Made by a program: the position numbers and the translations under genes
Assembly (NCBI GenBank): GCA_965112635.1
Contig: OZ218778.1
Location: forward strand, 1,845,807-1,909,806
Reading direction: 5' to 3'
DNA: 64,000 bases
From: an uncultured bacterium
GTDB lineage: Bacteria > Oederibacteriota > Oederibacteriia > Oederibacteriales > Oederibacteriaceae
Part shown: positions 1-64,000 of the stretch, one piece after another
Position numbering within the stretch: the first letter of the stretch is position 1
Layout of the letters: every line of letters starts with the position of its first letter
Notes under the pieces: generated by a model
What the model saw: only the letters and a program-made list of their open reading frames with translations
What the model was told of the DNA's origin: nothing
Databases searched by the model: none

Positions 1-3000
1 CAGACCTACACGTTGACTAATACAGCTACCGTTACATCCACGAATACGAACACCCAGACCGCTACCGCCACGGCCACACAGACCTATTCTTTGACCAACA
101 CAGCTACAGCTACGGCCACGAACACAAACACGCGGACAGCTACCAGCACGGCCACTTACACGCTAACCAGCACCGCTACCGCCACGGCCACGCAGACCTA
201 TACTTTAACTAACACCGCTACAGCTACGGTTACGAATACAAACACGCGGACGGCCACAAGCACGGCTACCTATACTTTGACCAGCACCGCTACAGCTACG
301 AATACGGCCACGAACACGGCTACCAATACGGCTACTAGCACAGCTACAAATACGGCCACCCAGACGGCGACCTCAACCGCTACCGCCACAGCTACATCTA
401 CGGTTACCGCCACCAATACGGCCACCAGCACTACTACCAGCACAGCAACTAATACGACTACCAACACAGCTACTAATACAGCCACCCAGACCGCTACCGC
501 CACGGCCACACGGACCTATTCTTTGACCAACACAGCTACGAACACAGCTACACCAACGCTGACCTCAACTACTACCGCAACAGCTACATCTACGGTTACA
601 GCGACCAATACGACAACGAATACTGCAACAAATACGGCTACGAACACAACTACTCAGACAGCGACCTCAACTACTACTGCCACAGCTACATCCACGATTA
701 CAGCGACCAGCACGGCTACTAATACGGCCACTAACACAGCAACCAATACTGGGACAAATACTGCCACGAATACTGTTACCCAGACGATGACCGCAACTAT
801 TACTGTCACAGCTACATCTACAGCTTCAGCCACCAATTCGGCTACGAACACAGCTACTAACACGGCGACTAATACGGCCACGAACACGGCTACAAATACT
901 GCCACGAATACAGCCACCCAGACGGCGACCTCAACTGCTACCGCCACAGCTACATCTACGGTTACCGCCACCAATACGGCCACCAGCACTACTACCAGCA
1001 CAGCAACTAATACGACTACCAACACAGCTACTAATACAGCCACCCAGACCGCTACCGCCACGGCCACACAGACCTATTCTTTGACTAACACAGCTACCGC
1101 TACATCCACGAACACAAACACGCAGACGGCCACAAGCACGGCCACTTACACGCTAACCAGCACAGCTACGGCCACCGCTACGCAGACCTATACTTTGACC
1201 AGCACCGCTACAGCTACGGTTACGAATACAAACACGCGGACGGCCACAAGCACGGCTACCAATACGGCTACTAGCACAGCTACAAATACGGCCACCAACA
1301 CAGCTACGAACACAGCTACACCAACGCTGACCTCAACTACTACCGCAACAGCTACATCTACGGTTACAGCGACCAATACGACAACGAATACTGCAACAAA
1401 TACGGCTACGAACACAACTACTCAGACAGCGACCTCAACTACTACTGCCACAGCTACATCCACGATTACAGCGACCAGCACGGCTACTAATACGGCCACT
1501 AACACAGCAACCAATACTGGGACAAATACTGCCACGAATACTGTTACCCAGACGATGACCGCAACTATTACTGTCACAGCTACATCTACAGCTTCAGCCA
1601 CCAATTCGGCTACGAACACAGCTACTAACACGGCGACTAATACGGCCACGAACACGGCTACAAATACTGCCACGAATACAGCCACCCAGACGGCGACCTC
1701 AACTGCTACCGCCACAGCTACATCTACGGTTACCGCCACCAATACGGCCACCAGCACTACTACCAGCACAGCAACTAATACGACTACCAACACAGCTACT
1801 AATACAGCCACCCAGACCGCTACCGCCACGGCCACACAGACCTATTCTTTGACCAACACAGCTACAGCTACGGTTACGAATACAAACACGCGGACGGCCA
1901 CAAGCACGGCTACCAATACGGCTACTAGCACAGCTACAAATACGGCCACCAACACAGCTACGAACACAGCTACACCAACGCTGACCTCAACTACTACCGC
2001 CACAGCTACATCTACGGTTACAGCGACCAATACTTCTACGAATACAGCTACTAATACGCCCACCAATACAGCTACTTGGACTGCGACCCCAACCGCCACT
2101 GCCACATCAACATCTACAGTTACAGACACCAGTACAGCTACTTATACTGGGACAAATACGGCTACGAACACCACTACCAATACGGCCACTAACACGGCAA
2201 CCAACACAGCGACGAATACAGCTACAAGTACGGCAACCAGCACGAGTACCACGACAAATACGGTAACGAATACAGTTACTAACACAGCCACAAATACGGT
2301 TACTTGGACAATGACTAATACGGCTACCAACACAGCTACAAATACAGCCACCCAGACGGCGACCTCAACTGCTACCGCCACAGCTACATCTACGGTTACA
2401 GCGACCAATACGACAACGAATACTGCAACAAATACCGCAACGAACACAACTACTCAGACAGCGACCTCAACTACTACTGCCACAGCTACATCCACGATTA
2501 CAGCGACCAGCACGGCTACTAATACGGCCACTAAAACAGCAACCAATACTGGGACAAATACTGCCACGAATACTGTTACCCAGACGATGACCGCAACTAT
2601 TACTGTCACAGCTACATCTACGGTTACCGCAACCAATACGGCCACAAACACAGCTACGAATACGGCTTCTCAGACAACAACAGCAACAACTACTACTACA
2701 GCTACCAATACAGCTACTAATACGTCCACCAATACTGCTACTTGGACTGCGACCCTAACTGCCACTGCCACGTTAACATCTACAGTTACGGCCACCAGTA
2801 CAGCTACTTATACTGGGACAAATACGGCTACGAACACCGCTACCAATACAGCTACTTGGACAGCAACTAATACGGCCACCAACACAGCTACGAACACAAA
2901 TACTCAGACAGCGACCTCAACTGCTACTGCCACGGCTACGTCTACTAATACAGTAACCAATACGACAACCAATACGGCCACAAATACTGCAACAAATACA

Positions 3001-6000
3001 TCCACGATTACAGCTACCCAGACGGCAACAACAACTGCTACTGCCACTGCTACATCTACGGTTACAGCTACCAATACAGCTACTGATACGACAACGAATA
3101 CGGCCACAAATACGACTACGAACACCACTACCAATACGGTTACTAACACGGCAACAAATACAGCGACGAATACGGCTACCAGTACGGCAACCAGTACGAG
3201 TACCACTACGAACACAGCCACGAACACAGCCACTAATACTGCGACAAATACAGGCACAAATACTGCTACCCAGACGATGACATCAACTGTTACTGCCACA
3301 GCTACATCTACTGCTACAACTACCAATACGGCGACCAGCACGGCAACTAATACAGCTACGAATACAGCTTCTCAGACAGCAACCGCAACCCCTACCGCCA
3401 CAGCTACGGCTTCTAATACAACAACCAATACTGCAACAAATACTGTCACTACCACGACTACCAACACGGCCACTACTACAGTTACCAATACGGCTACAAA
3501 TACCACTACAGATACGGCAACTAATACGACTACCAGCACAGCTACAAACACAGCAACTCAGACTTCTACGAACACCACTACCAGCACAGCTACAAATACG
3601 GTTACAAATACGGCTACTTCTACAATAACCAACACAGCTTCGAGTACCGCTACAAACACAACAACTAATACGATTACCAATACTGCTACAAACACAGCGA
3701 CTCAGACTGTGACGAACACGGCTACCATTACAGCTACAAGCACGACTACAAACACAGCTACGAACACGGCAACTAGCACTGCGACAAATACAGCGACGAA
3801 TACAGCTACAAGTACTGCAACAAGTACGAGTTCCGCTACCAATACAGCTACCAACACTGCTACAAATACCGTCACTAATACTGCTACGAACACGGCAACC
3901 AATACTGCGACAAATACAACGACGATTACAGCTACCCAGACGGCGACCTTAACTACTACTACCACAGCTACATCTACGGTTACGGCAACCAACACGGCTT
4001 CTAATACAACAACAAATACTGCTACCAGCACGGCCACTAATACGGCAACAAATACTGCTACAAATACTGCCACGAATACTGCTACACAGACGGCGAGCTC
4101 AACTGTTACTGCCACAGCGACAGCTACATTGACAGCGACCAACACAACCACAAACACGACTTCCAATACAACTACGAACTCAGACACTCCAACAGCTACG
4201 AACACCGCTACCATTACAGTTACCAGTACGGCCACTAATACTATGACTAATACATCAACTAGTACTGGCACGAATACCAATACAACAACCCAAACAACCA
4301 CGAACACAACAACAAATACGGCTACTTGGACGGCGACTATTACTCCTACTAATACCACCACGAACACAGCTACAAACACGACTACAAACACAACCACGAA
4401 CACAGCAACTAACACTGCGACAATTACTTCAACTACTACCACTACCAATACTGCCACCAATACGGTTACTAACACTGCAAGCAATACTGCTACAAATACA
4501 GCGACGATTACTGCTACCCAGACGGCGACCTCAACTGCTACCGCCACAGCTACATCTACGGTTACAGCGACCATCACAACTACTAACACGACTACGAATA
4601 CCGCTACGAACACGACCACTAATACAGCTACCAATACAGCGACCAATACGGCTACGAATACCGCCACGAATACAACAACTAATACGACTACCAATACAGC
4701 TTCAAACACGGCAACCCAGACGGCTACGAACACCGCTACTATTACCTCTACAAACACGACTACAAACACAGCCACCAACACGGAAACTAACACTGTGACT
4801 ATTACTTCAACTACTACCGCTACCAATACTGCCACCAACACCGCGACGAGTACTGCAACTAATACAGCTACAAACACGACCACGGGAACCGTAACAAATA
4901 CTGCAACCAACACAGCGACTCAGACGGCTACGAGCACCACTACAAATACAGCTACCAATACGGCCACCAATACTGTGACCAATACATCAACTAGTACAGG
5001 TACGAATACCGATACGGCAACCCAAACAACTACGAATACAACAACAAATACGGCGACTTGGACGGCGACTAATACTCCTACTAATACCATCACGAACACT
5101 TCCACTAACACGACTACAAATACCACAACAAATACTGCAACTAATACGGTAACGAACACAAATACGATCACGAATACAGCGACCCAGACGATTACCAATA
5201 CTGTGACCAGTACAACAACAAGCACCACGACTTATACAACAACGAACACGAGCACCAGCACTAACACGGCGACTCAAACCGCAACGAATACAACTACAAG
5301 CACTGTTACAAATACAAGCACCCAAACAGCGACAAATACGACTACTCAGACCGCCACTCAAACAGCAACTCAGACAGAGACAGTTACTGCAACCGACACG
5401 GCAACTCAAACTGCCACCCAGACAATCACTCAGACAGCGTCAAGTACGGAGACCGTCACGAATACCACCACAGCAACCAGCACGACTACGACAACCAATA
5501 CAACTACTGCAACTTGTTCGTCTACCTTGACCGCAACTCCTACAGTGACCAGCACGTTGACAACGACCTTTACGGGGACAAGTTCAGCAACTCAAACGGC
5601 GACTGCAACTAGTACAAATACGAATACGAATACTGCAACAGGCACTACGACCAATACGGAAACTAATACAGCTACTCAGACTGCTTCGAGTACCGTGACA
5701 ACAACTGGCACGCCGACGAATACGGTTACCTCGACAGCCACTATTTCCCTTACATTCACAAATACAGTGACTCAAACCACAACAGCTACGGCTACTTTGA
5801 CGGTTACGACTACTACTACAAGTACAATTACAAATACTGCCACCACCACCAATACGGAGACATCGACATCTACCAGCACGACCACTGGTTCGGAGACTGC
5901 TACAAGTTCCGCGACAACGACGCCCACTAATACTGGTACCTCAACCACTACCGCAACGGAAACGATTACCGCTACTATAACTTGTACATTTACCGAAACT

Positions 6001-7974
6001 TACACGGAAACTAGCACATCAACTAATACAGCTACTCCTACAAATACCTGCACTGTAACTGTGACTACAACTTCAACTGAAACTATGACTTCCACCTGTT
6101 CTTACACTGCCACTTTGACAGATACAGTGACTTTAACTTGGACTGAAACAGCAACTTGTACTGAGACGGCAACCTGGACTGAAACAAGTTCACCAACAGC
6201 AACTGCCACGATCACGCTGACCCCAACCTCGACTCAGACAGGGACCCAAACGGCGACTCAGACTGATACGCAATCTGCAACCTCTACGGGCACCCCAACA
6301 AGCACTAACACAGTTTCGAATACAGTGACCCAGACAAGTACCAGCACTTTAACTTCAACGTTGTCATCTACCGGAACGACCACATCAACTGGGACAATAA
6401 CGAGCACGGGAACAATGACTATGACAGCGACTAATACAGGTACAGTGACGTTGAGTTCTACCTCAACCAATACCCCCACTCCAACTCCAACAAGTAGTGC
6501 CACCAATACGATTACGCTGACTTATACTCAAACTAAGACTGGCACCGTCACCACTACAGCAACACAAACAGCAACGGTGACCACGACAGGCACCATCACC
6601 CTTACCTTTACACAAACGGCTACATCTACGATGACCGCCACGACGACCATGACAGCAACGATCACCCTGACCAGTACTATTACTTTGACTTTTACGCAGA
6701 CGGCAACAGCTACTAACACGGCAACGATCACTCTGACTTTCACGAGCACCAATTCTGCTACAAACACTGATACAGCATCTAGGACGAGCACCGCCACCAT
6801 GACAGCGACTATTACTCTGACCCCAACTATCACCCAGACACCTACAACAACTACTACATATTCTTTGACCCTAACTCCGAGTTTAACCTTTACTTATTTG
6901 CCTTCTTCTACCCAAACCATGACAAGCACCATTAGCCCAACTTCATCCAAAACACCAACAATCACTTTGACATTTACCCAATCCTTAACAACGACTAATA
7001 CCGGTACCGTGACGGTTACCATGACCATCACTACTACCGGGACCATAACGGCTACCTCCACTTCAACACAAACTTATTCGAGGACGGCGACTATCACCCT
7101 CACTGCCACAATTTCCAATACGCCCTCTCAAACCCTAACGCTTACAATTACAACCACCTCGTCCCTCACGCCTACTTCGACTAACACCAGTACAGCAACA
7201 AGGACTGCGACAGTTACCGCGACGAGCATTGGAACCTCTACCCAAACATGGACCTTAACCACCACTCTGACCCTAACCTATACTCCCACTACCACTATGA
7301 CCATTACGCTCACCACGACCCCTACGACGACTCCAACGCCCTCACTTACCCTAACCAGCACCTATTCAGTCACGTCTTCCCAAACCTTCACTGCTAGCAC
7401 GACCTTCACGATCACTCCCACCCCTGGACCTTCTACTCTAACGGTCCAGGTTTTGGATGCGTTTGATGAACTGAGGTTGTCTGGGGCCACGGTTTCTATC
7501 ACAGGGCCTTCAGGAACGCTAACTGGCAGTACGGATGGACGGGGGAATGTTACCTTTAACGGACTAGTCTTTGGGTCATATACCGTAAGTGCTTCAATGA
7601 CCGGCTATAATGGATCTTCAGGGAATGCTGTGCTAGCTCAACTAAATAATAGTTTGTTGATACGGCTCTACACGCAGTACAAGTCCAGTGTCCCTTATCT
7701 GACCAAGAACATAATCAACCCACTGAAAAATGAGAGCCTTGAGATCGGATGTCTGCTTACTCAGAAAGAGCACGTTTTGATCAAGATATTTACCCTTTCT
7801 GGCGGGGCAGAGATCATCACTCTTGTTGATCAGGACATTAGTCAGGGTCGCTATGCTGTAGAATGGTTCGGCAAAACCATTAATGGTGACACTGTGGGCA
7901 ATGGGATTTATATAGTCTTTATTCAACTCGGGACTGACAGGTTCATCAAGAAAGTCGCTGTAGTTAAGCAATAA
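1..7974 (+). CDS. Giant surface/secreted protein, 5'-partial (>2,650 aa). About 2,400 residues of alternating Thr-X (TNTATNTAT...), then a CarboxypepD_reg-like beta-sandwich (~7441-7680) and a C-terminal FlgD-Ig/T9SS-CTD-like domain (~7690-7974)
   Basis: Frame 1 is open from nt 1 (QTYTLTNTAT...), so the N-terminus lies outside the window. Thr sits at every second position from residue 1 to about 2450. The C-terminus reads GATVSITGPSG..DGRGNVTFNGLVFGSYTVSASMTGY (CarboxypepD_reg pattern), then NPLKNESLEIG..VLIKIFTLSGGAEIITLVD..VEWFGKT.NGDTVGNGIYIVFIQL..KKVAVVKQ. The same C-terminal domain family is shared by all cargo proteins in this window. Confidence 0.8.
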   Translation, partial: QTYTLTNTATVTSTNTNTQTATATATQTYSLTNTATATATNTNTRTATSTATYTLTSTATATATQTYTLTNTATATVTNTNTRTATSTATYTLTSTATATNTATNTATNTATSTATNTATQTATSTATATATSTVTATNTATSTTTSTATNTTTNTATNTATQTATATATRTYSLTNTATNTATPTLTSTTTATATSTVTATNTTTNTATNTATNTTTQTATSTTTATATSTITATSTATNTATNTATNTGTNTATNTVTQTMTATITVTATSTASATNSATNTATNTATNTATNTATNTATNTATQTATSTATATATSTVTATNTATSTTTSTATNTTTNTATNTATQTATATATQTYSLTNTATATSTNTNTQTATSTATYTLTSTATATATQTYTLTSTATATVTNTNTRTATSTATNTATSTATNTATNTATNTATPTLTSTTTATATSTVTATNTTTNTATNTATNTTTQTATSTTTATATSTITATSTATNTATNTATNTGTNTATNTVTQTMTATITVTATSTASATNSATNTATNTATNTATNTATNTATNTATQTATSTATATATSTVTATNTATSTTTSTATNTTTNTATNTATQTATATATQTYSLTNTATATVTNTNTRTATSTATNTATSTATNTATNTATNTATPTLTSTTTATATSTVTATNTSTNTATNTPTNTATWTATPTATATSTSTVTDTSTATYTGTNTATNTTTNTATNTATNTATNTATSTATSTSTTTNTVTNTVTNTATNTVTWTMTNTATNTATNTATQTATSTATATATSTVTATNTTTNTATNTATNTTTQTATSTTTATATSTITATSTATNTATKTATNTGTNTATNTVTQTMTATITVTATSTVTATNTATNTATNTASQTTTATTTTTATNTATNTSTNTATWTATLTATATLTSTVTATSTATYTGTNTATNTATNTATWTATNTATNTATNTNTQTATSTATATATSTNTVTNTTTNTATNTATNTSTITATQTATTTATATATSTVTATNTATDTTTNTATNTTTNTTTNTVTNTATNTATNTATSTATSTSTTTNTATNTATNTATNTGTNTATQTMTSTVTATATSTATTTNTATSTATNTATNTASQTATATPTATATASNTTTNTATNTVTTTTTNTATTTVTNTATNTTTDTATNTTTSTATNTATQTSTNTTTSTATNTVTNTATSTITNTASSTATNTTTNTITNTATNTATQTVTNTATITATSTTTNTATNTATSTATNTATNTATSTATSTSSATNTATNTATNTVTNTATNTATNTATNTTTITATQTATLTTTTTATSTVTATNTASNTTTNTATSTATNTATNTATNTATNTATQTASSTVTATATATLTATNTTTNTTSNTTTNSDTPTATNTATITVTSTATNTMTNTSTSTGTNTNTTTQTTTNTTTNTATWTATITPTNTTTNTATNTTTNTTTNTATNTATITSTTTTTNTATNTVTNTASNTATNTATITATQTATSTATATATSTVTATITTTNTTTNTATNTTTNTATNTATNTATNTATNTTTNTTTNTASNTATQTATNTATITSTNTTTNTATNTETNTVTITSTTTATNTATNTATSTATNTATNTTTGTVTNTATNTATQTATSTTTNTATNTATNTVTNTSTSTGTNTDTATQTTTNTTTNTATWTATNTPTNTITNTSTNTTTNTTTNTATNTVTNTNTITNTATQTITNTVTSTTTSTTTYTTTNTSTSTNTATQTATNTTTSTVTNTSTQTATNTTTQTATQTATQTETVTATDTATQTATQTITQTASSTETVTNTTTATSTTTTTNTTTATCSSTLTATPTVTSTLTTTFTGTSSATQTATATSTNTNTNTATGTTTNTETNTATQTASSTVTTTGTPTNTVTSTATISLTFTNTVTQTTTATATLTVTTTTTSTITNTATTTNTETSTSTSTTTGSETATSSATTTPTNTGTSTTTATETITATITCTFTETYTETSTSTNTATPTNTCTVTVTTTSTETMTSTCSYTATLTDTVTLTWTETATCTETATWTETSSPTATATITLTPTSTQTGTQTATQTDTQSATSTGTPTSTNTVSNTVTQTSTSTLTSTLSSTGTTTSTGTITSTGTMTMTATNTGTVTLSSTSTNTPTPTPTSSATNTITLTYTQTKTGTVTTTATQTATVTTTGTITLTFTQTATSTMTATTTMTATITLTSTITLTFTQTATATNTATITLTFTSTNSATNTDTASRTSTATMTATITLTPTITQTPTTTTTYSLTLTPSLTFTYLPSSTQTMTSTISPTSSKTPTITLTFTQSLTTTNTGTVTVTMTITTTGTITATSTSTQTYSRTATITLTATISNTPSQTLTLTITTTSSLTPTSTNTSTATRTATVTATSIGTSTQTWTLTTTLTLTYTPTTTMTITLTTTPTTTPTPSLTLTSTYSVTSSQTFTASTTFTITPTPGPSTLTVQVLDAFDELRLSGATVSITGPSGTLTGSTDGRGNVTFNGLVFGSYTVSASMTGYNGSSGNAVLAQLNNSLLIRLYTQYKSSVPYLTKNIINPLKNESLEIGCLLTQKEHVLIKIFTLSGGAEIITLVDQDISQGRYAVEWFGKTINGDTVGNGIYIVFIQLGTDRFIKKVAVVKQ
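290..2650 (+). repeat. Near-perfect long tandem DNA repeats inside the giant ORF (units of about 560-780 bp; e.g. 537-1304 vs 1305-2072, 343-520 vs 903-1080 vs 1683-1860)
   Basis: Minus-strand antisense ORFs 654..1067 and 1422..1835 give identical 137-aa translations. Visible nucleotide identity over hundreds of bp (e.g. gccacccagacggcgacctcaactgctaccgccacagctacatctacggttaccgccaccaatacggccaccagcactactaccagc recurs three times). Confidence 0.85.
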
Positions 7975-8030
7975 ATACACATGATTTTCGGTTGTTTTAT
8001 CTGGGAGGAACAGTTGAAAGGCTGGCTTAA

Positions 8031-8426
8031 ATGAACTGGAAAAAGGTTGTTCTTTGTATTTTTATTACCCTTTTCTCCTTATGGGGCAATCTTGCATTCA
8101 GCCAAGGCATTCCATGGCTGGACCAAGATGGGTTGTTTCTGGGCCATAACAAGATCAATCCGCTGAATCATGAGTCTGTATCTGTTGTCTATCATTTGGC
8201 GCAGGACACCCATGTGGTCATAAAAATTTATGATCTTTCCGGCCAGAAACTTATCAGGACATTAGTGGACGGGAATTTTGGAGGGAGTTGGTCATACCAA
8301 GTTTTTTGGGATGGCACCAGTAGAAGTGGAGATGTTGTTGGAAATGGTATTTACGTCATTCAGTTAGTAACCAAAAGTGTAAATATACTCAAATTCATTG
8401 CCGTGGTTAAAACCACAGGCAGTTAA
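8031..8426 (+). CDS. Small secreted protein made only of a signal peptide plus one FlgD-Ig/CTD-like domain (CTD-only minigene; paralog of the giant ORF C-terminus)
   Basis: MNWKKVVLCIFITLFSLWGNLAFSQG signal peptide. NPLNHESVSV..VVIKIYDLSGQKLIRTLVD..VFWDGTSRSGDVVGNGIYVIQL..KFIAVVK closely parallels the last 90 aa of 1..7974. GGGAGG RBS at ~8001. Confidence 0.7.
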   Translation: MNWKKVVLCIFITLFSLWGNLAFSQGIPWLDQDGLFLGHNKINPLNHESVSVVYHLAQDTHVVIKIYDLSGQKLIRTLVDGNFGGSWSYQVFWDGTSRSGDVVGNGIYVIQLVTKSVNILKFIAVVKTTGS

Positions 8427-8432
8427 AGGGGG

Positions 8433-10085
8433 GTGGGTAGGGTGCAAATCTTTATGGTTGGTTTGGTCATTCTGTTGATGTGGGCGCCCAATGTTTTTGG
8501 CACGGCTTTTGGAACCACGGGCCAAAATTTTCTAACCATTGGCGTTGGTGCAAGGCCGACGGCGATGGGAGGGGCTTTCGTCGGTCTAGCTGACGACCCT
8601 GATGCGATCCACTGGAACCCAGCTGGTTTGATTAATCTTGAAGACTATGAAATTTCCCTGATGCATAGCGCTCTCATCGGAGACGTCAGCTATGATACCG
8701 TTTCCTACGCCCAGCCCATAGCTGTTGATTATGGTTATATTGGAGCCGGCATTGCCTATTTAGGTGTCCCCCCGTTTGATAATACCGTTGGTCGCGAAAA
8801 CTCGATCTCTGCCCATAATTTCCTGTTAGACATTGCCTATGCGAATCGATTGAGCGATATGTTTGATATAGGCAATCCAATCGGCCGGCGTTTAAGTTTG
8901 GGACTAGGTATAAAATGGATCAATTTTTCGATCGATAACTTGGTGAGTTATAATGACGTGGCCTTCGATGTTGGCACCTATTTCATCACTCCCTGGGAAC
9001 CGTTAACTCTGGGCGCGAGTTTGCAAAATTTAGGTATTTCTCTGGACCCTGCCGCTGTTTCAGACCCACTGCCTTTGACCTTTAGATGCGGAGCGTGTGT
9101 CCACATTGCAGACCTATCTATGCAGCTTGACCTGATCCAGCAAGTGGATAATGACGCCGTGATAGGATGGGGAACAGAATATAATTTCCAGGATTTATTG
9201 TTCCTAAGGGGTGGTTATGCGATTGGCGGGCCTTCTCTAAACGGGTTGTCCGGGATAACATGCGGTGCCGGATGGAGGATGAGGTCCTTTGAGTTTGATT
9301 ATACCTTTGTACCTATGGGGGAGTTGGGCGCCACCCACCGTTTTTCTCTTAACGTTTCCTTTGAACAGGAGCTCAAAGAATTACGTAAGAATCTGGCCGT
9401 GGAATCCAAAGACAAGGTCCAAAAAGATGAAATCATTGCTTTATATAAGAAGGGCAATGAATTCTATTATCAGGGGAACTACACTCAAGCTTTGGATGCC
9501 TGGCAGCAGATCCTGATCGTGGACCCGAAAAATCAAAAAGCGCAGGAAAGAATCACTTTTACCACGAACCTTTTGAACAAGAAGTTCACGGAAAACGAAG
9601 CAACGCAGTATTATGAACAGGGAATGAGTGATTATTCGGCTGGTGACTACGAAAAGGCTTTGGAACAATGGGCTAGTGTCCAAAAGATAGTTCCCGATTA
9701 CTTGAATATAAAGGAGATGATAAGTAAGGCAGAGGCGAAGTTGGCTGAAAAGAGAGTCGACAGGGCTGGAGTGGGTCCTTTGCTTGAAGCTGCTCGTACT
9801 TCCTATAAACAAGGGCAACTGCTGGATGCCGTCAAAGATTGGAGAAAAGTTTTAGAAGCAAATCCTCAAAATCAGGAAGCCCTGAAGTCGTTAAAGGATG
9901 CTAATGCGGAGATTTTAAACTTGGCAAAGAAAACCTATGATAAGGGGTTAGAATTTTACACCAATGGGGATTACGATAATGCCATTGCCACCTGGAAAAA
10001 TGTGGTAATACTTCAGCCTGATCACCCAACCGTATTGGGTGATATTGAGAGAGCCCAGAAAGAGGTAAATTCGTTGAAAAAATAA
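8433..10085 (+). CDS. FadL/TodX/PorV-family outer-membrane beta-barrel fused to a C-terminal ~240-aa TPR-like extension
   Basis: N-terminal signal peptide. FadL-family N-motif GARPTAMGGAFVGLADDPDAIHWNPAGL. Barrel ends with a beta-signal-like FSLNVSF, followed by four or more TPR-like repeats (YYQGNYTQALDAWQQILIVDPKN..., YEKALEQW..., WRKVLEANPQN..., YDNAIATWKNVVILQPDH). The start may be GTG 8433/8442 or ATG 8454. Confidence 0.65.
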   Translation: MGRVQIFMVGLVILLMWAPNVFGTAFGTTGQNFLTIGVGARPTAMGGAFVGLADDPDAIHWNPAGLINLEDYEISLMHSALIGDVSYDTVSYAQPIAVDYGYIGAGIAYLGVPPFDNTVGRENSISAHNFLLDIAYANRLSDMFDIGNPIGRRLSLGLGIKWINFSIDNLVSYNDVAFDVGTYFITPWEPLTLGASLQNLGISLDPAAVSDPLPLTFRCGACVHIADLSMQLDLIQQVDNDAVIGWGTEYNFQDLLFLRGGYAIGGPSLNGLSGITCGAGWRMRSFEFDYTFVPMGELGATHRFSLNVSFEQELKELRKNLAVESKDKVQKDEIIALYKKGNEFYYQGNYTQALDAWQQILIVDPKNQKAQERITFTTNLLNKKFTENEATQYYEQGMSDYSAGDYEKALEQWASVQKIVPDYLNIKEMISKAEAKLAEKRVDRAGVGPLLEAARTSYKQGQLLDAVKDWRKVLEANPQNQEALKSLKDANAEILNLAKKTYDKGLEFYTNGDYDNAIATWKNVVILQPDHPTVLGDIERAQKEVNSLKK

Positions 10086-10191
10086 GAATCATTAACTTAT
10101 CTCAGAGCCAAAAACGGTAATAATATCTATATATTTGACAATTAAAATTTGGATAGGTAGACTTTCAACCAAATGGTGAGGATAAGTAAAT

Positions 10192-12192
10192 ATGAAAAGT
10201 AATTCCAATAAGAGAAGCTATTTTCCTTTTTATTGTTTTTGGATAGTTGTAAGTTTATTTCTCCTCCTTTCTGTTTCCATGCTCCTTCAAATTGCGCTTG
10301 CCCAAGACAATGCTTCTCATGTTGCCTCTATATCTGTTGATGAGGGTGTTAAGGCTTATTTAGGGGGGGATTTAGATAAGGCTATTTTATCCTTTGAAGA
10401 TGCGTTAAATTCCGGTCAGGACGCCGAAAAAATAAAGGCTCTTTTAGTAAAAGCCCTGGTGGAGCGGAGCAACCAGTTGTTCGTGCAGGGAGATTTTACC
10501 AAAGCTTTTACTTACTCCAGCCGCGCCAAAGAGTTAGCTCCCAATAACCAGGAAGTGGCCTTAATTAATAGCCTTATCCTGCAAGCTAAAAGAGCCGTTG
10601 ATGTGCGGCCTATCAGAAAAACAGAAACGGTTTTGATCAGGGAGACCAGCACTGCTAACCGCCAGATGCAGAAGCAAATAGGGCAATTACTAGAGGCTTT
10701 CAAGCAGACCCAGCAGAAAATCTCCTTGTTGAATGTTTCACCCACAGCCGTATCAAAGTCGGTCGGCGCAGATATTATCTTTTATGTTTTATTGATTGGG
10801 GTGTTATTGGCCGGTGCGATTATCGTGTTTATTAGAGTGTGGTTTAGGTCCCACGAATCAATATTTACCCAGCAGCAAAATAAATTATTAGGTGTCATCT
10901 ATAACCAACAGCAAGTCCTGCTCAAAGATAACCAGAGGCTTGTTCCTGAGTCTACTCCAACCAACAAGGAAAGCATTAGCACGAGGGAAATGCTCAGCGA
11001 TCTCAATCCGCATGTCCGGGCCAGAGGCTTGGAGGTCTTGGCTGAGGAGCTCGAGCGCGAAAAGACTCCGAGCATTGTGGCCAAAAAGATCATTACCCCG
11101 TTTTTAAGCGAAAAAGACAATCGAGTCAGGGGCAATGCCGTTAAGGTTCTTTATAAATACGACGTTGAACAGGCGCGCGAGATCTTGAGGGAGATGTTTT
11201 GGAGTGGCAATGAATGGATGAGGCTTTCGGCAGCTTGGGTAATCGGGGAAGTAGCGGATCACGAGGGTGCGAGATGGATATTGCAGGCTATGGATGAGGC
11301 TCTGCCTCACCTGAAGCGGCGTTGCATCAAAACGATCCAGATATTTTTGAAGAATAGGAATCCACAATTACCCCTAGATCTTCATGACCAGATGAAGGAA
11401 ACGCTGGAAAAATTTAGGGATTATGTAGAAGAGGAAAACTCCCGACCTAATAGCCAGTCAGGAGTTTTGGGCACTACTACGGACAGTAAGGGGGGGGCTA
11501 CCGATGACAGTTCAAGCAGAAACATTTCGCCGAGGTGGAGGTACGTTTTAAAGAATTTATTTAGGAAACAGTGGCAAGCTCTAGAACGAGAGGTTCGGGA
11601 GCGCGAGCGGATAGCGTTCAAGTCCAGGGAAGACGTTGAATCTTTAGCTTTAGCAGAAAAGCAGAGGAATATTAGGCTTAGTACTGATATGGAAAAGTTG
11701 GAAAGGCAATATTTTGCCGTAAAAAAGAAGCTGGAAGAAGCAGAGAGCCAGTTTGCAGAATATAAAGCAGAGAATGACAGGGTGAGCAATCTGTTAAGTC
11801 AAAATTTGGCGGAGATCAATGAGCTCAAAAAGATCAAAGAAGATTTCAAAAAGGTCGTTGAAGAGAACAAAAACCTCCAGAATATGCTCATGGATAAAAG
11901 TAGTTCTTGGGCCACGGTTGTTCCAGGCGGGAGCCCTATTCTCGATGAAAGCAAAAGCAAAGCGGATGATGTACAGAATCTGGTCAATTCATACACGGAA
12001 TTGGAAAAACAGTGGCAAGCCATTTTGGCGGAGAAAGAAAGCCGTGTGGGTTCCCTTAAACAAAAAATGACGGAAACGGACGAGAAAGTCAAAAAAAAGG
12101 GGGAAGTTCGTAAGAAAGTAAGCAAAGAAAAAAGCAGCAGTATCGGAAGGTTGTATTATTTTGTGAACAAGAAATTGGGCGGTCTGCAGTAA
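10192..12192 (+). CDS. Membrane protein: N-terminal TM, periplasmic TPR-like region, second TM, cytoplasmic HEAT/PBS-lyase-like repeats and a long Lys/Glu-rich coiled coil
   Basis: Hydrophobic segments FPFYCFWIVVSLFLLLSVSMLLQIALA and IIFYVLLIGVLLAGAIIVFIRVWF. HEAT-like NPHVRARGLEVLAEEL..DNRVRGNAVKVLYKY..WMRLSAAWVIGEVAD. Coiled-coil C-terminus. sigma70-like promoter candidates in the AT-rich spacer 10086-10191. Confidence 0.5.
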   Translation: MKSNSNKRSYFPFYCFWIVVSLFLLLSVSMLLQIALAQDNASHVASISVDEGVKAYLGGDLDKAILSFEDALNSGQDAEKIKALLVKALVERSNQLFVQGDFTKAFTYSSRAKELAPNNQEVALINSLILQAKRAVDVRPIRKTETVLIRETSTANRQMQKQIGQLLEAFKQTQQKISLLNVSPTAVSKSVGADIIFYVLLIGVLLAGAIIVFIRVWFRSHESIFTQQQNKLLGVIYNQQQVLLKDNQRLVPESTPTNKESISTREMLSDLNPHVRARGLEVLAEELEREKTPSIVAKKIITPFLSEKDNRVRGNAVKVLYKYDVEQAREILREMFWSGNEWMRLSAAWVIGEVADHEGARWILQAMDEALPHLKRRCIKTIQIFLKNRNPQLPLDLHDQMKETLEKFRDYVEEENSRPNSQSGVLGTTTDSKGGATDDSSSRNISPRWRYVLKNLFRKQWQALEREVRERERIAFKSREDVESLALAEKQRNIRLSTDMEKLERQYFAVKKKLEEAESQFAEYKAENDRVSNLLSQNLAEINELKKIKEDFKKVVEENKNLQNMLMDKSSSWATVVPGGSPILDESKSKADDVQNLVNSYTELEKQWQAILAEKESRVGSLKQKMTETDEKVKKKGEVRKKVSKEKSSSIGRLYYFVNKKLGGLQ

Positions 12193-12295
12193 CCATCCGT
12201 GAGTAAGTCTGTTTTCCTGACGCAAGAATTCCTAGAGTAGATTGGTTCTTTAAATTTGAGTAATTGGTTGCATAAAAACACGGAGGCGAGAAAAA

Positions 12296-14278
12296 GTGCC
12301 AGAGAAAAGCGAGGTTGTTTTAAATATTGAGGGTAACAGGGTAACGGTTTCTGCAGAGACCAGTTCTTTGTCTATTCTGCGGATGTTTGTGGACAGAAAA
12401 CTTCGGGAGTTTTCCTTCAAACAAGATGACATTGATGCAATCGAATTGGCCGTTGACGAAGCCTGCACAAATATTATTGAGTACGCTTATCCTGATGCCC
12501 CAGGTCCAGAAAAGACCATTACGCTTGAAATTGGGTTGACCAGGGATGATGTCCATGTATTTATTATGGATTATGGAGTCCCCGTTCCCGAAAAGGTCGT
12601 AAAAAAATTTAGCAGCGTTAAAGGAAAGCCTAAAGGCGAACAAGTGGGGGGCTGGGGTATCTACTTAATTGCTAATTCGGTCAACGAGGTTCGATATAGT
12701 CGCAAAAAGAACGCAAATATTTTGAGATTAAAAAGAAAGCGTTTGAAATTATCAGCAGTCGCAGGGAGGCGTCCTTTTTTTGTGGGCTCTCTTTCTTTAC
12801 GGGCCCAATTTAACGCCTATATTTTCTTCATCTTTTTAGTAAGTGCTGTTTGTATAGCCTTTTTGATCATCCCACAAGAGCGCCGTATCATAGAAAGCAG
12901 ATCAATCAACAATGGCATATGGCTGGCTAGGAATTTCGCCGGCAGGGTCACGGCTCCTTACTTAGCGCATGATCAGTTGACCCTGGCAGTAACCGCCCGC
13001 TTAATGGAGGAAAATCCCCAGGTCGCCTACGCTGTCATTACCGATTCAAAAGATATAGTCCAAATAGACCCAAAAGGGCAGCTGTCTGGTTTATTATTCA
13101 GCCATGGGTATTTTGGAAATCCTATTTTAGCGCAAGAAAATGTGCGATGCAGAGAAGCGAGGGTTTTAGATATGAATGTCTATGACCTTCAGTCAGATCT
13201 CACAATCAGGCATCTTAATAAGGCAGTGACTCTCGGCTCCATTCACCTGGGTTTGAACCGCAATATCATTAATCAGGTCATCAATGATGCTATCAGGAAC
13301 ATTGGAATTATCGCTATTATGATCCTATTAGTCATACTTGTTTTAACGTCGATCATGACAGAGTTTGTAATTCGGCCTATTAGAAAGCTAATGGCCGGAG
13401 TTCGACAAATAGGGAACGGTTATTTCGATTATCGCCTTGATTTGAAAAGTACCCAGGAGTTAAAAGAGCTTTCGGATGCTTTTAATATCATGGCTCGCGA
13501 CTTAAAGCAAGGGCGCGAAACGCAGCTAGAAAAGATCAAGATCGAGCAGGAGCTGGATATGGCCAGCCATGTCCAAAAACTGTTATTGCCCAAAGAGATC
13601 CCGTCCATTCCGGGTTGCGACTTTGGAATGTTCTACCGGTCAGCCAAACAACTGGGAGGAGATTATCTAGATTTTATACCTATCAGTGATGAGTTGATGG
13701 GTATTGTGATCGCCGATGTGGCAGGAAAGGGAGTTCCCGCCGCATTGATGATGTCCAATGTTCGGAGTACCCTAAGGGCTGCAGCTAAAAGCGAAAGGTC
13801 ACCCAAAAAAGTTCTGACTTTTCTAAATGAGCAAATAACCAAAGATACCACGCCGGATGTTTTTATAACGATGCTTTACTGTATTTTTAATTTGCAAAAC
13901 AGGGAAATTAAATATGCTTCAGCAGGACATTGTCCCTTGCTTTGCTTGCCTGCTGGACGCAATAAGATTATTGAATATAAAACCCTGGGTTTTCCACTGG
14001 GAATAGAGCAGGGGCCAAAGTTTGAGGAAAGGTTGGAAGAAGGGGATCAATTGTTAAAGACCGGAGATATTATAGTGTTATACTCCGACGGGGTGAATGA
14101 AGCTTTTAACAACAGAGGTGAAGAATTCGGAGAAAAGAGACTTTTTGAAGCCATTCTTAAGAACCAAGATTTAACTGCCCAGCAGTTAGCTACTCTAATT
14201 GAAAATGAAGTTAGTTCCTTTATTGGACAAAAGAAACGCAGCGATGATATCAGTATTATCACCTGTAAAATAAAATAA
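12296..14278 (+). CDS. Partner-switching signalling protein: N-terminal RsbW/SpoIIAB-like GHKL anti-sigma kinase domain, TM, periplasmic sensor, TM, HAMP, then PP2C/SpoIIE Ser phosphatase
   Basis: GHKL motifs AVDEACTNIIEYAY..FIMDYGVP..GGWGIYLIANSV. Two TM helices flank a ~150-aa loop. HAMP (IRPIRKLMAGVRQIGNGYFDYRL..ELSDAFNIMARDL). PP2C motifs GGDYLDFIPI..GIVIADVAGKGVPAALMMS..VLYSDGVNEAFN..DDISIITCKI. GTG start with GGAGG RBS. Confidence 0.7.
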   Translation: MPEKSEVVLNIEGNRVTVSAETSSLSILRMFVDRKLREFSFKQDDIDAIELAVDEACTNIIEYAYPDAPGPEKTITLEIGLTRDDVHVFIMDYGVPVPEKVVKKFSSVKGKPKGEQVGGWGIYLIANSVNEVRYSRKKNANILRLKRKRLKLSAVAGRRPFFVGSLSLRAQFNAYIFFIFLVSAVCIAFLIIPQERRIIESRSINNGIWLARNFAGRVTAPYLAHDQLTLAVTARLMEENPQVAYAVITDSKDIVQIDPKGQLSGLLFSHGYFGNPILAQENVRCREARVLDMNVYDLQSDLTIRHLNKAVTLGSIHLGLNRNIINQVINDAIRNIGIIAIMILLVILVLTSIMTEFVIRPIRKLMAGVRQIGNGYFDYRLDLKSTQELKELSDAFNIMARDLKQGRETQLEKIKIEQELDMASHVQKLLLPKEIPSIPGCDFGMFYRSAKQLGGDYLDFIPISDELMGIVIADVAGKGVPAALMMSNVRSTLRAAAKSERSPKKVLTFLNEQITKDTTPDVFITMLYCIFNLQNREIKYASAGHCPLLCLPAGRNKIIEYKTLGFPLGIEQGPKFEERLEEGDQLLKTGDIIVLYSDGVNEAFNNRGEEFGEKRLFEAILKNQDLTAQQLATLIENEVSSFIGQKKRSDDISIITCKIK

Positions 14279-14294
14279 GGAAAGGAGTTAGTCC

Positions 14295-14654
14295 ATGAGT
14301 GAAACTGGTTTGGATATTGTTATTGCCGGGACAGAGTCTAAAAAAGGATGCAAATTAATATTAAAAGGGTATTTAGACGCTGAAACTGTTCCAAAGTTAA
14401 ATGCCAAAATGAAAGATGTTATCCAACAAAAAACAAGCAAAATAATACTTGATCTACAAGAGATATCTTTTATTAGCAGTGCAGGGTGGGGAGCGTTGGT
14501 GATTTTGGCAAAAACGGCTCAAAGAGAAAAAGGAAACATAGTACTAATCAATTTGGGCCCTAAGCTGGCCAGGACCTTTAATCTTTTGGACCTATCTCCA
14601 ATCTTGCAAGTATTTTCTAGTGAAGCCGATGCGTCTGCATTTTTGAATAAATAA
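14295..14654 (+). CDS. STAS-domain anti-sigma-factor antagonist (RsbV/SpoIIAA-like)
   Basis: 119 aa. KIILDLQEISFISSAGWGALVILAKTAQREKGNIVLINLGPKLARTFNLLDL has the typical STAS fold signature with the conserved phospho-Ser context (ISSAG). Lies 16 bp downstream of the kinase/phosphatase gene. Confidence 0.75.
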   Translation: MSETGLDIVIAGTESKKGCKLILKGYLDAETVPKLNAKMKDVIQQKTSKIILDLQEISFISSAGWGALVILAKTAQREKGNIVLINLGPKLARTFNLLDLSPILQVFSSEADASAFLNK

Positions 14655-14848
14655 ACTAATCGGTAGGTCTAACGAAAGTTCAGTGGTAACCTTTTAATTA
14701 AAACTATTCTTCTGTCATTTATGATGCCTAATCCCTTTTATTCCATTTTTTTTAATATTCCTATTGATTTTATTGAAAATAGTTGTATTTTTGTGTTAAA
14801 ATTGATATAATAAAATATGTTATAAAGTATGTAACAAAAGGGTTGCAA

Positions 14849-15718
14849 ATGCAAAAGTCTGTGGCTATTGGCACCGTGGTCAGAATGACCGGGCTCTCCA
14901 AGGTAGTGTTGCGTTATTGGGAAAAACTCGGTCTCATCAAACCTCTGCGTTCTGAAAAAGGACGCCGCCGTTATGATATGGACCAACTTAAAGAGATAAT
15001 CAGGATCAAAGAACTCCTGAAAAAGCACCGTATGCGGGTTTCAGAACTGGTCAACTCCACCGAGCTTCTAAAAGATAACTTCCTAAAAACGATTTTTGAC
15101 AACGAACTGGAACAGGATATTGATAACCTCAAGAGTGGAACAGGGGACCTTAAGCCAGGAGACTCAGGGTTTGTGCCGGATTCTATGGCCGCCAATATTA
15201 TGATGGAACGGATCGAACGAAGGATCGCCAAAGGTAAGCCGTTAGCCCTTATCTTCCTGGATATTCTCCATTTAGATGAATTCCGACAGCGGTACGGGGA
15301 GGAGCGCACTAACAAACTTTTGAATTTTTCCGCTGTCCTTATTTTAGATATGATCGGCAGTTACGGGAATGCCGAGGATAGCGTACATCACCTTGGCCAG
15401 GGCCGGTTCATTATTCTTACCACTCCCAATAAATTTCAGGGTATCATCCCATCAATCCTTTCTTCCTTCCAAGAATTCGTTGTTTTTAAATATGATGAGA
15501 AGGATCAGGCGCCTATGCTGTTGAGAATAAAATCCGGACTTTTAGAAGGGAAAGACCAGCCTGGAAAAGGATTTCCTGTCGCGGCCTTAAAAGTGCTTGT
15601 TCAGACCAACCGAAAGTTTATTAATCAAATCATGTCCAATCCAGAAAACAGGAGTGCTGATTCTGTTCTAAATAAGTTGAAAGAAACAAGCACGCCTTTT
15701 GTGCCGCCAACCTTATGA
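14849..15718 (+). CDS. MerR-family HTH regulator fused to a degenerate GGDEF-like domain (GQGRF in place of GG[DE]EF)
   Basis: MQKSVAIGTVVRMTGLSKVVLRYWEKLGLIKPLRSEKGRRRY is the MerR HTH signature. C-terminal LALIFLDILHLDEFRQRYGEERTNKLLNFSAVLILDMIG...HHLGQGRFIILTT follows the GGDEF-domain pattern (lALilLDiDhFKqiNDtyGH...aRlGGDEFvill) with a non-canonical active site. The ORF track start 14783 lies in AT-rich promoter DNA; ATG 14849 is preferred. The 3' end overlaps tsaB (ATGA). Confidence 0.6.
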   Translation: MQKSVAIGTVVRMTGLSKVVLRYWEKLGLIKPLRSEKGRRRYDMDQLKEIIRIKELLKKHRMRVSELVNSTELLKDNFLKTIFDNELEQDIDNLKSGTGDLKPGDSGFVPDSMAANIMMERIERRIAKGKPLALIFLDILHLDEFRQRYGEERTNKLLNFSAVLILDMIGSYGNAEDSVHHLGQGRFIILTTPNKFQGIIPSILSSFQEFVVFKYDEKDQAPMLLRIKSGLLEGKDQPGKGFPVAALKVLVQTNRKFINQIMSNPENRSADSVLNKLKETSTPFVPPTL

Positions 15719-16404
15719 AGACACAACGCCTCATTCTTGCCTTTGAAACAGCTACTTCTCTTGGGAGCGTGGCTCTTTTAGATTCACTAAACCTGTTAGG
15801 TGAGGTGTTTTTCAGCCAATCCCAAAACTATGAAGCAAGCATCATTAAATCCGTTGATTATTTGCTTAGGCAGCATAATAAGAATATTAAGAATATTGAT
15901 GTTATTGCTGTTTCTGCCGGGCCAGGTTCTTTCACAGGTTTGCGCGTAGGGCTGGCCACTGTCAGAGGACTGGCCCAAAGCCTAAACAAGAAAGTAGTAC
16001 CTGTTTGCACTTTGGATTCAATGGCTTTCCAGGAAATGGAAATGTCTAGTATTGATCTTTGTCCACTACTGGATGCGAAACGAGGCGAGGTCTTTTCAGC
16101 AGTATACCGCAAAACTTATCAGGGGATTGCGAGGAATACCCAGCCCTTTGTGAGCAGCCCCGAAGAACTATGCCGTAGGATCAAAAGACCAACCTGCTTT
16201 TTCGGAGAGGGGTGGCTGAAATATGGATCTTTAATAAGAGAAAATTTGGGTGCTGTGGCAGTTGATGGGCCGCCTCATTCTGGAGTTAGAGCTTCAATCG
16301 TGGGATTAATAGCAGCCAAGTCAAGCATGTTAACCAGGGCTATTGATTATAATGAGGTAGAGCCCTGGTATATCCGCAGGCCTTTTGCAAAACAAAAGAG
16401 CTAA
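15715..16404 (+). CDS. tsaB: tRNA threonylcarbamoyladenosine biosynthesis protein TsaB (YeaZ)
   Basis: MKTQRLILAFETATSLGSVALL...IDVIAVSAGPGSFTGLRVGLATVRGLAQSL is the TsaB/Kae1-family ASKHA fold; 229 aa; followed by rimI as in the conserved tsaB-rimI pair. Confidence 0.85.
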   Translation: MKTQRLILAFETATSLGSVALLDSLNLLGEVFFSQSQNYEASIIKSVDYLLRQHNKNIKNIDVIAVSAGPGSFTGLRVGLATVRGLAQSLNKKVVPVCTLDSMAFQEMEMSSIDLCPLLDAKRGEVFSAVYRKTYQGIARNTQPFVSSPEELCRRIKRPTCFFGEGWLKYGSLIRENLGAVAVDGPPHSGVRASIVGLIAAKSSMLTRAIDYNEVEPWYIRRPFAKQKS

Positions 16405-16426
16405 GAATGTTGGGAAACCCAGAATA

Positions 16427-16873
16427 ATGCCCATAAATATCGAAAAAATGACCCCAAAAGACATAGATCGAGTTTGGGAGATCGATAAGGCTGCTTTTCC
16501 GCTTCCCTGGAGTAGGAATATGTATGAAAGAGAGTTTCAACACGGTCTTTCCTATTATTTTGTGGCCAGAGAAGATGGGGAAATTGTGGGTTTTGGGGGG
16601 TTTTGGAAAATTGAGCAAGAAGCTCATTTGACTAATTTTGGTGTACATCCCAATTATCAACATAAAGGAATAGGAAGGCAACTTTTGAAGGAATTGTTGG
16701 AGCTGGCTGTTTCGCTAGGATGCCGCCGAGCAACCCTGGAGGTGAGGGTTAGTAATGAGCGGGCACGCCAATTTTATGAAAAAGCCGGTTTTGATATGAT
16801 TGCCATCAGAAAAAAATATTACCCCGATAATCAGGAAGACGCCCTGGTCTATTGGAACAACGGATTAAAATGA
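16427..16873 (+). CDS. rimI: Ribosomal-protein-alanine N-acetyltransferase RimI (GNAT)
   Basis: MPINIEKMTPKDIDRVWEIDKAAFPLPWS...VGFGGFWKIEQEAHLTNFGVHPNYQHKGIGRQLL..ATLEVRVSNERARQFYEKAGF carries GNAT motifs A/B. An alternative start at 16385 would overlap tsaB by 20 nt. Confidence 0.85.
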   Translation: MPINIEKMTPKDIDRVWEIDKAAFPLPWSRNMYEREFQHGLSYYFVAREDGEIVGFGGFWKIEQEAHLTNFGVHPNYQHKGIGRQLLKELLELAVSLGCRRATLEVRVSNERARQFYEKAGFDMIAIRKKYYPDNQEDALVYWNNGLK

Positions 16874-17035
16874 GTTACCCTTCCCTAAAAGGCTGACCGA
16901 AACAGCCAGAAATTCCTTGATTTAACAAACATAAAATGATAACTCTAGTCTTAATCATTTCCTAACAAAATACTAATAGTAGGAAACAATTCTGCGGAAA
17001 TATTCCGTGATATTAAGATTAAGGAGGAATGGAAC

Positions 17036-18478
17036 ATGATACAGAAAAAGAAATTGTTCCAATTTTCAGCAGTACAAGTTTCCAGGAAAGGAGCCTTGGT
17101 TTTAATTATCGGGCTGGCAGCATTGCTGACTATGGGCATATCCCAGGGAATTTACGCCCAAAACGCGGCGGTTCAGCCGGGTACTACGCCGCAAGCAGTT
17201 GATGCCATGCAACCGGCCATTACAGTGCAGCCAACACCGCAACCCGCTACTATTATACCTAGCAATGCGGTTCAGCCTACAACCTTACAGGTCAATTTGG
17301 GCAATAATGCCAATGTGACCCTGTACGGTGTTATTGACGCCAATATTGCCGACTCAACCGTTGGCGACAGCCATAGTACCGTCCAAACCAGAACCGTGTT
17401 CGGGCAGGGCCTTTTTAACGGCAGCCGCTGGGGTATCAAAGGTTCCCAGGACTTGGGCAACGGCAACAAGGCCATTTTTGACCTGGAGAGCGGTTTTTAC
17501 CTTGGTACCGCGGTTGCGGACCAGCAGGGCCAGTTGTTCGGCCGTCAGGCTTGGGTGGGTCTGGAAAGCAGCACCCTGGGGCAGTTGACGATGGGCCGTA
17601 CTTACGGTACTTTTTCCGATGCCATCGGGCTCGGAGACGTGTTTACCGCGGCCCATGGCAATTTGGTGCTCTACAAACCCTCTGCTCCCGGCACTGCCGC
17701 GGGTAACTACGGCGGAACTTTTGGGCAGGAAGACACGTTTTTTGAGAACTACTCCGGCCTGCGCTGGGATGAATCGGTCAAGTATACCGGCAAATTCTGG
17801 GGCGTGACCGTTGGCGGGCAGTACGCGTTCGGCAACCCGGCCGGCGATCTTGACGGCAACTGCATGTATGCCGCCAGCCTGGGATACGACATGGAAAAAC
17901 TAAAAGCCGTGGCTTCTTTCCAGAATGAGAATGACGGCATGGGCCGTAACCACCATGATGTCGGCGGCGGCCTGCAATGCAGCTGCATCCCGGCAGTTCA
18001 GCTTTATGGTTTCTACTTCCAGTCGAACTATGACAGGGGATTTGGGAACATCACCGTGGGTGATGAAATGATCGCGGGAACCGCCGTCACGACGACAGGG
18101 ATCGGTTCAACCGCTGTCGGCACCAACTCCGAGCTTTCCGGACCGGCTTCGGACCGCCAGGACCAAGTGCTGAACGTCGCGGCCAAATACGCCCCGGCAA
18201 GCGATTGGGAGTTTACCGCTTCTTATTTCAACGATTTTGCCTGCAATGTTGAGAGCGAAGGCGACTCCGGTACGCGTGATACCTATATGCTCGTAGCCGA
18301 TTATTACCTCAGCAAACAGAGCGACATTTATGCCGCCTATGCTTACAGCAACCTCACCGGTGTTGTTGACGGCACCGTGGCCGGGCAGACGAATTACTCG
18401 GCTGCTTCCGGAATGTTTGCCGCTGATGGCGTCAATGTGGCCCAACTCTATACCTTGGGCACTCGTTACCGCTTCTAG
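17036..18478 (+). CDS. General outer-membrane porin (Gram-negative Porin_4 / Neisseria-Burkholderia type)
   Basis: Signal peptide, then NVTLYGVIDANIA..GSRWGIKGSQDLGNGNKAIFDLESGF..RQAWVGLES...C-terminal YTLGTRYRF. AAGGAGG RBS at 17023-17029. Confidence 0.75.
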   Translation: MIQKKKLFQFSAVQVSRKGALVLIIGLAALLTMGISQGIYAQNAAVQPGTTPQAVDAMQPAITVQPTPQPATIIPSNAVQPTTLQVNLGNNANVTLYGVIDANIADSTVGDSHSTVQTRTVFGQGLFNGSRWGIKGSQDLGNGNKAIFDLESGFYLGTAVADQQGQLFGRQAWVGLESSTLGQLTMGRTYGTFSDAIGLGDVFTAAHGNLVLYKPSAPGTAAGNYGGTFGQEDTFFENYSGLRWDESVKYTGKFWGVTVGGQYAFGNPAGDLDGNCMYAASLGYDMEKLKAVASFQNENDGMGRNHHDVGGGLQCSCIPAVQLYGFYFQSNYDRGFGNITVGDEMIAGTAVTTTGIGSTAVGTNSELSGPASDRQDQVLNVAAKYAPASDWEFTASYFNDFACNVESEGDSGTRDTYMLVADYYLSKQSDIYAAYAYSNLTGVVDGTVAGQTNYSAASGMFAADGVNVAQLYTLGTRYRF

Positions 18479-18502
18479 ATCTATTTTTTACCTGACAAAA
18501 AA

Positions 18503-18535
18503 GCCCCTGTATTCAAGCACAGGGGCTTTTTTTTG
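18503..18535 (+). terminator. Rho-independent terminator after the porin gene
   Basis: gcccctgt-attcaagc-acaggggc stem-loop followed by TTTTTTTT. Confidence 0.7.
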
Positions 18536-18754
18536 AAAACCAGGTATTTTTGGATGACAAGAGCATGGTTGTTTTTCCTTGGATTTACTTTGTAAAACGA
18601 CAATTCCTGTCATTAAAACAGTGACAAAAATATTTTTGGTATATACTCGCTAAACACGTTTTCTTTGTCTAGAATAACAGTGTTTTTAAATTTTAAAATC
18701 AGGACTGCCCAGGGACCTTTCATAAAAATGCGGCAGCCTATTAAAGGAGCAAAG

Positions 18755-20347
18755 ATGCCGAATTATAAGATCATAGTCCTGGATCCACTAGCCGAGGAAG
18801 GGCTACAGGCCTTAAAAGCCGAGAAGGACATCGAGGTGGAGGTTAAACTCAAGCTGCCTCCCGAGGAGATCAAGAAGATCATTGGCGGCTATGACGCCGC
18901 CATTGTCCGGAGCGAGACCAAGCTAACGGCAGATGTTCTGGAGGCCGGAAAAAAATTAAAGATCGTGGGCCGGGCCGGTGTAGGTTTAGACAATATCGAT
19001 ATAGCTGCCGCTACCCAAAGAGGGATCATTGTCACCAACTCGCCGGATGCCAATACCCTGTCCACGGCCGAGCTGACCATGAGCATGATCCTGGCCTTAT
19101 CCCGCAAGATCGTCCAGGCTGACGCGTCGCTAAGAGCGGGCAAGTGGGAACGCAGCAAATTTACCGGCGTGGAACTCTATGACAAAACTCTTGGGATCGT
19201 GGGACTGGGCCGTATCGGCAAGGAAGTGGCCAAGCGGGCCATGTCCTTCGGGATGCAGGTCATTGGCTATGACCCCTATGTGACCGAAGAGCAGGCGAAA
19301 AAAGTTCAGATAGAGCTAGTTCCTATGGAAGAGATCATCAAAAGGTCGGATTTTATCACGGTCCATGTGCCTTTGACCAAGGACACCACCAAGCTCTTCG
19401 GGGCCAAGGAAATGAGTCAAATGAAAAAGGGCGTCAGGCTCATCAACTGCGCGCGCGGAGGTATTTATGATGAGAAGGCGCTTTTTGATGCCTTGCAGAG
19501 CGGGCAGGTGGCTGGCGTGGCTCTCGATGTTTATGAAAAGGAGCCACCCGTGGATAATCCTCTCCTGACCCTAGCCAATGTGGTCGTGGTCCCGCATTTG
19601 GGCGCTTCCACGGAAGAGGCCCAGAAAAAGGTCGGCAAACAGATCGCCGAGCAGATTATTGCGGGATTAAAGGGGGGGCCAAACTTGAGAGCGGTCAACG
19701 TGCCGTCCATCGACCCGGTCCTTCTCAAGGAGCTTAAACCCTACCTGGATCTCACGGAAAAGCTCGGCCGATTCATTGCCCAGCTGGCAGAAGGGCCCAT
19801 CAAAACCCTCAAGATCGTTTATTCCGGGGATGTCCTGCATTATGACCTGTCGCCTTTGACCGTCAGCGGCCTCAAGGGGGTATTGGAAGTACAGATCAAG
19901 GAAGCGGTTAATTTTGTCAACGCCGGAGTGATCGCCAAACAGCGCGGCCTCGAGGTCGTGGAGTCCCGAAGCACCCAACCCACCGATTATTCCAGTTTGA
20001 TCTCCTTTAAAGCTGAGGGGGAGGGCGGCAAGAGTTTCGTGGTTTCAGGGACCCTGCATGATAAAAAGGACCCCCGCTTTGTGAACATAAACGGCTATGA
20101 CACGGATGTGGAGCCGACCCAATATATGATAGTGCTGTCCCACTTGGACAAGCCCGGCATCGTCGGTCACCTGGGCACCATTTTAGGGGCCCATCAGGTC
20201 AATATCGCAGGTCTTTATGTGGGCCGGGAAAAGATCGGCGGCAAGGCCGTGGCGGTCCTGACCGTGGATACTGAAGTTTCCGGGGAAGTCCTAGGGGAGC
20301 TTTCTAAACATAAGAATATAGAAAAGGTCCGTCTGGTCAGGATGTAA
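18755..20347 (+). CDS. serA: D-3-phosphoglycerate dehydrogenase with C-terminal ACT domain
   Basis: MPNYKIIVLDPLAEEGL...GRAGVGLDNIDIAAATQRGIIVTNSP...GIVGLGRIGKEVAKRA (NAD Rossmann) plus an ACT domain at the C-terminus; AAAGGAG RBS. The ORF-track start at 18665 is probably leader sequence. Confidence 0.85.
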   Translation: MPNYKIIVLDPLAEEGLQALKAEKDIEVEVKLKLPPEEIKKIIGGYDAAIVRSETKLTADVLEAGKKLKIVGRAGVGLDNIDIAAATQRGIIVTNSPDANTLSTAELTMSMILALSRKIVQADASLRAGKWERSKFTGVELYDKTLGIVGLGRIGKEVAKRAMSFGMQVIGYDPYVTEEQAKKVQIELVPMEEIIKRSDFITVHVPLTKDTTKLFGAKEMSQMKKGVRLINCARGGIYDEKALFDALQSGQVAGVALDVYEKEPPVDNPLLTLANVVVVPHLGASTEEAQKKVGKQIAEQIIAGLKGGPNLRAVNVPSIDPVLLKELKPYLDLTEKLGRFIAQLAEGPIKTLKIVYSGDVLHYDLSPLTVSGLKGVLEVQIKEAVNFVNAGVIAKQRGLEVVESRSTQPTDYSSLISFKAEGEGGKSFVVSGTLHDKKDPRFVNINGYDTDVEPTQYMIVLSHLDKPGIVGHLGTILGAHQVNIAGLYVGREKIGGKAVAVLTVDTEVSGEVLGELSKHKNIEKVRLVRM

Positions 20348-20389
20348 TCCCCTGTAAACAAGGGGTGTCCGGTGCTTCAGGCCCTTCCC

Positions 20390-20418
20390 TTGACAGGGAA
20401 GGGCGAGGAGCATAAAAT
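20390..20418 (+). promoter_or_regulatory. sigma70-like promoter candidate for purA (TTGACA-17-TAAAAT)
   Basis: ttgaca at 20390-20395 and taaaat at 20413-20418 with a 17-nt spacer. Confidence 0.45.
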
Positions 20419-20502
20419 ACTTTTGGTTTCAGGGTATTTAAAAGAGGTGTCTCGGTTAGGGCGCCTCTTTTTTTGTGCGCATTTCATTTCCAAAGGGGTC
20501 TT

Positions 20503-21798
20503 ATGGCCAATATTGTCGTGGTGGGTTCCCAGTGGGGTGACGAGGGCAAAGGAAAAATAGTCGACTTCTTGACCAGCAAAGCCGACGTGGTTGCCAGATA
20601 CCAGGGCGGCAGCAACGCAGGCCATGAGGTGGTGGTAGGGGACGAACATTATGTCCTGCATCTTATTCCTTCCGGAATCCTCCATAAAGGCAAAGTCTGC
20701 CTCATCGGCAACGGCGTGGTCATCGACCCCAAGGCCCTTCTGGAGGAGATGTTGGACCTCCAAAAAAAGGGTTTCCGCATCCAGGGCAACCTGTTCATCA
20801 GCGAAGCAGCCCATGTGACCTTTCCTTACCACCGGGTCCTGGACGAGGCCAAAGAAATGAAGCGGGGTGGAACCCGCATCGGCACGACCCATCGCGGTAT
20901 TGGGCCGACCTATTCGGACAAGATGGGCAGGGTCGGCATCCGCGTGATAGACCTGATGGAGCCAAGGACCCTCAAAGCCAAACTTTACAAAAATGTTGAA
21001 GAGAAGAACGCTTTGTTCGCCCACTTTTACGGGATCAAACCCCTTTCAGCCAAAAAGATCTACCGGGAATACCTCGGCTACGCGAAAAAACTCCGACCTT
21101 TGGTGGCAGACACTTCGGTGTTGCTGGACCAGGCCTTTAAAAAAGGCAAAAGCGTCCTGCTAGAGGGCGCCCAGGGCACCTTTCTGGATGTTGATTTTGG
21201 GACCTATCCTTTTGTTACGGCTTCCAACCCGATTGCCGGAGGAGCCTGCATTGGCCTGGGGTTTGGACCCAGCAAAGTGGACAAGGTCATCGGCGTGATG
21301 AAGGCCTATACAACCAGAGTCGGTTTTGGGCCTTTCCCCACGGAGTTCCCGGCCAAGCTGGGGGAGCAGGTCAGAGAAAAGGGAAATGAATACGGCCGGA
21401 CGACTGGCCGGGCGAGACGGTGCGGCTGGCTGGACCTGGTTCTCCTCAAAAGGGCGGTCAGGGTCAATGGCTTGACCGGGATTGCGGTCACCAAGCTGGA
21501 CATCCTAGATGATATGGCCAAGATCAAGATTTGCGTGGCCTACCGTTGCGGAGGGAAGGTCTTCAGAGAGTTCCCCAACAGCTATAGCATGGTAGAAAAG
21601 GCCAAGCCACTATATATAGAAATGCCGGGATGGCAAAGATCCACGGAAAACGTGACCTCCTACCGCGAACTCCCGGTTCAGGCCAGGAGGTATCTGGAAA
21701 AAGTGGCTTCCTTTGTTGGCACCAAAATCTCATTGATCTCGGTCGGGGCCAAGAGAGACCAGATCATCGTGCTCGACCCCGGTCTCAAAAAACACTAA
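20503..21798 (+). CDS. purA: Adenylosuccinate synthetase
   Basis: MANIVVVGSQWGDEGKGKIVD..QGGSNAGH..GTTHRGIGPTYSDK..GAQGTFLDVDFGTYPFVT are classic PurA motifs; 431 aa. Confidence 0.9.
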   Translation: MANIVVVGSQWGDEGKGKIVDFLTSKADVVARYQGGSNAGHEVVVGDEHYVLHLIPSGILHKGKVCLIGNGVVIDPKALLEEMLDLQKKGFRIQGNLFISEAAHVTFPYHRVLDEAKEMKRGGTRIGTTHRGIGPTYSDKMGRVGIRVIDLMEPRTLKAKLYKNVEEKNALFAHFYGIKPLSAKKIYREYLGYAKKLRPLVADTSVLLDQAFKKGKSVLLEGAQGTFLDVDFGTYPFVTASNPIAGGACIGLGFGPSKVDKVIGVMKAYTTRVGFGPFPTEFPAKLGEQVREKGNEYGRTTGRARRCGWLDLVLLKRAVRVNGLTGIAVTKLDILDDMAKIKICVAYRCGGKVFREFPNSYSMVEKAKPLYIEMPGWQRSTENVTSYRELPVQARRYLEKVASFVGTKISLISVGAKRDQIIVLDPGLKKH

Positions 21799-21829
21799 TT
21801 TGTAAGAGGTTTATAAAGGACGACTTAAA

Positions 21830-23122
21830 GTGAAGTTCATCCGTTTTTCCTTTTATGTATGGTTATTCCTGTTGTGCGCCCCTGCTTTGGCCCAAAATCA
21901 GACCGCCACGCCGATCGATCCCCATTGTGCCCAATTAGCCGAAAAGCATTACCAACAAGGTTTGTCGTTTTGGGATAGAGATTGGAGGAAAAAGGCCGTT
22001 GAGGAATGGACAGCCGCTTTAAAGCTCAATCCCCAGCACGAAGGGGCGACGAAGAAACTGGATGAGGCCAAACATCCGATTTCCCTGGTTGAAGAAAGTT
22101 ACCAAAAAGGGCTTTCCTTTTATAAGAGCAGCCAGCTTGACGACGCCCAGAGCCAATGGTCGAACGCCTTAAAGATAGATCCGACTTTTGCCAAGGCCAA
22201 GACCGCCATGGCCATGCTGGCCGAAGAGAAATATCAGGAAGATCGTAATGTGCCTTTTGATGAGTTGGTCCAAAGTAGTTATGAAGAGGCTATGAAATTA
22301 TTCCGGCAGGAGAAATATCCAGAGGCTCTGGTCAAGCTCAAGGAGGCAGCTAAGATGGGGCCCAACCAGCCGCAAGTAAATCTTTTATTAAAGAGATGCC
22401 AGGGAAAAATTGACGCAAAAGAAAATGTTGATTCGATCCTAGAACATACAGCCAAAGCCAGGGAGGCCCAGGCTAAAGCTCTGACCGAGACGGCGCTGGC
22501 CGAGTGGGATGAGGTCCTCAAGCTGGACCCGGATGACAAGGAAGCGCGAAACGCCAAGGAAGTCCTGTCTAGTGCCGTTTTGCAAGAGAATGCTGGACGG
22601 ATCAAGGCTCTCCTGGCCAAGGCCCGGCAACTGGGAGACCAGGGAGACTGGGTAGGCGCGAAGAAATGTTATGAGGATGTCCTGGCTTTGAACCCTGCAG
22701 ATCAGGAAGCCCAGGAGGGGCTGGCGCAGGCCAAGACCAAGCTCGAAGCCAAGAGTGCAACAATAGAGATCGCCAGTCTTTTGAAGCAGGCGCAAGAAGC
22801 CTTTGACCAAAAGGATTTCAGGCAGGCCAAAAAGTTTTACCAGCAGGTCCTAGACCTTGATCCAAAACAGGCCGAGGCCCTGGCGGGCATGGACAGGCTG
22901 AGCGACGAGGAAAACCCCATGTCCTCGGATGCTTTTAAGAACGAACATTACAATAATGGGATAGGCTTATACACCTCGACTAATTACACCGAGGCGCTCA
23001 AGGAGTTCCGGGCCGTTCCAGATAACGATCCGGCCTTTGAACAGGCGCAGAAACACATCAAGTCCATCAAGGCAATCATGGAAGGTCCAAAGGAAGGGGC
23101 CCATGCGACACCAACGCCTTAG
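21830..23122 (+). CDS. Secreted/periplasmic TPR-repeat protein
   Basis: Signal peptide VKFIRFSFYVWLFLLCAPALAQ (GTG start), then repeated W/Y-x-[KE]A-x-x-x-[WYF]-x-x-[AV]L-x-L-[DN]P TPR motifs throughout. Confidence 0.6.
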   Translation: MKFIRFSFYVWLFLLCAPALAQNQTATPIDPHCAQLAEKHYQQGLSFWDRDWRKKAVEEWTAALKLNPQHEGATKKLDEAKHPISLVEESYQKGLSFYKSSQLDDAQSQWSNALKIDPTFAKAKTAMAMLAEEKYQEDRNVPFDELVQSSYEEAMKLFRQEKYPEALVKLKEAAKMGPNQPQVNLLLKRCQGKIDAKENVDSILEHTAKAREAQAKALTETALAEWDEVLKLDPDDKEARNAKEVLSSAVLQENAGRIKALLAKARQLGDQGDWVGAKKCYEDVLALNPADQEAQEGLAQAKTKLEAKSATIEIASLLKQAQEAFDQKDFRQAKKFYQQVLDLDPKQAEALAGMDRLSDEENPMSSDAFKNEHYNNGIGLYTSTNYTEALKEFRAVPDNDPAFEQAQKHIKSIKAIMEGPKEGAHATPTP

Positions 23123-25046
23123 CATTCTCTGTCTGTCCGCCTGTCTAGTGCTGTTCTGTATGGGCGGCGCAAGCACGGACAAACCGGCGAACAAATTCTT
23201 TTCCCTTAAGCAAAAGGACGGCAGGACCTGGTTGGCCGACCCGGACGGTAAGATCTTTTACAGTATGGGGGTCAACATGGTGGTGCCTTCGGATTATTCG
23301 CCCGACAGCCAGGCCAAATTCTACACCTGGCTTAAAAAACATCTCTATTTTCTGAGCCGGGAGGAGTGGGGGAAATCGGCGGTGGAACAGGTGAAAAAGT
23401 TCGGGTTCAACACCCTGGGCGCTTGGTCCGACGAAGTCACCTTTCACAAGGGCCTTCCTTTCACAGTGGACATGGGGCTCACGGCCGAAAAAGGTGAGGA
23501 ACAGGAAAGCGGCCAGGCTTCCAATCTGGTGGATGTATTCGACCCGGTTTGGGAAAGCATGGTCCATAAAAAAGTGGTCAGTGTGGTGGAGCTCTACAAG
23601 GACGACCCCGACCTCATCGGCTATTTCACGGACAACGAACTTCCGTGGTACGGTTCCAAAGACCAATACACGGCCGGGCCGGACCTTTTTAACCAATACT
23701 TGTCTCTTCCAGCCGAGGCGCCGGGCAAGAAGTTTTTGATCCAGTTCCTGATGGATCGTTACCATTCCGACATCCAACAGATCAACGCGGCCTGGAAGAC
23801 GGAGATGTCCAATTTCGAGAACCTAGGGGGCCCCCAGCTGCTGAGCAAGACCGAAGCGGCCGTGATCAGGGACAGCCGGGATTTCGAGGCGCTCGTGTTC
23901 AATAAATATTTTGAGATCACCACCAAGGCCATCCGTGCTATCGATCCCAACCACCTCATTCTCGGATGCCGTTTCCTGGAAAAGGTGCCTGACGACGCCG
24001 TTGCGGCTTGCGGGAAATACTGCGACATCGTTTCGGTCAACCATTTCAGCGGGTCGGGCCGGGTCAACCGCCACCTGCTGGACCGGATCTTCCTGGTCTC
24101 CGGCAAACCGATATTGATCACGGAGTTCTCTTTCCGGGCCACCGAAAACCAGAGCAACGACAGGAACCTCGTGGGGCCGAGCGTGACGGTCAAGACCCAG
24201 AAAGAACGCGCGGAACACTACAGAAGTTATGTTTTGAGCGCCCTGCCGCTCCCCTATGTGGTCGGCTGTCACTGGTACCAGTTCTTTGACGACCCGGACC
24301 TGGGGAGATGGGACGGCGAGGACAGCAATTTTGGCCTCGTGGACGTGGAGGGGAAGGAATACGAGGACCTTAAAAAAGCCGCAATCGAGCTGAATAGCGC
24401 AGCGATCAAGACCAGGATGGAAAGCCCGGTCTATTCTTTTCCTTTGACCGCAACAGGGCAGGCCAATAATCCCGCGGGTCTGACCCAGGTCCACAACGCG
24501 GATGAGTTCAAGGTCTTCAATGATTTCACCCAGCCGTCCCCTGATACCCAGGTCTGGATAGACAAGGCGCGGGGCGGGGTTTGTTCCTGGGAAAACGCAG
24601 GCGGAAGCCTCAAGCTGACCTATGATCCAGGCAAGGGCAAAGGAATTAAAGTAAGTATTTTCTCCAGCATGGGAGAGGCGGCGGATAAAAGCAAGAACAT
24701 GTCCGGGATGGGCGTCCTCAGCTTCACAGCCAGCCTTCCTCAGGACACGGTTTTCTACTTATTTATCAACGAGTCCGGTTTTGATGCTGCAGCCAGTGCC
24801 GGGTTTAAAGGGGTAGCCGGCGCGGATGGCGAATCCTTTGGGATCACCCACAGGCTTTACGGGCGTGGAGGGGATGCGGTATCCTATGTGGTCCCGCTGG
24901 TTGATTTTGAGCAGCGCTGGGAAGCTGGCAACCAAGAGGGAAACCAAACCTTGGATCTCCAGGCTATCAAGTCTGTGGACCTGTATATTCCCGGAGGCCA
25001 GTCGGCCGGGGTCGCGGTTATCAAGAGCGTTTATTTTACCCGTTGA
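23103..25046 (+). CDS. Putative secreted clan GH-A-like (TIM-barrel) glycoside hydrolase with a C-terminal beta-sandwich domain
   Basis: Signal peptide MRHQRLSILCLSACLVLFCMGGAS. Candidate acid/base FTDNELPW and nucleophile PILITEFSF motifs spaced as in retaining 4/7 hydrolases. Family not assignable by eye. Confidence 0.35.
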   Translation: MRHQRLSILCLSACLVLFCMGGASTDKPANKFFSLKQKDGRTWLADPDGKIFYSMGVNMVVPSDYSPDSQAKFYTWLKKHLYFLSREEWGKSAVEQVKKFGFNTLGAWSDEVTFHKGLPFTVDMGLTAEKGEEQESGQASNLVDVFDPVWESMVHKKVVSVVELYKDDPDLIGYFTDNELPWYGSKDQYTAGPDLFNQYLSLPAEAPGKKFLIQFLMDRYHSDIQQINAAWKTEMSNFENLGGPQLLSKTEAAVIRDSRDFEALVFNKYFEITTKAIRAIDPNHLILGCRFLEKVPDDAVAACGKYCDIVSVNHFSGSGRVNRHLLDRIFLVSGKPILITEFSFRATENQSNDRNLVGPSVTVKTQKERAEHYRSYVLSALPLPYVVGCHWYQFFDDPDLGRWDGEDSNFGLVDVEGKEYEDLKKAAIELNSAAIKTRMESPVYSFPLTATGQANNPAGLTQVHNADEFKVFNDFTQPSPDTQVWIDKARGGVCSWENAGGSLKLTYDPGKGKGIKVSIFSSMGEAADKSKNMSGMGVLSFTASLPQDTVFYLFINESGFDAAASAGFKGVAGADGESFGITHRLYGRGGDAVSYVVPLVDFEQRWEAGNQEGNQTLDLQAIKSVDLYIPGGQSAGVAVIKSVYFTR

Positions 25047-25103
25047 GACTTCTAATAAAAGCTCGCGAAAGGAGGCGTTATTTTGCAGGTCAAAGCTGGT
25101 GTG

Positions 25104-25649
25104 ATGGGCGCGGCGGGAGGGAAAATGTCCGCTGAAGCCAAGAAGAAATCCTATATGCTGGGCCGTGCCTTAGCTGAGGCCGGTTGCGTCGTGGTCACGG
25201 GAGGATGTCCCGGCCTGCCCTCAGAGGCCACCCGCGGGGCCAAATATGCCGGGGGCCTGACCCTGGGCATTTCTCCGGGCCTTAATCTCCAGGAACATGT
25301 GGAGCTTTACAAGTCTCCCACAGAATACCTGGATATCCTCATTTTCACCGGGTCGGGCTTGATGGGCCGAGAAGTCATCGGCGTCAGGAGCTGCGACATT
25401 ATCTTCATCGTAGGGGGTCGTTCCGGCACCCTGGGTGAGTTCAGTATCGCCTACGACGAGGGGCTGCCCATCGGAGTTTTAGAAGGGACGGGCGGCATCA
25501 CCCTGGGCTTGAGGCAGGTGCAAAAGCTCGTCAACAAGAAAACGGGCAGCGTGGTGCTTTACGACAAAGACCCCTACCAGCTGGTACGGCGGCTACTCAA
25601 AGAGCATGAAAAACACAAAATCAGAAAGATCAATTATTCCGCGGGGTAA
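25104..25649 (+). CDS. LOG/TIGR00725-family Rossmann-fold protein
   Basis: GRALAEAGCVVVTGGCPGLPSEATRGA...IFTGSGLMGREV..IIFIVGGRSGTLGEFSIAYDEGLPIGVL matches the LOG-like GGxxGxMxA / GGxGTxxE pattern. Confidence 0.55.
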   Translation: MGAAGGKMSAEAKKKSYMLGRALAEAGCVVVTGGCPGLPSEATRGAKYAGGLTLGISPGLNLQEHVELYKSPTEYLDILIFTGSGLMGREVIGVRSCDIIFIVGGRSGTLGEFSIAYDEGLPIGVLEGTGGITLGLRQVQKLVNKKTGSVVLYDKDPYQLVRRLLKEHEKHKIRKINYSAG

Positions 25650-26511
25650 ATTTTTCCTCTTTTTTTGTCTGGCTGTCATAACGCCATGCCTGGCTTGGGC
25701 CGGGGACAGGGTCTATTTTGATGTTCCCAATGCCCGGTATAACGCCGGAGATACCATCCTTGTGAAATACCAGACAAGCCGCAGGCCGTCCTTCCCGCGT
25801 CTTAAATTCCTCGGGCAAAATATCTCCCTTTATCTGGCTAAACAAGGCCCCAAAGGCCGGTTGTATCAAGGGCTGGTGGGAATACCTGTGGAGACCAAAC
25901 CCGGCAGGTATGCTTTGGATCTTAGCTTGGACCCCAAGAACAAGCTTATGGATATCCACCAAACCATAGAGGTCGGCAAAGAGGGGCTTCCCGCCAAATT
26001 GGTCAAGCTCCAGGTCCCCTCCCTGACCGCTCAAGGTTTGGAGGTGCTGTCCAAGGAAACAGGACAGCTGAAAAAAACCATTAAATCCAAACCGCGGGAC
26101 AGGATGTGGAGAGGGACCTTCATCATCCCGGTAAAAGGCAGGATCTCAGGCTATTTCGGGGAAAAAAGGGTTTATAACAAAGGTTTGGCTACCTGGTATC
26201 ACAAGGGAGTAGATATCGCGGCGCCAGCCAATACTCCCATCAAGGCTTCCAACCGGGGCGTGGTGATCCTGGCCGAGAAATTACAGGAGCACGGCAACAC
26301 GGTCATGATCGACCACGGCCTGGGCGTGAACAGCATTTACCTGCACCTCGGCAGGCTTAAGGTCAAGCCCGGCCAGACCGTGGCCAAGGGTCAGGTCATC
26401 GGCCTGGTAGGCACATCGGGCATTTCCACAGGTAATCATTTGCACTGGGGCATCCAGGTCCACGGAGTAGCGGTCAATCCGGTGCAATGGCTGAAAAAGA
26501 CCTTTTTCTGA
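25606..26511 (+). CDS. M23-family (LytM) metallopeptidase, secreted
   Basis: Signal peptide. WYHKGVDIAAPANTPIKASNRGVV..HGNTVMIDHGLGVNSIYLHL..GQVIGLVGTSGISTGNHLHWGIQVHG matches the HxxxD / HLH M23 signature. Overlaps the LOG gene by 44 nt. Confidence 0.8.
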   Translation: MKNTKSERSIIPRGKFFLFFCLAVITPCLAWAGDRVYFDVPNARYNAGDTILVKYQTSRRPSFPRLKFLGQNISLYLAKQGPKGRLYQGLVGIPVETKPGRYALDLSLDPKNKLMDIHQTIEVGKEGLPAKLVKLQVPSLTAQGLEVLSKETGQLKKTIKSKPRDRMWRGTFIIPVKGRISGYFGEKRVYNKGLATWYHKGVDIAAPANTPIKASNRGVVILAEKLQEHGNTVMIDHGLGVNSIYLHLGRLKVKPGQTVAKGQVIGLVGTSGISTGNHLHWGIQVHGVAVNPVQWLKKTFF

Positions 26512-26534
26512 ACTTCCTCGCCGGGTTGTATCTG

Positions 26535-26563
26535 TTGGAAAAGGGTGCAGGCGGGTCTATAAT
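26535..26563 (+). promoter_or_regulatory. Near-consensus sigma70 promoter upstream of secA (TTGGAA-17-TATAAT)
   Basis: ttggaa at 26535-26540, exact tataat at 26558-26563, 17-nt spacer; secA ATG lies 43 nt downstream. Confidence 0.55.
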
Positions 26564-26605
26564 GATTAATCCGTAATTTTAAGCGATGACGCGAAAGGAT
26601 TTTTG

Positions 26606-29251
26606 ATGTTTGGAAAGTTGCTGACCGACATTTTCGGGACCAAGCATGGACGGGCCGTCAAGGTTTTGATGCCCAGGGTCGAGGCTATCAATGCTGTGGA
26701 GCCGCAGATCCAAAAGCTCAGTGATGACGAGCTGAAGAACAAAACAGCCGAGTTCAAGGACCGGTTGAGCCATGGCGAGACTTTGGACGACCTCCTGGTG
26801 GAAGCGTTTGGCGTGGTCAGGGAGGCCAGTAAAAGGACCATGGGAATGAGGCATTTTGACGTCCAGCTTCTGGGCGGCATGTTCCTGCACCAAGGCAAAA
26901 TTTCCGAGATGAGGACAGGCGAAGGAAAAACCCTGGTGGCTACCCTGCCTGTTTATCTCAACGCCCTGACCGGCAAGGGCGTGCATGTGGTCACGGTCAA
27001 CGATTACCTGGCCGAGAGGGACAGCCTGGGCAGGGGTAATTTCAAGGGCATGGGAAACATCTACCAGTTCTTAGGGCTGACCGTGGGCTGCATCAAGCAT
27101 GACCTGCCTACCCTGGAGCGCCAGGCGGCCTACCACGCGGACATCACCTACGGGACCAATAATGAGTTTGGTTTTGATTATTTGCGGGACAATATGGTCA
27201 CGCACCCACAAGAGCGGGTGCAAAGGGAACTGAATTACGCCATCGTGGACGAAGTGGACAGCATCCTCATTGATGAGGCCAGGACACCCCTCATCATTTC
27301 AGGGCCAGCCGAGGAATCCACCGATAAATACGTGAAAATCGACCGCATTATCCCCAGGCTCAATCCCTCCACGGACTATAAAGTTGATGAAAAAAGCAGG
27401 ACCGTGGCCTTGACCGAGGAAGGCGTGACCAAAGCCGAGAAACTCATCAACGTGGGCAACCTCTATGACAACGTGAACATCGAACTGGTGCACCATATCA
27501 ACCAGGCCTTAAAAGCCCACACTCTTTTCAAGCGGGACGTCGATTATGTGGTGAAGGCCGGAGAGGTCATTATCGTGGATGATTTCACGGGCCGGCTCAT
27601 GCCCGGCCGCAGATACAGCGACGGCCTGCACCAGGCTTTGGAGGCCAAGGAAAAGGTCGAGGTGGCCCGGGAGAACCAAACCCTCGCCACGATCTCTTTC
27701 CAAAACTACTTCCGTCTGTACAAGAAGCTTTGCGGAATGACCGGTACGGCGGACACCGAGGCCGCGGAGTTCTGGGAGATCTACAAGCTGGACGTGGTGG
27801 TGGTCCCGACCAACCGGCCCATGGTCCGGGAAGACGCGCCTGACCTTATCTATAAGGACAAAAAGCAGAAGATCAAGGACGTGGTCAACGAGATCGCGGA
27901 ACGGAGCCGCAAGGGACAGCCTGTGCTGGTGGGAACGGTTTCGATAGAGAAGAACGAAGAGCTTTCCGAGGCTTTGAAAAAACGGGGAGTACCCCATCAG
28001 GTCCTCAATGCCAAGCAGCACGAACGCGAAGCCGAGATCATCTCCTTGGCCGGCCAAAAAGGGGCGGTCACGGTAGCCACCAACATGGCCGGCCGGGGCG
28101 TGGATATCGTGCTGGGCGAGGGCGTGGTGGACCTGGGCGGTTTGCATGTCATAGGCACGGAACGGCACGAGAGCAGGCGCATCGACAACCAGCTCAGAGG
28201 ACGGTCGGGCCGGCAAGGCGACCCGGGTTCCAGCCGGTTCTACGTGGCTTTTGAAGACGATCTGATGCGCATTTTCGCCAACCAATGGGTCACCTCGCTG
28301 ATGGGCAAACTGGACGACCTGGACGGGGCTCTTACAGACCATCCCTGGGTGAGCCGGGGCATCGAAAGGGCCCAAAAGGCCGTGGAAGGGCATAACTTTG
28401 AGATCCGCAAGCACCTCATTGAGTATGACGACGTGATGAACAAGCAGAGAGAGGTCATTTATAGGGAACGGAGCTTGGTGTTGGAGGGGGCCAACCTCAA
28501 GCCCCATGTCCTGGAGATGATGCGGGATGTGGTCAGCGAACTGGTCGGACCTTACGCGCCGGCCAAAGTCTATCCCGAAGAATGGCCCCTCAAGGACCTG
28601 CAGGCCAGGGTCAAGCAGGACTTTCCCGTCGTGCTGGACCTGACCGGCGTGGAAATAGTCCGGCTGACCCGTGAAAACCTGGAGAATATCCTATACGACG
28701 AACTTTTAAAGGCCTACGAGAACAAGGAAAAAGAGGTCGGGCCGGACACCCTGCGGGAAATAGAAAGAGCGGTCCTTTTGCAGGTTGTGGACACCCAGTG
28801 GAAAGACCATCTGTACAACATGGACCAGCTCAAGGAAGGCATCGGCCTGCGGGGTTATGGTCAAAAAGACCCTCTGGTGGAATACAAGAGGGAAGGTTAT
28901 GAGATGTTCAGCGCTATGATCCAGCGCATCAAGGAAGAGACCGTCCAGTTCATCTTCAAGGTCAAGGTGGTGACCCAGCAGGCTCCAGCCAGCAGTCTAT
29001 TGCCCAGGCGTTACAGGGAAGAGCACCCGGAGTTCGACCGGGCCAAGGCTGTGGCTCCCCAGAGGCAGCCGGAGCCCGCGGCAGGTCCTTACGGCCAGGC
29101 GCCTTTTGGAGCGCCGCCAGGTTATCCGCCGCCCCAGGAAGAGTCTAGGGAAAAATTGCAACCCGTCACCAGGGACAAGCCAAAAATTGGGCGTAATGAC
29201 CCCTGTTTTTGCGGCAGCGGTAAAAAGTACAAGAAATGCCACGGGGCCTAG
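26606..29251 (+). CDS. secA: Preprotein translocase ATPase SecA
   Basis: [34 protein letters not shown] (Walker A), [19 protein letters not shown], and C-terminal Zn finger [14 protein letters not shown]; ~881 aa. Confidence 0.95.
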
Positions 29252-29375
29252 TGAACTTGGTATTGGGACTAGACGAGCAGTGTTTTTGGAGAGTATGATA
29301 TCAATTCGTAGGTTTGAGTCTGTTTTTCTGAGCTTCATTAATTTAAATGGTCGGGGAAAGGGAGGTAGGTCAAAG

Positions 29376-32327
29376 ATGATCAGGAAGATCGGTTCCATAT
29401 TCGTTATCCTTGCCGCCATGGCGGCTGTTTTGAAAATGAGCGCCAGGGCGGAGGTGTTGACGCTTCCCATTACCCAGGACACTTCCATTTCCTGCTCCGA
29501 TGGGGAGCTGGATTTTAACCAGGGCAAATGCCCCAGGATCAAGATGAAAGGCATCGAGAACCTGCTGCTCCTGGGCATCGACCCGGCCTCCCTGAAGAAC
29601 AAAGTCATCACCAAGGCCATCCTTCATATCCAGGGCACGGACAAGAATATGATGGTCCGTAAAGTGGGTTTTTCCACGGTGGCCTATATCGGCTGGCCGG
29701 AGGGAAATTCGGAGCATGACAACAAGGGCACGGCAGGGGATTCTTGTTTCCTGACCCCGGAGCTGGGCTCCGGCAAAACCTGGGCCGGCCCGGGCTCCAA
29801 CTTTTTGGACGTGGTCTGGGGCCATGGCGGCACCTTTTGGACAGAGAGCTTTGTGCAGCCCGATGACCAGCAGTGGTACTTGATGGAGTTTGACGGCCGC
29901 ATTGTGGAGGCTTACGCGGCCGGTCTGTCAGGCGGTATCCTGGTCACCGACGACAACGGTGAGACCAAAGGCATAAGCAAAGATGCCGTTCCGGACACCA
30001 ACTATTCCAATAATTTATTCTTTGCCCATGAGCAAAACGCTTCGGCGCCGTTCCTTGTCGTGCATACCCAGGCGGCATCCAGGAGCGGGGCCAAGAGCCT
30101 CAAAGTGAGCGTCAAGCCGTGGAATTCAGGGGCTGATTTTGACAACGGCGGGCTGGAGCTATCCTGGCCCGGCCCCAGGGACCAAAAAGAATACAAGAGC
30201 ATCCTTGGATACAGGATCAAGATCACCAAGGGGGGCAAGACAGAGGACGTGCCTTTGTGGGCTCATCCGCCGCTGGCCAGACCAGGCGAAAGAGCCAGGG
30301 CTCTTTTGAAATATCCCGAAGCAGGCGCCAGGGTGACGGCCCGCGTCGAGGTAGTGGGCCGGGGCGGGGTCGTGGCGGCCTCGGGCGGAGCTAGCGGCGT
30401 CATATCCAAGAAGCTCAAAAATCCTAAGGCCCTTTCCTTTCCAGAGATCAAGAACGCTCCGGGAGAGCCTCTGTCCAACGACTTGGCCAAGATTTGGGTG
30501 ATCCCCGACTGTACCAAGGCTAATCCCATTACCGGCAATGTGCAGGAGGAAGCTGGCGTTTCCTATGACGGCGACCCCTCCGGCAGTTACCGCAACGCCA
30601 ATATGACCTGGAGCGGCAAAAACCACACGGTGACCTTGTCCGCCATCCGGGGCGAATGGGTCGGGTTCCAGGTCGTGTGCGAGAATGTCAGCACCACCAG
30701 CGTGACCTATAAGATCCAGCCGGGACCTCTCAAAGGTCCGGGGAGTTCCCTGATACCCGCCAAGGCCATTGAGCTTTCCAAGTTGTGGTATGTCAAGGTC
30801 GGCGACAAGGACAGGGACTGGTACGCGGACCCCATGCTGCCGCTCAAGGCCGGAGACTCTTTCTCGGTACCCGACGAAAAGAACGCCGTGCCCCAGCAAA
30901 GCAACCAGACCGTTTATGTCGAGTTTTTCGTGCCCTTAAAAGCAAAGCCCGGCAAATACGCGGGAAGCCTGGCCGTCAAAACAGGGGACCAGGGTACCTT
31001 GGCCCTCAAGGTCAATCTCCAGGTCGCGGCGCCGGTGATGCCCAAAGAAGCGCACTTTGTTTTCTCCATGAACGCTTACAACTCACCGGGCGGGCCTTAC
31101 GGAGACGCCTGTTTCAGTGATTTTAACAACGCCGAACGGACCTTCTATGTCATGGCCCATACCCATCGTACGGACCTTGTCGTGGTCCATTACAAACACA
31201 ACGGCGGCCTCGATGATGTGAACTGCATCGCTCCTCCTTTGACGGGCCAGGGCAAGAATTTGAGGGTCAAGGATTGGGCGTTGTGGGACAAGAGGTTCGG
31301 ACCGCTTTTTGACGCGTCCGCTTTTAAAGGGACCCCGCGGGAAGGCGTGCCGTTATCCCACTTTTTCCTGGTGTTCTCCGAGAACTATCCCACGACCATG
31401 GCCGACGGTTATAAGTGGAACAGCTCCACCTGGGAAGACCACTGGAAGGTGGCCGGCCAGCCCGAGGACGGGTTCAGCCAGGTTTACAAGGACCAGTGGG
31501 TGGCCTTGGCCAAGGATTACATCAAGCATTTCAAACAAAAACACTGGAAGACCAATTTCCTGCTGATGCCCAATGACAAGTGCGATTACAAACAATATAA
31601 CTCGGGCACCAAAAAAGACGGCAGCGGGGTCAGTTTCTGGAGGATGGATGAGCCGATGTTCGTCAGCGATTTTGAGGCCCTGGGAGTGCTGGGCAACCTG
31701 CTGCGGCAGGCCCAAAAAGGCGACCGCAGCAGCTTCAGCTTCCGGGCCGATATTTCCTACCCGCAGTGGGGCAGGGATGTCCTGGACAGGGTCCTGGACC
31801 TTAACTGTTCCGGCAATTTCACCGGATACAGGAGGTTCCTCCTGGACTGGAGAGAAAGGTACGGCGAAAGGATATGGACCTACGGCGGAACCCCTGCCTG
31901 CACGGACAGCCCGTTCGGGCTATGCGCTCACGCGTTGGATCTGTATTCCAGCGGAGCGGATGGTTTTGCGCCGTGGCTGGTGCTGGGCAACGAGGGCAAC
32001 TGGACCAAGTTCGAAGATACCAGCGTGATCTACACCGGCAAGCCCATGGGCATCATGGGAGCCTGCGCGTCGCTGAGGCTCAAAGCCTACCGCCGTGCGG
32101 AGCAGGATGTTGAGTATGTTTGGCTTTACGCGGCCAAGAAGGGATTGCTCAAGAACGACCCGAACCGGCTGCAAGTTGCCAAGGCGCTGGAAGGGGCCAT
32201 CAAGACCACCAAGCAGACCGGGAAACTTGATGCCAACGGCGGGGCGGAAGTGCAGACCTACATGAGCACCAACCCCGATGATTTTGAAAAGCTCAGGCTG
32301 GCCCTGGTCAAGGCGATGAAAAAGTAA
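29376..32327 (+). CDS. Large secreted hypothetical protein (~983 aa)
   Basis: GGAGG RBS at 29361, then MIRKIGSIFVILAAMAAVLKMSARA signal peptide. No recognisable catalytic motifs. The ORF-track start at 29106 would overlap secA and is unlikely. Confidence 0.5.
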   Translation: MIRKIGSIFVILAAMAAVLKMSARAEVLTLPITQDTSISCSDGELDFNQGKCPRIKMKGIENLLLLGIDPASLKNKVITKAILHIQGTDKNMMVRKVGFSTVAYIGWPEGNSEHDNKGTAGDSCFLTPELGSGKTWAGPGSNFLDVVWGHGGTFWTESFVQPDDQQWYLMEFDGRIVEAYAAGLSGGILVTDDNGETKGISKDAVPDTNYSNNLFFAHEQNASAPFLVVHTQAASRSGAKSLKVSVKPWNSGADFDNGGLELSWPGPRDQKEYKSILGYRIKITKGGKTEDVPLWAHPPLARPGERARALLKYPEAGARVTARVEVVGRGGVVAASGGASGVISKKLKNPKALSFPEIKNAPGEPLSNDLAKIWVIPDCTKANPITGNVQEEAGVSYDGDPSGSYRNANMTWSGKNHTVTLSAIRGEWVGFQVVCENVSTTSVTYKIQPGPLKGPGSSLIPAKAIELSKLWYVKVGDKDRDWYADPMLPLKAGDSFSVPDEKNAVPQQSNQTVYVEFFVPLKAKPGKYAGSLAVKTGDQGTLALKVNLQVAAPVMPKEAHFVFSMNAYNSPGGPYGDACFSDFNNAERTFYVMAHTHRTDLVVVHYKHNGGLDDVNCIAPPLTGQGKNLRVKDWALWDKRFGPLFDASAFKGTPREGVPLSHFFLVFSENYPTTMADGYKWNSSTWEDHWKVAGQPEDGFSQVYKDQWVALAKDYIKHFKQKHWKTNFLLMPNDKCDYKQYNSGTKKDGSGVSFWRMDEPMFVSDFEALGVLGNLLRQAQKGDRSSFSFRADISYPQWGRDVLDRVLDLNCSGNFTGYRRFLLDWRERYGERIWTYGGTPACTDSPFGLCAHALDLYSSGADGFAPWLVLGNEGNWTKFEDTSVIYTGKPMGIMGACASLRLKAYRRAEQDVEYVWLYAAKKGLLKNDPNRLQVAKALEGAIKTTKQTGKLDANGGAEVQTYMSTNPDDFEKLRLALVKAMKK

Positions 32328-32353
32328 GGCTTTACGATAGCTTGTTTTCAATC

Positions 32354-32396
32354 AGCCTATCCCTTGCGTAAAAGCAGGGGATAGGCTTTTTTTTTG
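32354..32396 (+). terminator. Rho-independent terminator
   Basis: agcctatccc-ttgcgtaaaagca-ggggataggct stem-loop followed by nine T. Confidence 0.7.
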
Positions 32397-32508
32397 GAAT
32401 TTAGACTGTTTCTAAGCATGTCGTCCGCCTGTAACTAACCGGAGATGATGGTAAACTTGACACAGCCGCTTCGTCGGGCATCCAAAATACATTTTTTGGG
32501 GCGTTGAA

Positions 32509-35175
32509 ATGGGCAGACGACTCGTTTTACTTATCATCCTATTTTGGTCTGTTTCGGCCTGGAAAGCTGAGGCGGCAGTGTACTGGTATATGGAGGCGCC
32601 CGGCTGGGTCGAACCCACCGGCAATCCCGATTGGACGAACCTGTCGTACTTTAATGTCTACAACGAGCTGACCACCACGGCCACAGGCCCAATCCTCGTG
32701 ACCTATACCCTGGCGAATGGTCTCACTTTTAAGCCCGTCTCTTTCGGATTACAGCCGTCCAGCGTCAACTATGACGCCGGCACCGGGGTGACCACCGTGA
32801 CCTATAATTTGGGCAGTATGGCCGGACAGACCAATAACTATGGTTATTGCGGCTTTGCTATCAATTACACCACGGTCAACCCCACGACCCTGATCCAGGA
32901 AAACCAGCAATTCACTGTGACAGCGACCCTGAGCGGGGCCAGCAGCGTCAGTGCCAACCCCCAGAGCTTCCAGGCGCCCGCTTTATTCGAGACCGTCGGC
33001 AAGAACATTGATCCCGACCCGATCGAGGCGGTGCCGAGCACGGCCACGGCCAACCTCTATTTGGAAACTTCGCAATATTATAACTGCTCCAACCTCGTGG
33101 TCTGGGATACGCTTCCCAACGGCACCTCCTACATCCCCGGCACCAGTTATCTGGATAACGAGACCAGCGATGAACCCGGGTCCGGGACCCAGCTCTGCCG
33201 TCCTGACGGGACTTCGCTGCTGGTGTGGTCTGTTCCAGCTGACCCTTGGACCCTGGCCGGGTCAGACCCCGTCCTGAGCTACGGGTTCACCATCAACTCG
33301 AATTACAGCGTTACGGGCTGCGACAGCGCCGGAGCGCCGGTCTATTGCACCGACATGCTGCCCAATCTCGTGGGTGACAGCTTTAATTACGCCAGCATCA
33401 GCGGCCAGTCCCCGGCCAACGCGGGATCCGCCCTGCAAACCGGTGTGTTTGCGGACATCGATATCGACGACCCCTCCATCACCAAGACCATCGGGAGCAT
33501 TACCGACAGCCAGGGTAACCCTGTTTCGGGTAGTTATGTCACGCCCGGCGATATCGTGACCTACAGCATCACGGTAGTTTCTCCGACGGCACCTACCCAT
33601 GACCTCAAGGTCAGGGATTTCCTGCCATCATCCATGGCTTTTTTGGGTTCCCTTACCAATTACACCACGACCGGAGGCGTGCCCGCGCCGACCCAGAGTT
33701 TTGTCAATTCCAATTTGTGCTACTGGACCTGGTCCGCGGATTTTCCCAAGGGCGGGTCCTGGAACGTCACCTTCCAGACCCAAGTGCTGGATAATACCTA
33801 TTTGCCCGACCCCGGGGCCTCGACCCTGACCAACATGGGCGATTTTTGGGACACTAATACCTCGGGGACCACCTCGGGGTTGGGACAGTACGATGCCCCG
33901 GATTTGACCTACCAGAACAATGTGGTTACGACCAAGAGCGCCAGCAAAAGCACGGGTACTGGCGGCGATATCATTAACTATACGATCGCGGTCACCAATA
34001 ACGGCGGCAGGGCCATTAACAATGTTGAGGTCTTTGACACCATCCCGGCCGGCATGACCTATGTCAGCAGCACGCCCACGGCCAGTTCCGAGGCCGTCAA
34101 CGGGGACTCCAGCACCACGGTCAAATGGAACAACCTGGGGATTCTGAACCCCGGCAGTTTCCTGACCCTCTATGTGTCCGCCTCGGTCAATCCGGGCGAC
34201 CCGGGAGGGGAGACACTGACCAATTTTGTCGCCCCTGTTTTTTACTCCTCCCAGCTGACCCCTGGAGCGCCCGGGAGGAACTATTACAACGGCGTTACGG
34301 CTTTGGCCAGCGTGCAGGTGGCCACCTGGACCATGACCCCGACCCAGACCAGGACAGCGACCGCCACCAGCACGCAGACCTATACCGCCAGCGCGACCGC
34401 CACCCCCACCAGCACCGCGACCCAGACCTCGACGGCGACGCAGACCCTGACCAGGACCTATTCGCTTACCGGGACGCAGACTTTCACTCTCACGCAGACC
34501 CTGACCCCGTCCCTGACGCTGACCAGCAGTTACACGGCCACCGCCACCAGCACGGCCACGCAGACATCCACTTCGACCTTGACGCTGACCCCATCCGAAA
34601 CTTTTACCCCCAGCGAGACGGCCACTTACAGCCAAACCTCCACGCAGTCCTATACGGTCACCCTGACCCTGACCCCTTCCAAGACTTTTACCCCCAGCGA
34701 GACGGCCACGATCACTTTGACCTGGACCATCACCTGCACTTCGACCAATTCCTATACCAGCACGCAAACCCTGACCCCTTGCCAGACCCTGACGCCATCC
34801 CAGACCCTGACGCCATCCCTGACCCAGACCCATACCCCAACCTTGACGCCGTCCCACACCGCGACAGCCACGCCTACCTTTATCACCACACCTCCCGCAG
34901 TCGGGACATCCTTTATTTATCCCTCACCGGCTACCGGGGACACGGCGGCCATTGCTTTTTTCATGTCCGTGCCAGGGAACTTCAAGATACGGGTGTATAA
35001 CGAGGCAGCCGAACTGGTGGAGACCGTAGAGGGGAATATGCAGGCAGGGCCGCAGTTGAGCATGATCCATACTAGGGACTATGTTTCAGGAGTTTACTTG
35101 TATATTATCAAGTTGGATTACGGGTCGCAGGGTTCCATCAAAATCGGTCCCAAGAAGTTCATTGTGTTGCATTAG
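32509..35175 (+). CDS. Secreted cargo protein: DUF11/CARDB-like repeat domains, TQT/TxT stalk, FlgD-Ig/CTD-like C-terminal domain
   Basis: Signal peptide. DUF11-type segments (VVWDTLPNGTSYIPGTSY; TIAVTNNGGRAINNVEVFDTIPAGMTYVSS). Stalk TQTRTATATSTQTYTASATATPTSTATQTSTATQTLT... (~34330-34900). C-terminus FIYPSPATGDTAAIAFF..FKIRVYNEAAELVETVEG......GVYLYIIKL. Confidence 0.7.
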   Translation: MGRRLVLLIILFWSVSAWKAEAAVYWYMEAPGWVEPTGNPDWTNLSYFNVYNELTTTATGPILVTYTLANGLTFKPVSFGLQPSSVNYDAGTGVTTVTYNLGSMAGQTNNYGYCGFAINYTTVNPTTLIQENQQFTVTATLSGASSVSANPQSFQAPALFETVGKNIDPDPIEAVPSTATANLYLETSQYYNCSNLVVWDTLPNGTSYIPGTSYLDNETSDEPGSGTQLCRPDGTSLLVWSVPADPWTLAGSDPVLSYGFTINSNYSVTGCDSAGAPVYCTDMLPNLVGDSFNYASISGQSPANAGSALQTGVFADIDIDDPSITKTIGSITDSQGNPVSGSYVTPGDIVTYSITVVSPTAPTHDLKVRDFLPSSMAFLGSLTNYTTTGGVPAPTQSFVNSNLCYWTWSADFPKGGSWNVTFQTQVLDNTYLPDPGASTLTNMGDFWDTNTSGTTSGLGQYDAPDLTYQNNVVTTKSASKSTGTGGDIINYTIAVTNNGGRAINNVEVFDTIPAGMTYVSSTPTASSEAVNGDSSTTVKWNNLGILNPGSFLTLYVSASVNPGDPGGETLTNFVAPVFYSSQLTPGAPGRNYYNGVTALASVQVATWTMTPTQTRTATATSTQTYTASATATPTSTATQTSTATQTLTRTYSLTGTQTFTLTQTLTPSLTLTSSYTATATSTATQTSTSTLTLTPSETFTPSETATYSQTSTQSYTVTLTLTPSKTFTPSETATITLTWTITCTSTNSYTSTQTLTPCQTLTPSQTLTPSLTQTHTPTLTPSHTATATPTFITTPPAVGTSFIYPSPATGDTAAIAFFMSVPGNFKIRVYNEAAELVETVEGNMQAGPQLSMIHTRDYVSGVYLYIIKLDYGSQGSIKIGPKKFIVLH

Positions 35176-35263
35176 CAAAAAAGGGGTCGGGTTGGATTTG
35201 CAAAAAGGAATAGACTCTAGGCAAATATCGAGGAGCATCACGCCTTTTCAGTGGCATTAGAGT

Positions 35264-36367
35264 CTAGTCCTTCAACCATTCTTCAAGATGTTTTTGGACA
35301 AAGGCGTCGTCGTTCAGGTGGGGGTAGGCCTTGTAGATGCGGTCGATTTCCCTGGCCTGGCCTGGGGAAAGGGTCAGGTGCGGGTCAAGGCACCAGATGC
35401 CTTTGAGGAGTCCCTGGCGGTGGAGGACTTCATGGAGGCCGGGAACGCAGCCTTTAAAATCGTGAGCTGAGTCAAAAAAAGCCGCATTGCAATCAGTGAC
35501 CTGAGGACCCAGTCGGACCAGCCAGCCAGGAATTGGCCTGTTTTTTTCCGTGACAGCGTGGATCTTGGCCAGCAATTCCACAGCGCAGCGAGTCCACACC
35601 GCCCAGTGCCCCAGCAGTCCTCCCTTGATACGCAGGGCGACCGTCTTTTTTCCCAGTTTGAATGTGTAAGGTGTAAGCAGGTCGCTGACGATATTATCGT
35701 CATTGCCCGTATAGAGAGTGATATCTTGAGCCCGGCTGCTGGCAGCCACGGCCCGGAGCACTTCCAAAGTCTGATAACGGTTAAAGGGCGAGATTTTGAT
35801 GCCTAGCACATTGTCAATCTCGGCGAACTCACGCCAAAATCCATAAGGGAGCGGGCGGCCTCCTACGGCCGGCTGAAGATAAAAACCAAGGATAGGAATG
35901 ACCTTGGCCACACGACGGCAGTGAGCCAACAGCTCTTGGACCGAAGCCTGGGACAAGGCGGCCAGGCTCAGCAGGCCGGCGTGGTATCCGCAGGACAGGG
36001 CCAGGCTGGCTTCTTTTATGGCCTGGTCAGTTTTACCGCAAAGGCCGGCAATTTTAAGCATGGACCTTTTATTTTTTACAGCGGCCTCATCCAAAGTTTC
36101 CGAGGCCAGTTGCAGTATAGGCAGGAAAAGATTGTATTTGGGCTGGCGGATCTCAAACTGGGTGGTATGGACACCCACGGCCAAACCTCCTGCTCCGGAC
36201 GCGTGATAATACCGGATCAAAGCTTTTTGTCTGATTGGGTCCAGGCGGCGCCGGCTATCCAGGGCCAGGGGCATGGCCGGTATGACCATGCCGCGCTGGA
36301 AATCAGCAAAAAGATTTTGCGGGACATCGTTGATTTTCATCTCAGTATTTTCCTGTCCGGACCTCAA
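35264..36367 (-). CDS. DHDPS/N-acetylneuraminate-lyase-family (class I aldolase) protein
   Basis: VIPAMPLALDSRRRLDPIRQKALIRYYHASGAGGLAVGVHTTQFEI resembles the DapA-family N-terminal TIM-barrel region. Overlaps the upstream SDR gene by 26 nt. Confidence 0.45.
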   Translation of the reverse strand: MRSGQENTEMKINDVPQNLFADFQRGMVIPAMPLALDSRRRLDPIRQKALIRYYHASGAGGLAVGVHTTQFEIRQPKYNLFLPILQLASETLDEAAVKNKRSMLKIAGLCGKTDQAIKEASLALSCGYHAGLLSLAALSQASVQELLAHCRRVAKVIPILGFYLQPAVGGRPLPYGFWREFAEIDNVLGIKISPFNRYQTLEVLRAVAASSRAQDITLYTGNDDNIVSDLLTPYTFKLGKKTVALRIKGGLLGHWAVWTRCAVELLAKIHAVTEKNRPIPGWLVRLGPQVTDCNAAFFDSAHDFKGCVPGLHEVLHRQGLLKGIWCLDPHLTLSPGQAREIDRIYKAYPHLNDDAFVQKHLEEWLKD

Positions 36368-37427
36368 AGTGCGTTGGTTTATTGAATTCCAGCCCCTTGT
36401 TTTTTACCCAATGCCCCACCCAGGCCACCATCTGGTCAACACTGACCCGGGGCTTTCCAAAAAGTTCCACGGCTTTGGAGGCGTTGGACAAGAGTGCCGT
36501 GTCGGATGCAACGCCCTCGAAAACCGGGTCGACGCCGAATATTTTACCGAATTGGCCGGCAATTGCCCTGATGGAAACAGTTTCCAAGCCCGTTACATTG
36601 ATGACCAGGGGAGGCGTCTGACAGAGGGGAAGGCTTCGCAGGACCATTTCCTGGGCGTCTCCCTGCCAGATGATATTGGCATAGCCGGTATTGAGGGGAA
36701 CTGCCTGACCCGTGAACACTTTTTTGGCCACATCCAAAAGCACCCCATAGCGCAGGTCAATGGCATAGTTGAGCCGGATGAGACAGGTCTTGGTCTTGTT
36801 CTCGCGGCTGAAATATTCAAAGATACGTTCCCTGGCCAGGCCGGACTGGGCATATTCTCCCACAGGGCCCGGAGTATCGGTTTCTTGGCAGCCGCCCATT
36901 TTAACAGGCGCGAGAGGATAGACATTGCCCGTTGAAAGCGCCACGATCCTGGAGCGTTTAAAACGGTTGGCGATGAAGGTAGGCGCCAGGGCATTGGTAG
37001 CCCAGGTCAGGTATTCGGCGCCGGTGGAGCCGAATTTGCGGCCTACCAGGAAAATAACATTGGCAGCGTCCGGCAAGTTCTTTATCTGGTCCTCGTTCAA
37101 AACGTCGGCGTTGAGGGTCCGGATATTATTTTTTTCCAGTTTTTCCTGGACACCAGGCTCGGAAAAACGGGAAACGCCGTACACATTACTTTTGAGGCCG
37201 CCAGCATCCAAGGCCCGGCGTAGCATCAAGGCCAGGGTGGGACCCATTTTCCCGGCAACGCCCAGGATGAGGAAATCCCCGGATAAGCGTTCCATGTCCC
37301 GTATAAGTTCAGGAGAAGGACGGGACATTACTTCTTCGAGTTCTTGTTCAGTAGATATGAATTTGGGGAGCTTCAGGTTTTTCGCTGCCATTTTCGGTCT
37401 CATTGTCCAGGGACCAGAGCCACACAA
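36342..37427 (-). CDS. NAD(P)-dependent epimerase/dehydratase-family (extended SDR) protein
   Basis: FLILGVAGKMGPTLALML Rossmann GxxGxxG at the N-terminus; ~361 aa; overlaps the RidA gene by 28 nt. Confidence 0.55.
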   Translation of the reverse strand: MCGSGPWTMRPKMAAKNLKLPKFISTEQELEEVMSRPSPELIRDMERLSGDFLILGVAGKMGPTLALMLRRALDAGGLKSNVYGVSRFSEPGVQEKLEKNNIRTLNADVLNEDQIKNLPDAANVIFLVGRKFGSTGAEYLTWATNALAPTFIANRFKRSRIVALSTGNVYPLAPVKMGGCQETDTPGPVGEYAQSGLARERIFEYFSRENKTKTCLIRLNYAIDLRYGVLLDVAKKVFTGQAVPLNTGYANIIWQGDAQEMVLRSLPLCQTPPLVINVTGLETVSIRAIAGQFGKIFGVDPVFEGVASDTALLSNASKAVELFGKPRVSVDQMVAWVGHWVKNKGLEFNKPTHFEVRTGKY

Positions 37428-37783
37428 TCGATCTCCAGGCTGAAAGTTCCCATGCCTGCCTGGACAGTGGTCCGGCTGGGGTAAGGTTCATGGACGAAAT
37501 TTTTATATACCTCGTTGAATTCAGAGAGGTTTTTAAAATCCGAAAGATATACATTTACCTTAACCACATTCTCCCAGGAAGTTTTGCTGGCCTCTAATAA
37601 AGAGCCCACATTGATCAAGGCTTGTTCTGCTTGGTCCTTGAAGGTCCCCTGTTTGGGTTCTCCAGTTACAGGGTCAACCGGAAGCTGGCCGGAAACAAAA
37701 ACGAGCGGTCCATCGACTTTCATGGCGGGTGAATAGGGGCCCTTGGGTTTGGCGCCCTTGTTTGAAAAGACGGCCTCACGCAT
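37400..37783 (-). CDS. RidA/YjgF/TdcF-family reactive-intermediate deaminase
   Basis: 127 aa. KPKGPYSPAMKVDGPLVFVSGQLPVDPVTGE...AEQALINVGSLLEASK..VVKVNVYLSDFKNLSEFNEVYKNFV..PSRTTVQAGM is the canonical RidA pattern. Confidence 0.85.
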   Translation of the reverse strand: MREAVFSNKGAKPKGPYSPAMKVDGPLVFVSGQLPVDPVTGEPKQGTFKDQAEQALINVGSLLEASKTSWENVVKVNVYLSDFKNLSEFNEVYKNFVHEPYPSRTTVQAGMGTFSLEIDCVALVPGQ

Positions 37784-37912
37784 GCTTTTTCCCTTTCCGT
37801 AACTTGATAATCGATCCCTAACTCTCTATACTTTAACAGAAAACTATTGTAATCTCATTTGCAGGCACGAACAATACCTGAAGAAAAACCATTGGTAAAA
37901 AAGAAGAAAACC

Positions 37913-39079
37913 ATGTTCCCAGGGAAACGACGAATCATCGCCTTGTTGGTGGTCTTTGGGGCCGTTGCGGGTTGGTCGGCAGTCCATGCTCAGACGAATA
38001 CTGCGACCAATACGGATACTGACACTGAGACGGCTACTGCAACCGCAACTCCCTCCGCTTCCGCGACAACCACCATGACTCTTACAGTCACCCCAACTCC
38101 CACGGCTTATTTATCCCTTATGAAGGTTGTGACGCCCAGCGGGGTTATCCTTCTTCCCGCGACTACCCAGACCCCAGTCACTTTTACCATCAGCTATTCC
38201 AATACGGGAGGCGAAGTTCTGACCAATGTGATGATTTGGGATACGCTTAATACCGGTTTGTGCTACCTGACCACCACGGCAGGGGCAGCCCTGACCGCCG
38301 ACAGCGTCATTTCTTGCACTTCAGGTTCTTTCCTGGTCTGGAACGCGCCATCTCCTCTAGTTCCCGGGAGCAGCGGCAATATTGTTTTTTCAGCCCTAAT
38401 TAATAATGTGCCCTATTACACCAATATAACTAATTTTGCGCTGGCCGGAGCCGACCAGCTAGCCAGCCCCGTGACCTCCACGACCACCAGTTCAATAATT
38501 ATTTATACCCTTCCTCAGGCGGGGAGCGCTCCTCCTACCTTTGTGTTGAATAATTTGTCCCTGCAGTTATCTTGGACCCCCGGCATAGCTGGAAGTTATC
38601 CTATAGCGGGATATCCTGTTTGGCGCAGCGCTGACGGTGGCTTTTCCTACTCGCAAATCACTTTGACCGGAAGCAGCATTACCAGTTGCACCGACCAACT
38701 TCCCGCAGTCCAAACGTTTATTTACCTCGTGAAGGTGATGGATACCCTGGGCAATGAAGTCGCTTATCCGCCTCTTGTCCTTAAACCTTTGCCGGTCAGC
38801 ATGGCACTGGACCACAACAGTTTTAATCCAGCCAAGGGCGGAACCTTGAACGTCAAATATCACCTCAGACAGCTCGGCAGTGTGTCCATCTACATCTATA
38901 ACCTCAGGGGAAATCTGGTCAGGAAATTGGTGGATGACACGGAGACTTTCGGGGAACATGTGGCCCAGTGGGACGGAAAGAACGGACAAGGAGATACAGT
39001 CAGCAGCGGGGTTTATTTGTTCCATTTAGAAGCCGCGGGAGGGGATGCCGTGAACCAGAGAGTGGCGGTCATCAAGTGA
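37913..39079 (+). CDS. Secreted cargo protein: short TxT stalk, DUF11-like and Fn3-like domains, FlgD-Ig/CTD-like C-terminus
   Basis: MFPGKRRIIALLVVFGAVAGWSAVHA signal peptide, then TNTATNTDTDTETATATATPSASATTT. C-terminus NSFNPAKGGTLNVKYHL..VSIYIYNLRGNLVRKLVD...AQWDGKNGQGDTVSSGVYLFHLEA. Its stop TGA 39077-39079 overlaps the ATG of the next gene. Confidence 0.7.
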   Translation: MFPGKRRIIALLVVFGAVAGWSAVHAQTNTATNTDTDTETATATATPSASATTTMTLTVTPTPTAYLSLMKVVTPSGVILLPATTQTPVTFTISYSNTGGEVLTNVMIWDTLNTGLCYLTTTAGAALTADSVISCTSGSFLVWNAPSPLVPGSSGNIVFSALINNVPYYTNITNFALAGADQLASPVTSTTTSSIIIYTLPQAGSAPPTFVLNNLSLQLSWTPGIAGSYPIAGYPVWRSADGGFSYSQITLTGSSITSCTDQLPAVQTFIYLVKVMDTLGNEVAYPPLVLKPLPVSMALDHNSFNPAKGGTLNVKYHLRQLGSVSIYIYNLRGNLVRKLVDDTETFGEHVAQWDGKNGQGDTVSSGVYLFHLEAAGGDAVNQRVAVIK

Positions 39080-40059
39080 TGGATAATTTCTTTCACCCAG
39101 GAAAATGCAGGAAGATCAATCCCGTGATCTTTGCTTGCTTATTTGTATTGTTCCCAACTTTTTTTATTGGGGTCTTTCCCAGCTTGAGCTGGGGCGGGGG
39201 AGCAGGAACAACTGGCGCTGATATTATGGCAGAGGAGTTGGGGGCCAGGCCCAGGGGCATGGGAGGCGCTTATGGGGCTGTGGCCAATGACGCCAATGCC
39301 GTAGATTATAATCCAGCGGGATTAACTCAGATCCTAAGGTCCAATGCTACCCTAACCCACTGGATCGAATTGGACGGCACGACCCTTGATTTCATTAGCT
39401 ATGTTTTGCCCCTGGGAGCCATGGGGACCGTGGCGGGCAGTGCGACCCTCCGTCAAGTCCCTTCCATCAGCAATACGACCGCTGAACCGTCAGTCAATGT
39501 GGACGATATTCTGGTGGGTCTATCCGGGGCAACAAAACTGGAGAATTGGTGGCCTGGTTTGTCGGGCGGAATGTCCTTAAAATTTGTCAGCTCCACCCTG
39601 GGAAACTATACGGCTTATACGGGAGCCCTTGACGCAGGGGTCCTCTTGGAGGACCTGCCCTACCATTCCAAGGCGGCTTTGGCCATGGAAAATTTAGGTA
39701 TGCCTATCAAATACATTGATGTGGCCGACCCCCTTCCGTTTTGCTTAAGGTTGGCCGGCTGCAGTCAGATCTTTGAAGATAGCGTCAAGGAGCTATTAGT
39801 AGCCGCTGATCTCGTTCAACCAATCAATGGCTACGCCAACTTGGACATCGGGGCTGAATTCATTTACCTCGGGTTCGTAGCTTTCAGGGGAGGTTATACC
39901 TTGGATTTTCAGGAAGGAACAAGGGGGCTCGTGGGCGGCCTTGGGATCAAGTATGTTTGGGATAAGACCGATTACAGACTGGATTATGCCTACAACCCTT
40001 TTTACTGGAAAAATAGTTACACGCCCACCCATCTGATCTCTCTGTCCGTATTCTTTTAA
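39079..40059 (+). CDS. FadL/TodX/PorV-family outer-membrane beta-barrel (cargo-adjacent paralog)
   Basis: Signal peptide, GARPRGMGGAYGAVANDANAVDYNPAGL N-motif, C-terminal beta-signal ...LISLSVFF. ATG 39079 shares its A with the upstream stop (TGATG). Confidence 0.65.
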   Translation: MDNFFHPGKCRKINPVIFACLFVLFPTFFIGVFPSLSWGGGAGTTGADIMAEELGARPRGMGGAYGAVANDANAVDYNPAGLTQILRSNATLTHWIELDGTTLDFISYVLPLGAMGTVAGSATLRQVPSISNTTAEPSVNVDDILVGLSGATKLENWWPGLSGGMSLKFVSSTLGNYTAYTGALDAGVLLEDLPYHSKAALAMENLGMPIKYIDVADPLPFCLRLAGCSQIFEDSVKELLVAADLVQPINGYANLDIGAEFIYLGFVAFRGGYTLDFQEGTRGLVGGLGIKYVWDKTDYRLDYAYNPFYWKNSYTPTHLISLSVFF

Positions 40060-40070
40060 GGCTTGCGGGA

Positions 40071-40820
40071 ATGAAAAATATATTTTGCAGAAGCTTATCA
40101 ATTATCCTGAGTCATTTGCTTCCCACGCATTGCCAGCAATGCCAGAAGATCCTGCGGGCCGCTCCAAACCCCTGTTTTTGTACGGAATGCTGGGGCAGTA
40201 TCAAGGTGGTCCGGAAACCGTTTTGCCAATACTGCGGGAAACCTTTCCCGTCTTCCCCTGGATTGGAGAAAAGCGGTCCCTCGCTGTGTTATTTCTGTAA
40301 GAAGAAAAAACCTTGTTTTGAAAAAGCAAGGGTAGCGGCGTTGTACGAGGGGGTCATGAAAAAAGCCATTCGTCTTTACAAGTTCGAGGATAAAGAAAGG
40401 CTGGCGCGCCCCCTCGCTGTTTTCCTTGAAAAAACCTGGAGGGACGAACCGGAGTTTGCGGGGTGCGAGGGGATCGTGCCCGTTCCTTTGTTTTGGAAAG
40501 TCCGAAAAGAGAGGGGATTTAACTCTGTCCTGCTTTTGGCCCAAGAGACAGGCAGGCTGTTGCGCTTGCCTGTCCTGGGTTACGGCTTGAAGAAAATCAA
40601 GCCCACCCTGCCGCAAAGGGGATTGAAAAGGAAACAGCGGTTGAAAAACATCCAGGGTGTCTTCGCGGCGGGCTCTGAATCCAATAAGATTGTCGGGAAA
40701 AAGATTTTGCTTGTGGACGACCTTTTTACAACTGGCGCCACCGCAGGCGAGTGCAGCATTGTCCTTAAACAAGCCGGAGCAAAACAGGTCTTTGTCTTGA
40801 CCTTGGCCCGGGGAGCCTGA
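40071..40820 (+). CDS. comFC: ComF/GntX-family phosphoribosyltransferase (competence protein ComFC)
   Basis: N-terminal zinc-ribbon Cys motifs CQQCQK..CFCTECW..CQYCGK; C-terminal PRTase motif KKILLVDDLFTTGATAGE. Confidence 0.8.
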   Translation: MKNIFCRSLSIILSHLLPTHCQQCQKILRAAPNPCFCTECWGSIKVVRKPFCQYCGKPFPSSPGLEKSGPSLCYFCKKKKPCFEKARVAALYEGVMKKAIRLYKFEDKERLARPLAVFLEKTWRDEPEFAGCEGIVPVPLFWKVRKERGFNSVLLLAQETGRLLRLPVLGYGLKKIKPTLPQRGLKRKQRLKNIQGVFAAGSESNKIVGKKILLVDDLFTTGATAGECSIVLKQAGAKQVFVLTLARGA

Positions 40821-40843
40821 GCCCAGAGAAAACAGGTTGGTTA

Positions 40844-40872
40844 TTGACAAGGAACAATGCATTGTTTAACAT
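40844..40872 (+). promoter_or_regulatory. Promoter candidate whose spacer is a perfect 14-bp palindrome AACAATGCATTGTT (putative operator)
   Basis: TTGACA at 40844-40849; palindrome at 40853-40866; TAACAT at 40867-40872; AAAGGAGG RBS and ATG at 40908. Confidence 0.4.
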
Positions 40873-40907
40873 TTGCTTCAAAACCAAACTTTAAAGGAGG
40901 GTTAAGC

Positions 40908-41453
40908 ATGAGGAAGATTGTTTTTGTTTTGGCGGTTGTTGTGGCCATGCTGTTCGCTTTAAAACCGGCACTGGCAAGAAAGAATGTGGCTGAGGAAGGC
41001 AGTGGCGGTATTGAGCAGATCGGCATTGGGTTGGATGCCATTCAGAATGCCAGTGGATCCGTTCCGGCTGCCGCTGTGCGGTTACAGATGGATAAGTTGA
41101 ATGTGGACGGCCTGCTGGGACTGCAGACCACCTCTAATCCCAGTGTGACCAATTTTGGGATTGGCGTGCAGGGCGGTTACCTGATCAAACAGACCACCAA
41201 CCTCAAAATAAGGGCCATGGGAAGATTCACCCTGGGCACCTACTCAGGGGGCGGCGTGAACGCCACGACGATCGGGCTAGGAGGGGGATTGAGCGCCGAG
41301 TTATTTTTATCCAATATCCCCGAACTTGGACTGGAAAGCAGCCTGTTGCTTGGATTGCTTTCCTCATCCGGGTCAGGCCAGTCCAGCACTACTTTTGGAA
41401 TTATGGGAAATGGGTTTACTCCGTTAACGCTGGCGATCCATTATTATTTCTAA
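40908..41453 (+). CDS. Small outer-membrane beta-barrel protein (OmpW/OmpA-like size)
   Basis: MRKIVFVLAVVVAMLFALKPALA signal peptide, alternating hydrophobic/Gly-rich strands, C-terminal aromatic beta-signal ...AIHYYF. Confidence 0.55.
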   Translation: MRKIVFVLAVVVAMLFALKPALARKNVAEEGSGGIEQIGIGLDAIQNASGSVPAAAVRLQMDKLNVDGLLGLQTTSNPSVTNFGIGVQGGYLIKQTTNLKIRAMGRFTLGTYSGGGVNATTIGLGGGLSAELFLSNIPELGLESSLLLGLLSSSGSGQSSTTFGIMGNGFTPLTLAIHYYF

Positions 41454-41486
41454 AAAATAGAACAGAAGTTTCTTAAAAAGGCCTTA

Positions 41487-42929
41487 TTGCTTGTTGGGAA
41501 TAAGGCCTTTTTCTTTGGCATAATATTGACTTTATCATTTGGCAAGCTACAATTTGCTCTAATGAATAACCCTTTGCGAAAAAACCCTTTAAAATCTATA
41601 AAAAATAGAAAAGCGGGAGCCGTTTTTTTATCGGTGCCAGTAGTCATTTTGCTGGTTTTGTCTGGTTTTTTGCCCGCATCCTCCGCTGTAAAAAAAGAGC
41701 CGGCCCGTGTTGTCCCTCAAGATAATTTGAACGGCAGTATCATCGGCATTCCCCTGAGCAAGGAAGTCAACGCCACCTATATCAATACCGGGCTTGTCCA
41801 TGGGGCAGAGCCGGGTATGCAATTCGGCGTCTACAGAAACGGTTCTTTGATCGCCGTATTAGAGATCACCATCGTGATGCAAAGGATGTCCGCGGTCAAA
41901 ATCGTACAGATGGAAAAAGGGGAATCGCTCCAAATCGGCGACCAAGTGGCCTTATTGCGCGGCGCTCCCGTCAGGCTTATCCCTAAGCGTAAGCCTGCAG
42001 AAGAAAGGCCCAAGCTTGCTCTGGGTCCGGAGAAACCGCCTGCTTACCTGCCTCAAGGACCGGCCAACGAACGGATCGCCCTACTGGAAAAACGGGTCGA
42101 TGAACTGGAAAAATTGCTGGCCAAGACTTACGCCATGATCCCCCAAGCCGGACCCCAGGAATTGGCAGTTCCGCCCTTGCCCGAGTTTCCGGTGGCCAAT
42201 GCGCCTTCCGCGACCACCCTCGCTTTGAATAATGCTCCTAAGGAAGAAGTCATTGAAGGCCCGCCTACAGCGGAATTAGAGAAGAAAACTGCTAAGCCAA
42301 AGGAAGAAGAGGTCGATCTTTGGAAGGCCGATACCCCTTATGATAAGATCCCGGAGACAGTACCCCAGACCCAGGAAGAAAAATCGCAGGATCTGGCAGA
42401 CACAGACAACGAATGGTCGTGGGGCACTCCTTATCAAAACAAGAAAGTCGGTCCCAAAGTCAGGCTTGACGTGGCCTTGCTGGATTCGGATGGGGATGAG
42501 TATCAGGGAGGGGCCAAGCTGACCGCCCGCTCCAATTTTGTGGACTGCAAAAATTGGGAACTCAAGATCGTGGACCAGGACGGGAAAGCGGTCAGGACCT
42601 ATTCAGGCAAAGACAAGCTTCCCACCGAAGTCGAATGGGACGGAAAAAACACCGCCTCGGAAAAGGTCAAGAACGGGCTTTACGCCTATGTGTTCAAGGC
42701 CGTAAGCATAGCAGGGGACCCAGCCGCTGCGGACGGTGAAATTCCCAGCCGGAACCCCACCCTGCTGGAAGAAAAGGACTGGAAAGCGGATACTCTGTAT
42801 GCTGATAATGCTCCGGGTACGAGTTCTGTTATCAAGGCGAAGCGCAAAGAAGACGTCGATTATCAAAGCCTTGTTTTGAATTCCGGTAAGATTTTATTTG
42901 CCATTGCCCTGCTTTTGTTGGTCCTGTAA
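41487..42929 (+). CDS. Membrane-anchored hypothetical protein with an internal FlgD-Ig-like domain and a C-terminal TM helix
   Basis: N-terminal hydrophobic segment, Pro/Glu/Lys-rich linker, NWELKIVDQDGKAVRTYSGKDKLPTEVEWDGKNTASEKVKNGLYAYVFKAV (same WDG..G.Y motif as the cargo CTDs), then GKILFAIALLLLVL at the extreme C-terminus. Alternative ATG start at 41562. Confidence 0.5.
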   Translation: MLVGNKAFFFGIILTLSFGKLQFALMNNPLRKNPLKSIKNRKAGAVFLSVPVVILLVLSGFLPASSAVKKEPARVVPQDNLNGSIIGIPLSKEVNATYINTGLVHGAEPGMQFGVYRNGSLIAVLEITIVMQRMSAVKIVQMEKGESLQIGDQVALLRGAPVRLIPKRKPAEERPKLALGPEKPPAYLPQGPANERIALLEKRVDELEKLLAKTYAMIPQAGPQELAVPPLPEFPVANAPSATTLALNNAPKEEVIEGPPTAELEKKTAKPKEEEVDLWKADTPYDKIPETVPQTQEEKSQDLADTDNEWSWGTPYQNKKVGPKVRLDVALLDSDGDEYQGGAKLTARSNFVDCKNWELKIVDQDGKAVRTYSGKDKLPTEVEWDGKNTASEKVKNGLYAYVFKAVSIAGDPAAADGEIPSRNPTLLEEKDWKADTLYADNAPGTSSVIKAKRKEDVDYQSLVLNSGKILFAIALLLLVL

Positions 42930-42935
42930 ACTTCC

Positions 42936-42957
42936 CCGCCCTAAAGGGCGGTGTTTT
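42936..42957 (+). terminator. Terminator-like hairpin (ccgccc-UAAA-gggcgg + tgttttc)
   Basis: Seen in sequence directly after the stop at 42929. Confidence 0.5.
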
Positions 42958-43013
42958 CATAAGGAGGAGATATCTTGTTTGTTCCTCCTCGCTACGCTCG
43001 GGCTGCCGTTTAT

Positions 43014-43040
43014 CCCCGGCCTAAAGGCCGGGGTTTTCTC
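43014..43040 (+). terminator. Second, stronger terminator-like hairpin (ccccggcc-UAAA-ggccgggg + ttttctc); near-duplicate of the first
   Basis: 8-bp GC stem, identical UAAA loop, U-rich tail. Confidence 0.55.
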
Positions 43041-43175
43041 GGCAGTAGTCATAAAACCGGCTTAAAATATTTCGTTGGTTTTGATGCAGAGGGCAAAAGC
43101 GTTTAGTGGCTAGTTCCAAGCAGGAGGCATTCTACGCAGTCGGAAACCGTCTGGGCGCGAGCTTGCAGGATCTCA

Positions 43176-45146
43176 TTGGGTTTAGTCTTATTATTATGCC
43201 CGCTTTTCTTTTGGCTTCAATGCGAAGACGCTTTTAACCTTCCCAAGCAGACCCTGTTGTATCTATTGCTGTTGCTCTCTTTGATCTTCTGGTGGACTAA
43301 ATCCGTGGAGTCTCGATTATTCTGGTATCCCCGGCATCTTGTACAGATCGTCCTGCTGGGCTGGCTGGCCTGCGGGATTTTGTCTGTTTTAGTGAACGGC
43401 TCCTCCGTCCTTGGCTGGGCCGCGTGGATCGAATGGCTGGCGCTCGTTGTTCTTTTTATTCTGGTCTTTGGCAGCATCGAGAACGACAGTCATCTCAATA
43501 TGTATTTTTCCCTGGCTTTAATTGCCTCAGGGTTGTATGGAGTTTATGGTTTTTTGCAATTTTTCGGAATAGACGTGATCCATTGGTCTTCCCTGGGCGC
43601 AGGCAGGATCTATTCGACCCTTGGGAATCCTGACCAATTAGCGGGCCAAATCGCTTTGGTTCTGCCCCTTGTCGCGATCTTTTTTGTTTTAGGCATCAAG
43701 CGTCTTTGGACCCTTCCCCTTTTTATGGTCCTGATTTGCGTCCTGTTCTTTACTCAATCCAAATCGGGACTTTTAGCCTCCTTTATCTCTTTCCTCCTCC
43801 TGGTCGTTGGAGTTCTGGTGTTCATGGGGCGGGCGGTTCTTCGGGAGCATCGGATCCAGGTGGTCACCTTGGTGGTAGTTTTTTTTGCCATAGCTTTTGC
43901 CAGCTTCATGGTTTCTCCTGGCAAAACTTCTCCCTCTTTGCCAACTTCCTTGTTCGATCTTAAACAAAGCTCTGCGTCGATCCGTATTTTTATCTGGAAA
44001 GGGGCGGTCCGGTTGATCGCAGAGTCCCCCCTTATAGGTCGTGGATTGGGGAGTTTTCAGGCGCTTAACCCCAGAGAGCAGGCGCAGGTCTGGCAGAGCG
44101 GAGGTTATGAAAGAACGGGGATCGATGTCCACGATGAGGCCTATGCGCATAATGATTATCTTCAGATGGCTGCTGAAGGGGGCCTGCTAACCCTGGTATT
44201 TTTCCTCGCATTTTTTATACTTATTTTCTCTAACGGGTTCAGCTATTTAAAAAAAGAAACCTTGCGCAACCGCCAGGGGGTCGTGTTGGCCTTAATGGCA
44301 GGATTGGCAGGGTTCCTTACTTTTGCGTTCTTTAATTTTCCGCTTAAGATGCCTTCTGTGGCGGCCACGGCGTTTGCTTGGGGCGCGATCTTGTGCCGTT
44401 ATGACGGTATTTTCGCTTCCGGCCGGGTCGTTGGCCTTGCCAAAGGAATTTTGGTCCATCCTTCCTTGAAAAAAGCGCTTGAGTCTTTGGGGGCCGTGGT
44501 ATTGCTTGCGCTGATGGTCTTTGTTTTCCAGGGATTTTTGGGCGGAGTTTTCTTTAAGTCGGGATTGCGGGCCATTGAAGCCCATAGGTCCCAAGATGCT
44601 TTGCCGTATTTGGATAGAGCCCTCAATTGTAATCCCTATAATATATCTTGCCTGTTCTATGACGCTTTAGCCTGGGAGGAGAGCGGTAACTGGCAGGAGG
44701 CCGTAAAACAATATAAGGCGACCTTGGCCCTTTATCCTTATTCCATGGGCGCTTGCTATAATCTAGCCAATCTGGAAAAAAGAGCAGGACGATATCAAGA
44801 AGCCGAGGAGTATTATTTAAGAGCCCTGGCTATCAAGCCGAACTATACCGACGCTTTGAACAATTTAGGGGCACTTTACTACCTTTGGGGGTCGAGCTTG
44901 AGGGACCCCTCCCTTAAATTGCAGGCCCAGCTTTATTACCAAAAAGCGGAGTTGCAATACGCCAAGGCCTTGCAGTACAGACCGGATTTTGTGGAAGCGC
45001 ATTTTAATTTGGGCGTTATTTACCTTGCGCTGGATGAAAAGGCGGGAGCAGAAAAAGAGTTGAAGCGTGTTCTGGAACTCGACCCGAATTATGACATGGC
45101 CAAGACCATTCTGAACAAGCTCAAGAAGAAGAAATCGAAGAAATAA
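43176..45146 (+). CDS. O-antigen-ligase (Wzy_C)-family polytopic membrane protein with C-terminal TPR repeats; candidate O-oligosaccharyltransferase
   Basis: More than 10 predicted TM helices. Wzy_C signature periplasmic loop (...DVHDEAYAHNDYLQMAAEGGLLTLVFFLAFF). C-terminal TPR repeats (AHRSQDALPYLDRALNCNPYN..., WQEAVKQYKATLALYPY..., YQEAEEYYLRALAIKPNY..., VEAHFNLGVIYL). Apparent TTG start. Confidence 0.65.
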   Translation: MGLVLLLCPLFFWLQCEDAFNLPKQTLLYLLLLLSLIFWWTKSVESRLFWYPRHLVQIVLLGWLACGILSVLVNGSSVLGWAAWIEWLALVVLFILVFGSIENDSHLNMYFSLALIASGLYGVYGFLQFFGIDVIHWSSLGAGRIYSTLGNPDQLAGQIALVLPLVAIFFVLGIKRLWTLPLFMVLICVLFFTQSKSGLLASFISFLLLVVGVLVFMGRAVLREHRIQVVTLVVVFFAIAFASFMVSPGKTSPSLPTSLFDLKQSSASIRIFIWKGAVRLIAESPLIGRGLGSFQALNPREQAQVWQSGGYERTGIDVHDEAYAHNDYLQMAAEGGLLTLVFFLAFFILIFSNGFSYLKKETLRNRQGVVLALMAGLAGFLTFAFFNFPLKMPSVAATAFAWGAILCRYDGIFASGRVVGLAKGILVHPSLKKALESLGAVVLLALMVFVFQGFLGGVFFKSGLRAIEAHRSQDALPYLDRALNCNPYNISCLFYDALAWEESGNWQEAVKQYKATLALYPYSMGACYNLANLEKRAGRYQEAEEYYLRALAIKPNYTDALNNLGALYYLWGSSLRDPSLKLQAQLYYQKAELQYAKALQYRPDFVEAHFNLGVIYLALDEKAGAEKELKRVLELDPNYDMAKTILNKLKKKKSKK

Positions 45147-45222
45147 TTTTTTTCCCTCCAGAACCGCGATTTTTCCTGCCATAATATGAAGTATCAGTTA
45201 ATCTACTATTGGAGTTGGGAAC

Positions 45223-45924
45223 ATGGCTAGATCTGCCGCAAAGACCAGGTGGGTCACGGATATTTTCACGGAGTGCGCTCCCTATTATGATGGCTTACAG
45301 CGGTATTTTACGCTAGGCCAGGACGAGCGTTTGCGCACCAAAGCAGCCAGGCTGCTGAAAAACCCAGAGGGAAACCTGTTGGAGATGTGCTGCGGCACGG
45401 GTGGTTTTACCCAGACCCTGCGCCGGCTTTATCCCGACCTTAGGATCACCGCGGTGGACCATTGCGAGGAAATGCTGCAGATAGCCCGTAAAAAAATGGC
45501 CGGTGAAAGAGGGGTGCATTTTACCGGCGGCAACGCGGAATCCCTTTCTTTTACCGACCATTCTTTTAATTTTGTGGCCATGGCCTTTGGGTTAAGGCAT
45601 GTTTCGGACAGCAGAACGGTCCTGGAAGAAGCCTTTCGCTTGCTCAAGAACGGCGGACAACTTGTCGTTCTGGATATCGTCAGCTCGGGATATAGGATGC
45701 CCTGCGACCTTTTTTACCATACTTACCACCATCTCTTTTACCCTTTCGCTTGTAAAAAAGTGTTAAGGGCAGACTGCTCTTACCAATATCTTTATGATTC
45801 CATTCTCCACTTTCCGTCCCCCAGGAAAATAAAGCGGTTGATGGAGGATGTTGGTTTTGACAATGTTCATTGGAAGCGCGCAGGCTTTGGGCTGGCTGTG
45901 ATCTGGACAGCCTGGAAAGGATAG
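45223..45924 (+). CDS. Class I SAM-dependent methyltransferase (UbiE/MenG-like)
   Basis: LLEMCCGTGGFT (motif I GxGxG), ITAVDHCEEML, VHFTGGNAESLSFTDHSFNFV. Confidence 0.65.
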   Translation: MARSAAKTRWVTDIFTECAPYYDGLQRYFTLGQDERLRTKAARLLKNPEGNLLEMCCGTGGFTQTLRRLYPDLRITAVDHCEEMLQIARKKMAGERGVHFTGGNAESLSFTDHSFNFVAMAFGLRHVSDSRTVLEEAFRLLKNGGQLVVLDIVSSGYRMPCDLFYHTYHHLFYPFACKKVLRADCSYQYLYDSILHFPSPRKIKRLMEDVGFDNVHWKRAGFGLAVIWTAWKG

Positions 45925-45931
45925 AAGGTAA

Positions 45932-47473
45932 ATGCAAACTCTCATCAGGGCATGTTTTGCTGTGGCATCAGGTATTTTGCTGGGCTTGAGTTTTCCCAAT
46001 ATTATAACCCCTGAATTCAGCGGTTGGACCTCCTGGCTGGTGTGGGTCGCCCTTATCCCGCTTCTTTTGATCCTGGAAAAGGGAAAAGCCCGCCAGGCTT
46101 TTTGCTTTGGATGGCTGGCGGGATTTGTTTATTTTTTCCTGTCCCTCTATTGGATCAGCCAAGTCCAGGAGTTGCAGGAATTTGCCTGGCCCGGCCTGTT
46201 GGCCCTGGCCCTCTATCTCGGTTTATATGTGGCCGTGTGGTGTTGGGCGGTGGTCTTCATAGAAAGGAACCTTGGTTTTTGGAGCTGGCTCATGGCCCCA
46301 TTCCTGTGGGCTTTGCTTGAATTCTGCCGGACCTATTTTTTAACGGGCTTTGCATGGAATACCCTGGCTAGTTCCCAATATTCCCAAAAGTTCCTGCTGC
46401 AGGTTGTTAATTTGACGGGGCAGGGAGGGCTCAGCGCTTTTATAGTCTTTTGCAATATAGCCCTTTATTTTTTGTGGCTTGATATCAAATACAAACATAG
46501 GGGCATAGGCGTCAGCTTATGCCTGGCTTGCCTGGTGCTGTTTTTGGGTTTGTTCTCTTACGGGGTTTATTTTGTTCTGATGTCTCAGACCGGGAAAACT
46601 TGCAGGGTGGCGGTCGTCCAGGGAAATATCGACCCTTCGGTTAAATGGAATAAGGAATTGTATGACCGGACCCTTTCGGTTTACCAGCGTTTGACCCTAG
46701 AGGCCGCGAAACAAAGACCCCAATTGATCGTTTGGCCAGAAACGGCCATTCCCGTTGTGCTTTTGTCCGACCCGCAGACCCTGGCCTGGTTAAGAAACCT
46801 GGCTAAAGAGTGCAAAATCCCCCTTTTGGTAGGCAGTTGCGATATCGCCAATCCTCTGGAAGCAAAGCCTGACCATGCGCAGTATTTGAATACGGCTTTT
46901 TTGGTCTCTCCAGACGGGGACATTTTGGGCCGCTATGACAAGATCCACCTGGTCCCTTTTGGCGAATTTATCCCTTTCAAGGATTATTTCCCTTATATCC
47001 AAAAAATAGCCGGCGGTTTTGGCGAGTCAGCGCCGGGCCGGGAGGCCAAGACCCTGGCTGTTGAGGGCAATTCTTTTGGCGTTCTGATATGTTTTGAAAC
47101 CATTTTCCCGGAGCTTTCCAGGTCGTTCGTCCGCCAAGGCGCTTCGTTTTTGGTGAGCATCACCAACGATGGATGGTACGGCTGGACGGCAGCTGCCTAT
47201 CAGCATGCCTCTTTTGCAGTGTTGAGGGCGGTAGAGAACGGCGTACCTCTGGCCAGGGCGGCCAATACCGGCGTTTCATTGGTCATCGACCAAAGAGGCA
47301 CGATCTTGGGATTTTTGCCCTTGTGGCAGGAGGGATTCCTGGTAAAAGATATCCGTTTGGGGACTGGTAAAACTTTTTATGCCAATTGGGGTGAATGGTT
47401 CACGGTGGTTTCGATATTGGTGGTCCTGGCCAGTTTTATTTTATATTTTATTCAAAGAGGCAGGAAGAAGTAA
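45932..47473 (+). CDS. lnt: Apolipoprotein N-acyltransferase
   Basis: N-terminal polytopic membrane domain plus C-terminal CN-hydrolase domain (RVAVVQGNI..LIVWPETAIP..HLVPFGEFIPF..ICFETIFPE..ITNDGWYG). Confidence 0.85.
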   Translation: MQTLIRACFAVASGILLGLSFPNIITPEFSGWTSWLVWVALIPLLLILEKGKARQAFCFGWLAGFVYFFLSLYWISQVQELQEFAWPGLLALALYLGLYVAVWCWAVVFIERNLGFWSWLMAPFLWALLEFCRTYFLTGFAWNTLASSQYSQKFLLQVVNLTGQGGLSAFIVFCNIALYFLWLDIKYKHRGIGVSLCLACLVLFLGLFSYGVYFVLMSQTGKTCRVAVVQGNIDPSVKWNKELYDRTLSVYQRLTLEAAKQRPQLIVWPETAIPVVLLSDPQTLAWLRNLAKECKIPLLVGSCDIANPLEAKPDHAQYLNTAFLVSPDGDILGRYDKIHLVPFGEFIPFKDYFPYIQKIAGGFGESAPGREAKTLAVEGNSFGVLICFETIFPELSRSFVRQGASFLVSITNDGWYGWTAAAYQHASFAVLRAVENGVPLARAANTGVSLVIDQRGTILGFLPLWQEGFLVKDIRLGTGKTFYANWGEWFTVVSILVVLASFILYFIQRGRKK

Positions 47474-47474
47474 T

Positions 47475-48518
47475 ATGGCGTTTATAGATGAGGTCAATGC
47501 CCAGCCTGATGTCTTGGAAAACTTGCTCAATTTTTACGAGGGAGCAGAGGGACAAAAAGTCCTTGGGCAAGCTTTCAGGTTGGTCAAAGGGCGGCCTGTA
47601 CGGTCTCTAGTTTTTTTAGGGATGGGCACTTCGTATTATGTCCCACTTTTAATAAGGGGCCAGATCAGTCCTCGTTATGCCGCCGTGATCTGGGATGCCG
47701 GAGAGTTCTTGCACTCTGGCTTGGGTTCGGTCAACAAGGACGACGTGGTTATCGCCATTTCGCAATCCGGTGAGAGCGTAGAAACCAAAAAATGCGTCGA
47801 AGCGCTAAAGAATCACGGGAGGTTGATCGCTTTGACCAATGATCCGGATTCTATCATGGCCAGATTATCTTCCCTGAACCTCCCCCTCATGGCAGGGCAG
47901 GAAGCTTCCATTTCCACAAAAACTTATACCAACTCTATGGCTTTGCTCCTTGTTTTGGCCCAGAGGTTGATGGCGGGTTCCCTGAAGCGGACCTTTAAGG
48001 AGCTTAGAGAGTGCGGCCGGGAAATGAGGCTGTTCTTCGCGCACAATAGAAACCTGATGGCAGAGGCAGGTGAATTTTTAAGAAAGGCGGTTTATCTTCA
48101 TTTTATTGCCCGCGGGCCGTGCAGCGCGGCGGCCCTGCAAGCCAGTTTGACCTGGATGGAAGGTGTTCATCTGGCCAACACGGCCTTTAGCGGCGGCAGT
48201 TTCCGTCATGGGCCTCTGGAAATGGCGGGCAAGGGACATCACGCTGTGGTTTACGCTCCGGAAGGCAAAGAAGGGGAGCTCACCGCTAGTTTGGCGGAAG
48301 AGATCAGCCGAATGGGCAGCAAAGTGGTGCTGTTCTCCGGAGGGAAGAGGAAGAACAAAAAAAATCTCCTGGTCATCCCTGTGCGACCGCCTCAGAACAG
48401 GGTCTTCAGCCTTTCCTGCGCTGTGCCTCAGGAAATGCTGCTGGCTGAAATGGCCCAGGCGAGATCTCTGGTTCCCGGCCATTTTGCCCATATCAGCAAG
48501 GTCACTAGGGTAGAATAA
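47475..48518 (+). CDS. Tandem SIS-domain sugar phosphate isomerase/aminotransferase-like protein (AgaS/GlmS-C-terminal-like)
   Basis: LVFLGMGTSYYVP...VVIAISQSGESVET is SIS motif one; a second SIS half spans ~HFIARGP..; ~347 aa. Confidence 0.6.
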   Translation: MAFIDEVNAQPDVLENLLNFYEGAEGQKVLGQAFRLVKGRPVRSLVFLGMGTSYYVPLLIRGQISPRYAAVIWDAGEFLHSGLGSVNKDDVVIAISQSGESVETKKCVEALKNHGRLIALTNDPDSIMARLSSLNLPLMAGQEASISTKTYTNSMALLLVLAQRLMAGSLKRTFKELRECGREMRLFFAHNRNLMAEAGEFLRKAVYLHFIARGPCSAAALQASLTWMEGVHLANTAFSGGSFRHGPLEMAGKGHHAVVYAPEGKEGELTASLAEEISRMGSKVVLFSGGKRKNKKNLLVIPVRPPQNRVFSLSCAVPQEMLLAEMAQARSLVPGHFAHISKVTRVE

Positions 48519-48552
48519 ACACAGGGGTGAAGCGTGAACAGGAAGGAGAAGG

Positions 48553-49599
48553 ATGAAAATTGAGGCGTTGACCCGGGACGAAGTAAGATCTGTTATTAAA
48601 GGTGAAGCTAAGACGCGGCGTGTCCCCGTTTATGTCCATATTTGGGTGCATACGGAAACTTTTGGAGACCGTGAGCCTGCAGTGAAGGAAATACTCAGCC
48701 GCTATCCCCAAGATGTCCAGCTTGTTTCATTCGTTATGCCGTGGGTGTTCCAGGGACCGAACGACAGGCCTGACTACAAATGGCTGCCTTATGACGATCC
48801 CTACATAGGCCGAACCGTAGCGATCGATGAGCAGATCGCTTTACCCGATTGGAACGATTTGGACTCGATACTCGCCCGTTTTCCCGATCCGGAGTATCCG
48901 AACCTGTTCAAGGGAGCGGAAGCTCCTCCGGACGGCCGCTACAGGCTGGCCCATTGGTGGTTTTGTCTCTTTGAGCGCCACTGGAGCCTGAGAGGGATGA
49001 CCAATGCTTTGTTGGACTATTATGAGCATCCGGCGGAGACGCACCGTCTTTTCCGGGCTCTGACGGACTTTTACTTACGGATCATTGAACGAGCTAAAAA
49101 GGAAAAGGGCTGCGACGGCATCTGGACCTCGGACGACCTGGGGACGCAGACCTCGACTTTCTTCTCGGTCAAGATTTTCCGGGAGTTTTTTAAGCCCTAC
49201 TACACAGAAATAGCCCAAAAGATCCACGATCTGGGCATGGATTTTTGGATGCACGCCTGCGGTTATGTTGAGCCGTTTATCCCGGAATGGATCGAAGCCG
49301 GGCTTGATGTTCTGCACCCGATCCAGAAGCACACGATGGATGAAAAGAAGATCGCCGGGAAATATGGAGACCGTTTGACCATCTTTTCCGGTTTGGATGT
49401 CCAGCGAGTCATCCCTTGGGGGACCCCGCAGGAAGTCCGCGCCGAGGTCAGGTACCTGATGGACACCTTTTGGAGGCCGGGGAAAGGACGCTGCATGATC
49501 ACAGCTGGCAACGGGATCAACCAGGACTGCACCTTGGAGAGCCTGGAGGCGTTCTTGGACGAGGCCGTCCGCTATGGTGCTCAAGTGGCGCTCCGATAA
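48553..49599 (+). CDS. Uroporphyrinogen-decarboxylase (URO-D)-family protein
   Basis: TIM-barrel URO-D-like C-terminal region ...LHPIQKHTMDEKKIAGKYGDRLTIFSGLDVQ...; function uncertain. Confidence 0.45.
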   Translation: MKIEALTRDEVRSVIKGEAKTRRVPVYVHIWVHTETFGDREPAVKEILSRYPQDVQLVSFVMPWVFQGPNDRPDYKWLPYDDPYIGRTVAIDEQIALPDWNDLDSILARFPDPEYPNLFKGAEAPPDGRYRLAHWWFCLFERHWSLRGMTNALLDYYEHPAETHRLFRALTDFYLRIIERAKKEKGCDGIWTSDDLGTQTSTFFSVKIFREFFKPYYTEIAQKIHDLGMDFWMHACGYVEPFIPEWIEAGLDVLHPIQKHTMDEKKIAGKYGDRLTIFSGLDVQRVIPWGTPQEVRAEVRYLMDTFWRPGKGRCMITAGNGINQDCTLESLEAFLDEAVRYGAQVALR

Positions 49600-49694
49600 C
49601 CTTAACGGCCTGGAGTGCCTGGGTTAATTCCTTGAAAAACAACAGTGGGTTTGGTAGATTTTTCAGTTAGATTAATCTAAGGGAGTTCAATAGA

Positions 49695-49769
<75 letters not shown>

Positions 49770-49783
49770 AATTCCATACTATC

Positions 49784-51199
49784 TCACTGGTCGACCATTT
49801 CCGTGACTTCGAGGACTTCCGACAAGGTGGTTACGCCGCTCAAAATCTTTTGGACACCGTCTTCGAACATCGTGACCATGCCGTTTTTGATGGATTCCTC
49901 TTTGATCTTGGAAGCCGTCTCTTTTTCCACCACCAGTTTCCTGATACCTTCGTTCATCTCCAGCAATTCCGAAATGACGGTCCGGCCGCGGAATCCAGTA
50001 TTGAAGCAGTTGCGGCATCCCGGAGCATAAAAGATCTTGTGAGGGGTATGGCCAGTCACTAAAAAGGCTTTTTTGTCATCCTCGGTGGGGACCGTCTCTT
50101 TTTTGCAACGCAAACACAATGTCCTGACCAGACGTTGGCTGATGACCGCGCGCAGGGAGCTGGCGATCAGGTAAGGAGGAACTCCCATTTCCACCAGTCG
50201 CACCACGGCCGATGGGGCGTCGTTGGTGTGAATGGTGGAGAAAACCAGGTGGCCGGTCAAAGAGGCCCGAATGGCGATCTCCGCGGTTTCCAGGTCCCTG
50301 ATCTCGCCGACCAAAATGATATCCGGGTCCTGGCGAAGGATGGACCTCAAGGCGTAAGTGAAGTTGAGCCCGATTTCGCTGTGCATCTGTATCTGCGTAA
50401 CGCCTTCGATCTCGTATTCCACGGGATCCTCCACGGTCGTGATGTTCTTAGTGCCCGTGTTGAGGGCCTGCAGGGCGCTATAGAGGGTCGTGGTCTTGCC
50501 GCTGCCCGTAGGGCCGCTCATCAGGATGATGCCATAGGTCTTGCGGATGATCCGCTTCAGGGCGTTCAACATATGAGGATTAAAACCGATATTATCCAAA
50601 CCCACGACCAAAACCCCTTTATCCAAGATACGCAGGACGACTTTTTCCCCGTTGATGGTCGGTGTGACGGCCACCCGGAAGTCTATTTCGCGGTTCTCCA
50701 CTTTGATATGAAAACTGCCGTCCTGGGGCATGCGGCGTTCCATGATATCGAGCTTGGACATGACCTTGATCCTCGAGACAACGCTCGGCGCCAAGGCCAG
50801 CGGCAAGGTCTGCGCGGGCTGCAGGACCCCGTCCACTCGATAGAACACCTTTAAAAATGTTTTGGTCGGGATGATATGGATGTCGCTGGCCCGTCGTAAA
50901 AAGGCTTCCAAAAGGATCAGGTTAACCGACTTGACCACCGTGCTTTTTTCGTTCTCTTCCTGGACCGAGGCGGAAGGCACGGCGAGGTTGTCTATCTCGA
51001 TCCCCAGCCTTTTGGTCAGCGTCACGCCTTTGTCCACCGCCGTGTTCAACATATGCTGGACGATGCTGACCTTGTAATGGTCTTGATATTCCATGAGTTT
51101 TTTCAGGATCTCACCGCGGGAGCCCATGGCCGCTTCAACCGGCCCCTGCAGGATGGCCTGGAGACGGTCCACCGTGTCCATATCCATGGGGTTTTCCAT
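49784..51199 (-). CDS. gspE: Type II secretion / type IV pilus assembly ATPase GspE/PilB family, ATPase and C-terminal Zn-finger portion
   Basis: Walker A GPTGSGKTTTLYS, Asp box, Walker B, His box, tetracysteine CLRCKK...CRNC. The N-terminal GSPII_E_N domain is missing from this ORF and found in the overlapping upstream ORF 51135..51509. Confidence 0.8.
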   Translation of the reverse strand: MENPMDMDTVDRLQAILQGPVEAAMGSRGEILKKLMEYQDHYKVSIVQHMLNTAVDKGVTLTKRLGIEIDNLAVPSASVQEENEKSTVVKSVNLILLEAFLRRASDIHIIPTKTFLKVFYRVDGVLQPAQTLPLALAPSVVSRIKVMSKLDIMERRMPQDGSFHIKVENREIDFRVAVTPTINGEKVVLRILDKGVLVVGLDNIGFNPHMLNALKRIIRKTYGIILMSGPTGSGKTTTLYSALQALNTGTKNITTVEDPVEYEIEGVTQIQMHSEIGLNFTYALRSILRQDPDIILVGEIRDLETAEIAIRASLTGHLVFSTIHTNDAPSAVVRLVEMGVPPYLIASSLRAVISQRLVRTLCLRCKKETVPTEDDKKAFLVTGHTPHKIFYAPGCRNCFNTGFRGRTVISELLEMNEGIRKLVVEKETASKIKEESIKNGMVTMFEDGVQKILSGVTTLSEVLEVTEMVDQ

Positions 51200-51509
51200 G
51201 GCTGACTATGGTGGTATTGTTCTTTTTCTCTATGGGGATCAACACCTTGCTGGAGGCCATATCCTGGGGGACCATGACCACGAGCTCCGGTTCCGGGGAC
51301 AGGTTCTCCACGTCCAGGAAGGTGATCCCCATCGTGGATGCCCTTAATTTAAGCAGCTGCAACTCCTCCAGAAGTCCCAGATGGAGCAAAGCTTCACCAA
51401 AGGGAACTTTTTGTTCTTCCTCGTAATGGTGGACTTCCTCGAGTTGCTGGGAGGTCAGGATTTTCCTGTGGATTATCTCGTTTTGCAGGGCCAGGTCCGC
51501 GGGTTTCAA
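51135..51509 (-). pseudogene. GspE/PilB N-terminal (T2SSE_N) domain fragment, out of frame with the ATPase body
   Basis: LTSQQLEEVHHYEEEQKVPFGEALLHLGLLEELQLLKL...VLIPIEKKNNTTIV matches the N1 domain; the tail HGKPHGYGHGGPSPGHPAGAG is the wrong-frame read of MENPMDMDTVDRLQ. Confidence 0.6.
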
Positions 51510-51662
51510 GAAACAATCTCCTTTTAATTAGAAGGGTGCTAAAAAAGTTCTCCACACTGGACTTTTTCAGATTTATTGAATTGTAAAGCATCGCCAATCC
51601 CTGCGGATTTGCGATGTAACAGGCTGCTAAATGACCCTCTATTAGGGTTTTTCAGCAGCCTG

Positions 51663-52583
51663 TTAGAAATCAACGGTCAAAGAAAAGCGATGGGCCTCGC
51701 CTAAACTGGCATAAGGCACAAAGGCGTAATCAAAATGATAATACATCAAACCCAGTAAAAGGGAATAGCCAAAACCCGTCGTGAACATGAAAGGCAGGGA
51801 GGTCTGCTCGATCAAGCCGAGCCTGACTGCCAGGTCCTGCGCGCCCCAACGGGAGTTGTATTCCAATCCCAGATGGATCCCCAAATCCTGGCCAATGAAA
51901 TCATAGGAGGTTTCAGCGGAGGCCAGAATATTGCGGGGTTGTTTTGTTTCTTCCTGCTGGCCGCCGATGTTTTCCATGAGTTCTCCCAAGGCGAACTTTT
52001 TAGCGATCCCTATCCTCAACAGCAAAGGCAGGGAATATCCGCCGAGCTCGGACCCGAGATTCTGCAGGGTCACGCCCAAGGAAGTTGCTTCGGCAAAAGG
52101 CCGGATGATGCCTCCCACATCAAAAGCGAAGCCGCTAAATCCCGCTCCCACAAAATCTTCGTGCAGCAGTTTAGCCGTGATGCCAGCGTGGAAGATCTTG
52201 GAAAAGGTCGTGCCATAACTTAATTCGCCGAACAAGGCTGAGAAATTGAGGCTGTCCGCGCTGGGCACGAACATGCCCGGCAAAGGGAAGGACGGGTCCG
52301 TGGGCGTCATTTCATCGGCTTTGGAAACAGGGGAGGACCCCAGACGATTAACGCAAATGCTGAGGCCGCTATGGTTGGAAAGGGGCAGGGCATAGGCCGC
52401 GCTGTCAAAACTGGTGCCCAGAAACCAGTTGATATGGGTGAAAGAAAGTTCCTGGAAGGACAGGTCGCCGAGGCCGGCCGGATTCCAATAGGTGGACAAG
52501 GTGCCGCTGGCCACGGCGCAATAGGCGTCCCCCAGACTGGACGGCCGGGAACCGGTGGCTATCAAAAACTCTTCGCCAGCCAC
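51663..52583 (-). CDS. FadL/TodX/PorV-family outer-membrane beta-barrel (cargo-cluster paralog); true N-terminus probably lies upstream (~52667)
   Basis: GSRPSSLGDAYCAVASGTLSTYWNPAGL N-motif; C-terminal ...HRFSLTVDF. The in-frame upstream sequence encodes a signal peptide (KSQAIAFLILFSILTHPLNSFAAG) with no canonical start codon. Confidence 0.65.
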   Translation of the reverse strand: MAGEEFLIATGSRPSSLGDAYCAVASGTLSTYWNPAGLGDLSFQELSFTHINWFLGTSFDSAAYALPLSNHSGLSICVNRLGSSPVSKADEMTPTDPSFPLPGMFVPSADSLNFSALFGELSYGTTFSKIFHAGITAKLLHEDFVGAGFSGFAFDVGGIIRPFAEATSLGVTLQNLGSELGGYSLPLLLRIGIAKKFALGELMENIGGQQEETKQPRNILASAETSYDFIGQDLGIHLGLEYNSRWGAQDLAVRLGLIEQTSLPFMFTTGFGYSLLLGLMYYHFDYAFVPYASLGEAHRFSLTVDF

Positions 52584-52780
52584 TGTGCCTGCCGCGAATG
52601 AATTCAGGGGATGCGTCAGAATAGAAAAAAGGATAAGGAATGCGATGGCTTGAGATTTTTGTGTCGTAGGGCTAACCTCCTAAAATATCGGGTCACTATC
52701 GGCAGAGAACCCAGGTATGGCTAGAGAATAATATTATACTACTGGTAAGAGAAGACCTGACCCAGGTTCACCATCATTCT

Positions 52781-53725
52781 TTAGAAGCTCGCTCCCAGGG
52801 ATATTCTTTGGGCATCACCCAGCTGGTCCATAGGCACAAAAGCGTAATCCAGGGCATATGCGCTGCTGCCGATTTCCAGGGCAAGCCCCACCCCGCAGCT
52901 CAGCAGCAGGTAGCTGCTGGTGGACTTGGCTATACCGCCGCGCAAGGCCAGGATGGTGCTGCCCATCTTAGGGGCCCATTCCAGGCCCAAATGAAACCCA
53001 TAGTCCTGGCTGTTCACCAGGTCGGTCAGGTCCAGGCTGGCCAGAATATCTTTGGCCGCCGTCTTATTCTCCGGGGCTAGGGCCAGCAGCTCCTCAATAT
53101 CCGTATAGCTCATCCTTTTGGCTATTCCGGCCCTGGCCATGAGGGGAAACGCAAACCCGTCCAATCCCGTGCTCATATTCTGCACAACCAGACCGGCTAT
53201 ATCCGTATCCGATAGTCTGACCTGCGCTCCCAGATCTCCTGCAAACCCGGTTGCGCTGTCGTCCAGCAGGTTTTCCTGGATACATTTGACATTGGCGCCG
53301 ACATTGAGCATGGGCAGCAGGCCCCAGCCAAACCCTATTCCGCCCATGATAGACCCTACACTGACCGTCTGGTTTGCAGGAGAGTATTGGCCGGACAAGG
53401 GGTTATCAGGGCTAGGCAATGTTTCATTGGTGACCGTGATGTCCGGGATACCCAGACGGCTTACAAACAGGCTTAACCCACTCTTTTTGCCTATGTTGAC
53501 GGCATAAGCCACAGTATCTAGGGAGATATTCTGCATCCACATCAGGTGGGTCAGGGAGATATCCTGGTATTGGAGTCTAGCCAGGCCAGCCGGGTTCCAA
53601 AAAGGGGCGAGAGCGCCGGTGACCACGGCTGTGTAGGCCTCAGCCATACCGCTGGGACGGGAACCGACCCCCAGCAACAGCTCATCGCCCGCGGTCTCTC
53701 CGGCCCCAAAGCAGTGGCTCACCAA
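52781..53725 (-). CDS. FadL/TodX/PorV-family outer-membrane beta-barrel (second paralog); true N-terminus probably lies upstream (~53785)
   Basis: GSRPSGMAEAYTAVVTGALAPFWNPAGL; C-terminal ...QRISLGASF. In-frame upstream RHYRIDKIITLICLCSLCLVSHCFGAG is a signal peptide lacking an ATG/GTG/TTG start. Confidence 0.65.
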   Translation of the reverse strand: MVSHCFGAGETAGDELLLGVGSRPSGMAEAYTAVVTGALAPFWNPAGLARLQYQDISLTHLMWMQNISLDTVAYAVNIGKKSGLSLFVSRLGIPDITVTNETLPSPDNPLSGQYSPANQTVSVGSIMGGIGFGWGLLPMLNVGANVKCIQENLLDDSATGFAGDLGAQVRLSDTDIAGLVVQNMSTGLDGFAFPLMARAGIAKRMSYTDIEELLALAPENKTAAKDILASLDLTDLVNSQDYGFHLGLEWAPKMGSTILALRGGIAKSTSSYLLLSCGVGLALEIGSSAYALDYAFVPMDQLGDAQRISLGASF

Positions 53726-53754
53726 ACACAGGGAACACAGGCAGATAAGAGTGA

Positions 53755-55992
53755 TTATCTTATCAATACGATAGTGCCGCGTGATGTCTGGCCTCCTCCT
53801 GAGACTAGGTAAAAATACACGCCTGGAGCGACTGCCTGACCGTTGTCATTGGTACCGTCCCAGGCGGCGTAGGTGGTGCTGGTGGCTATGCTTTTGACCA
53901 GCAGGGCTGACATGGTCCGTATCTCAATGGTCGAGCCAGCCGGGATATTGGCGAATTTCAGCTCATGGTTCAGGGCTGTTTTGACCCTAAAAGGATTGGG
54001 ATAGACCACCAGGCTGCCGATGCTCACCAGAGCCTTGTTGCTGGTCAGGGGGGAGTAGGGGGTTATCTGGCTGAGGATATCGTTGTAACTCATGCTAAAA
54101 GTGTTTGAAATGAACACCCCGGTTGGGTCATTGCTGTTGACCTTGGCTACAAGATTTTTGCTGACCGTGCTGTTGGGATTGACGTTGGCGATGGTCCAGC
54201 TATACAGGCCCGGCCCAAGCACGCTATATCCGCTGTCAGCGGAAACAAAGGTCATGGTGTTGGGCAGGGTGTCCCAGATAAGGACATTTTGGGCGGGACC
54301 GCCCCTGTTCTGACAGGAAAGGGTCCAGGTCACCTGGTCACCCTGGTTTGCTTTGGGAACATTGGAGGATTTGGCCAGGGTAAAGCTGGCCGGAAGAGGA
54401 GTTGGAGTATTGGTTGGAGTATAGGTGGAGGTAAAGGTATATGTGTTGGTAAAGGTCGGGCCCGCCGTGGACTCACCGGAATATTTGGTCAGGAAGCCCT
54501 GATTATCTAGGCCTTTGACCGTGTAGTAGTAAAAGGTACTTGTACAGGCATTAGTGGCGGTGGAGTCGGTATAAGTAGTGCCACCCACTAAAGAACCGTT
54601 GATCTGTGCATAGCCAGTTCCCTCGGTCGTACTACGGTAAACATTGTAGCCTGAGATGCCGAAGGTGGAGATGGGGGGAGCAGACCAGGTGAGAGATACA
54701 GTAGAAGGACAAGTAATGGTGGCAACCAGACCAGAGGGAGGAACCAAGGTGCCCATGGCATTATAGAAGTTGATGCGGCCGTAGCCCAGGTACTGATTCC
54801 AGCCATTAGCATCATAGGCATGATCGGCGGCATCGACCTTATCCGCGGTTTTGGTGATGCGGGTGGAGACTTCATCATAGGACACGCCGTTGGACATTAG
54901 GACAGCGGCCAGGGCACAAACATAGGGACACGACATGGATGTGCCGCCCCAGTTTGCGTATGCGGAAGGTCCTCCGATTTCAGTGGTCAAATCGCCTCCC
55001 GGGGCAGCGCATATGACATAAGAGCTATAGGTGGAATAGGTTGCCCATTCATCATGGCTTCCCGAGGCGGCTATAGCGAAAGCTATGCCATCTGAGGCAG
55101 GATAAATGAGTTCATAGGTTCCGCTATCCCCTGACGCGGCCATTGCAATATGATGGTCGGTGGAATAGGCATTGCTTATGGCTGTATCAACGCCGGAAGC
55201 GCTCACAAAACCCCAGCTGCAATTAAAGACCTGCGCGCCGTGCTGGGAGGCCCAGTCGATTCCCGCGATAGCGTTGGCCGCTGTCGCGTCCGTCCAATTG
55301 GTCGTGATTTTTACAGGCATGATCAGGCAATTCCAAGCCATGCCCGCTATACCCGTACTATTATTAACTTCTGCTCCCAGTAGTCCTGAGATCTCAGTGC
55401 CATGACCATGGATATCCGTAGTATCAGAACTATTGGAGATCACATTCCAACCCGGGACAATTTTATCCATCAGGTCCACGTGACTGGAATTTATTCCGGA
55501 ATCAATCACAGCAACCACGGTGGAGGTTAACCCTTTGGCCCAGGGCATCATGGCGGGAGTGTTCCAAGCTTTGTCTGTTTGGGTGATAGGAATCGGCCAC
55601 AAGACTCCGCTCTGGTAATAGGTATCGTTGGGAAGGGAGTAGGGGGTATAGGCCGGATGGGCGTAATAATTAGGATAGGCGTTTTTGATCTTAATATGTT
55701 TTTTCGCCTTCCCAGCATAGTCCAGAACATTTTTACCATGGGGTATTTTTAGGTGATAGATATCCAATCTGCCCAGTTTTTTTATAACTTCACAGCCTAA
55801 TTCTTTGGCAATGGCACGCGCTTCTGATTCGGGGACTTTTCCTTTTTCAAATTCAATTATTATCTCCCCTTCCACGTAATCAGGTTTTTCTCCGGCATAA
55901 AGGGGGTGTAATAAAAAGGGGATTATCAAGAAAACAGCCAAAAAAATATACGATATTATTATTCCCAATAGTATGTATTTTTTCATTGGCAA
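53755..55992 (-). CDS. Secreted subtilisin-like serine protease (S8) with Fn3/DUF11-like domains, TxT linker and FlgD-Ig/CTD-like C-terminus
   Basis: Catalytic triad contexts VAVIDSGINSSHVDL (Asp), HGHGTEISGLLGA (His), GTSMSCPYV (Ser); N-terminal propeptide; TFTNTYTFTSTYTPTNTPTP linker; C-terminus VVYPNPFRVK..STIEIRTMSALLVKSI..AWDGTNDNGQAVAPGVYFYLV. Confidence 0.85.
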   Translation of the reverse strand: MPMKKYILLGIIISYIFLAVFLIIPFLLHPLYAGEKPDYVEGEIIIEFEKGKVPESEARAIAKELGCEVIKKLGRLDIYHLKIPHGKNVLDYAGKAKKHIKIKNAYPNYYAHPAYTPYSLPNDTYYQSGVLWPIPITQTDKAWNTPAMMPWAKGLTSTVVAVIDSGINSSHVDLMDKIVPGWNVISNSSDTTDIHGHGTEISGLLGAEVNNSTGIAGMAWNCLIMPVKITTNWTDATAANAIAGIDWASQHGAQVFNCSWGFVSASGVDTAISNAYSTDHHIAMAASGDSGTYELIYPASDGIAFAIAASGSHDEWATYSTYSSYVICAAPGGDLTTEIGGPSAYANWGGTSMSCPYVCALAAVLMSNGVSYDEVSTRITKTADKVDAADHAYDANGWNQYLGYGRINFYNAMGTLVPPSGLVATITCPSTVSLTWSAPPISTFGISGYNVYRSTTEGTGYAQINGSLVGGTTYTDSTATNACTSTFYYYTVKGLDNQGFLTKYSGESTAGPTFTNTYTFTSTYTPTNTPTPLPASFTLAKSSNVPKANQGDQVTWTLSCQNRGGPAQNVLIWDTLPNTMTFVSADSGYSVLGPGLYSWTIANVNPNSTVSKNLVAKVNSNDPTGVFISNTFSMSYNDILSQITPYSPLTSNKALVSIGSLVVYPNPFRVKTALNHELKFANIPAGSTIEIRTMSALLVKSIATSTTYAAWDGTNDNGQAVAPGVYFYLVSGGGQTSRGTIVLIR

Positions 55993-56087
55993 TCCTTTGG
56001 AATAGGGAAATTAGAAGATTATCTACGTGTTTCTTCAATTATATGGCAAAAAACGGTTGTATTGGTCTTTGCAAATCCTGGGTATTT

Positions 56088-59000
56088 CTATTTAATTATA
56101 GAAATTTTTAACGGTTTCTTTTGAGTTTGACCGCTGACCTGGGAATCGGCTTCTACAATTCCCACATAAAGACCGGCCGCAGTATTATTGACATCCCAAC
56201 CCAGGGTGGCAATGCCAGGCCCGGCTGCGGGCAAGCTGAGGGTGTTCACCAGCTCTCCCACCACATCATAAATTCTCACGGTCAGGCTGGATTGGTCCTG
56301 CAAAGCGACCTTGAACCATACCTTGTGGTCTGGGGTGGAGAGGTACGGGTTGGGGTAGACCGAAGCGTCCATAAACCCGCTTAAATTGGAGCTTAACACG
56401 GTCACACTTTGCACCAGCACATCGTGCTGGTGGTTGTAGGTCTGATCTATTTTGATCAAATACTCTCCGCTTTGCACATAATTGCCCAAGGCCGTGGTGC
56501 CGTCCCAGGTCAGGCGGGCTTGGTTCAAGGAGCCTAGCCCATCTGCCATTAACTGACCTGTGGAGGAAAAGATGTTTATCCCGATCGTGGTTGTCCCTGT
56601 GGGTTGATTGCTTATCTGCAGTAAATTACTGGTCAACTTCATGCTTCCCAATTGTCCCTGGACGAAATAGCTCTGGTAAAGCTGTTTGACCAACTCTCCG
56701 CTGGTGGTGTAGATACTGACGGTCAAAAGGTCTCCTGACTTGAGCACGGTCAGGGGCATGACGACCGTATTGCCTTGCAGGCCGGGGATATCGGCTTTAA
56801 GCACATATTGCCCGCTGTCCACAAGGTAGCCCAGGTCGCTTTTGCCGTCCCAGGGGACATGGTAGATGATGCCAGCGCTTTTGATCTCGATATCAAAGAG
56901 GCCGGAGTTGGGGTCAAAGATGGTAGAGCCGCTGCCTGAGGAAAGCTGGATACCGCTAAACCCACCCAAGACAAGGACATTACTGAAGGTTTTGACCACT
57001 TCACCGGCTTCGTCGTAGACCTTGAGCTCCAGGTTGGTCATCACCGGGGTATTGGTAGCGGTCACGGTGGCGGTATGGGTCTGGGTTTGGGTTTTGGACG
57101 GAGTCCAGGTCAGGGAAGAAGTCAAGGTCACTGAAGAGGTCACGGTAACAGTGGAGGTCAGAGTGATGGTGGCTGTATTTGTCATTGTTGAAGTAGGCAG
57201 AGGTGTATAGGTGGTAGTGGTCGTGGCTGACTCAGTGAAAGTGTTGGTATTGGTTGAGGTGGGTAAGGGGGTAGGTGTAGTTGTAGGCGTCCCTGTTTCA
57301 GTGGCTGTGTAAGTAAAGGTGAAGGAGTATAAAGTCGTAACCGTGGCCGTAGGGGTCGCTGTATTGGTAGAGGTGCTAGTTAAAGTTATCGTAGCTGTAA
57401 CCGTGATGGTCGCTGTTGATGTTGGTGTATTGGTAGCAGTACTAGTTGGCGAAATGGTATGGGTTGGTGTAGCCGTACCCGTGTTTGTGCTGGTGTAGGT
57501 AGAGGTGGCGGTGCTGGTGTTGGTATTGCTGACGCAGGGAGTCACGTTTTCCACGTACACATCGCCGCAGTAGGGCCTTCCCAGCTCCTCGCCAAGGCCG
57601 GCTCCCATGACCAGGGAATTGGTGCCATTGCCGGTCAGGTCGCCTATAAGCACGTTGCCTCCTCCTACTTCTTCCCCGCCGGTGCCAAGGGAAACTCCGT
57701 AATAACGCATGGTATAGAACGCAGGGTTTGCTATATCCCTTATTTGGCCTTTGCCGGCGGTCCATGGTCCGGTGGTCACCCACACCACGCCATTTTCCCA
57801 AATGTTATTTGGTTTATTAGATAAGGCGCCGCTTCCGGCGTCGCCAGCTCCTATGGCCAGACTCGGCACCGGAGTACAGCTAAAACAAAGTTGGCCGATG
57901 GCCATATTGTCCCCAAAATCAGTAGCATAAGCTCCAAATGCGCCATCGCCGTCTAAGCGGATGTTGAAATTGTTTACAAGATTCAAGTCTACATCATTGC
58001 CATTACCTAAAGGGAAGTTAGTGGGGTTGTCATTGGAATAGACAATATAGACTGAGCCATTTCCATTCCTTCCTTGGCTGTTTTCTCCCGCCGCACCCAT
58101 GGCCAAATCCAGATTGCCATTTAAAAATCCCAGGGCTATCCCATCGCCAAGGTCTCCTGGTGCCGCGGTATAGGGCATTTCCTCTGAGGCATTGGCGCTT
58201 TGGGCCCCATCAAAACGCACGTTACAGTTATTAATATTATTCATGTCCACCATGACCCCCGGTCCGCCACCTATGGGTCCGTAGATCACATAGACTGCAC
58301 CATTGTTTACCTTGCCGTTCGTGGAGGTGCCGGGTGCGCTCATGATGAGATCAGGATGGCCGTCTGTATTACCTCCAGCGCCCCCTCCCACGTCAGCTAT
58401 GGCTACCTGCTGGCCCATGCCAACCTCAGCCGCAGCGCCGACGTAGAGGTGGTCATAGTTATTGACATTATTCAGATCCAGGATTGCGGCTGGACCCGCG
58501 GGCAGAGGGCCGTCTATCGTGAACACTGACCCGGAAATGAATCTGCCGGCAAAATTGTTATAGAAAATATCTCCGATGGCCAGGTCATTGATGTTGTCGC
58601 CGTTGATGTCCCCTATGGCGAATGAGGCGGCTCCGGCGTAATTATTGACGATCTCCACGTTATAGTTGTTAGGATTGGCGAAGCTCACCACTGCCCCAGG
58701 GCCGCCCGCAAACGGTCCGTATTTTACCCATACCGCCCAGCCGCCCCCCATAACCAGGTCGTTCACATTGTCATTGTTCAGATCGCCGATGGCTAAGGCA
58801 AACCCGAGGTTGGCCCCCCCGCCGGGGCCGTCGTAACGGATATCAAAATTATTGAATATATTGAGGTCGGGCTGGTTGGCCATGGTGAGAGGGAAATTGA
58901 CCAGCCCGCCATAGATGATATAGACCGAGCCGCTGCCACCGCCGTTGTAGCTGGCATTGCCATCCCCTATGACCAGGTCAGGGATGCCGTCTCCGTTGAG

Positions 59001-59744
59001 GTCGCCAATGGCCATGCCTCCCTGTGTCCCTTCCTCACCAAAGCTCAAAGTCCAATCGGCTTGCGCACCGACGAACTGCTCGTTGTAGTTGGCTGGAACA
59101 GCCAGATCAACATCCGGATCAATGACCGCCTCACCCTTGGAGCCTACAGAGACCTTTAATTGCAGGTCGATGATGCCGTCCCCTTTTTGCTCGTAGGCCA
59201 GCAACCGGTGGTCCATTTTGGCCACATCAGACCAGCTGAAGTACCCAACGGCTTGTTTATAGCCTCCCCGCACAGGGAACGTCAGAGAGGCTCCCTTCAT
59301 GACAGGCATGACATAGCGGCTTAGACCGGGATAGTCCTTGGCCGGCCGTTCCAATTCTTCGTGGGCGCGAAAGTCCAGGGCCTCTTTTTTCTCCGGCAGG
59401 GCGTACTCTTTGCCCTCATAAACAACGCGGTCCGTGTCGATCTGATAGTAGAGGTGGAGCGTGGTTGTCTTGTCTTTTTGAGTGGGATTTTTGACCCGGA
59501 TAGTTTGTTTTAACGACCGTTTTTGGGTCGCCGGCGATGCTTTGCCCAGGTCGTAGGTCACTTTGACCCTAAGCGCAGGATCATCACAGACAGCACGGAA
59601 ATCTTTAAATCCCTGTTTCAGGTCCTCTCGTAAACCGTTACTTTCGAACCCTGCCCCGGAAACTAGTTGGCTCATGCCGCCTACTAGGAGGAGGGTGCCT
59701 ATGGTCAGGACTATCGTGAAAAAAGTTGTCGACGATTTATGCAA
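56088..59744 (-). CDS. Large cargo protein (1,218 aa): FG-GAP/integrin-alpha-type beta-propeller repeats, TxT stalk, three tandem FlgD-Ig/CTD-like domains
   Basis: FG-GAP motifs GDLNGDGIPDLVIGD, IGDLNNDNVNDLVMGG, IGDINGDNINDLAIGD, GDLTGNGTNSLVMGAG. Stalk NTNTSTATSTYTSTNTGTATPTHTISPTSTATNTPTSTAT... Three C-terminal repeats (LKVYDEAGEVV..WDGKSDLGYLVDSGQYVL; VSIYTTSGELV..WDGTTALGNYVQSGEYLI; YPNPYLS..VRIYDVVGELV..WDVNNTAAGLYVGIV). Confidence 0.75.
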   Translation of the reverse strand: MHKSSTTFFTIVLTIGTLLLVGGMSQLVSGAGFESNGLREDLKQGFKDFRAVCDDPALRVKVTYDLGKASPATQKRSLKQTIRVKNPTQKDKTTTLHLYYQIDTDRVVYEGKEYALPEKKEALDFRAHEELERPAKDYPGLSRYVMPVMKGASLTFPVRGGYKQAVGYFSWSDVAKMDHRLLAYEQKGDGIIDLQLKVSVGSKGEAVIDPDVDLAVPANYNEQFVGAQADWTLSFGEEGTQGGMAIGDLNGDGIPDLVIGDGNASYNGGGSGSVYIIYGGLVNFPLTMANQPDLNIFNNFDIRYDGPGGGANLGFALAIGDLNNDNVNDLVMGGGWAVWVKYGPFAGGPGAVVSFANPNNYNVEIVNNYAGAASFAIGDINGDNINDLAIGDIFYNNFAGRFISGSVFTIDGPLPAGPAAILDLNNVNNYDHLYVGAAAEVGMGQQVAIADVGGGAGGNTDGHPDLIMSAPGTSTNGKVNNGAVYVIYGPIGGGPGVMVDMNNINNCNVRFDGAQSANASEEMPYTAAPGDLGDGIALGFLNGNLDLAMGAAGENSQGRNGNGSVYIVYSNDNPTNFPLGNGNDVDLNLVNNFNIRLDGDGAFGAYATDFGDNMAIGQLCFSCTPVPSLAIGAGDAGSGALSNKPNNIWENGVVWVTTGPWTAGKGQIRDIANPAFYTMRYYGVSLGTGGEEVGGGNVLIGDLTGNGTNSLVMGAGLGEELGRPYCGDVYVENVTPCVSNTNTSTATSTYTSTNTGTATPTHTISPTSTATNTPTSTATITVTATITLTSTSTNTATPTATVTTLYSFTFTYTATETGTPTTTPTPLPTSTNTNTFTESATTTTTYTPLPTSTMTNTATITLTSTVTVTSSVTLTSSLTWTPSKTQTQTHTATVTATNTPVMTNLELKVYDEAGEVVKTFSNVLVLGGFSGIQLSSGSGSTIFDPNSGLFDIEIKSAGIIYHVPWDGKSDLGYLVDSGQYVLKADIPGLQGNTVVMPLTVLKSGDLLTVSIYTTSGELVKQLYQSYFVQGQLGSMKLTSNLLQISNQPTGTTTIGINIFSSTGQLMADGLGSLNQARLTWDGTTALGNYVQSGEYLIKIDQTYNHQHDVLVQSVTVLSSNLSGFMDASVYPNPYLSTPDHKVWFKVALQDQSSLTVRIYDVVGELVNTLSLPAAGPGIATLGWDVNNTAAGLYVGIVEADSQVSGQTQKKPLKISIIK

Positions 59745-59809
59745 CAGTATTTCCCGTGAAACTTTTTTGAAGTTACAAGATCAATGGCCGGCCAAAAAAT
59801 GTTTCATGC

Positions 59810-62800
59810 TTATCTTATAATGATCACTTTGGTTATTGTTCTGTAGTTCGCAGCAGGGGTGTCCGCCTCCACGGCTGCCAGATACAAACCAGCGGACATC
59901 TTCCCCACATTCCAAGGGATGGCCAGCGTCCCGGACCCCGCAGCGGTGAGGGTCATGATCAAGTTGCCTGCCACATTGTAAATATTGATCCTGATGCTGG
60001 CTGCCTGATTGATATCCACCTTGAAATAAATGGTCTGCGACCCCATCTCCCGATAGGGATTGGGATACGCTTTGGCGTCAAACCCGGGGTTGGAGGAGGA
60101 GACCAGCACCGTGATGCTCTTGGAATAGGTCACGATCCTGCCATTGTAAACCTGGTCGGCCTTGAGGATGTATTCGCCGTTCTGCACCAGGTTCCCCAAG
60201 CTGTTAGTGCCGTCCCAAAGGATGCGGCCGGGGGCCAGAGTCCCGTTGCTGTCGGAGAGATAAAGGCCGTTATCCCCCAACGCGCCCACTCCAACCGTCG
60301 TGTTCTGTCCGGGGCCGGTCAGCAATAAGTTATTGGTCAAGGATATGCCTTCCAGCTGGCCCGAAGTGCTATATCCCTGGTAGATCTCCTTCACCAGCTC
60401 TCCGGAAGTCGTGTAAATGTCCACTTTTAGATGGTTGCCCAAGCTGGTCACTATCACGCTGTTCGTAAAGGTAGTGGCTTTGCCGAACTGCGTCACTTGG
60501 GATTTCAGGATATAGTCTCCGGGCTGCACCATGGCTCCCAGATCGTTGGTCCCGTCCCAGGGGATTTGCCATTGGCCTTTTTTGGTGGTCAGGAGGATCT
60601 CCAGCGGCACTCCGGAATCCTCCATCAGGGAGCCCGACCCGCCCAGCGTAATGGTGAGGTCGCTCAAATCGCCGAAGATCGGAACCCATCCAAGGGTCTT
60701 GACCACCTCGCCGTTGGTCGCGTAGATCACCAGGTCCACATTGAGCACAGGCGGCGTTATCGTTGGCGTGCAGGAGCTGGTCAGGGTCTTGCTCGGGGTG
60801 ACCGTATTGGTCCAGGTCAAAGTCTGGGTGGGCGAAAAGGGAGGAGTGGAGGTGTTGCTGGGCGTAGAAGTGCAGCTGGGCGTGGCAGTATTGCTGGCGG
60901 TCCCGGTATTGGTGAAGGTATAGGAAAAGGTCTTGGTCAAAGTGACGGTATTGGTCAAAGAAGAGGTAATGGTCAAAGAGGGGGTCTGGGTGCTGGAAGG
61001 GGTGTTGGTGATTGAGTAAGTGGGTGTGTAGGTGGTCGTGAGAGTGATGGTCTGGGTATTGCTTTGCGTTATCGTGGCCGAGCCTGTAGGGCTGGCGGTC
61101 AAGGTTGCTGTGACGGTGGACGTGTTGATGAAGGTGAAAGTCGCCGAAGCTGAGGGGCTGACGGTCAAGGTTGCCGTGGGGGTGGGAGTGTTGGTGGAGG
61201 TGTAAGTCGCCGAAGCTGAGGGACTGACGGTCAAAGTTGCTGTGGTCGTAAATGTATTGGTGGCCGTATAGGTTCCGGAGGCGGTAGGGCTGGCGGTAAC
61301 CGTGTAGGTATTGGTGGACGTGAAGAGGTTCGTGTAGGTTGCCGTGAGGGATGGGCTGGAGGTCAGGGTAGCTGAACTGGTGGCTGTGTTAGTGGCCGTG
61401 TTGGTGCTGGTGGCAGACGGGCTGACGGTCATCGTGGTCGTGCTGGTGCCTGTAATGGTGGCCGTGCTGGTGTCGGTGGCAGAGGGGCTGACGGTCATCG
61501 TGGCCGTGCTGGTGGCCGTGTTGGTGGCCGTGCGGGTACTGGTGGCAGAGGGGCTGACGGTCATCGTGGCCGTGGCGGTGGCTGTAATGGTGGCCGTGCT
61601 GGTGCTGGTGGCAGAGGGGCTGACGGTCATCGTGGCCGTGGCGGTGGCCGAGTTGGTAGAGGTGCGTGTGCTGGAGGCTGTCGGGCTGACCGTGGCTGTT
61701 GCGCTGGACGTGGAAGTTGAAGTGATGGTGTTGGTAATGGTGGAAGTGCAGGTGCTGCTGCCGGTCGGACTAGCCGTGGCGGTGGTCGTAATCGTGGGTG
61801 TGCATGTTGAAGTGCTGGTAGATGTGGCCGTATCGGTCGCGGTTGAGGTGCTGGTGTTTGTCGGGGCGCAATAAAGAGCCACTTGCGCGTCATTGGATGT
61901 AGTAGCCACTAAACCCGTGCCCTGGAGAGTACCGGTATTGTCGAGAAGGCCGGGACAGGCGGTCGTGGTCACCATAGCGGCAAAACCAAAAGGCGGAACA
62001 GAGGGCAGGTAGTATTTCACCACCACTTCGCAACTATCCACCGCCGAAGCGTCGGCTGGGCCGCTGACCGTGTTGTAGTAGCTGACGCGCAGGTTGTTCA
62101 GGTCAGCCCAGGTCCAGTTCGTATCCGCGGTGGCATCATAATAGCCGTCATCGGTGTTTCCATCAAAAGTTTCGCGCATAATATCAGCGGGAGCTCCGAG
62201 AAAGCCGTTGTTGGTCCCATCCATGGAATAGTTGAAATACAAGGGGTTGACTAATCCGTCGCCACCGTTAACGCCCTGTATTGTGCTGTGGAACATAACT
62301 CCGGCGATCACATATTGGTTCTGGTTCACCACGCCGGAGGGGCCGATTTGGAACCATCCCGTGTTGCCTGGAGTGAGGGTCGCAAAATTGCCGTCAGGGG
62401 CCCCTATGGTATTACCGGGGTTGGTCCATCCTGGAGCGTTAATGACAGAGGAAATATACTGGTCAGCGTAGTTGAAGGTCACCGAACCTGAGAGCGTGAA
62501 TGTCCAGGAGACCAGGTTGGTCACGGGGTTATAGGTTCCCCCGCCTGTCGCTGAAACAAAGGCCATGCCCGCCGGCACGGTGTCATAGACCGTGACCGTG
62601 CTGGCATCTTCGTCAAAGGAACCCATGGTGAAGGTGTAATTGACCGTACCGCCGGTAGCGGAAACGGTCACATCAGAGGCTTTGCTCAGGTCAATGTCAG
62701 AGCCTGGAAAGAAGAAATACTCCCTGTATAAATTCATATCACCGCAGTTATTATTAATAAGCCCCCATGCGCTTGGTCCGTTCCCCAGGTAGGGCACATA

Positions 62801-63373
62801 ACTATAGGGAACATTAGGCGGAGCAGGCATTATATAATACATCCACTGTCCTATGCCTGGCGTATCGTCAATAGGTGTGCCCCAGGTTGAATCATCAAAA
62901 CCCGGCATCATCCAATTGGCAGGCGGAACCGCCAGCTGACCGGCGCAGCCGCCGGGTGGATTTGTGCAACCACAACCTCCGGGAACATACAAAAATTTTA
63001 CGTTGGCGTCAGGATTGCTATAAATGACCACTGTGGGGGCGTCTGAATAATGGACAGTCAAGCGAAAAGTCACGGTCTGCGGACCGGAAGTATTGGGCGG
63101 ATTGTCAACAGCAATGAGGTTTGTTTGGTTGGGAAGGAAGTCGTGCAAGTCAAGAGTACCGTCCGCGGTGGAATAACTAGTGATTTGGTCAAAGTTCCAA
63201 CCAGTTGTCCCGCCATGAATTCCGTTAATGTAAAAATCTGCGTGGTCGTCTCCGGCTATTTCCAGGTCAGCTGAAACAATGTAGGCAATTGTTTGGCGGG
63301 GAACAAACAGTGATAGCAAACATAGAAAAATAATTTTCTTAAAAAATCTTTCTAGTACCTTTTGTTTAAGCAT
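59810..63373 (-). CDS. Large cargo protein (1,187 aa), paralog of 56088..59744: novel N-terminal head, DUF11-like segment, ~350-aa S/T-alternating stalk with 22-aa tandem repeats, three tandem FlgD-Ig/CTD-like domains
   Basis: Signal peptide MLKQKVLERFFKKIIFLCLLSLFVP. TVYDTVPAGMAFVSA (DUF11-like). Stalk ...TMTVSPSATSTSTATITATATA x4. C-terminal triple domain (VIYATNGEVV..WDGTNDLGAMVQPGDYIL; VDIYTTSGELV..WDGTNSLGNLVQNGEYIL; YPNPYREM..INIYNVAGNLI..WNVGKMSAGLYLAAVEA). Confidence 0.75.
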   Translation of the reverse strand: MLKQKVLERFFKKIIFLCLLSLFVPRQTIAYIVSADLEIAGDDHADFYINGIHGGTTGWNFDQITSYSTADGTLDLHDFLPNQTNLIAVDNPPNTSGPQTVTFRLTVHYSDAPTVVIYSNPDANVKFLYVPGGCGCTNPPGGCAGQLAVPPANWMMPGFDDSTWGTPIDDTPGIGQWMYYIMPAPPNVPYSYVPYLGNGPSAWGLINNNCGDMNLYREYFFFPGSDIDLSKASDVTVSATGGTVNYTFTMGSFDEDASTVTVYDTVPAGMAFVSATGGGTYNPVTNLVSWTFTLSGSVTFNYADQYISSVINAPGWTNPGNTIGAPDGNFATLTPGNTGWFQIGPSGVVNQNQYVIAGVMFHSTIQGVNGGDGLVNPLYFNYSMDGTNNGFLGAPADIMRETFDGNTDDGYYDATADTNWTWADLNNLRVSYYNTVSGPADASAVDSCEVVVKYYLPSVPPFGFAAMVTTTACPGLLDNTGTLQGTGLVATTSNDAQVALYCAPTNTSTSTATDTATSTSTSTCTPTITTTATASPTGSSTCTSTITNTITSTSTSSATATVSPTASSTRTSTNSATATATMTVSPSATSTSTATITATATATMTVSPSATSTRTATNTATSTATMTVSPSATDTSTATITGTSTTTMTVSPSATSTNTATNTATSSATLTSSPSLTATYTNLFTSTNTYTVTASPTASGTYTATNTFTTTATLTVSPSASATYTSTNTPTPTATLTVSPSASATFTFINTSTVTATLTASPTGSATITQSNTQTITLTTTYTPTYSITNTPSSTQTPSLTITSSLTNTVTLTKTFSYTFTNTGTASNTATPSCTSTPSNTSTPPFSPTQTLTWTNTVTPSKTLTSSCTPTITPPVLNVDLVIYATNGEVVKTLGWVPIFGDLSDLTITLGGSGSLMEDSGVPLEILLTTKKGQWQIPWDGTNDLGAMVQPGDYILKSQVTQFGKATTFTNSVIVTSLGNHLKVDIYTTSGELVKEIYQGYSTSGQLEGISLTNNLLLTGPGQNTTVGVGALGDNGLYLSDSNGTLAPGRILWDGTNSLGNLVQNGEYILKADQVYNGRIVTYSKSITVLVSSSNPGFDAKAYPNPYREMGSQTIYFKVDINQAASIRINIYNVAGNLIMTLTAAGSGTLAIPWNVGKMSAGLYLAAVEADTPAANYRTITKVIIIR
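61413..61690 (-). repeat. Tandem 66-bp (22-codon) repeats, about 4.2 copies, inside the stalk of 59810..63373
   Basis: Units begin gcagaggggctgacggtcatcgtggccgtg... at 61413, 61479, 61545, 61611 (plus-strand coordinates, antisense to the gene). Confidence 0.8.
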
Positions 63374-63563
63374 ATTTAATACCTATTGTCTTCTCACTAA
63401 ATTTTTATTACAAAATCTCCCTTATATCAGACAATTATAGACATTAAATGTTCCTGTCACAACACGGCGTATCTGATCTAATTTTGAATAATGATTGTAA
63501 TTGAAGTATTTAGGTGTATTCAATGGAGTTACGCCCGAGCCCGGACAGGGAAAGAGGGTTGTC

Positions 63564-64000
63564 TTAATGCCTAAAATGCTGTTCTTTCAAGCTGGCCCAG
63601 CCAACAATCTCGTCGCCGTATTTTTTGCGTAGTTGGTCCATGGCGGCTAAAAGTTTGTTTTTTGGGGCGGATTTTTCCTGGAACAGGTCCATCTGCCGGA
63701 GTTGCTGACTGGGATCCAGGCCGTGGACGGCGACCCCAACCAGCCTTAAAAGCCTATTATTTAATCCTTGCCTGTTATAAATTTCCAAGGCCTTTTTATA
63801 AAAGATCTGGGGATCTGAAGTGGGGCCGGCTAATTTAGCCTGACGAGTGATGGTTTTAAAGTCGGGAAAGCGCAGGGTCAAGGTCAGGGAGCCGGCGGCC
63901 AAGCCTGCTTCCCGGACCCTGCGGGCCACCTGCTCAGAAAGGAGCAGGAAAACTTTTTTGAGGAAATCCGGGTCTCGGGTATCTTTTTCAAAGGTCAGGC
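63564..64000 (-). CDS. dinB: DNA polymerase IV (DinB), C-terminal little-finger portion; gene continues past the window edge
   Basis: ...VARRVREAGLAAGSLTLTLRFPDFKTITRQAKLAGPTSDPQIFYKKALEIY...LRLVGVAVHGL..QMDLF matches the DinB little-finger domain pattern (vtlKlrfadFqtitRs..l.ePt...; vRLlGVsvsnL). The frame stays open to nt 64000. Confidence 0.75.
   Translation of the reverse strand, partial: LTFEKDTRDPDFLKKVFLLLSEQVARRVREAGLAAGSLTLTLRFPDFKTITRQAKLAGPTSDPQIFYKKALEIYNRQGLNNRLLRLVGVAVHGLDPSQQLRQMDLFQEKSAPKNKLLAAMDQLRKKYGDEIVGWASLKEQHFRH

What the first reader, a model, noticed from the sequence alone, without database searches (positions are those of the whole stretch)
1..7974. A >2,650-aa protein that is ~90% strict period-2 threonine (T-x-T-x...), maintained at the protein rather than DNA-slippage level
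Thr occupies every second residue for about 2,400 residues. The intervening position varies (N, A, S, Q, V, I, P, Y, W, C...). The Thr codons are a mix of ACA/ACG/ACT/ACC, so this is not a simple microsatellite and the alternation is under amino-acid-level constraint. In an extended beta-strand a period-2 pattern puts all Thr on one face, giving a kilometre-scale Thr ladder. Two possibilities are compatible: a hyper-O-glycosylated mucin-like stalk or sheath, or a beta-solenoid/amyloid-like fibre with an ice-binding-like TxT face. The tract ends in a CarboxypepD_reg beta-sandwich and a sorting-type CTD, so it is exported to the cell surface. The N-terminus is outside the window, so the real protein is larger.
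Basis: partly seen in the sequence, partly recalled or inferred. Interest (0 to 1): 0.8.

Follow-up and report, generated by a model that had tools for sequence, protein, structure and literature searches.

The report
Giant threonine-every-second-residue surface stalk protein
The window opens inside a real gene whose protein has threonine at every second residue for at least 2,474 residues and ends in a cell-surface sorting domain; it is most likely an extremely long stalk of a common but apparently undescribed kind, not an ice-binding fibre.

Summary
Frame 1 of the + strand is open from base 1 to the stop at 7972-7974. Of the 1,238 alternate positions, 1,186 are Thr and 49 are Ser, with no phase slip over 2,474 residues. 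Thr codons are evenly mixed. Between internal repeat copies, Thr codons change almost only at the third base, so Thr is under purifying selection. Expansion by duplication is also visible.

The tract is not unique. Five other secreted proteins in the window carry shorter T-x tracts. An exhaustive search found 4,559 cluster representatives with them. The usual layout is folded head, T-x tract, then a small FlgD-Ig/T9SS-type C-terminal domain (CTD). The longest uninterrupted tract among the best 150 hits is 919 aa.

The giant gene is followed by a CTD-only gene and a PorV/PorQ-family gene. Three more PorV-family genes sit beside other CTD cargo genes in the window.

The best reading is a C-terminally sorted surface protein with an uncharged, extended stalk of 0.6-0.9 µm, probably O-glycosylated. 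It would work like Gram-positive serine-rich-repeat stalks, Ser-Asp repeat stalks and Pro-Thr linkers. A beta-solenoid or ice-binding structure is not supported.

Two caveats apply. The N-terminus is missing, and only bases 4632-8484 have independent assembly support.

The parts
1..7422 (+). Period-2 Thr tract: residues 1-2474 of the visible protein, cut at the 5' end by the window edge. In residues 1-~1800 the intervening residue is 79-90% A/N/S/T/Q/G. In residues ~1800-2474 it becomes increasingly hydrophobic (up to 42%) and Pro-rich (up to 16%).
   Evidence: Translation and phase counts; composition of the intervening residue by region; repeat history; selection test.
7435..7632 (+). CarboxypepD_reg-like (prealbumin-fold) beta-sandwich domain between the tract and the CTD.
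   Evidence: Pfam PF13620, 33.3 bits against a cut-off of 32.3. There are weaker hits to CarbopepD_reg_2, SpaA and SdrD_B, and to a domain of the Kustd1514 S-layer glycoprotein model.
7690..7971 (+). C-terminal sorting domain (FlgD-Ig-like / T9SS type-A-like CTD), ending ...KKVAVVKQ. The stop codon is at 7972-7974.
   Evidence: Its own HMM scores are below cut-off. It is 43% identical to the CTD of ORF 8031-8426 and 35% identical to that of ORF 37859-39079. The family profile hits FlgD (7eh9, E 6e-7) and PorU residues 1083-1154 (6za2, E 1.3e-5).
8031..8426 (+). 131-aa protein made only of a signal peptide and a CTD paralogous to the giant's CTD. It starts 56 nt after the giant gene's stop codon.
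   Evidence: Translation; TIGR04183 at 25.7 bits against a cut-off of 23; alignment A1; no terminator-like site between the genes.
8433..10085 (+). PorV/PorQ-family outer-membrane beta-barrel fused to C-terminal TPR repeats. It starts 6 nt after the preceding gene and is the candidate cognate shuttle or anchor for the CTD.
   Evidence: NF033709 PorV_fam at 161.5 bits against a cut-off of 90, plus TPR families. The same fusion follows a FlgD_ig cargo gene in locus L084 (22% identity over the full length, E 3e-23).
10192..12192 (+). HEAT/TPR-repeat protein, same strand, possibly in the same transcription unit. Role unknown.
   Evidence: Pfam HEAT_2 at 35.5 bits. A promoter-like site lies at 10135-10163, but such sites are no more frequent here than in shuffled sequence.
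32509..35175 (+). Another protein with the same idiom: DUF11 domain plus a ~185-aa T/S-x tract (34324-34881) near the C-terminus.
37859..40059 (+). Second cargo/PorV pair. A 406-aa protein (DUF11, short T-x tract, FlgD_ig CTD; 37859-39079) is followed by a PorV/PorQ-family gene (ORF listed as 38968-40059; the PorV match starts at residue 81).
51663..63373 (-). Third cluster. Three cargo genes are followed by two PorV/PorQ-family genes (52781-53725 and 51663-52583). The cargo genes are 59810-63373 (DUF11, ~370-aa T-x tract, CTD), 56088-59744 (FG-GAP, T-x tract, FlgD_ig CTD) and 53755-55992 (subtilase S8, DUF11, short T-x tract).

Best explanation
The ORF is the C-terminal 2,657 residues of a giant secreted cell-surface protein built as head, stalk and anchor. 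The head is missing because it lies upstream of the window.

Proposed mechanism, step by step:
1. Sec export to the periplasm. This is inferred; the signal peptide is not visible.
2. The C-terminal FlgD-Ig/T9SS-type beta-sandwich CTD directs the protein across or onto the outer membrane. It is then handled by a PorV/PorQ-family barrel, most plausibly the PorV-TPR protein encoded two genes downstream. The domain homology and the gene linkage are shown; the interaction is inferred.
3. The (Thr-x) tract of at least 2,474 residues acts as an extended stalk or tether. It is almost uncharged and rich in beta-branched residues. Its contour length is 0.6-0.9 µm, so it would hold the N-terminal functional part far from the cell. 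It is probably kept soluble and stiff by dense O-glycosylation of the Thr hydroxyls. Glycosylation is inferred by analogy only.

Selection keeps Thr, or occasionally Ser, at every second residue and lets the other residue vary. Length has grown by in-register duplications in multiples of 6 nt.
For: Shown:
- An intact frame and a perfect register over 2,474 residues.
- Purifying selection on Thr: third-base changes 43, against 6 first-base and 0 second-base changes in Thr codons.
- Duplication history that is always in multiples of 6 nt.
- Only 33 charged residues in 2,476.
- A CTD homologous to in-window CTDs and to the FlgD and PorU C-terminal domains.
- Four PorV/PorQ-family genes in the window, each directly downstream of CTD cargo genes. 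No terminator-like site separates the giant gene from the next two genes.

Same idiom elsewhere:
- Five other cargo genes in the window carry T-x tracts.
- The tract finds 2,963 hits among 8,000 scored candidates and 4,559 cluster representatives at E <= 1e-3.
- In 244 retrieved proteins a median of 567 non-tract residues precede the first tract, and the last tract ends a median of 134 aa before the C-terminus. Here the figure is 183 aa.
- The heads include GH5, GH8, GH9, GH16 and GH30 enzymes, S53 and S8 peptidases, DUF11 and Kelch.
- A distant organism with a 919-aa tract also has a FlgD_ig cargo gene followed by a PorV-TPR gene.

Precedent from the literature:
- Low-complexity stalks next to the anchor project adhesive domains away from the cell; Ser-Asp dipeptide repeats run from 56 to 558 residues (PMC10367597).
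- The SRR2 region of serine-rich repeat proteins forms an extended stalk whose length is thought to match the capsule thickness (PMC7661464).
- Ser-Asp repeats are glycosylated by SdgA and SdgB (PMC3794999).
- A Pro-Thr box links the domains of Cellulomonas fimi CenA, which is secreted glycosylated (PMC8209791).
Against: - No glycosyltransferase is adjacent. The only lead is a Wzy_C+TPR protein about 35 kb away (43176-45146). Wzy_C is also the domain of O-antigen ligases, and its NCBIfam hits are uninformative.
- The Bacteroidota O-glycosylation motif is almost absent (6 sites).
- The N-terminal head and signal peptide are not visible.
- T9SS core genes (SprA, PorK/L/M/N, PorU) are not in the window, so the translocation route is unproven.
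- The last ~600 residues of the tract alternate Thr with hydrophobic residues, which is a classic amphipathic beta-strand pattern.
- The AlphaFold2 runs were single-sequence and failed even on the CarboxypepD_reg domain. 'No structure predicted' is therefore weak evidence.
- The order and copy number of repeats in bases 1-4573 lack independent support.
Confidence: 0.6

Rival explanations
1. The tract folds into an ordered Thr-faced beta structure. This could be a flat, silk-like beta-solenoid or sandwich as in Rhagium antifreeze protein, or a cross-beta fibre. The resulting long rigid fibre would have a Thr ladder that binds ice, mineral or polysaccharide.
For: - Period-2 Thr places all hydroxyls on one face of a strand.
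- The intervening residues are small (A, S, N), as in the tightly packed interior of the Rhagium antifreeze protein (own knowledge).
- The only PDB sequence hits with any resemblance include two insect antifreeze proteins (4dt5, E 0.044; 6xnr, E 0.16).
- TxTxTxT arrays are the ice-binding faces of several antifreeze proteins (PMC13080227).
- The last ~600 residues alternate Thr with hydrophobic residues. AlphaFold2 drew beta-strand meanders there, though at pLDDT about 45.
Against: - The intervening residues show no constant coil period. Autocorrelation gives only lags of 2, 4 and 6 dipeptides, plus variable lags of 17-23 in the recently duplicated 5' third.
- Turn-formers are rare: G 25 and P 33 of 1,238 intervening residues.
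- Antifreeze arrays have at most about 4-6 Thr per strand, separated by turns (PMC13080227). Here the register is unbroken for 1,237 dipeptides.
- AlphaFold2 gives pLDDT 31 and no secondary structure for the core slice.
- The PDB hits are not significant.
- In relatives the intervening residue is Pro 21% of the time, which is incompatible with regular sheets.
- The same idiom links ordinary enzymes to their CTDs.
Confidence: 0.12
2. The protein is not a tether for a head domain. It is itself a bulk surface or matrix material, such as a hydrated brush, sheath or biofilm-matrix polymer. It would be released or loosely held after CTD processing, and the T-x tract would be the functional part.
For: - The tract is at least 93% of the visible protein.
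- No head is visible.
- A weak hit to the anammox Kustd1514 S-layer glycoprotein model covers the end of the tract and the CarboxypepD_reg region.
- T9SS-type cargo can be released as well as anchored (general knowledge; shuttle proteins determine the destination, PMC12618676 abstract).
Against: - In 244 relatives a median of 567 folded residues precede the tract, and the heads are recognisable enzymes or adhesin-like domains.
- The Kustd1514 hit scores 23 bits against a cut-off of 1,400.
- Nothing in the window tests release versus anchoring.
Confidence: 0.15
3. The extreme length is an assembly artefact, or the gene is decaying and unexpressed. Repeats would have been mis-joined or over-expanded, so the real gene would be a shorter, ordinary T-x-linker protein.
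For: - Two other assemblies break inside the gene. ENA contig_40024 ends at window position 7670, and a Logan contig starts at 4632.
- Exact repeats of at least 31 nt occur throughout 1-4573.
- An NCBI record calls only a 114-aa product at the 3' end, and the giant protein is absent from the 5.8-billion-sequence collection.
- Codon usage of the tract differs from the rest of the window.
Against: - The frame is open for all 7,971 nt while the other frames hold 53-456 stops.
- The dipeptide register never slips. A chimeric join would preserve it only when in register.
- The independently confirmed part, 4632-7422, is already a 930-aa in-phase tract. That is as long as the longest found elsewhere.
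- Third-base divergence between repeat copies, without loss of Thr, indicates a translated and selected sequence.
Confidence: 0.08

Closest known systems
Serine-rich repeat glycoproteins of Gram-positive cocci (Fap1, GspB, PsrP, Srr1/2, SraP)
   Same: Both are very long surface proteins in which a hydroxy amino acid recurs at alternate positions for hundreds to thousands of residues. In both, the tract sits between a functional region and the C-terminal anchor and acts as an extended stalk (PMC7661464). The dipeptide character of the SRR is from my own knowledge.
   Different: The recurring residue is Thr here, not Ser. The organism is a diderm with a beta-sandwich CTD and PorV-family partner, not an LPXTG/sortase system. 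No accessory Sec or GtfA/B locus is in the window, and the only SecA present has the housekeeping layout with a SEC-C motif. Glycosylation is unproven here.
Staphylococcal Ser-Asp (SD) dipeptide-repeat stalks (ClfA, SdrC-G)
   Same: Both are strict dipeptide repeats next to the anchor. The SD repeats are shown biophysically to be highly extended stalks, run from 56 to 558 residues, and are glycosylated on the hydroxy residue (PMC10367597, PMC3794999).
   Different: SD repeats are strong polyanions held extended by charge repulsion. This tract is 98.7% uncharged and at least 4 times longer, so a different stiffening principle is needed, such as beta-branched Thr and/or glycans.
Pro-Thr (PT) box linkers of bacterial glycoside hydrolases, e.g. 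Cellulomonas fimi CenA
   Same: Both place Thr at period 2 in a linker between modules of secreted proteins, on a protein that is secreted glycosylated (PMC8209791). Relatives of this tract are Pro-rich at the intervening position (21%) and link GH5/8/9/16/30 domains to their C-termini.
   Different: The PT box is about 2.4 kDa, whereas this tract is about 100 times longer. Pro makes up only 2.7% of the intervening residues here. No Pfam family matches the tract at all.
T9SS cargo proteins with a C-terminal domain, and the PorV shuttle (Bacteroidota)
   Same: Both have a C-terminal beta-sandwich of about 90 aa related to type-A CTDs and FlgD-Ig, together with PorV/PorQ-family outer-membrane proteins. 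Specialised shuttle proteins that recognise CTDs and route cargo are described in Flavobacterium (PMC12618676).
   Different: The lineage is not demonstrably Bacteroidota and T9SS core genes are not seen. PorV-family genes are multiplied here and sit beside individual cargo genes, one of them fused to TPR repeats.
TxT-type ice-binding beta-solenoids (Tenebrio, spruce budworm and Rhagium antifreeze proteins)
   Same: Both have Thr at alternate positions on a strand. There is weak sequence resemblance to Rhagium antifreeze protein 4dt5.
   Different: Antifreeze arrays are short strands (TxT up to TxTxTxTxTxT) stacked by regular coils (PMC13080227). Here there is no coil period and no turns, and no structure is predicted.

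Membership tests
T9SS-type CTD cargo (type-A CTD / FlgD-Ig-like sorting domain) | C-terminal beta-sandwich domain of about 70-100 aa matching TIGR04183, PF18962 or PF13860 | tested here: inconclusive
   Its own scores are below cut-off: FlgD_ig 19.9 vs 27 and Por_Secre_tail 15 vs 27. It is 43% and 35% identical to in-window CTDs that pass (TIGR04183 25.7 vs 23; FlgD_ig 34.3 vs 27). The joint profile hits FlgD and the PorU C-terminal domain in the PDB. Homology is likely; the function as a sorting signal is untested.
T9SS-type CTD cargo | N-terminal Sec signal peptide | not testable with these tools
   The N-terminus lies upstream of base 1. Upstream DNA could not be retrieved.
T9SS-type CTD cargo | T9SS machinery in the same genome (SprA/Sov, PorK/L/M/N, PorU, PorV) | tested here: inconclusive
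   Four PorV/PorQ-family genes pass NF033709 (161.5, 104.8, 102 and 93.2 bits against a cut-off of 90). No other T9SS component was found among the ORFs of at least 150 aa that were scanned. The rest of the genome is not available.
Serine-rich repeat glycoproteins (SRRP) | Ser-rich dipeptide repeats, an LPXTG cell-wall anchor, and an accessory Sec (SecA2/SecY2/Asp) plus GtfA/B locus | tested here: not met
   The recurring residue is Thr (1,186) rather than Ser (49). The C-terminus is a beta-sandwich ending KKVAVVKQ with no LPXTG. None of the ORFs scanned matched SecY2, Asp or Gtf families, and the one SecA has the housekeeping layout with a SEC-C motif. It is a functional analogue, not a member.
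TxT ice-binding beta-solenoids / Rhagium-type antifreeze proteins | Regular coils of fixed length that stack short TxT(xT) strands into a flat array, with turns between them | tested here: not met
   No fixed super-period. G and P are rare. AlphaFold2 gives pLDDT 31 and no secondary structure for the core slice. The PDB hit to 4dt5 has E = 0.044 and 16 bits. Ice-binding activity itself is not testable here.
Pro-Thr box / PT-repeat linkers | (Pro-Thr)n or XPTX repeats forming a short inter-domain linker | tested here: not met
   Pro makes up 33 of 1,238 intervening residues. No Pfam family matches the tract, even at E <= 10. Relatives are closer to this type, with Pro at 21%.
Bacteroidota general O-glycosylation substrates | D-(S/T)-(A/I/L/V/M/T) sequons | tested here: not met
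   Only 6 such motifs occur in 2,476 residues. Dense glycosylation, if it occurs, would need a different enzyme specificity.
Metagenomic 'T-x tract + CTD' surface proteins (unnamed class defined here) | In-phase T/S-x tract of at least 40 aa, followed within about 100-300 aa by the C-terminus, usually with a FlgD_ig or Por_Secre_tail domain | tested here: met
   The tract ends 183 aa before the C-terminus. In 244 relatives the median distance is 134 aa (IQR 95-310) and the median tract length is 301 aa. The best relative, P0006, scores 261 bits with 58% identity over matched stretches.

The most novel reading that the evidence does not exclude
The A/N-rich, Pro-poor T-x tract is not a glycosylated random stalk. 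It self-organises into a defined Thr-ladder beta structure, either silk-like or a flattened solenoid, and forms a sub-micrometre rigid proteinaceous fibre on the surface of an uncultivated diderm. It would bind ice, mineral or polysaccharide. That would be a new class of bacterial surface filament built from a dipeptide code.
Probability: 0.1. Interest if true: 0.85.

Novelty: new variant of a known kind. Interest (0 to 1): 0.45.

Why it matters
If the reading is right, uncultivated diderm bacteria use a simple (Thr-x)n code as a general spacer between the working domain and a CTD/PorV-type surface anchor. This would parallel the Ser-x and Ser-Asp stalks of Gram-positive bacteria, which arose independently.

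I found no Pfam family for this idiom and no paper describing it. It nevertheless occurs in thousands of protein clusters, so naming and modelling it would improve annotation of many 'hypothetical' metagenomic surface proteins.

The present gene is the extreme case. A stalk of 0.6-0.9 µm is of the order of a small bacterial cell's own dimensions. That raises concrete questions about how such a chain is exported, kept soluble and modified, and what it reaches for.

The repeated pairing of cargo genes with their own PorV-family gene also suggests per-cargo shuttles outside Bacteroidota.

The practical lesson for assembly is that such genes break short-read assemblies and go missing from protein catalogues.

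Tried and rejected
- Upstream sequence. Exact look-up of the neighbouring 131-aa protein gave two contigs that both end inside the gene. P0003 could not be located. A 42-nt exact search of JGI metagenomes found nothing.
- Syntenic relatives through the PorV-TPR protein. Nothing was found in genome contigs or metagenome contigs.
- Taxonomy. PurA gives only 48-58% identity to many phyla, best to Candidatus Edwardsbacteria, so the lineage is unresolved.
- Homologues of the non-repetitive C-terminus. The only hit was the same gene's own fragment. A query including 143 aa of tract was swamped by T-rich words.
- Length filter in the word-indexed search. All hits were no longer than about 1.7 times the query (my inference). 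Tract-length comparisons therefore rest on the exhaustive search.
- Structure prediction. Both AlphaFold2 jobs were single-sequence, because align_proteins failed internally on tract slices. They gave pLDDT 40 and 31. That is too low to use in fold search, which I therefore did not run.
- Repeat avoidance as the cause of the flat Thr codon usage. Adjacent Thr codons are identical 22.8% of the time against 25.2% expected. The real tract also has fewer distinct 18-mers than codon-reshuffled versions. I rejected this explanation.
- Pfam on the tract: no family at E <= 10. Pfam on three giant relatives: none.
- Glycosylation genes. The ORFs scanned include no glycosyltransferase. One Wzy_C+TPR protein and one epimerase remain as weak leads.
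- RNA and tRNA scans. Only one tRNA-Gly was found, which is irrelevant here.
- Literature. I found no paper on long T-x tracts. TxTxT terms retrieve only antifreeze papers. The sample accessions appear in no paper.
Full report
**1. What is in the sequence**

The + strand, frame 1, is open from base 1 to a stop at 7972-7974, which is 2,657 codons. The other five frames contain 53-456 stops over the same 8.1 kb. The window holds no N.

Thr sits at every even residue from 2 to 2474. In blocks of 100 residues the Thr phase holds 42-50 Thr up to residue 2400 and the other phase 0-8. The register never slips. Of 1,238 phase positions, 1,186 are Thr, 49 Ser, and one each Leu, Ile and Gly.

The intervening position is A 363, N 261, S 145, T 101, Q 63, V 62, L 48, I 44, P 33, G 25 and others. 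Thr codons at phase positions are evenly mixed: ACA 335, ACG 293, ACC 281, ACT 277.

The tract is 98.7% uncharged. It has two zones.
- Up to about residue 1800, the intervening residue is 79-90% small or polar.
- From about 1800 to 2474 it becomes up to 42% hydrophobic and up to 16% Pro, with five Cys between about 1850 and 2050.

At 0.25-0.36 nm per residue the contour length is about 0.62-0.89 µm, not 'kilometre-scale'.

**2. Selection versus slippage**

Both processes are visible.

DNA-level expansion is clear.
- Every period reported by Tandem Repeats Finder is a multiple of 6 nt, from 12 to 144.
- One 640-nt segment recurs at 97% identity (507-1146 vs 1275-1914). Others of 230-320 nt recur at 91-94%.
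- From about 2700 onward there are no long near-identical repeats.

Selection on Thr is equally clear. Between the paralogous copies, Thr-phase codons differ at the third base 43 times, at the first base 6 times and at the second base never. Only six of these codon differences are nonsynonymous. The intervening codons differ 13/18/33 times at the three positions. Thr is thus under purifying selection, while the other residue is much freer.

The exclusive multiples of 6 nt could reflect selection for the dipeptide register. They could also reflect in-register microhomology. I cannot separate the two.

**3. Is the assembly trustworthy?**

An ENA contig of 140.5 kb ends at window position 7670. 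A Logan short-read contig reproduces 4632-8484 at 100% identity. Exact repeats of at least 31 nt stop at about 4574, which explains where the Logan contig begins.

The last 930 residues of the tract are therefore independently confirmed. The order and copy number of units in 1-4573 are not.

The giant protein is absent from the 5.8-billion-sequence collection, because the tract query found no self hit. An NCBI record carries only a 114-aa call at the gene's 3' end. I could not obtain upstream DNA.

**4. The C-terminus and the neighbours**

After the tract comes a CarboxypepD_reg-like domain (33.3 bits against a cut-off of 32.3) and then a C-terminal domain of about 95 aa. On its own the latter is below the cut-offs for FlgD_ig and Por_Secre_tail.

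That domain aligns at 43% identity with the CTD of the next gene (8031-8426). It aligns at 35% with the CTD of the 406-aa protein at 37859-39079. Both of those pass curated thresholds. The joint profile finds FlgD Ig-like domains (E 6e-7) and the C-terminal domain of PorU (E 1.3e-5) in the PDB.

The next gene encodes only a signal peptide and such a CTD. Six bases further starts a PorV/PorQ-family barrel fused to TPR repeats (161.5 bits against a cut-off of 90). No terminator-like site separates these three genes.

The window holds three more PorV/PorQ-family genes. Each lies directly downstream of CTD cargo genes.

**5. The tract is an idiom, not a singularity**

Five other ORFs in the window carry in-phase T/S-x tracts of 20-370 aa. 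Their other domains are DUF11, FG-GAP or subtilase, and several end in FlgD_ig or Por_Secre_tail CTDs.

A word-indexed search with residues 1001-2000 gave 2,963 hits among the 8,000 candidates scored. An exhaustive HMMER search of 1.84 billion cluster representatives gave 4,559 hits at E <= 1e-3 and 900 at E <= 1e-10.

In the 244 retrieved proteins that have a tract:
- the median longest tract is 301 aa;
- the first tract is preceded by a median of 567 other residues;
- the last tract ends a median of 134 aa before the C-terminus;
- the phase position is about 90% Thr;
- the intervening residue is P 21%, A 16%, N 13%, S 9%.

The heads include GH5, GH8, GH9, GH16 and GH30 enzymes, pro-kumamolisin peptidases, DUF11 and Kelch.

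The longest uninterrupted tract among the best 150 representatives is 919 aa (P0131, 2,623 aa). The largest total is 2,393 aa, spread over 11 tracts in a 7,506-aa protein. The present tract of at least 2,474 aa is thus about 2.7 times the longest single tract seen. The ranking was by score rather than by tract length, so this is not a proven record.

P0131's contig also has a FlgD_ig cargo gene followed by a PorV-TPR homologue.

No Pfam family matches the tract. I found no paper describing it.

**6. Structure**

The intervening residues show no constant super-period. There are only lags of 2, 4 and 6 dipeptides from the A/N alternation, plus variable lags of 17-23 dipeptides in the recently duplicated 5' third. 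Turn-forming Gly and Pro are rare in the main zone.

AlphaFold2 in single-sequence mode gave pLDDT 31 and no secondary structure for residues 1001-1200. For residues 2141-2657 it gave pLDDT 40 with low-confidence strand meanders. It also failed on the CarboxypepD_reg domain, so these runs are weak evidence either way.

The only PDB sequence resemblances are insignificant hits, which include Rhagium antifreeze proteins (E 0.044 and 0.16). Antifreeze TxT arrays are short strands stacked by regular coils (PMC13080227). That is unlike an unbroken run of 1,237 dipeptides.

**7. Most likely mechanism**

Shown: an intact, selected ORF that ends in a CTD homologous to FlgD-Ig/T9SS-type sorting domains. 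It is linked to a PorV-family gene. It belongs to a large class with a head, tract, CTD layout.

Inferred:
- export through Sec;
- CTD-dependent passage to the outer surface, with hand-over to a PorV-family barrel;
- a tract that works as an extended stalk holding the missing head up to about 0.6-0.9 µm from the cell.

An uncharged chain that is 50% beta-branched Thr should prefer extended backbone conformations and would tend to aggregate if bare. I therefore think dense O-glycosylation is likely. This follows the pattern of serine-rich repeat stalks (PMC7661464), Ser-Asp repeats (PMC10367597, PMC3794999) and Pro-Thr linkers (PMC8209791). There is no direct evidence for it here, and the Bacteroidota sequon is nearly absent.

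**8. Comparison with known families and novelty**

The protein works like an SRRP or SD-repeat stalk but fails their membership tests: Thr rather than Ser, no LPXTG, and no accessory Sec or Gtf genes. It is plausibly a T9SS-type CTD cargo, but the machinery beyond PorV-family genes is unseen and the lineage is unresolved (best PurA match 58%, Candidatus Edwardsbacteria). It fails the defining features of TxT antifreeze solenoids.

I rate it a new variant of a known kind. It is a Thr-x dipeptide stalk coupled to CTD/PorV sorting in uncultivated diderms, here at an extreme length. Interest is moderate. The pattern is striking and apparently undescribed, but its likely role is ordinary and the class is common.

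**9. Open points**

- Thr codon usage is flat in the giant tract, but ACC-biased (47-60%) in the rest of the window and in three of the four neighbouring T-x tracts examined; the fourth has only 18 Thr codons.
- The role of the CTD-only protein is unknown.
- The last ~600 residues alternate Thr with hydrophobic residues and may fold.
- The identity of the head is unknown.

Noticed in passing
window 8031-8426 (+): A 131-aa protein that is only a signal peptide plus a T9SS-type CTD, 43% identical to the giant protein's CTD. It has no passenger domain and sits between the giant gene and the PorV-TPR gene. It could be a decoy, adaptor or duplication remnant.
   Followed up: partly
window 8433-10085 (+), 38968-40059 (+), 52781-53725 (-), 51663-52583 (-): There are four PorV/PorQ-family outer-membrane genes in 64 kb, each immediately downstream of CTD cargo genes. 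One is fused to TPR repeats. The same cargo-then-PorV-TPR pairing is seen in the unrelated locus L084. This suggests per-cargo shuttles.
   Followed up: partly
window 1-7422 compared with the rest of the window: Codon usage of the giant tract is atypical. Thr codons are flat (about 25% each), Ala favours GCT (42%) and Asn favours AAT (66%). Other ORFs use ACC 54.5%, GCC 48% and AAT 49%. Three of the four shorter T-x tracts examined in neighbouring genes keep the genome-typical bias; the fourth has only 18 Thr codons. Repeat avoidance does not explain the difference.
   Followed up: partly
window 43176-45146 (+): A Wzy_C (O-antigen-ligase-like) membrane domain is fused to TPR repeats. Wzy_C is also the domain of PglL-type protein O-oligosaccharyltransferases (own knowledge). 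That makes it a candidate for glycosylating Thr/Ser-rich tracts, but NCBIfam hits are uninformative.
   Followed up: partly
window 32509-35175 (+), 37859-39079 (+), 53755-55992 (-), 56088-59744 (-), 59810-63373 (-): Five further secreted proteins carry DUF11, FG-GAP or subtilase S8 domains plus in-phase T/S-x tracts of 20-370 aa. Several also have FlgD_ig or Por_Secre_tail CTDs. This organism uses the T-x idiom routinely.
   Followed up: yes
L084 5367-5946 and 13912-14486: In the contig carrying the 2,623-aa relative P0131, a MerR-type HTH gene plus a ComFB-domain gene precede each of two large cargo genes. This repeated small regulator pair may control such genes. The window has a MerR-family gene at 14783-15718, but it is not adjacent to the giant gene.
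   Followed up: no
window 12296-14278 (+) and L001 6626-6985: A HATPase_c_2 + HAMP + SpoIIE (PP2C) protein is followed by a STAS-domain protein. This is a partner-switching regulatory module just downstream of the giant-gene cluster.
   Followed up: no
window 5950-6160 (about residues 1985-2050): Five Cys residues occur at intervening positions (TCT or TCS) within about 200 residues of the otherwise Cys-free tract, together with a local excess of Glu and Trp (TETATWTET). They could be disulphide or metal sites, or a small folded insert.
   Followed up: no
window 23037-25046 (+), 29106-32327 (+): GH42-like and GH123-N-like proteins flank SecA. With the glycoside-hydrolase heads found on T-x relatives, this hints at a polysaccharide-degrading lifestyle.
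   Followed up: no

Follow-up and report, generated by a model that had tools for sequence, protein, structure and literature searches.

T9SS substrates may rely on shuttle proteins that are encoded alongside them (PMC12618676). Genes for cargo with a type A C-terminal sorting domain (CTD) have been described next to a shuttle gene, namely that of PorV in P. gingivalis (PMC5562754) and that of a PorP/SprF-type protein in F. johnsoniae (PMC12618676). Among serine-rich repeat proteins, SRR2 is a glycosylated stalk whose polymorphism shifts the size of the protein (PMC7661464). More generally, low-complexity stalks adjacent to an anchor are extended and disordered (PMC10367597), and for the Ser-Asp stalks of staphylococcal surface proteins both disorder and high extension have been shown experimentally, with the hydroxy residue being glycosylated (PMC3794999, PMC10367597). 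That recombination changes the length of repetitive surface proteins is already well known. On the other side, our literature search found no paper that treats (TX)n linkers as a class, and nothing relevant on alternating threonine, on threonine-rich repeats in connection with T9SS or on T9SS in Zixibacteria.

Here, we have analyzed a giant open reading frame (ORF) at the start of a 64-kb window (the whole stretch of DNA that was examined). It contains long, near-identical tandem DNA repeats. The explanation that we favor, and consider reasonably probable, is that the ORF encodes a surface protein of no fewer than 2,658 aa and that these repeats belong to its N-terminal-proximal, cell-distal portion, where they would build an extended stalk whose length is varied by recombination.

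The giant open reading frame and its neighboring genes

The giant ORF occupies positions 1-7974 of the forward strand: no stop interrupts it between base 1 of the window and the terminal stop codon at 7972-7974, which gives at least 2,658 codons. Its 5' end lies outside the window and all length figures given here are therefore lower bounds. Only frame +1 is open throughout, and antisense ORFs do not exceed 403 aa. Most of the ORF (1-7308, forward strand) is a (Thr/Ser-X)n tract of 1,218 dipeptides, hereafter the TX tract, which is at least 2,436 aa long and whose register is never broken. No non-repeat binding region was found in the part of the ORF that lies in the window. The base of the tract is formed by a prealbumin-like/Ig-like CarboxypepD_reg domain (7435-7632, forward strand; Pfam PF13620, E = 4.6e-8, 33.7 bits, cutoff 32.3), followed by a putative T9SS-type CTD (7717-7971, forward strand), which was assigned from a sub-threshold PF18962 match together with homology of the tail. 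The PF18962 match covered profile positions 4-75 of 75 (E = 0.0079, 16.9 bits vs a cutoff of 27), and the TIGR04183 profile had no match in the giant protein. Aligned with the adjacent 131-aa protein, whose own tail passes TIGR04183, the tail reached 43% identity to that protein's CTD (E = 2e-20); with unrelated cargo proteins from a Zixibacteria MAG and an uncultured MAG, it shared 36-37% identity at the C-terminus. Such similarities indirectly support the proposed homology of the tail to sorting domains. When the C-terminal 183 aa were used as a query in a homology search, nothing was retrieved apart from the 114-aa fragment of the protein itself and a single weak match to CarboxypepD_reg. 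GTDB representative genomes and JGI metagenomes, scanned with the same query, yielded relatives whose similarity was confined to the sorting domain (29-37% identity) but no orthologue, and the long TX tract was absent from the related loci, except for a Logan copy of the giant gene itself.

Two genes follow closely on the forward strand. The first (8031-8426) encodes the 131-aa protein, which has little beyond a T9SS type A sorting domain (TIGR04183, 25.7 bits, cutoff 23; FlgD_ig match). The second (8442-10085) encodes an outer-membrane barrel of the PorV/PorQ family with C-terminal TPR repeats (NF033709, 161.5 bits, cutoff 90; TPR matches), which is a candidate dedicated shuttle or attachment factor. 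The gaps between these three genes are short (56 and 6-15 nt) and no terminator-like site was found between them. Further downstream lies a partner-switching module (12296-14654, forward strand) consisting of a HATPase_c_2-sCache-HAMP-SpoIIE phosphatase (12296-14278) and a STAS protein (14295-14654). A distant contig (L008) has the order 3,121-aa cargo, PorV-TPR, SpoIIE and STAS, at 28-30% identity, and its cargo protein possesses a signal-peptide-like N-terminus and a sorting domain. Another locus (L009) likewise has a gene for a large CTD cargo paired with a PorV-TPR gene. Several cargo/barrel gene pairings are also present within the window, in which weaker UPF0164-like barrel matches were detected at 38968-40059 and 52781-53725. 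The nearest relatives of the adjoining gene, at most 36% identical, were named Elusimicrobia, Delongbacteria and Edwardsbacteria. The initial annotation had placed recently expanded repeats inside the giant ORF and likened it to variable surface proteins, and the T9SS-type CTD and the adjacent PorV-family gene agree with a surface protein.

The locus resembles those of T9SS cargo in that the giant protein has a putative CTD of ∼85 aa after an Ig-like domain and a PorV/PorQ-family barrel gene directly downstream. It differs from known cargo in that the CTD falls below the curated thresholds of Pfam and NCBIfam and the body is pure (TX)n, from known shuttles in the TPR extension of the barrel, and from known hosts in that the organism, as far as can be told, is not a member of Bacteroidota. 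Core machinery is likewise not seen in the window: none of the core T9SS genes (SprA/Sov, PorK-N and PorU) was found in the 64 kb, only barrels of the PorV/PorQ family. With serine-rich repeat glycoproteins of Gram-positive cocci (Fap1, GspB, PsrP and Srr1/2), the giant protein shares repeats of a hydroxy amino acid adjoining the anchor. However, it is based on Thr rather than Ser and has a putative T9SS-type CTD, of Gram-negative kind, instead of a cell-wall anchor, and the window shows neither two Ser-rich regions flanking a binding region nor an accessory Sec/glycosyltransferase island. SecY2, Asp and Gtf genes were not found in the window, and SecA (26603-29251) carries the SEC-C motif of the housekeeping enzyme. 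No glycosyltransferase was found near the giant gene, the sole candidate being a Wzy_C-TPR protein ∼35 kb away (43176-45146).

Composition, selection and structure of the threonine-X tract

Thr or Ser occupied 1,216 of the 1,218 positions of the T register (1,171 Thr and 45 Ser, with 2 exceptions). The X positions were mainly A (362) and N (261), followed by S (143), T (98), Q (62) and V (61), with only 28 P. The repeat composition is 52% Thr and 8% Ser, and the tract is nearly uncharged (D/E/K/R 1-2%). It is built of modules of 34-46 aa whose X positions read Q-[ASAAASVA]-(NA)n. The anchor-proximal part is more diverged and more hydrophobic (38% of X residues are ILVFMWYC), and Gly and Pro are almost absent from the distal tract. 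Comparison of old paralogous repeats revealed 121 synonymous vs 6 non-synonymous changes in the T register, and 43 synonymous vs 100 non-synonymous changes in the X register. These counts show that Thr is under strong purifying selection and has been kept through saturating synonymous change, and hence that the tract is translated. The four ACN codons are used about evenly in the tract (0.29/0.23/0.27/0.20); in the neighboring genes ACC reaches 0.56.

The same counts bear on the view that the tract is a functionless low-complexity expansion, which would be decaying or untranslated, or that the true gene is only the short C-terminal part. Gene callers indeed gave either antisense ORFs or just C-terminal fragments of 114 to 225 aa, and searches returned no sequence homologues outside the sorting domain. 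However, there is no stop in 2,658 codons, no indel has broken the 6-nt register, and Thr has been retained against 121 synonymous changes with only 6 replacements. Moreover, a sorting domain without an upstream secreted body would be meaningless, and the syntenic gene of L008 encodes a full 3,121-aa cargo protein. We therefore regard this view as highly improbable.

A query with the TX unit matched 4,745 cluster representatives, among which the order head domain, (TX)n and sorting domain was common (P0125, P0127, P0129, P0134, P0143 and P0148). For example, P0125 combines an S53 peptidase, Kelch, a 630-aa N/A-rich TX tract and a CTD, and its X composition (N 0.26, A 0.22, P 0.04) is near that of the giant tract. 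These metagenomic (TX)n or 'TPTxT' linkers share with the giant gene the alternating-Thr idiom, the position before a sorting domain and internal DNA duplication. They differ mainly in size and proline content: the longest uninterrupted TX tract among the 271 best-match proteins was 630 aa, compared with at least 2,436 aa here, and most of them are Pro-rich, whereas Pro makes up 2% of X in the giant tract. Short TX linkers are also borne by other surface proteins of the window. The giant tract thus belongs, as an extreme case, to a common type of linker and does not represent a novel system.

The Ser-Asp stalks of staphylococcal Sdr/Clf proteins likewise alternate two residues strictly beside their anchor (PMC3794999, PMC10367597), but these are charged and about ten times shorter than the TX tract, and the envelope and secretion route are different. 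Alternate Thr arrays occur as well in the TxT ice-binding beta-solenoids and beta-sandwiches of insects and spiders. Such proteins have a fixed coil length, defined turns and a size of ∼80-150 aa, whereas the modules of the TX tract vary in length and AlphaFold2 gave no fold for its distal segment.

A regular beta structure (beta-solenoid, silk-like or cross-beta fiber) with one continuous threonine face should nevertheless be considered. The tract would then be a fiber or a surface binding ice, mineral or polysaccharide, with the repeats as coils and duplication lengthening the fiber. In line with this, the two-residue alternation is perfect over 2,436 aa, the X residues are either small (A, S, V) or Asn, which recalls the cores of solenoids and Asn ladders, and I/L/F at X in the anchor-proximal modules give an amphipathic-strand pattern. 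In addition, TxT and TxTxTxT arrays are the ice-binding motifs of insect and spider antifreeze proteins, and AlphaFold2 modelled strands of 10 residues in the C-proximal part of the tract, although with very low confidence. On the other hand, no constant coil length could be recognized, since modules of 34, 38, 42 and 46 aa occur irregularly, and the usual turn formers Gly and Pro are almost missing distally. A single-sequence AlphaFold2 run on a distal TX segment gave a pLDDT of 30.8 and no secondary structure, and the use of TX as short inter-domain linkers, by other proteins of this window as well as by thousands of unrelated ones, fits a spacer. We consider a regular beta structure unlikely, and an extended spacer remains our preferred reading of the tract. 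It should be noted that low pLDDT is weak evidence of disorder here, because in the single-sequence run on the C-proximal region (pLDDT 37.5) the recognizable C-terminal domains were poorly scored too.

Near-identical repeats and the assembly of the giant gene

Repeats were mapped by a custom diagonal scan of all offsets and an exact-run search. Two copies of 560 nt, at 526-1085 and 1294-1853 of the forward strand, were 100% identical, and a wider match around them (526-1142 vs 1294-1910, 617 nt, offset 768) was 98.7% identical. Because 100 shuffles of the 6-nt units never produced an exact repeat longer than 27 nt, a chance origin is excluded, and the near-identical tandem repeats reported by the initial annotation are confirmed. 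The core of one module ('b', 261 nt) is present in three forward-strand copies with 98% identity (561-821, 1329-1589 and 2361-2621), and so is module 'a' (191 nt, 98%; 349-539, 907-1097 and 1675-1865, forward strand). A junction segment (1183-1379, forward strand) is 98% identical to 1837-2033 over 197 nt at an offset of 654, that is, 768-114, and the second unit of the repeat is shorter than the first by 114 nt (38 codons). Older copies are represented by module 'c' at 51-270 (forward strand; 220 nt, 93% to 1041-1260), with 12 synonymous and 3 non-synonymous codon differences, and by 2041-2183 (forward strand; 143 nt, 94% to 2707-2849). On the basis of blocks with at least 93% identity, the zone of recent segmental duplications or gene-conversion tracts spans about 51-2849 of the forward strand. 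This zone is slightly wider than the 290-2650 interval first proposed and may continue upstream of the window. The suggested units 537-1304 and 1305-2072 match perfectly up to position 1085 of the former, but then diverge with a 114-nt indel and are 90.5% identical overall without gaps.

The modules form a mosaic (a-b, a-c-b and a-c'-b). Its periods are 558, 768 and 654 nt and its blocks of identity end abruptly, a pattern that repeated homologous recombination would give. We also measured an age gradient as the best in-frame identity of 150-nt segments (background median ∼0.5). This value was mostly 0.8-1.0 at 1-2700 (two segments had 0.71-0.73), 0.70-0.88 at ∼2700-5050 and ∼0.6 at 5100-7300, in agreement with the 3' decay noticed earlier. 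Every repeat offset (558, 654, 666, 768, 990, 1032, 1326, 1422 and 1800) is divisible by 6, as is the length of the 114-nt indel, and thus recombination alters length and not phase. This result, together with a Thr register that is intact over 1,218 dipeptides, contradicts the phase variability that had been suggested. On/off switching in a contingency gene would require repeat units whose length is not divisible by 3, and none such is present, so this candidate was rejected. We conclude that the repeats are real and arose recently in evolution, as in-frame duplications or gene-conversion tracts within a giant ORF. The giant gene shares with length-variable repeat surface proteins the near-identical in-frame tandem DNA repeats in the stalk region.

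Two other assemblies stop inside the giant gene, ENA contig_40024 at window position 7670 (covering 7670 onwards) and a Logan contig at 4632 (covering 4632-8484), and both are 100% identical to the window where they overlap it. The hazard for assembly and annotation is therefore real, as the initial annotation had warned for assembly: other assemblies break in this gene, and callers call antisense ORFs there. One of these, the (Val-X)n ORF at 654-1067 of the reverse strand, has the same translation as the ORF at 1422-1835, just as first reported. Antisense ORFs were rejected as genes, since (Val-X)n simply results when (ACN NNN)n is read on the complementary strand.

Such breaks also raise the question of whether the arrangement or copy number in 1-2850 was made by the assembler, through collapse or a spurious copy, even if the family itself is real. 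The exact 560-nt repeat is longer than short reads and k-mers, and positions 1-4631 occur in no independent assembly. However, the copies can be told apart by 8 mismatches in 1086-1142 and by the in-frame indel of 114 nt, a third copy is 98% identical, and the frame and the Thr register are intact over every junction. The neighboring genes lie on a 2,876,006-nt NCBI contig, a size that would be expected from long reads, and a related TX gene assembled elsewhere has tandem repeats too (120-nt units, 88% identity). Thus, an assembly artefact appears rather unlikely, and we retain the view that the repeats reflect recombination in the gene.

A possible stalk of variable length and its implications

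According to the mechanism that we propose, the giant protein would be exported via Sec and then by a T9SS-like pathway. The adjacent PorV/PorQ-TPR protein would handle the sorting domain, and the C-terminal end would hold the protein on the outer membrane. The TX tract might then form a hydrophilic spacer or brush that is very long, extended and probably O-glycosylated. If extended, it would span roughly 0.6-0.8 μm, with an N-terminal head possible beyond the window. Unequal crossover or gene conversion between modules would add, remove and homogenize them in steps of multiples of 6 nt. In this way the length of the stalk would shift while the frame and the Thr register are kept, and the process would be most active distally. 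How the protein is secreted and anchored, its disorder and glycosylation, its function as a stalk and the continuing change of its length are all inferred, and the term 'stalk' is used by analogy because the N-terminus, with the signal peptide and any head domain, lies beyond the window.

A much more far-reaching proposal is that the locus is a Gram-negative, T9SS-dependent counterpart of the Gram-positive serine-rich-repeat adhesins. In that case, a conserved cassette of cargo, PorV-TPR and SpoIIE/STAS across deep-branching candidate phyla would produce a sub-micrometer O-glycosylated threonine-X fiber with recombination-tuned length, missed by gene callers and absent from protein databases. 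At present we consider this proposal speculative and rather doubtful.

Giant TX genes break short-read assemblies and become annotated as antisense ORFs or short fragments. For this reason, protein catalogues probably list too few very long TX proteins, and claims about copy number or length need long reads. With at least 2,436 residues, the giant tract represents an extreme form of a linker that precedes sorting domains in many uncultivated bacteria. The conserved PorV-TPR and partner-switching neighborhood suggests a dedicated secretion and regulation cassette, and if the tract is an extended glycosylated stalk, its reach from the cell would be hundreds of nanometers.

Repeat structure of the giant gene

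The giant gene lies in a frame +1 open reading frame (1-7974) that is already open at the start of the window, ends with a stop codon at 7972-7974 and has 2,658 codons within the window. The initial annotation reported near-identical tandem repeats at 290-2650 of this ORF, which were confirmed here. A scan of every diagonal matched 526-1142 with 1294-1910 (617 nt, 98.7% identity, offset 768), and an exact-run search found the first 560 nt of this pair (526-1085 and 1294-1853) to be exact, whereas the longest exact repeat after shuffling of 6-nt units was at most 27 nt. The diagonal scan also revealed two triplicates at 98% identity (561-821/1329-1589/2361-2621 and 349-539/907-1097/1675-1865), as well as the pairs 1183-1379 and 1837-2033 (offset 654, 98%), 51-270 and 1041-1260 (93%), and 2041-2183 and 2707-2849 (94%). 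The pair previously offered as an example of near-perfect identity, 537-1304 and 1305-2072, was indeed perfect until 1085 but diverged after that, the second unit having a 114-nt deletion, and was 90.5% identical overall without gaps. TRF returned dozens of overlapping arrays (periods of 12, 24, 36, 48, 102, 114, 126 and 138 nt), its period limit concealing the longer units.

The zone of recent repeats spans approximately 51-2849 and may extend upstream of the window start. Best in-frame identity in 150-nt windows was mostly 0.8-1.0 within 1-2700 (0.71-0.73 in two windows), 0.70-0.88 within about 2700-5050 and approximately 0.6 within 5100-7300 (background, roughly 0.5), in agreement with the decay in the 3' direction noticed before. 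Two antisense ORFs (654-1067 and 1422-1835) do translate identically, as had been stated; we rejected them as genes, since they encode (Val-X)n, which is simply what results when (ACN NNN)n is read on its complement.

The repeats could be resolved into three modules: a (349-525, 907-1083 and 1675-1851), b (526-906 and 1294-1674, and in part at 1948-2033 and 2361-2621) and c (1084-1293, with a version c' 114 nt shorter at 1852-1947 and an older copy near 51-270). Their order, a-b, a-c-b and a-c'-b, accounts for the periods of 558, 768 and 654 nt. Because the edges of identity blocks are sharp (at 1086, for example, 100% identity gives way to about 85%), repeated homologous exchange between older paralogous modules, by gene conversion or unequal crossover, appears to fit better than one clean tandem duplication. 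All repeat offsets and indels were multiples of 6 nt and the reading register did not slip, which excludes the phase variation proposed in the initial annotation, while its proposal that the length may vary through recombination was supported.

The suspected assembly hazard is real and applies to annotation as well. ENA contig_40024 (140.5 kb) and a Logan contig from ERR11523656 stop at window positions 7670 and 4632, respectively, each overlap being 100% identical. Gene calls on the Logan contig comprise eight ORFs in antisense and one fragment of 225 aa in sense orientation, and on the 2.88-Mb NCBI contig carrying the neighbouring genes a 114-aa fragment is the only recorded piece of the giant protein. 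Distortion of the copy number by the assembler is regarded as improbable.

Threonine register and selection

The (Thr/Ser-X)n tract (TX tract, 1-7308) comprises 1,218 consecutive dipeptides, with Thr at the second position in 1,171, Ser in 45 and only two exceptions, and without any slip of the register. The alternate X positions are chiefly A, N, S, T, Q and V (Pro 2%, charged residues 1-2%), and when only these positions are read, each module, 34-46 aa long, has the form Q-ASAAASVA-(NA)n. Toward the C-terminus the X positions grow hydrophobic (ILVFMWYC from 0.10-0.13 to 0.38). At 5770-6240 (aa about 1925-2079), they include Cys, Glu, Trp, Tyr and Phe with the Thr register kept (for example, TCTFTETYTET...TCTVTV...TWTETATCTETATWTET); this stretch could form a small folded insert within the stalk, held by disulfide bonds.

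In old paralogous repeats, T-register codons showed 121 synonymous versus 6 non-synonymous changes, compared with 43 versus 100 in the X register. This pattern shows that the tract is translated and that its Thr is important; such selection contradicts a non-functional expansion, which is very improbable. Thr codons in 1-7308 were near-even (ACA/ACC/ACG/ACT 0.29/0.23/0.27/0.20), whereas the window's other genes used ACC for 0.56 and ACA for 0.07. Spreading of tRNA load, avoidance of DNA repetitiveness and relaxed codon selection are all candidate causes. The coding strand of 1-7308 is also strongly skewed (GC skew about -0.38, AT skew about +0.40).

Sorting domains and gene order

Two domains follow the TX tract: a CarboxypepD_reg domain, whose PF13620 match exceeds the curated cutoff, and a tail of approximately 85 aa that aligns over the full length of Por_Secre_tail at a sub-threshold score. 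This tail is 43% identical to that of the next gene product, which passes TIGR04183, and 36-37% identical to C-terminal tails of unrelated cargo proteins from a Zixibacteria MAG and another MAG.

Downstream are genes for a 131-aa protein consisting of little besides a T9SS type A sorting domain (8031-8426, + strand), a TPR-bearing barrel of the PorV/PorQ family (NF033709, 161.5 bits), a HEAT protein, a HATPase_c_2-sCache-HAMP-SpoIIE protein and a STAS protein. The first three genes are separated by short gaps, and no terminator-like site was found between them. Encoded after the giant gene and before the PorV-TPR gene, the 131-aa protein may represent a duplicated tail or a remnant, or else act as a decoy or a regulator in the manner of PorA, a sorting-domain protein reported to affect PorXY-SigP signalling (PMC7712824). 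The cassette of the giant gene sits in a lower-GC segment: G+C is about 0.40-0.47 at 8-16 kb and reaches 0.52-0.58 at 18-36 kb.

No relative of the PorV-TPR protein exceeded 36% identity. A full-length one (P0279) is encoded on a distant contig, L008, arranged as in the window: cargo, PorV-TPR, SpoIIE and STAS (639-14537), at 28-30% identity to the window proteins (8442-14654). The L008 cargo (3,121 aa) carries a signal peptide and a sorting domain, together with short TX linkers and domain repeats, each approximately 135 aa. On another contig, PorV-TPR follows an Ig-repeat cargo that has a sorting domain and is truncated where the contig ends. The order conserved in L008 hints at a secretion cassette under partner-switching regulation.

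Twice more in the window, genes for sorting-domain cargo are grouped with one for a PorV/UPF0164-like barrel. One group (+ strand) has a DUF11 and sorting-domain protein (37859-39079) and then a barrel (38968-40059); the other (- strand, 52781-63373) has two sorting-domain proteins (59810-63373 and 56088-59744, the latter carrying FG-GAP repeats), a DUF11-bearing S8 peptidase (53755-55992) and a barrel (52781-53725). Considered along with the neighbour of the giant gene, these groups suggest that in this organism cargo genes come paired with PorV-like proteins dedicated to them. In F. johnsoniae, cognate shuttle genes of type B substrates adjoin the cargo genes (PMC12618676), and sorting domains of type A are shuttled by PorV (PMC5562754).

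Distribution and possible role of TX tracts

The window's other DUF11 and sorting-domain surface proteins contain short TX linkers, 14-38 aa in length (34324-34749, 37994-38107, 54397-54456, 57045-57524 and 61016-61861); thus, TX is this organism's general linker idiom. With a 256-aa TX unit as query, 4,745 cluster representatives matched at E ≤1e-3 (704 at ≤1e-10), and the best matches were long multi-domain secreted proteins in which TX tracts join domains and stand before sorting domains. The nearest in composition, P0125, joins an S53 peptidase and Kelch repeats to an N/A-rich TX tract of 630 aa and a sorting domain, and its DNA contains internal 120-nt tandem repeats (88% identity). Those 630 aa were the longest uninterrupted tract among 271 fetched proteins, compared with at least 2,436 aa in the giant protein. 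The idiom is therefore ordinary and the scale is not.

On balance, we favor, with some reserve, a T9SS-type surface protein held by its C-terminal end, whose TX body would be an extended, hydrophilic and probably glycosylated spacer or brush (approximately 0.6-0.8 um by arithmetic, at 0.25-0.34 nm per residue), with a length that would drift by recombination between modules. Stalks of SD-repeat and serine-rich proteins offer analogues (PMC10367597, PMC7661464, PMC3794999). Against this reading, the N-terminus lies outside the window, no glycosyltransferase was found near the giant gene, and single-sequence AlphaFold2 runs gave weak results. In addition, the alternation and the hydrophobic X positions near the anchor resemble amphipathic strands; a Thr-faced beta fibre, or a solenoid binding ice, mineral or polysaccharide, is unlikely.

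A protein encoded at 43176-45146 (+ strand) fuses a Wzy_C (O-antigen ligase-type) domain to TPR repeats. The Wzy_C domain is also found in PglL-type protein O-oligosaccharyltransferases, and candidate roles of this protein are O-glycosylation of the Thr tract or glycolipid attachment. Repetitive low-complexity stalks in sorting-domain surface proteins are a known kind, and the giant gene is an extreme case of it.

Follow-up and report, generated by a model that had tools for sequence, protein, structure and literature searches.

The 64-kb stretch of DNA analysed here (the window) raises the question of what four paralogous 14-stranded barrels of the PorV/PorQ family are doing in a bacterium outside Bacteroidota, most of them directly beside genes for proteins that end in a T9SS-like C-terminal domain (CTD). 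Judging from its SecA, the source lineage indeed lies outside Bacteroidota, as a sequence-only reading of the same DNA had proposed: its nearest SecA relatives are in candidate division FCPU426 (65% identity), Firestonebacteria (64%) and Goldbacteria (62%). Our answer is that each barrel, a protein of PorV/PorQ type, probably serves in the outer membrane as the dedicated carrier or anchor of one or more CTD-bearing surface proteins whose genes lie just upstream in its operon. The open reading frames listed by the earlier reading all exist in the window and are collected, with the starts that we consider, in Table 1.

Table 1. Barrels and CTD-bearing proteins of the window
Feature	Coordinates	Strand	Description
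Giant cargo	1..7974	+	>2,650 aa, 5' end beyond the window; CTD ~7690-7971
Small secreted protein	8031..8426	+	131 aa; signal peptide and CTD only
Barrel 1	8433..10085	+	Signal peptide, N-terminal plug with NPAGL, 14-stranded barrel, C-terminal TPR domain; NF033709 161.5 bits
Barrel 1, barrel part	8433-9362	+	aa 1-310
Barrel 1, TPR domain		+	aa ~311-550, presumably periplasmic
Orphan CTD protein	32509..35175	+	888 aa; DUF11 domain, 190-aa T-x stalk, divergent CTD
Cargo	37859..39079	+	Likely start ATG 37913; signal peptide, short T-x stretch, DUF11-like domain, CTD
Barrel 2	39079..40059	+	Ends …SVFF; ATG overlaps cargo-gene stop codon by 1 nt; NF033709 105.5 bits
Barrel 3	51663..52667	-	Listed ORF 51663-52583, start GTG 52583; NF033709 102 bits
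Barrel 4	52781..53767	-	Listed ORF 52781-53725, start TTG 53725; NF033709 93.1 bits
Cargo	53755..55992	-	745 aa; fervidolysin-like prodomain, S8 subtilase (Peptidase_S8 114.6 bits), DUF11 domain, CTD
Cargo	56088..59744	-	1,218 aa; signal peptide, FG-GAP repeats (58.7 bits), T-x stalk, internal FlgD-Ig domains, CTD
Cargo	59810..63373	-	1,187 aa; signal peptide, DUF11-like domain, 370-aa T-x stalk, internal FlgD-Ig domains, CTD

The family assignment of the barrels is consistent at the levels of sequence and fold. The four are 28-36% identical in pairs, and all exceed the NCBIfam cut-off for the PorV/PorQ family (NF033709, 90 bits over the whole protein). None of them reaches the equivalog models, the best scores being 62.9 bits for PorV (NF033710, cut-off 250), 77.0 for PorQ (NF033711, cut-off 220) and 65.8 for PorV2 (NF052325, cut-off 325). 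The Toluene_X model (PF03349, cut-off 29.7 bits) gives 18.8 bits for barrel 1 and no match for the other three. When a profile of the four barrels was compared with PDB sequences, PorV of Flavobacterium johnsoniae was the sole match (E = 1e-18), and neither FadL nor TodX was found at E <= 1. Structural comparison points the same way. The AF2 model of barrel 1 (pLDDT 88.5) has 14 strands and an N-terminal plug, and a Foldseek search of the PDB ranks the PorV chains 8gl6_F and 6h3i_F first (TM 0.63-0.67, E = 5e-12), FadL and TbuX being weaker matches (TM 0.46-0.51, E = 3e-7). Strand 3 is continuous in this model, which speaks weakly against the S3 kink that forms the lateral opening in FadL-type transporters. 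The NPA motif of the plug cannot separate FadL from PorV, since PorV aligns over the same motif. Thus, the barrels are FadL-superfamily proteins of the PorV/PorQ family, in line with the sequence-only reading, and are not members of the FadL/TodX transporter group. PF11751, which represents PorP/SprF, has no match at E <= 0.1 in any of the four, and a precomputed match to it is found in only a few distant homologues.

The common N-terminal motif described in the sequence-only reading (G[AS]RP..., A[YF].A) is present in all four barrels, and NPAGL is invariant in their alignment. The claim that every barrel ends in an aromatic beta-signal fails for barrel 1, in which the signal (…LNVSF) is internal, at residue 310, because a TPR domain of ~240 residues stands C-terminal to it. 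Several TPR families match this part of the protein in HMM searches. We considered and rejected a Slam identity for barrel 1: TPR_Slam (PF24575) reaches 31.5 of the required 35.2 bits, the repeats stand at the C-terminus and DUF560 has no match. Mature window barrels are ~285 aa long, and the extracellular loops predicted in the barrel 1 model do not exceed 12 residues. PorV, by comparison, has 367-402 aa and long loops that wrap the CTD (PMC10994853). Since the window barrels are short and so are their loops, the geometry of the barrel-CTD contact may differ from that of PorV.

Turning to the cargo, the sequence-only reading counted six proteins ending in the same domain. The shared domain stands, but alignment raises the number to seven: seven proteins end in an alignable beta-sandwich of ~90 residues resembling T9SS type-A CTDs, the domain of models TIGR04183 and PF18962, and FlgD-Ig domains, and in all seven it is C-terminal. 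Signal peptides are seen in six of them; the remaining one is the giant protein, whose N-terminus is off the window. Three tails pass the TIGR04183 cut-off of 23 bits (8031, 25.7; 37859, 26.3; 56088, 29.5) and two fall just below it (32509, 20.0; 53755, 21.7). Likewise, three proteins pass FlgD_ig (PF13860, cut-off 27 bits), namely 37859 with 37.2, 56088 with 45.7-56.7 and 59810 with 36.6 bits; the last scores 25.4 bits with Por_Secre_tail, below the cut-off of 27. The giant protein has an alternating (Thr/Ser-x)n stalk of ~2,480 aa, after which come a CarboxypepD_reg-like Ig domain (CarboxypepD_reg 36.4 bits) and the CTD; its tail stays below both cut-offs (FlgD_ig 19.7, Por_Secre_tail 15.9 bits) and is 44% identical to that of 8031. 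The diagnostic motifs proposed earlier hold only in part. YPNP occurs in the three tails of locus 3, the locus of barrels 3 and 4, but is replaced by YPSP in 32509 and by INP or FNP at loci 1 and 2, and WDG is missing from 32509, which also has no adjoining barrel. At the sequence level, the window tails match the C-termini of PorU and PorZ models; for 53755 the PorZ C-terminus model gives 35.6 bits. The AF2 model of the 8031 CTD is a 7-strand beta-sandwich with a core pLDDT >90, and its best matches in the PDB are the chains of PorU (6za2) and PorZ (5m11), followed by FlgD. The window tails are therefore T9SS type-A/FlgD-Ig-like. Small proteins consisting of a CTD only adjoin some barrels.

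The evidence that ties barrels to tails is gene linkage. The CTD is carried by about 7 of the roughly 50 window genes, yet such a gene lies directly upstream of three of the four barrels, with a gap of 7 nt, a 1-nt overlap and a gap of ~30 nt. That each barrel sits immediately beside a cargo gene is accordingly true of these three and not of barrel 51663-52583, which adjoins another barrel and has no direct cargo neighbour. Among 80 related loci, 40 of 86 related barrels have a same-strand gene upstream whose C-terminal CTD ends within 300 nt of them, and of 774 other genes only 18 carry the CTD, a 36-fold enrichment (Fisher p = 7e-31). The sequence-only reading was to be abandoned if the adjacency ended with the window; it survives on this point because barrel-cargo adjacency reaches far past it. 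Nor do the barrels score as genuine fatty-acid or aromatic-hydrocarbon transporters, the other outcome that would have told against it. The linked relatives come mostly from Elusimicrobiota, the others from Firestonebacteria, Zixibacteria and Zhuqueibacterota. About half of the barrel family has no CTD gene upstream, for example in rumen Endomicrobia and in the sampled FCPU426 loci. In the linked pairs, the rest of the cargo varies (beta-propellers, NHL, Kelch-like and DUF11 proteins) and the CTD is the constant element. Across 43 pairs, the distances between barrels correlate with those between CTDs (Mantel r = 0.85, and 0.30 when the pairs are divergent), a correlation that is confounded by co-inheritance of the two genes. 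Within the window, the barrel subgroups (1 with 2, 3 with 4) mirror those of the CTDs (c1, c2 and c4; c6 and c7; c5), and locus 3 combines two CTD types with two barrels.

The principle of a cargo-specific shuttle or anchor, which the sequence-only reading took to be without precedent, is already described, since PorP/SprF-type-B, PorQ-PorZ and PorV-PorU pairs are known. F. johnsoniae has ~10 FadL-family barrels that resemble PorP/SprF; their genes are often neighbours of those for the cognate type-B CTD cargo, which these shuttles anchor (PMC12618676, PMC9143113). It is correct that PorV is the sole, single-copy shuttle serving all type-A cargo in Bacteroidota (PMC12618676), but not that the phylum lacks multiple cargo-linked barrels. 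Systems such as SprB-SprF of F. johnsoniae and PG1035-PorP-PorE of P. gingivalis resemble the window in having a 14-stranded FadL-family barrel beside a cognate CTD cargo and several paralogs per genome. In them, the barrel anchors the uncleaved CTD at the surface and PorP binds the periplasmic TPR/OmpA protein PorE (PMC12618676, PMC9143113), a likeness that we propose for the present barrels as well. The differences are that the window barrels belong to the PorV/PorQ subfamily, that their partners carry type-A/FlgD-Ig-like rather than type-B tails, that TPR or OmpA is fused to the barrel in some members and that the lineage is not Bacteroidota.

With the PorV-PorU and PorQ-PorZ pairs, the window shares both barrel family (NF033709) and tail, its CTDs being closest to those of PorU and PorZ in sequence and modelled fold. 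In P. gingivalis and F. johnsoniae, porV presumably comes immediately after porU, which is the gene order seen in the window. PorU and PorZ are the two T9SS proteins with retained, barrel-bound CTDs, anchored by PorV and PorQ, respectively (PMC10202324). However, the window cargo is neither a C25 sortase nor PorZ, there are many pairs per genome instead of one, and the barrels miss the equivalog cut-offs, have short loops and lack ~90 residues of the length of PorV. PorV as seen on SprA (PDB 6H3I, 8GL6) is the best and sole solved homologue by sequence and the best by fold, sharing the N-terminal plug with its NPA motif; unlike the short window loops, its long loops protrude into SprA (PMC10994853). 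A CTD gene with a barrel of its own was previously known only from another cargo/barrel class within Bacteroidota; the window departs from this precedent in barrel subfamily, tail type and phylum. The proposal of a cargo-linked, T9SS-like arrangement outside Bacteroidota holds.

Two further systems are similar in parts. In the UPF0164 proteins of Treponema pallidum (TP0548, TP0859, TP0865), a helical, TPR-containing periplasmic extension stands C-terminal to a 14-stranded barrel (PMC8407342). Barrel 1 passes their model, PF03687, with 31.5 bits (cut-off 21.4), whereas barrels 2, 4 and 3 do not (20.0, 20.7 and 12.0). The treponemal proteins are read as importers of fatty acids, and there is no report of CTD cargo next to them. 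Slam proteins combine N-terminal TPRs with a DUF560-type 14-stranded barrel, are encoded beside their lipoprotein substrates and display them at the surface. Here the likeness (TPR plus 14-stranded barrel, adjoining substrate gene, surface display) is one of analogy only, as the TPR domain of barrel 1 is C-terminal and scores below the TPR_Slam cut-off, and as Slam differs in barrel and in substrate.

Taken as carriers or anchors, the barrels would work as follows. The signal peptides read in its sequences send the cargo across the inner membrane via Sec, and it would then cross the outer membrane via a translocon. Its uncleaved C-terminal beta-sandwich would dock on the extracellular face of the cognate plugged 14-stranded barrel, tethering proteases, FG-GAP/DUF11 adhesins and the >2,500-aa Thr-rich stalk to the cell surface. 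We infer this docking from the homology to PorV-CTD, PorV-PorU, PorQ-PorZ and SprF-SprB together with the conserved gene linkage. A C-terminal extension of at least 100 aa is present in 27 of 83 related barrels and consists of TPRs or, in one barrel (L064), of two FlgD-Ig domains and OmpA; barrels without an extension are also paired with CTD genes. In barrel 1 and about one-third of its relatives, such a periplasmic TPR/OmpA-type extension may link the anchor to periplasmic partners or peptidoglycan. It may play the part of PorE, a single chain then doing the job of the PorP-PorE complex. The FlgD-Ig domains of L064 lie on the periplasmic side, so a CTD need not be extracellular.

The four barrels may simply be extra PorV/PorQ paralogs of an ordinary, complete T9SS, a canonical system beyond Bacteroidota with SprA/Sov, PorKLMN and PorU encoded elsewhere in the genome; we consider this possible, though rather doubtful. 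Homology to T9SS parts is clear for barrels and tails alike. None of SprA/Sov, PorK/L/M/N (GldK-N), PorW/SprE and PorU is among the genes of the 64-kb window, but this says little, since T9SS genes of Bacteroidota are scattered in the genome (PMC10202324). The same search for SprA, PorKLMN and PorU was negative among the annotated neighbour genes of related loci. Against a complete T9SS stand the wide margins by which the PorV, PorQ and PorV2 cut-offs are missed and the reviews that confine the T9SS core and CTDs to Bacteroidota (PMC10202324, PMC5445135); our literature search found no paper tying T9SS to Elusimicrobiota, Firestonebacteria or Goldbacteria. This alternative rivals the novelty of the finding and not the anchor role.

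It is unlikely, in our estimate, that barrel and periplasmic TPR recruit the CTD in the periplasm and themselves mediate or nucleate passage of the cargo, in the manner of Slam or two-partner secretion and with no SprA-type translocon. One-cargo-one-barrel operons are, admittedly, widespread in phyla without a known T9SS, the TPR domain is fused to the barrel and falls just under the TPR_Slam cut-off, and CTD-only proteins neighbour some barrels. However, the modelled barrel has 14 strands and an N-terminal plug, which leave a lumen too narrow to admit folded cargo or a protein of 2,650 aa. A POTRA domain and a DUF560 barrel are both absent, Slam has its domains in the opposite order, and PorV-type barrels are carriers, not channels (PMC10994853).

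Still less probable is that the barrels import hydrophobic small molecules in the manner of FadL and are co-transcribed by chance with surface enzymes or adhesins whose C-terminal domain is a common Ig-like module. Their superfamily, strand number and N-terminal hatch with the NPA motif would allow it, as would the resemblance of barrel 1 to the UPF0164 proteins, which are read as fatty-acid transporters and some of which carry C-terminal TPR helices (PMC8407342). Yet Toluene_X stays below its cut-off, the PDB profile search and the fold favour PorV, which has the NPA motif too, and a nutrient importer would not be expected to show such upstream enrichment of one C-terminal domain across unrelated cargo types. 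Finally, it is highly improbable that the CTD binds the periplasmic TPR domain or the inner face of the barrel and holds the cargo under the outer membrane. Topology does place the TPR and OmpA extensions in the periplasm, and the FlgD-Ig domains of the L064 fusion lie on that side too, but only about one-third of the barrels have an extension while those lacking it are paired as well. An S8 protease with its prodomain, FG-GAP and DUF11 proteins and a >2,500-aa Thr-rich stalk are cargo typical of the cell surface, and it is the outer face of PorV to which homologous CTDs bind (PMC10994853).

Barrels 3 and 4 are alike in their gene starts: in both, an in-frame signal peptide is encoded exclusively upstream of the first canonical start codon. 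In barrel 4, this peptide (…DKIITLICLCSLCLVSHCFG/AGE) precedes TTG 53725 in a stretch with no ATG, GTG or TTG, and the candidate start codons are ATT 53767 and ATA 53758. In barrel 3, the peptide (TQKSQAIAFLILFSILTHPLNSFA/AGT) follows AGGAGG (52681-52676), an 8-nt spacer and ACG 52667.

Proteins with a type-A-like C-terminal tail are, in phyla outside the Fibrobacteres-Chlorobi-Bacteroidetes superphylum, systematically encoded beside a PorV/PorQ-like barrel of their own. In the window, all four barrel genes lie downstream of, and on the same strand as, genes whose products end in such a tail (CTD). The gap between cargo and barrel is 7 nt in one case, a 1-nt overlap of ATG and stop codon in another and about 30 nt in the third, and barrel 4 directly precedes barrel 3. 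The three loci pointed out by the sequence-only reading are all present as ORFs (table below).

Genes of the three loci and neighbouring features in the window
Feature	Coordinates	Strand	Remark
Locus 1, giant ORF	1-7974	+	tail within the noted region 7690-10085; (Thr/Ser-x)n before tail
Locus 1, 131-aa ORF, CTD-only protein	8031-8426	+	noted region 7690-10085
Locus 1, 550-aa ORF, barrel 1	8433-10085	+	noted region 7690-10085
Membrane protein and partner-switching module	10192-14654		3' of barrel 1
Eleventh gene, same kind of tail	32509-35175		no adjoining barrel; (Thr/Ser-x)n before tail
Locus 2, cargo	37859-39079	+	(Thr/Ser-x)n before tail
Locus 2, barrel 2	39079-40059	+	
Two envelope genes	40857-41453, 41487-42929		just 3' of locus 2 and a ComF-like gene
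T2SS/T4P-type ATPase gene	49784-51199	-	next same-strand gene after barrel 3
Locus 3, barrel 3	51663-52583	-	
Upstream signal peptide, barrel 3	52584-52682	-	
Locus 3, barrel 4	52781-53725	-	
Upstream signal peptide, barrel 4	53726-53845	-	
Locus 3, cargo	53755-55992	-	(Thr/Ser-x)n before tail
Locus 3, cargo	56088-59744	-	(Thr/Ser-x)n before tail
Locus 3, cargo	59810-63373	-	(Thr/Ser-x)n before tail

The adjacency claimed for these loci turned out not to be limited to the window. When the alignment of the four barrels was run against the GTDB species genomes, 346 relatives were confirmed, the best 80 loci of which were kept. To find CTDs in these loci, an HMM of the window tails was refined by iteration over the same loci, and a barrel was counted as linked if a C-terminal CTD ended less than 300 nt upstream of it on the same strand. 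By this definition 43 of 90 barrels are linked (40 of 86 outside the window), whereas only 18 of 774 other genes of the same loci carry a CTD (odds ratio 36, Fisher p = 7e-31). The linked cargo among these loci is varied, comprising PQQ/BamB-like propellers, NHL, Kelch-like and DUF11 proteins and adhesin repeats, the tail alone being constant, and several genomes have two or three CTD-linked barrels even within these best 80 loci. The best 80 come mostly from Elusimicrobiota and Endomicrobia, the remainder including Firestonebacteria, FCPU426, Goldbacteria, Poribacteria, Hydrogenedentota, Zixibacteria and Zhuqueibacterota; the best match in GTDB r232 representatives is 37% identical. The remaining half of the barrels occur in other contexts, for example in rumen Endomicrobia and in the sampled FCPU426 loci. 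Upstream proteins negative for the window-derived CTD HMM, among them a CCA-adding enzyme and TPR proteins, had no Pfam CTD either. Clustering of neighbours in the 80 loci revealed no third conserved partner, every neighbour family being present in at most 13 loci. The barrel family as a whole is large, with 47,299 cluster representatives at 50% identity for E <= 0.001 and 11,678 for E <= 1e-30, and many relatives in non-Bacteroidota metagenome-assembled genomes already carry the NCBI label 'PorV/PorQ family protein'.

What kind of barrels are these? The four are 28-36% identical to each other and have in common the motifs G[AS]RP and A[YF].A, an invariant NPAGL and a C-terminal …S[LV]..F. All of them exceed the cut-off of 90 bits of NCBIfam NF033709, 'PorV/PorQ family protein' (161.5, 105.5, 102 and 93.1 bits), and all fall far short of the equivalog models for PorV (best score 62.9, cut-off 250), PorQ (77, cut-off 220) and PorV2 (65.8, cut-off 325). 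The Pfam model for FadL/TodX (Toluene_X) gives 18.8 bits at most, below its cut-off of 29.7; none of the four matches PorP/SprF in Pfam, and only barrel 1 scores above the cut-off of the Treponema UPF0164 model. When the PDB was searched with the four-barrel profile, the sole solved homologue was F. johnsoniae PorV (6H3I chain F, E = 1e-18), with neither FadL nor TodX at E <= 1. AlphaFold2 models barrel 1 (pLDDT 88.5) as 14 strands with a short helical plug at the N-terminus and an all-helical TPR domain of about 240 residues at the C-terminus, and Foldseek places PorV at the top of its matches (E = 5e-12, TM 0.63-0.67), with FadL and TbuX behind (E = 3e-7, TM 0.46-0.51). The profile scores, the PDB search and, for barrel 1, the structural comparison place the barrels in the PorV/PorQ family and speak against fatty-acid or hydrocarbon transporters, the alternative against which the sequence-only reading had set its proposal. 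The barrels do contain the NPA hatch motif, but it does not discriminate, because PorV aligns across it as well. Compared with PorV, the mature window barrels are about 285 residues long with predicted extracellular loops of at most 12 residues, and the beta-signal of barrel 1 is internal because the TPR domain comes after it; these differences may matter.

The shared C-terminal tail that had been noticed in six proteins is indeed an alignable domain of about 90 residues, found in seven; of its supposedly common motifs, YPNP is confined to the three tails of locus 3 and WDG is missing from the protein encoded at 32509. Three window tails pass TIGR04183, the T9SS type-A sorting domain, and two narrowly miss it; FlgD_ig is also passed by three. 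The named proteins that the tails match best in sequence are PorU and PorZ, whose models are hit at their C-termini. The model of the CTD-only protein is a seven-strand sandwich, for which the best PDB matches are PorU (6ZA2) and PorZ (5M11) chains, followed by FlgD. This resemblance deserves attention because the CTDs of PorU and PorZ are not removed, remaining bound to PorV and PorQ (PMC10202324).

Distances between barrels and between CTDs are correlated over 43 pairs (Mantel r = 0.85, p = 2e-4; r is 0.30 when only pairs whose barrels diverge by more than 60% are taken). This shows that barrel and CTD are inherited as one unit, a signal that fits physical coevolution or shared ancestry alike. 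Subgroups within the window are congruent as well: barrels 1 and 2 on one side and 3 and 4 on the other mirror tails c1, c2 (locus 1) and c4 (locus 2) and tails c6 and c7 (locus 3), respectively, with c5, also of locus 3, standing apart. Locus 3 combines two barrels with two tail types, and locus 1 one barrel with two similar tails; at such small numbers the congruence is suggestive at most.

Several features can be read from the sequence: Sec signal peptides, by inspection, on six of seven cargo proteins (the N-terminus of the giant protein lies beyond the window edge), a plugged 14-strand barrel of PorV/PorQ type, a PorU/PorZ-like tail, and tight operon linkage conserved across phyla. Homology suggests that the tail would be kept on the mature protein and dock, at the cell surface, on the barrel encoded with it, as PorU does on PorV, PorZ on PorQ and SprB on SprF (PMC10202324, PMC9143113). 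Judging from the model, folded cargo cannot pass a plugged 14-strand barrel; the outer membrane would be crossed through an SprA-like translocon encoded elsewhere in the genome, or by another route. The best explanation is that the barrels act as cargo-specific anchors or shuttles, which we regard as more likely than not. The proposal of the sequence-only reading is partly supported in this respect, but such an arrangement is not unprecedented, pairs of type-B tails and PorP/SprF barrels being already known. In F. johnsoniae, which has about 10 PorP/SprF-like paralogs, cargo with a type-B CTD is known to have a cognate PorP/SprF-like shuttle or anchor of the FadL family encoded beside it (PMC12618676, PMC9143113). 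Type-A tails are said to use the single general shuttle PorV, with cognate gene-linked shuttles for type-B only, and CTDs, T9SS and its shuttles have been described as confined to Bacteroidota (PMC10202324, PMC12618676). Unlike those pairs, the ones described here have type-A/FlgD-Ig-like tails, barrels of the PorV/PorQ and not the PorP subfamily and, in some members, a periplasmic module fused to the barrel, and they occur in phyla outside Bacteroidota. Our literature searches combining PorV or T9SS with Elusimicrobia, Elusimicrobiota, Goldbacteria or Firestonebacteria returned nothing relevant, and we found no published description of a type-A-like tail paired with a PorV/PorQ-like barrel; the individual proteins have already been auto-annotated.

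The source organism itself, as SecA sequence identity indicates (65% to candidate division FCPU426, 64% to Firestonebacteria, 62% to Goldbacteria), is a deep relative of these three lineages, and its species is not among the GTDB r232 representatives. It is, as had been supposed, not a member of Bacteroidota, and its nearest named relatives lie outside the phyla of the FCB superphylum. That the organism is diderm follows from genes for Lnt, a porin and an O-antigen-ligase-like protein in the window. A bolder and, in our estimate, rather unlikely reading is that Elusimicrobiota and the FCPU426/Firestonebacteria-like lineage of the window lack SprA and PorKLMN, and that cargo-linked PorV/PorQ-like barrels with fused periplasmic TPR or OmpA modules form the core of a separate surface-display pathway for their CTD proteins. 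The T9SS attachment module of Bacteroidota could descend from such an SprA-independent pathway or have it as a minimal relative. Provided that the pairs are cognate anchors, a simple rule would predict the surface proteins of many uncultured phyla, CTD-barrel recognition could be dissected on natural sets of paralogous pairs, and the evolution of the T9SS attachment module, including whether it can do without SprA, would become easier to approach.

About a third of the barrels (27 of 83) have an extension of at least 100 aa, such as the TPR domain of barrel 1 or the two FlgD-Ig domains followed by OmpA_C in a related locus, L064. A periplasmic extension may couple the anchor to periplasmic partners or to peptidoglycan. 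It would do what PorE (TPR-WD40-OmpA_C) does when bound to PorP, except that here the module is in one chain with the barrel. The L064 gene (9989-12004) joins a PorV/PorQ-like barrel, in one natural fusion, to two FlgD-Ig-like domains and a peptidoglycan-binding domain of OmpA_C-like type, and shows that FlgD-Ig modules can sit on the periplasmic side of such barrels. The gene upstream of it encodes a CsgG/LpoB-like and VWA protein.

The window cargo consists of typical surface proteins: an S8 subtilase with prodomain and DUF11, an FG-GAP protein, several DUF11 proteins and a protein of more than 2,650 aa that is nearly all alternating Thr-x. An alternating (Thr/Ser-x)n stretch directly precedes the tail in every window CTD protein except the CTD-only one. 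In the giant ORF this stalk measures 2,478 aa, 49% of them Thr, and is encoded by imperfect DNA repeats with periods of 90-144 nt; in the five others it spans 370, 190, 170, 42 and 28 aa. Since the longest such stretch in 61 CTD proteins of the best 80 related loci is only 28 aa, the stalk is specific to the source organism. It may serve as an extended, O-glycosylated spacer. The repeat also accounts for the extreme GC/AT skew of positions 1-8000 and the long antisense ORFs there, and for the break of an ENA assembly, whose 140-kb contig stops within the Thr repeat of the giant ORF.

The gene for the CTD-only secreted protein, a signal peptide plus CTD, separates the giant cargo gene from barrel 1. 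Small ORFs of a similar CTD-only kind, 122-194 aa long, lie upstream of barrels in three related loci (L010, L017 and L028), at gaps of 50-520 nt. Possible roles for this protein are those of a cap, a placeholder or a barrel regulator.

In rumen and gut Endomicrobia (loci L008, L020, L023, L024, L027, L030, L037 and L038) the closest barrel is found in one conserved context without a CTD gene; most of these loci have a divergent gene of 215-235 aa upstream, and families of 195, 416 and 101 aa recur downstream. The impression is of one orthologous 'housekeeping' member of the family that stands apart from the paralogs linked to cargo. Giant proteins upstream of the barrels in two other loci (L061 and L041), considered as SprA homologues, matched none of SprA, PorU and PorZ, and the recurrent large cargo families of Elusimicrobiota resemble PorU and PorZ in their C-terminal tails alone.

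For barrels 3 and 4, a convincing in-frame signal peptide is found only upstream of the first ATG, GTG or TTG. The 5' end of barrel 3 reads AGGAGG, an 8-nt spacer, ACG (52667) and then TQKSQAIAFLILFSILTHPLNSFA/AG; that of barrel 4 reads …I-D-K-IITLICLCSLCLVSHCFG/AG, its only candidate starts being ATT 53767, ATA 53758 and ATC 53755, which overlap the end of the subtilase gene. Non-canonical initiation could explain these odd starts, as could assembly point errors or decay of the genes.

Promoter and terminator scanning of 7600-10400 was uninformative. Of the two envelope genes beyond locus 2, one encodes a Gly/Ser-rich protein of 198 aa that ends in YYF, has no Pfam match and is possibly a small outer-membrane barrel, and the other a protein of 480 aa that has an internal FlgD-Ig-like domain at aa 355-405 and, at its C-terminus, a hydrophobic helix. 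The ATPase gene (T2SSE, 433 bits) lies about 460 nt from barrel 3 and has no other T2SS or pilus genes beside it. The region that follows barrel 1 begins with a membrane protein of 666 aa that combines HEAT repeats and a long coiled coil, and continues with a partner-switching module, consisting of an anti-sigma-kinase-like HATPase/HAMP/SpoIIE phosphatase fusion and a STAS protein; an ENA contig has the identical gene order. The database copy of barrel 1 begins 3 residues later than the window ORF.
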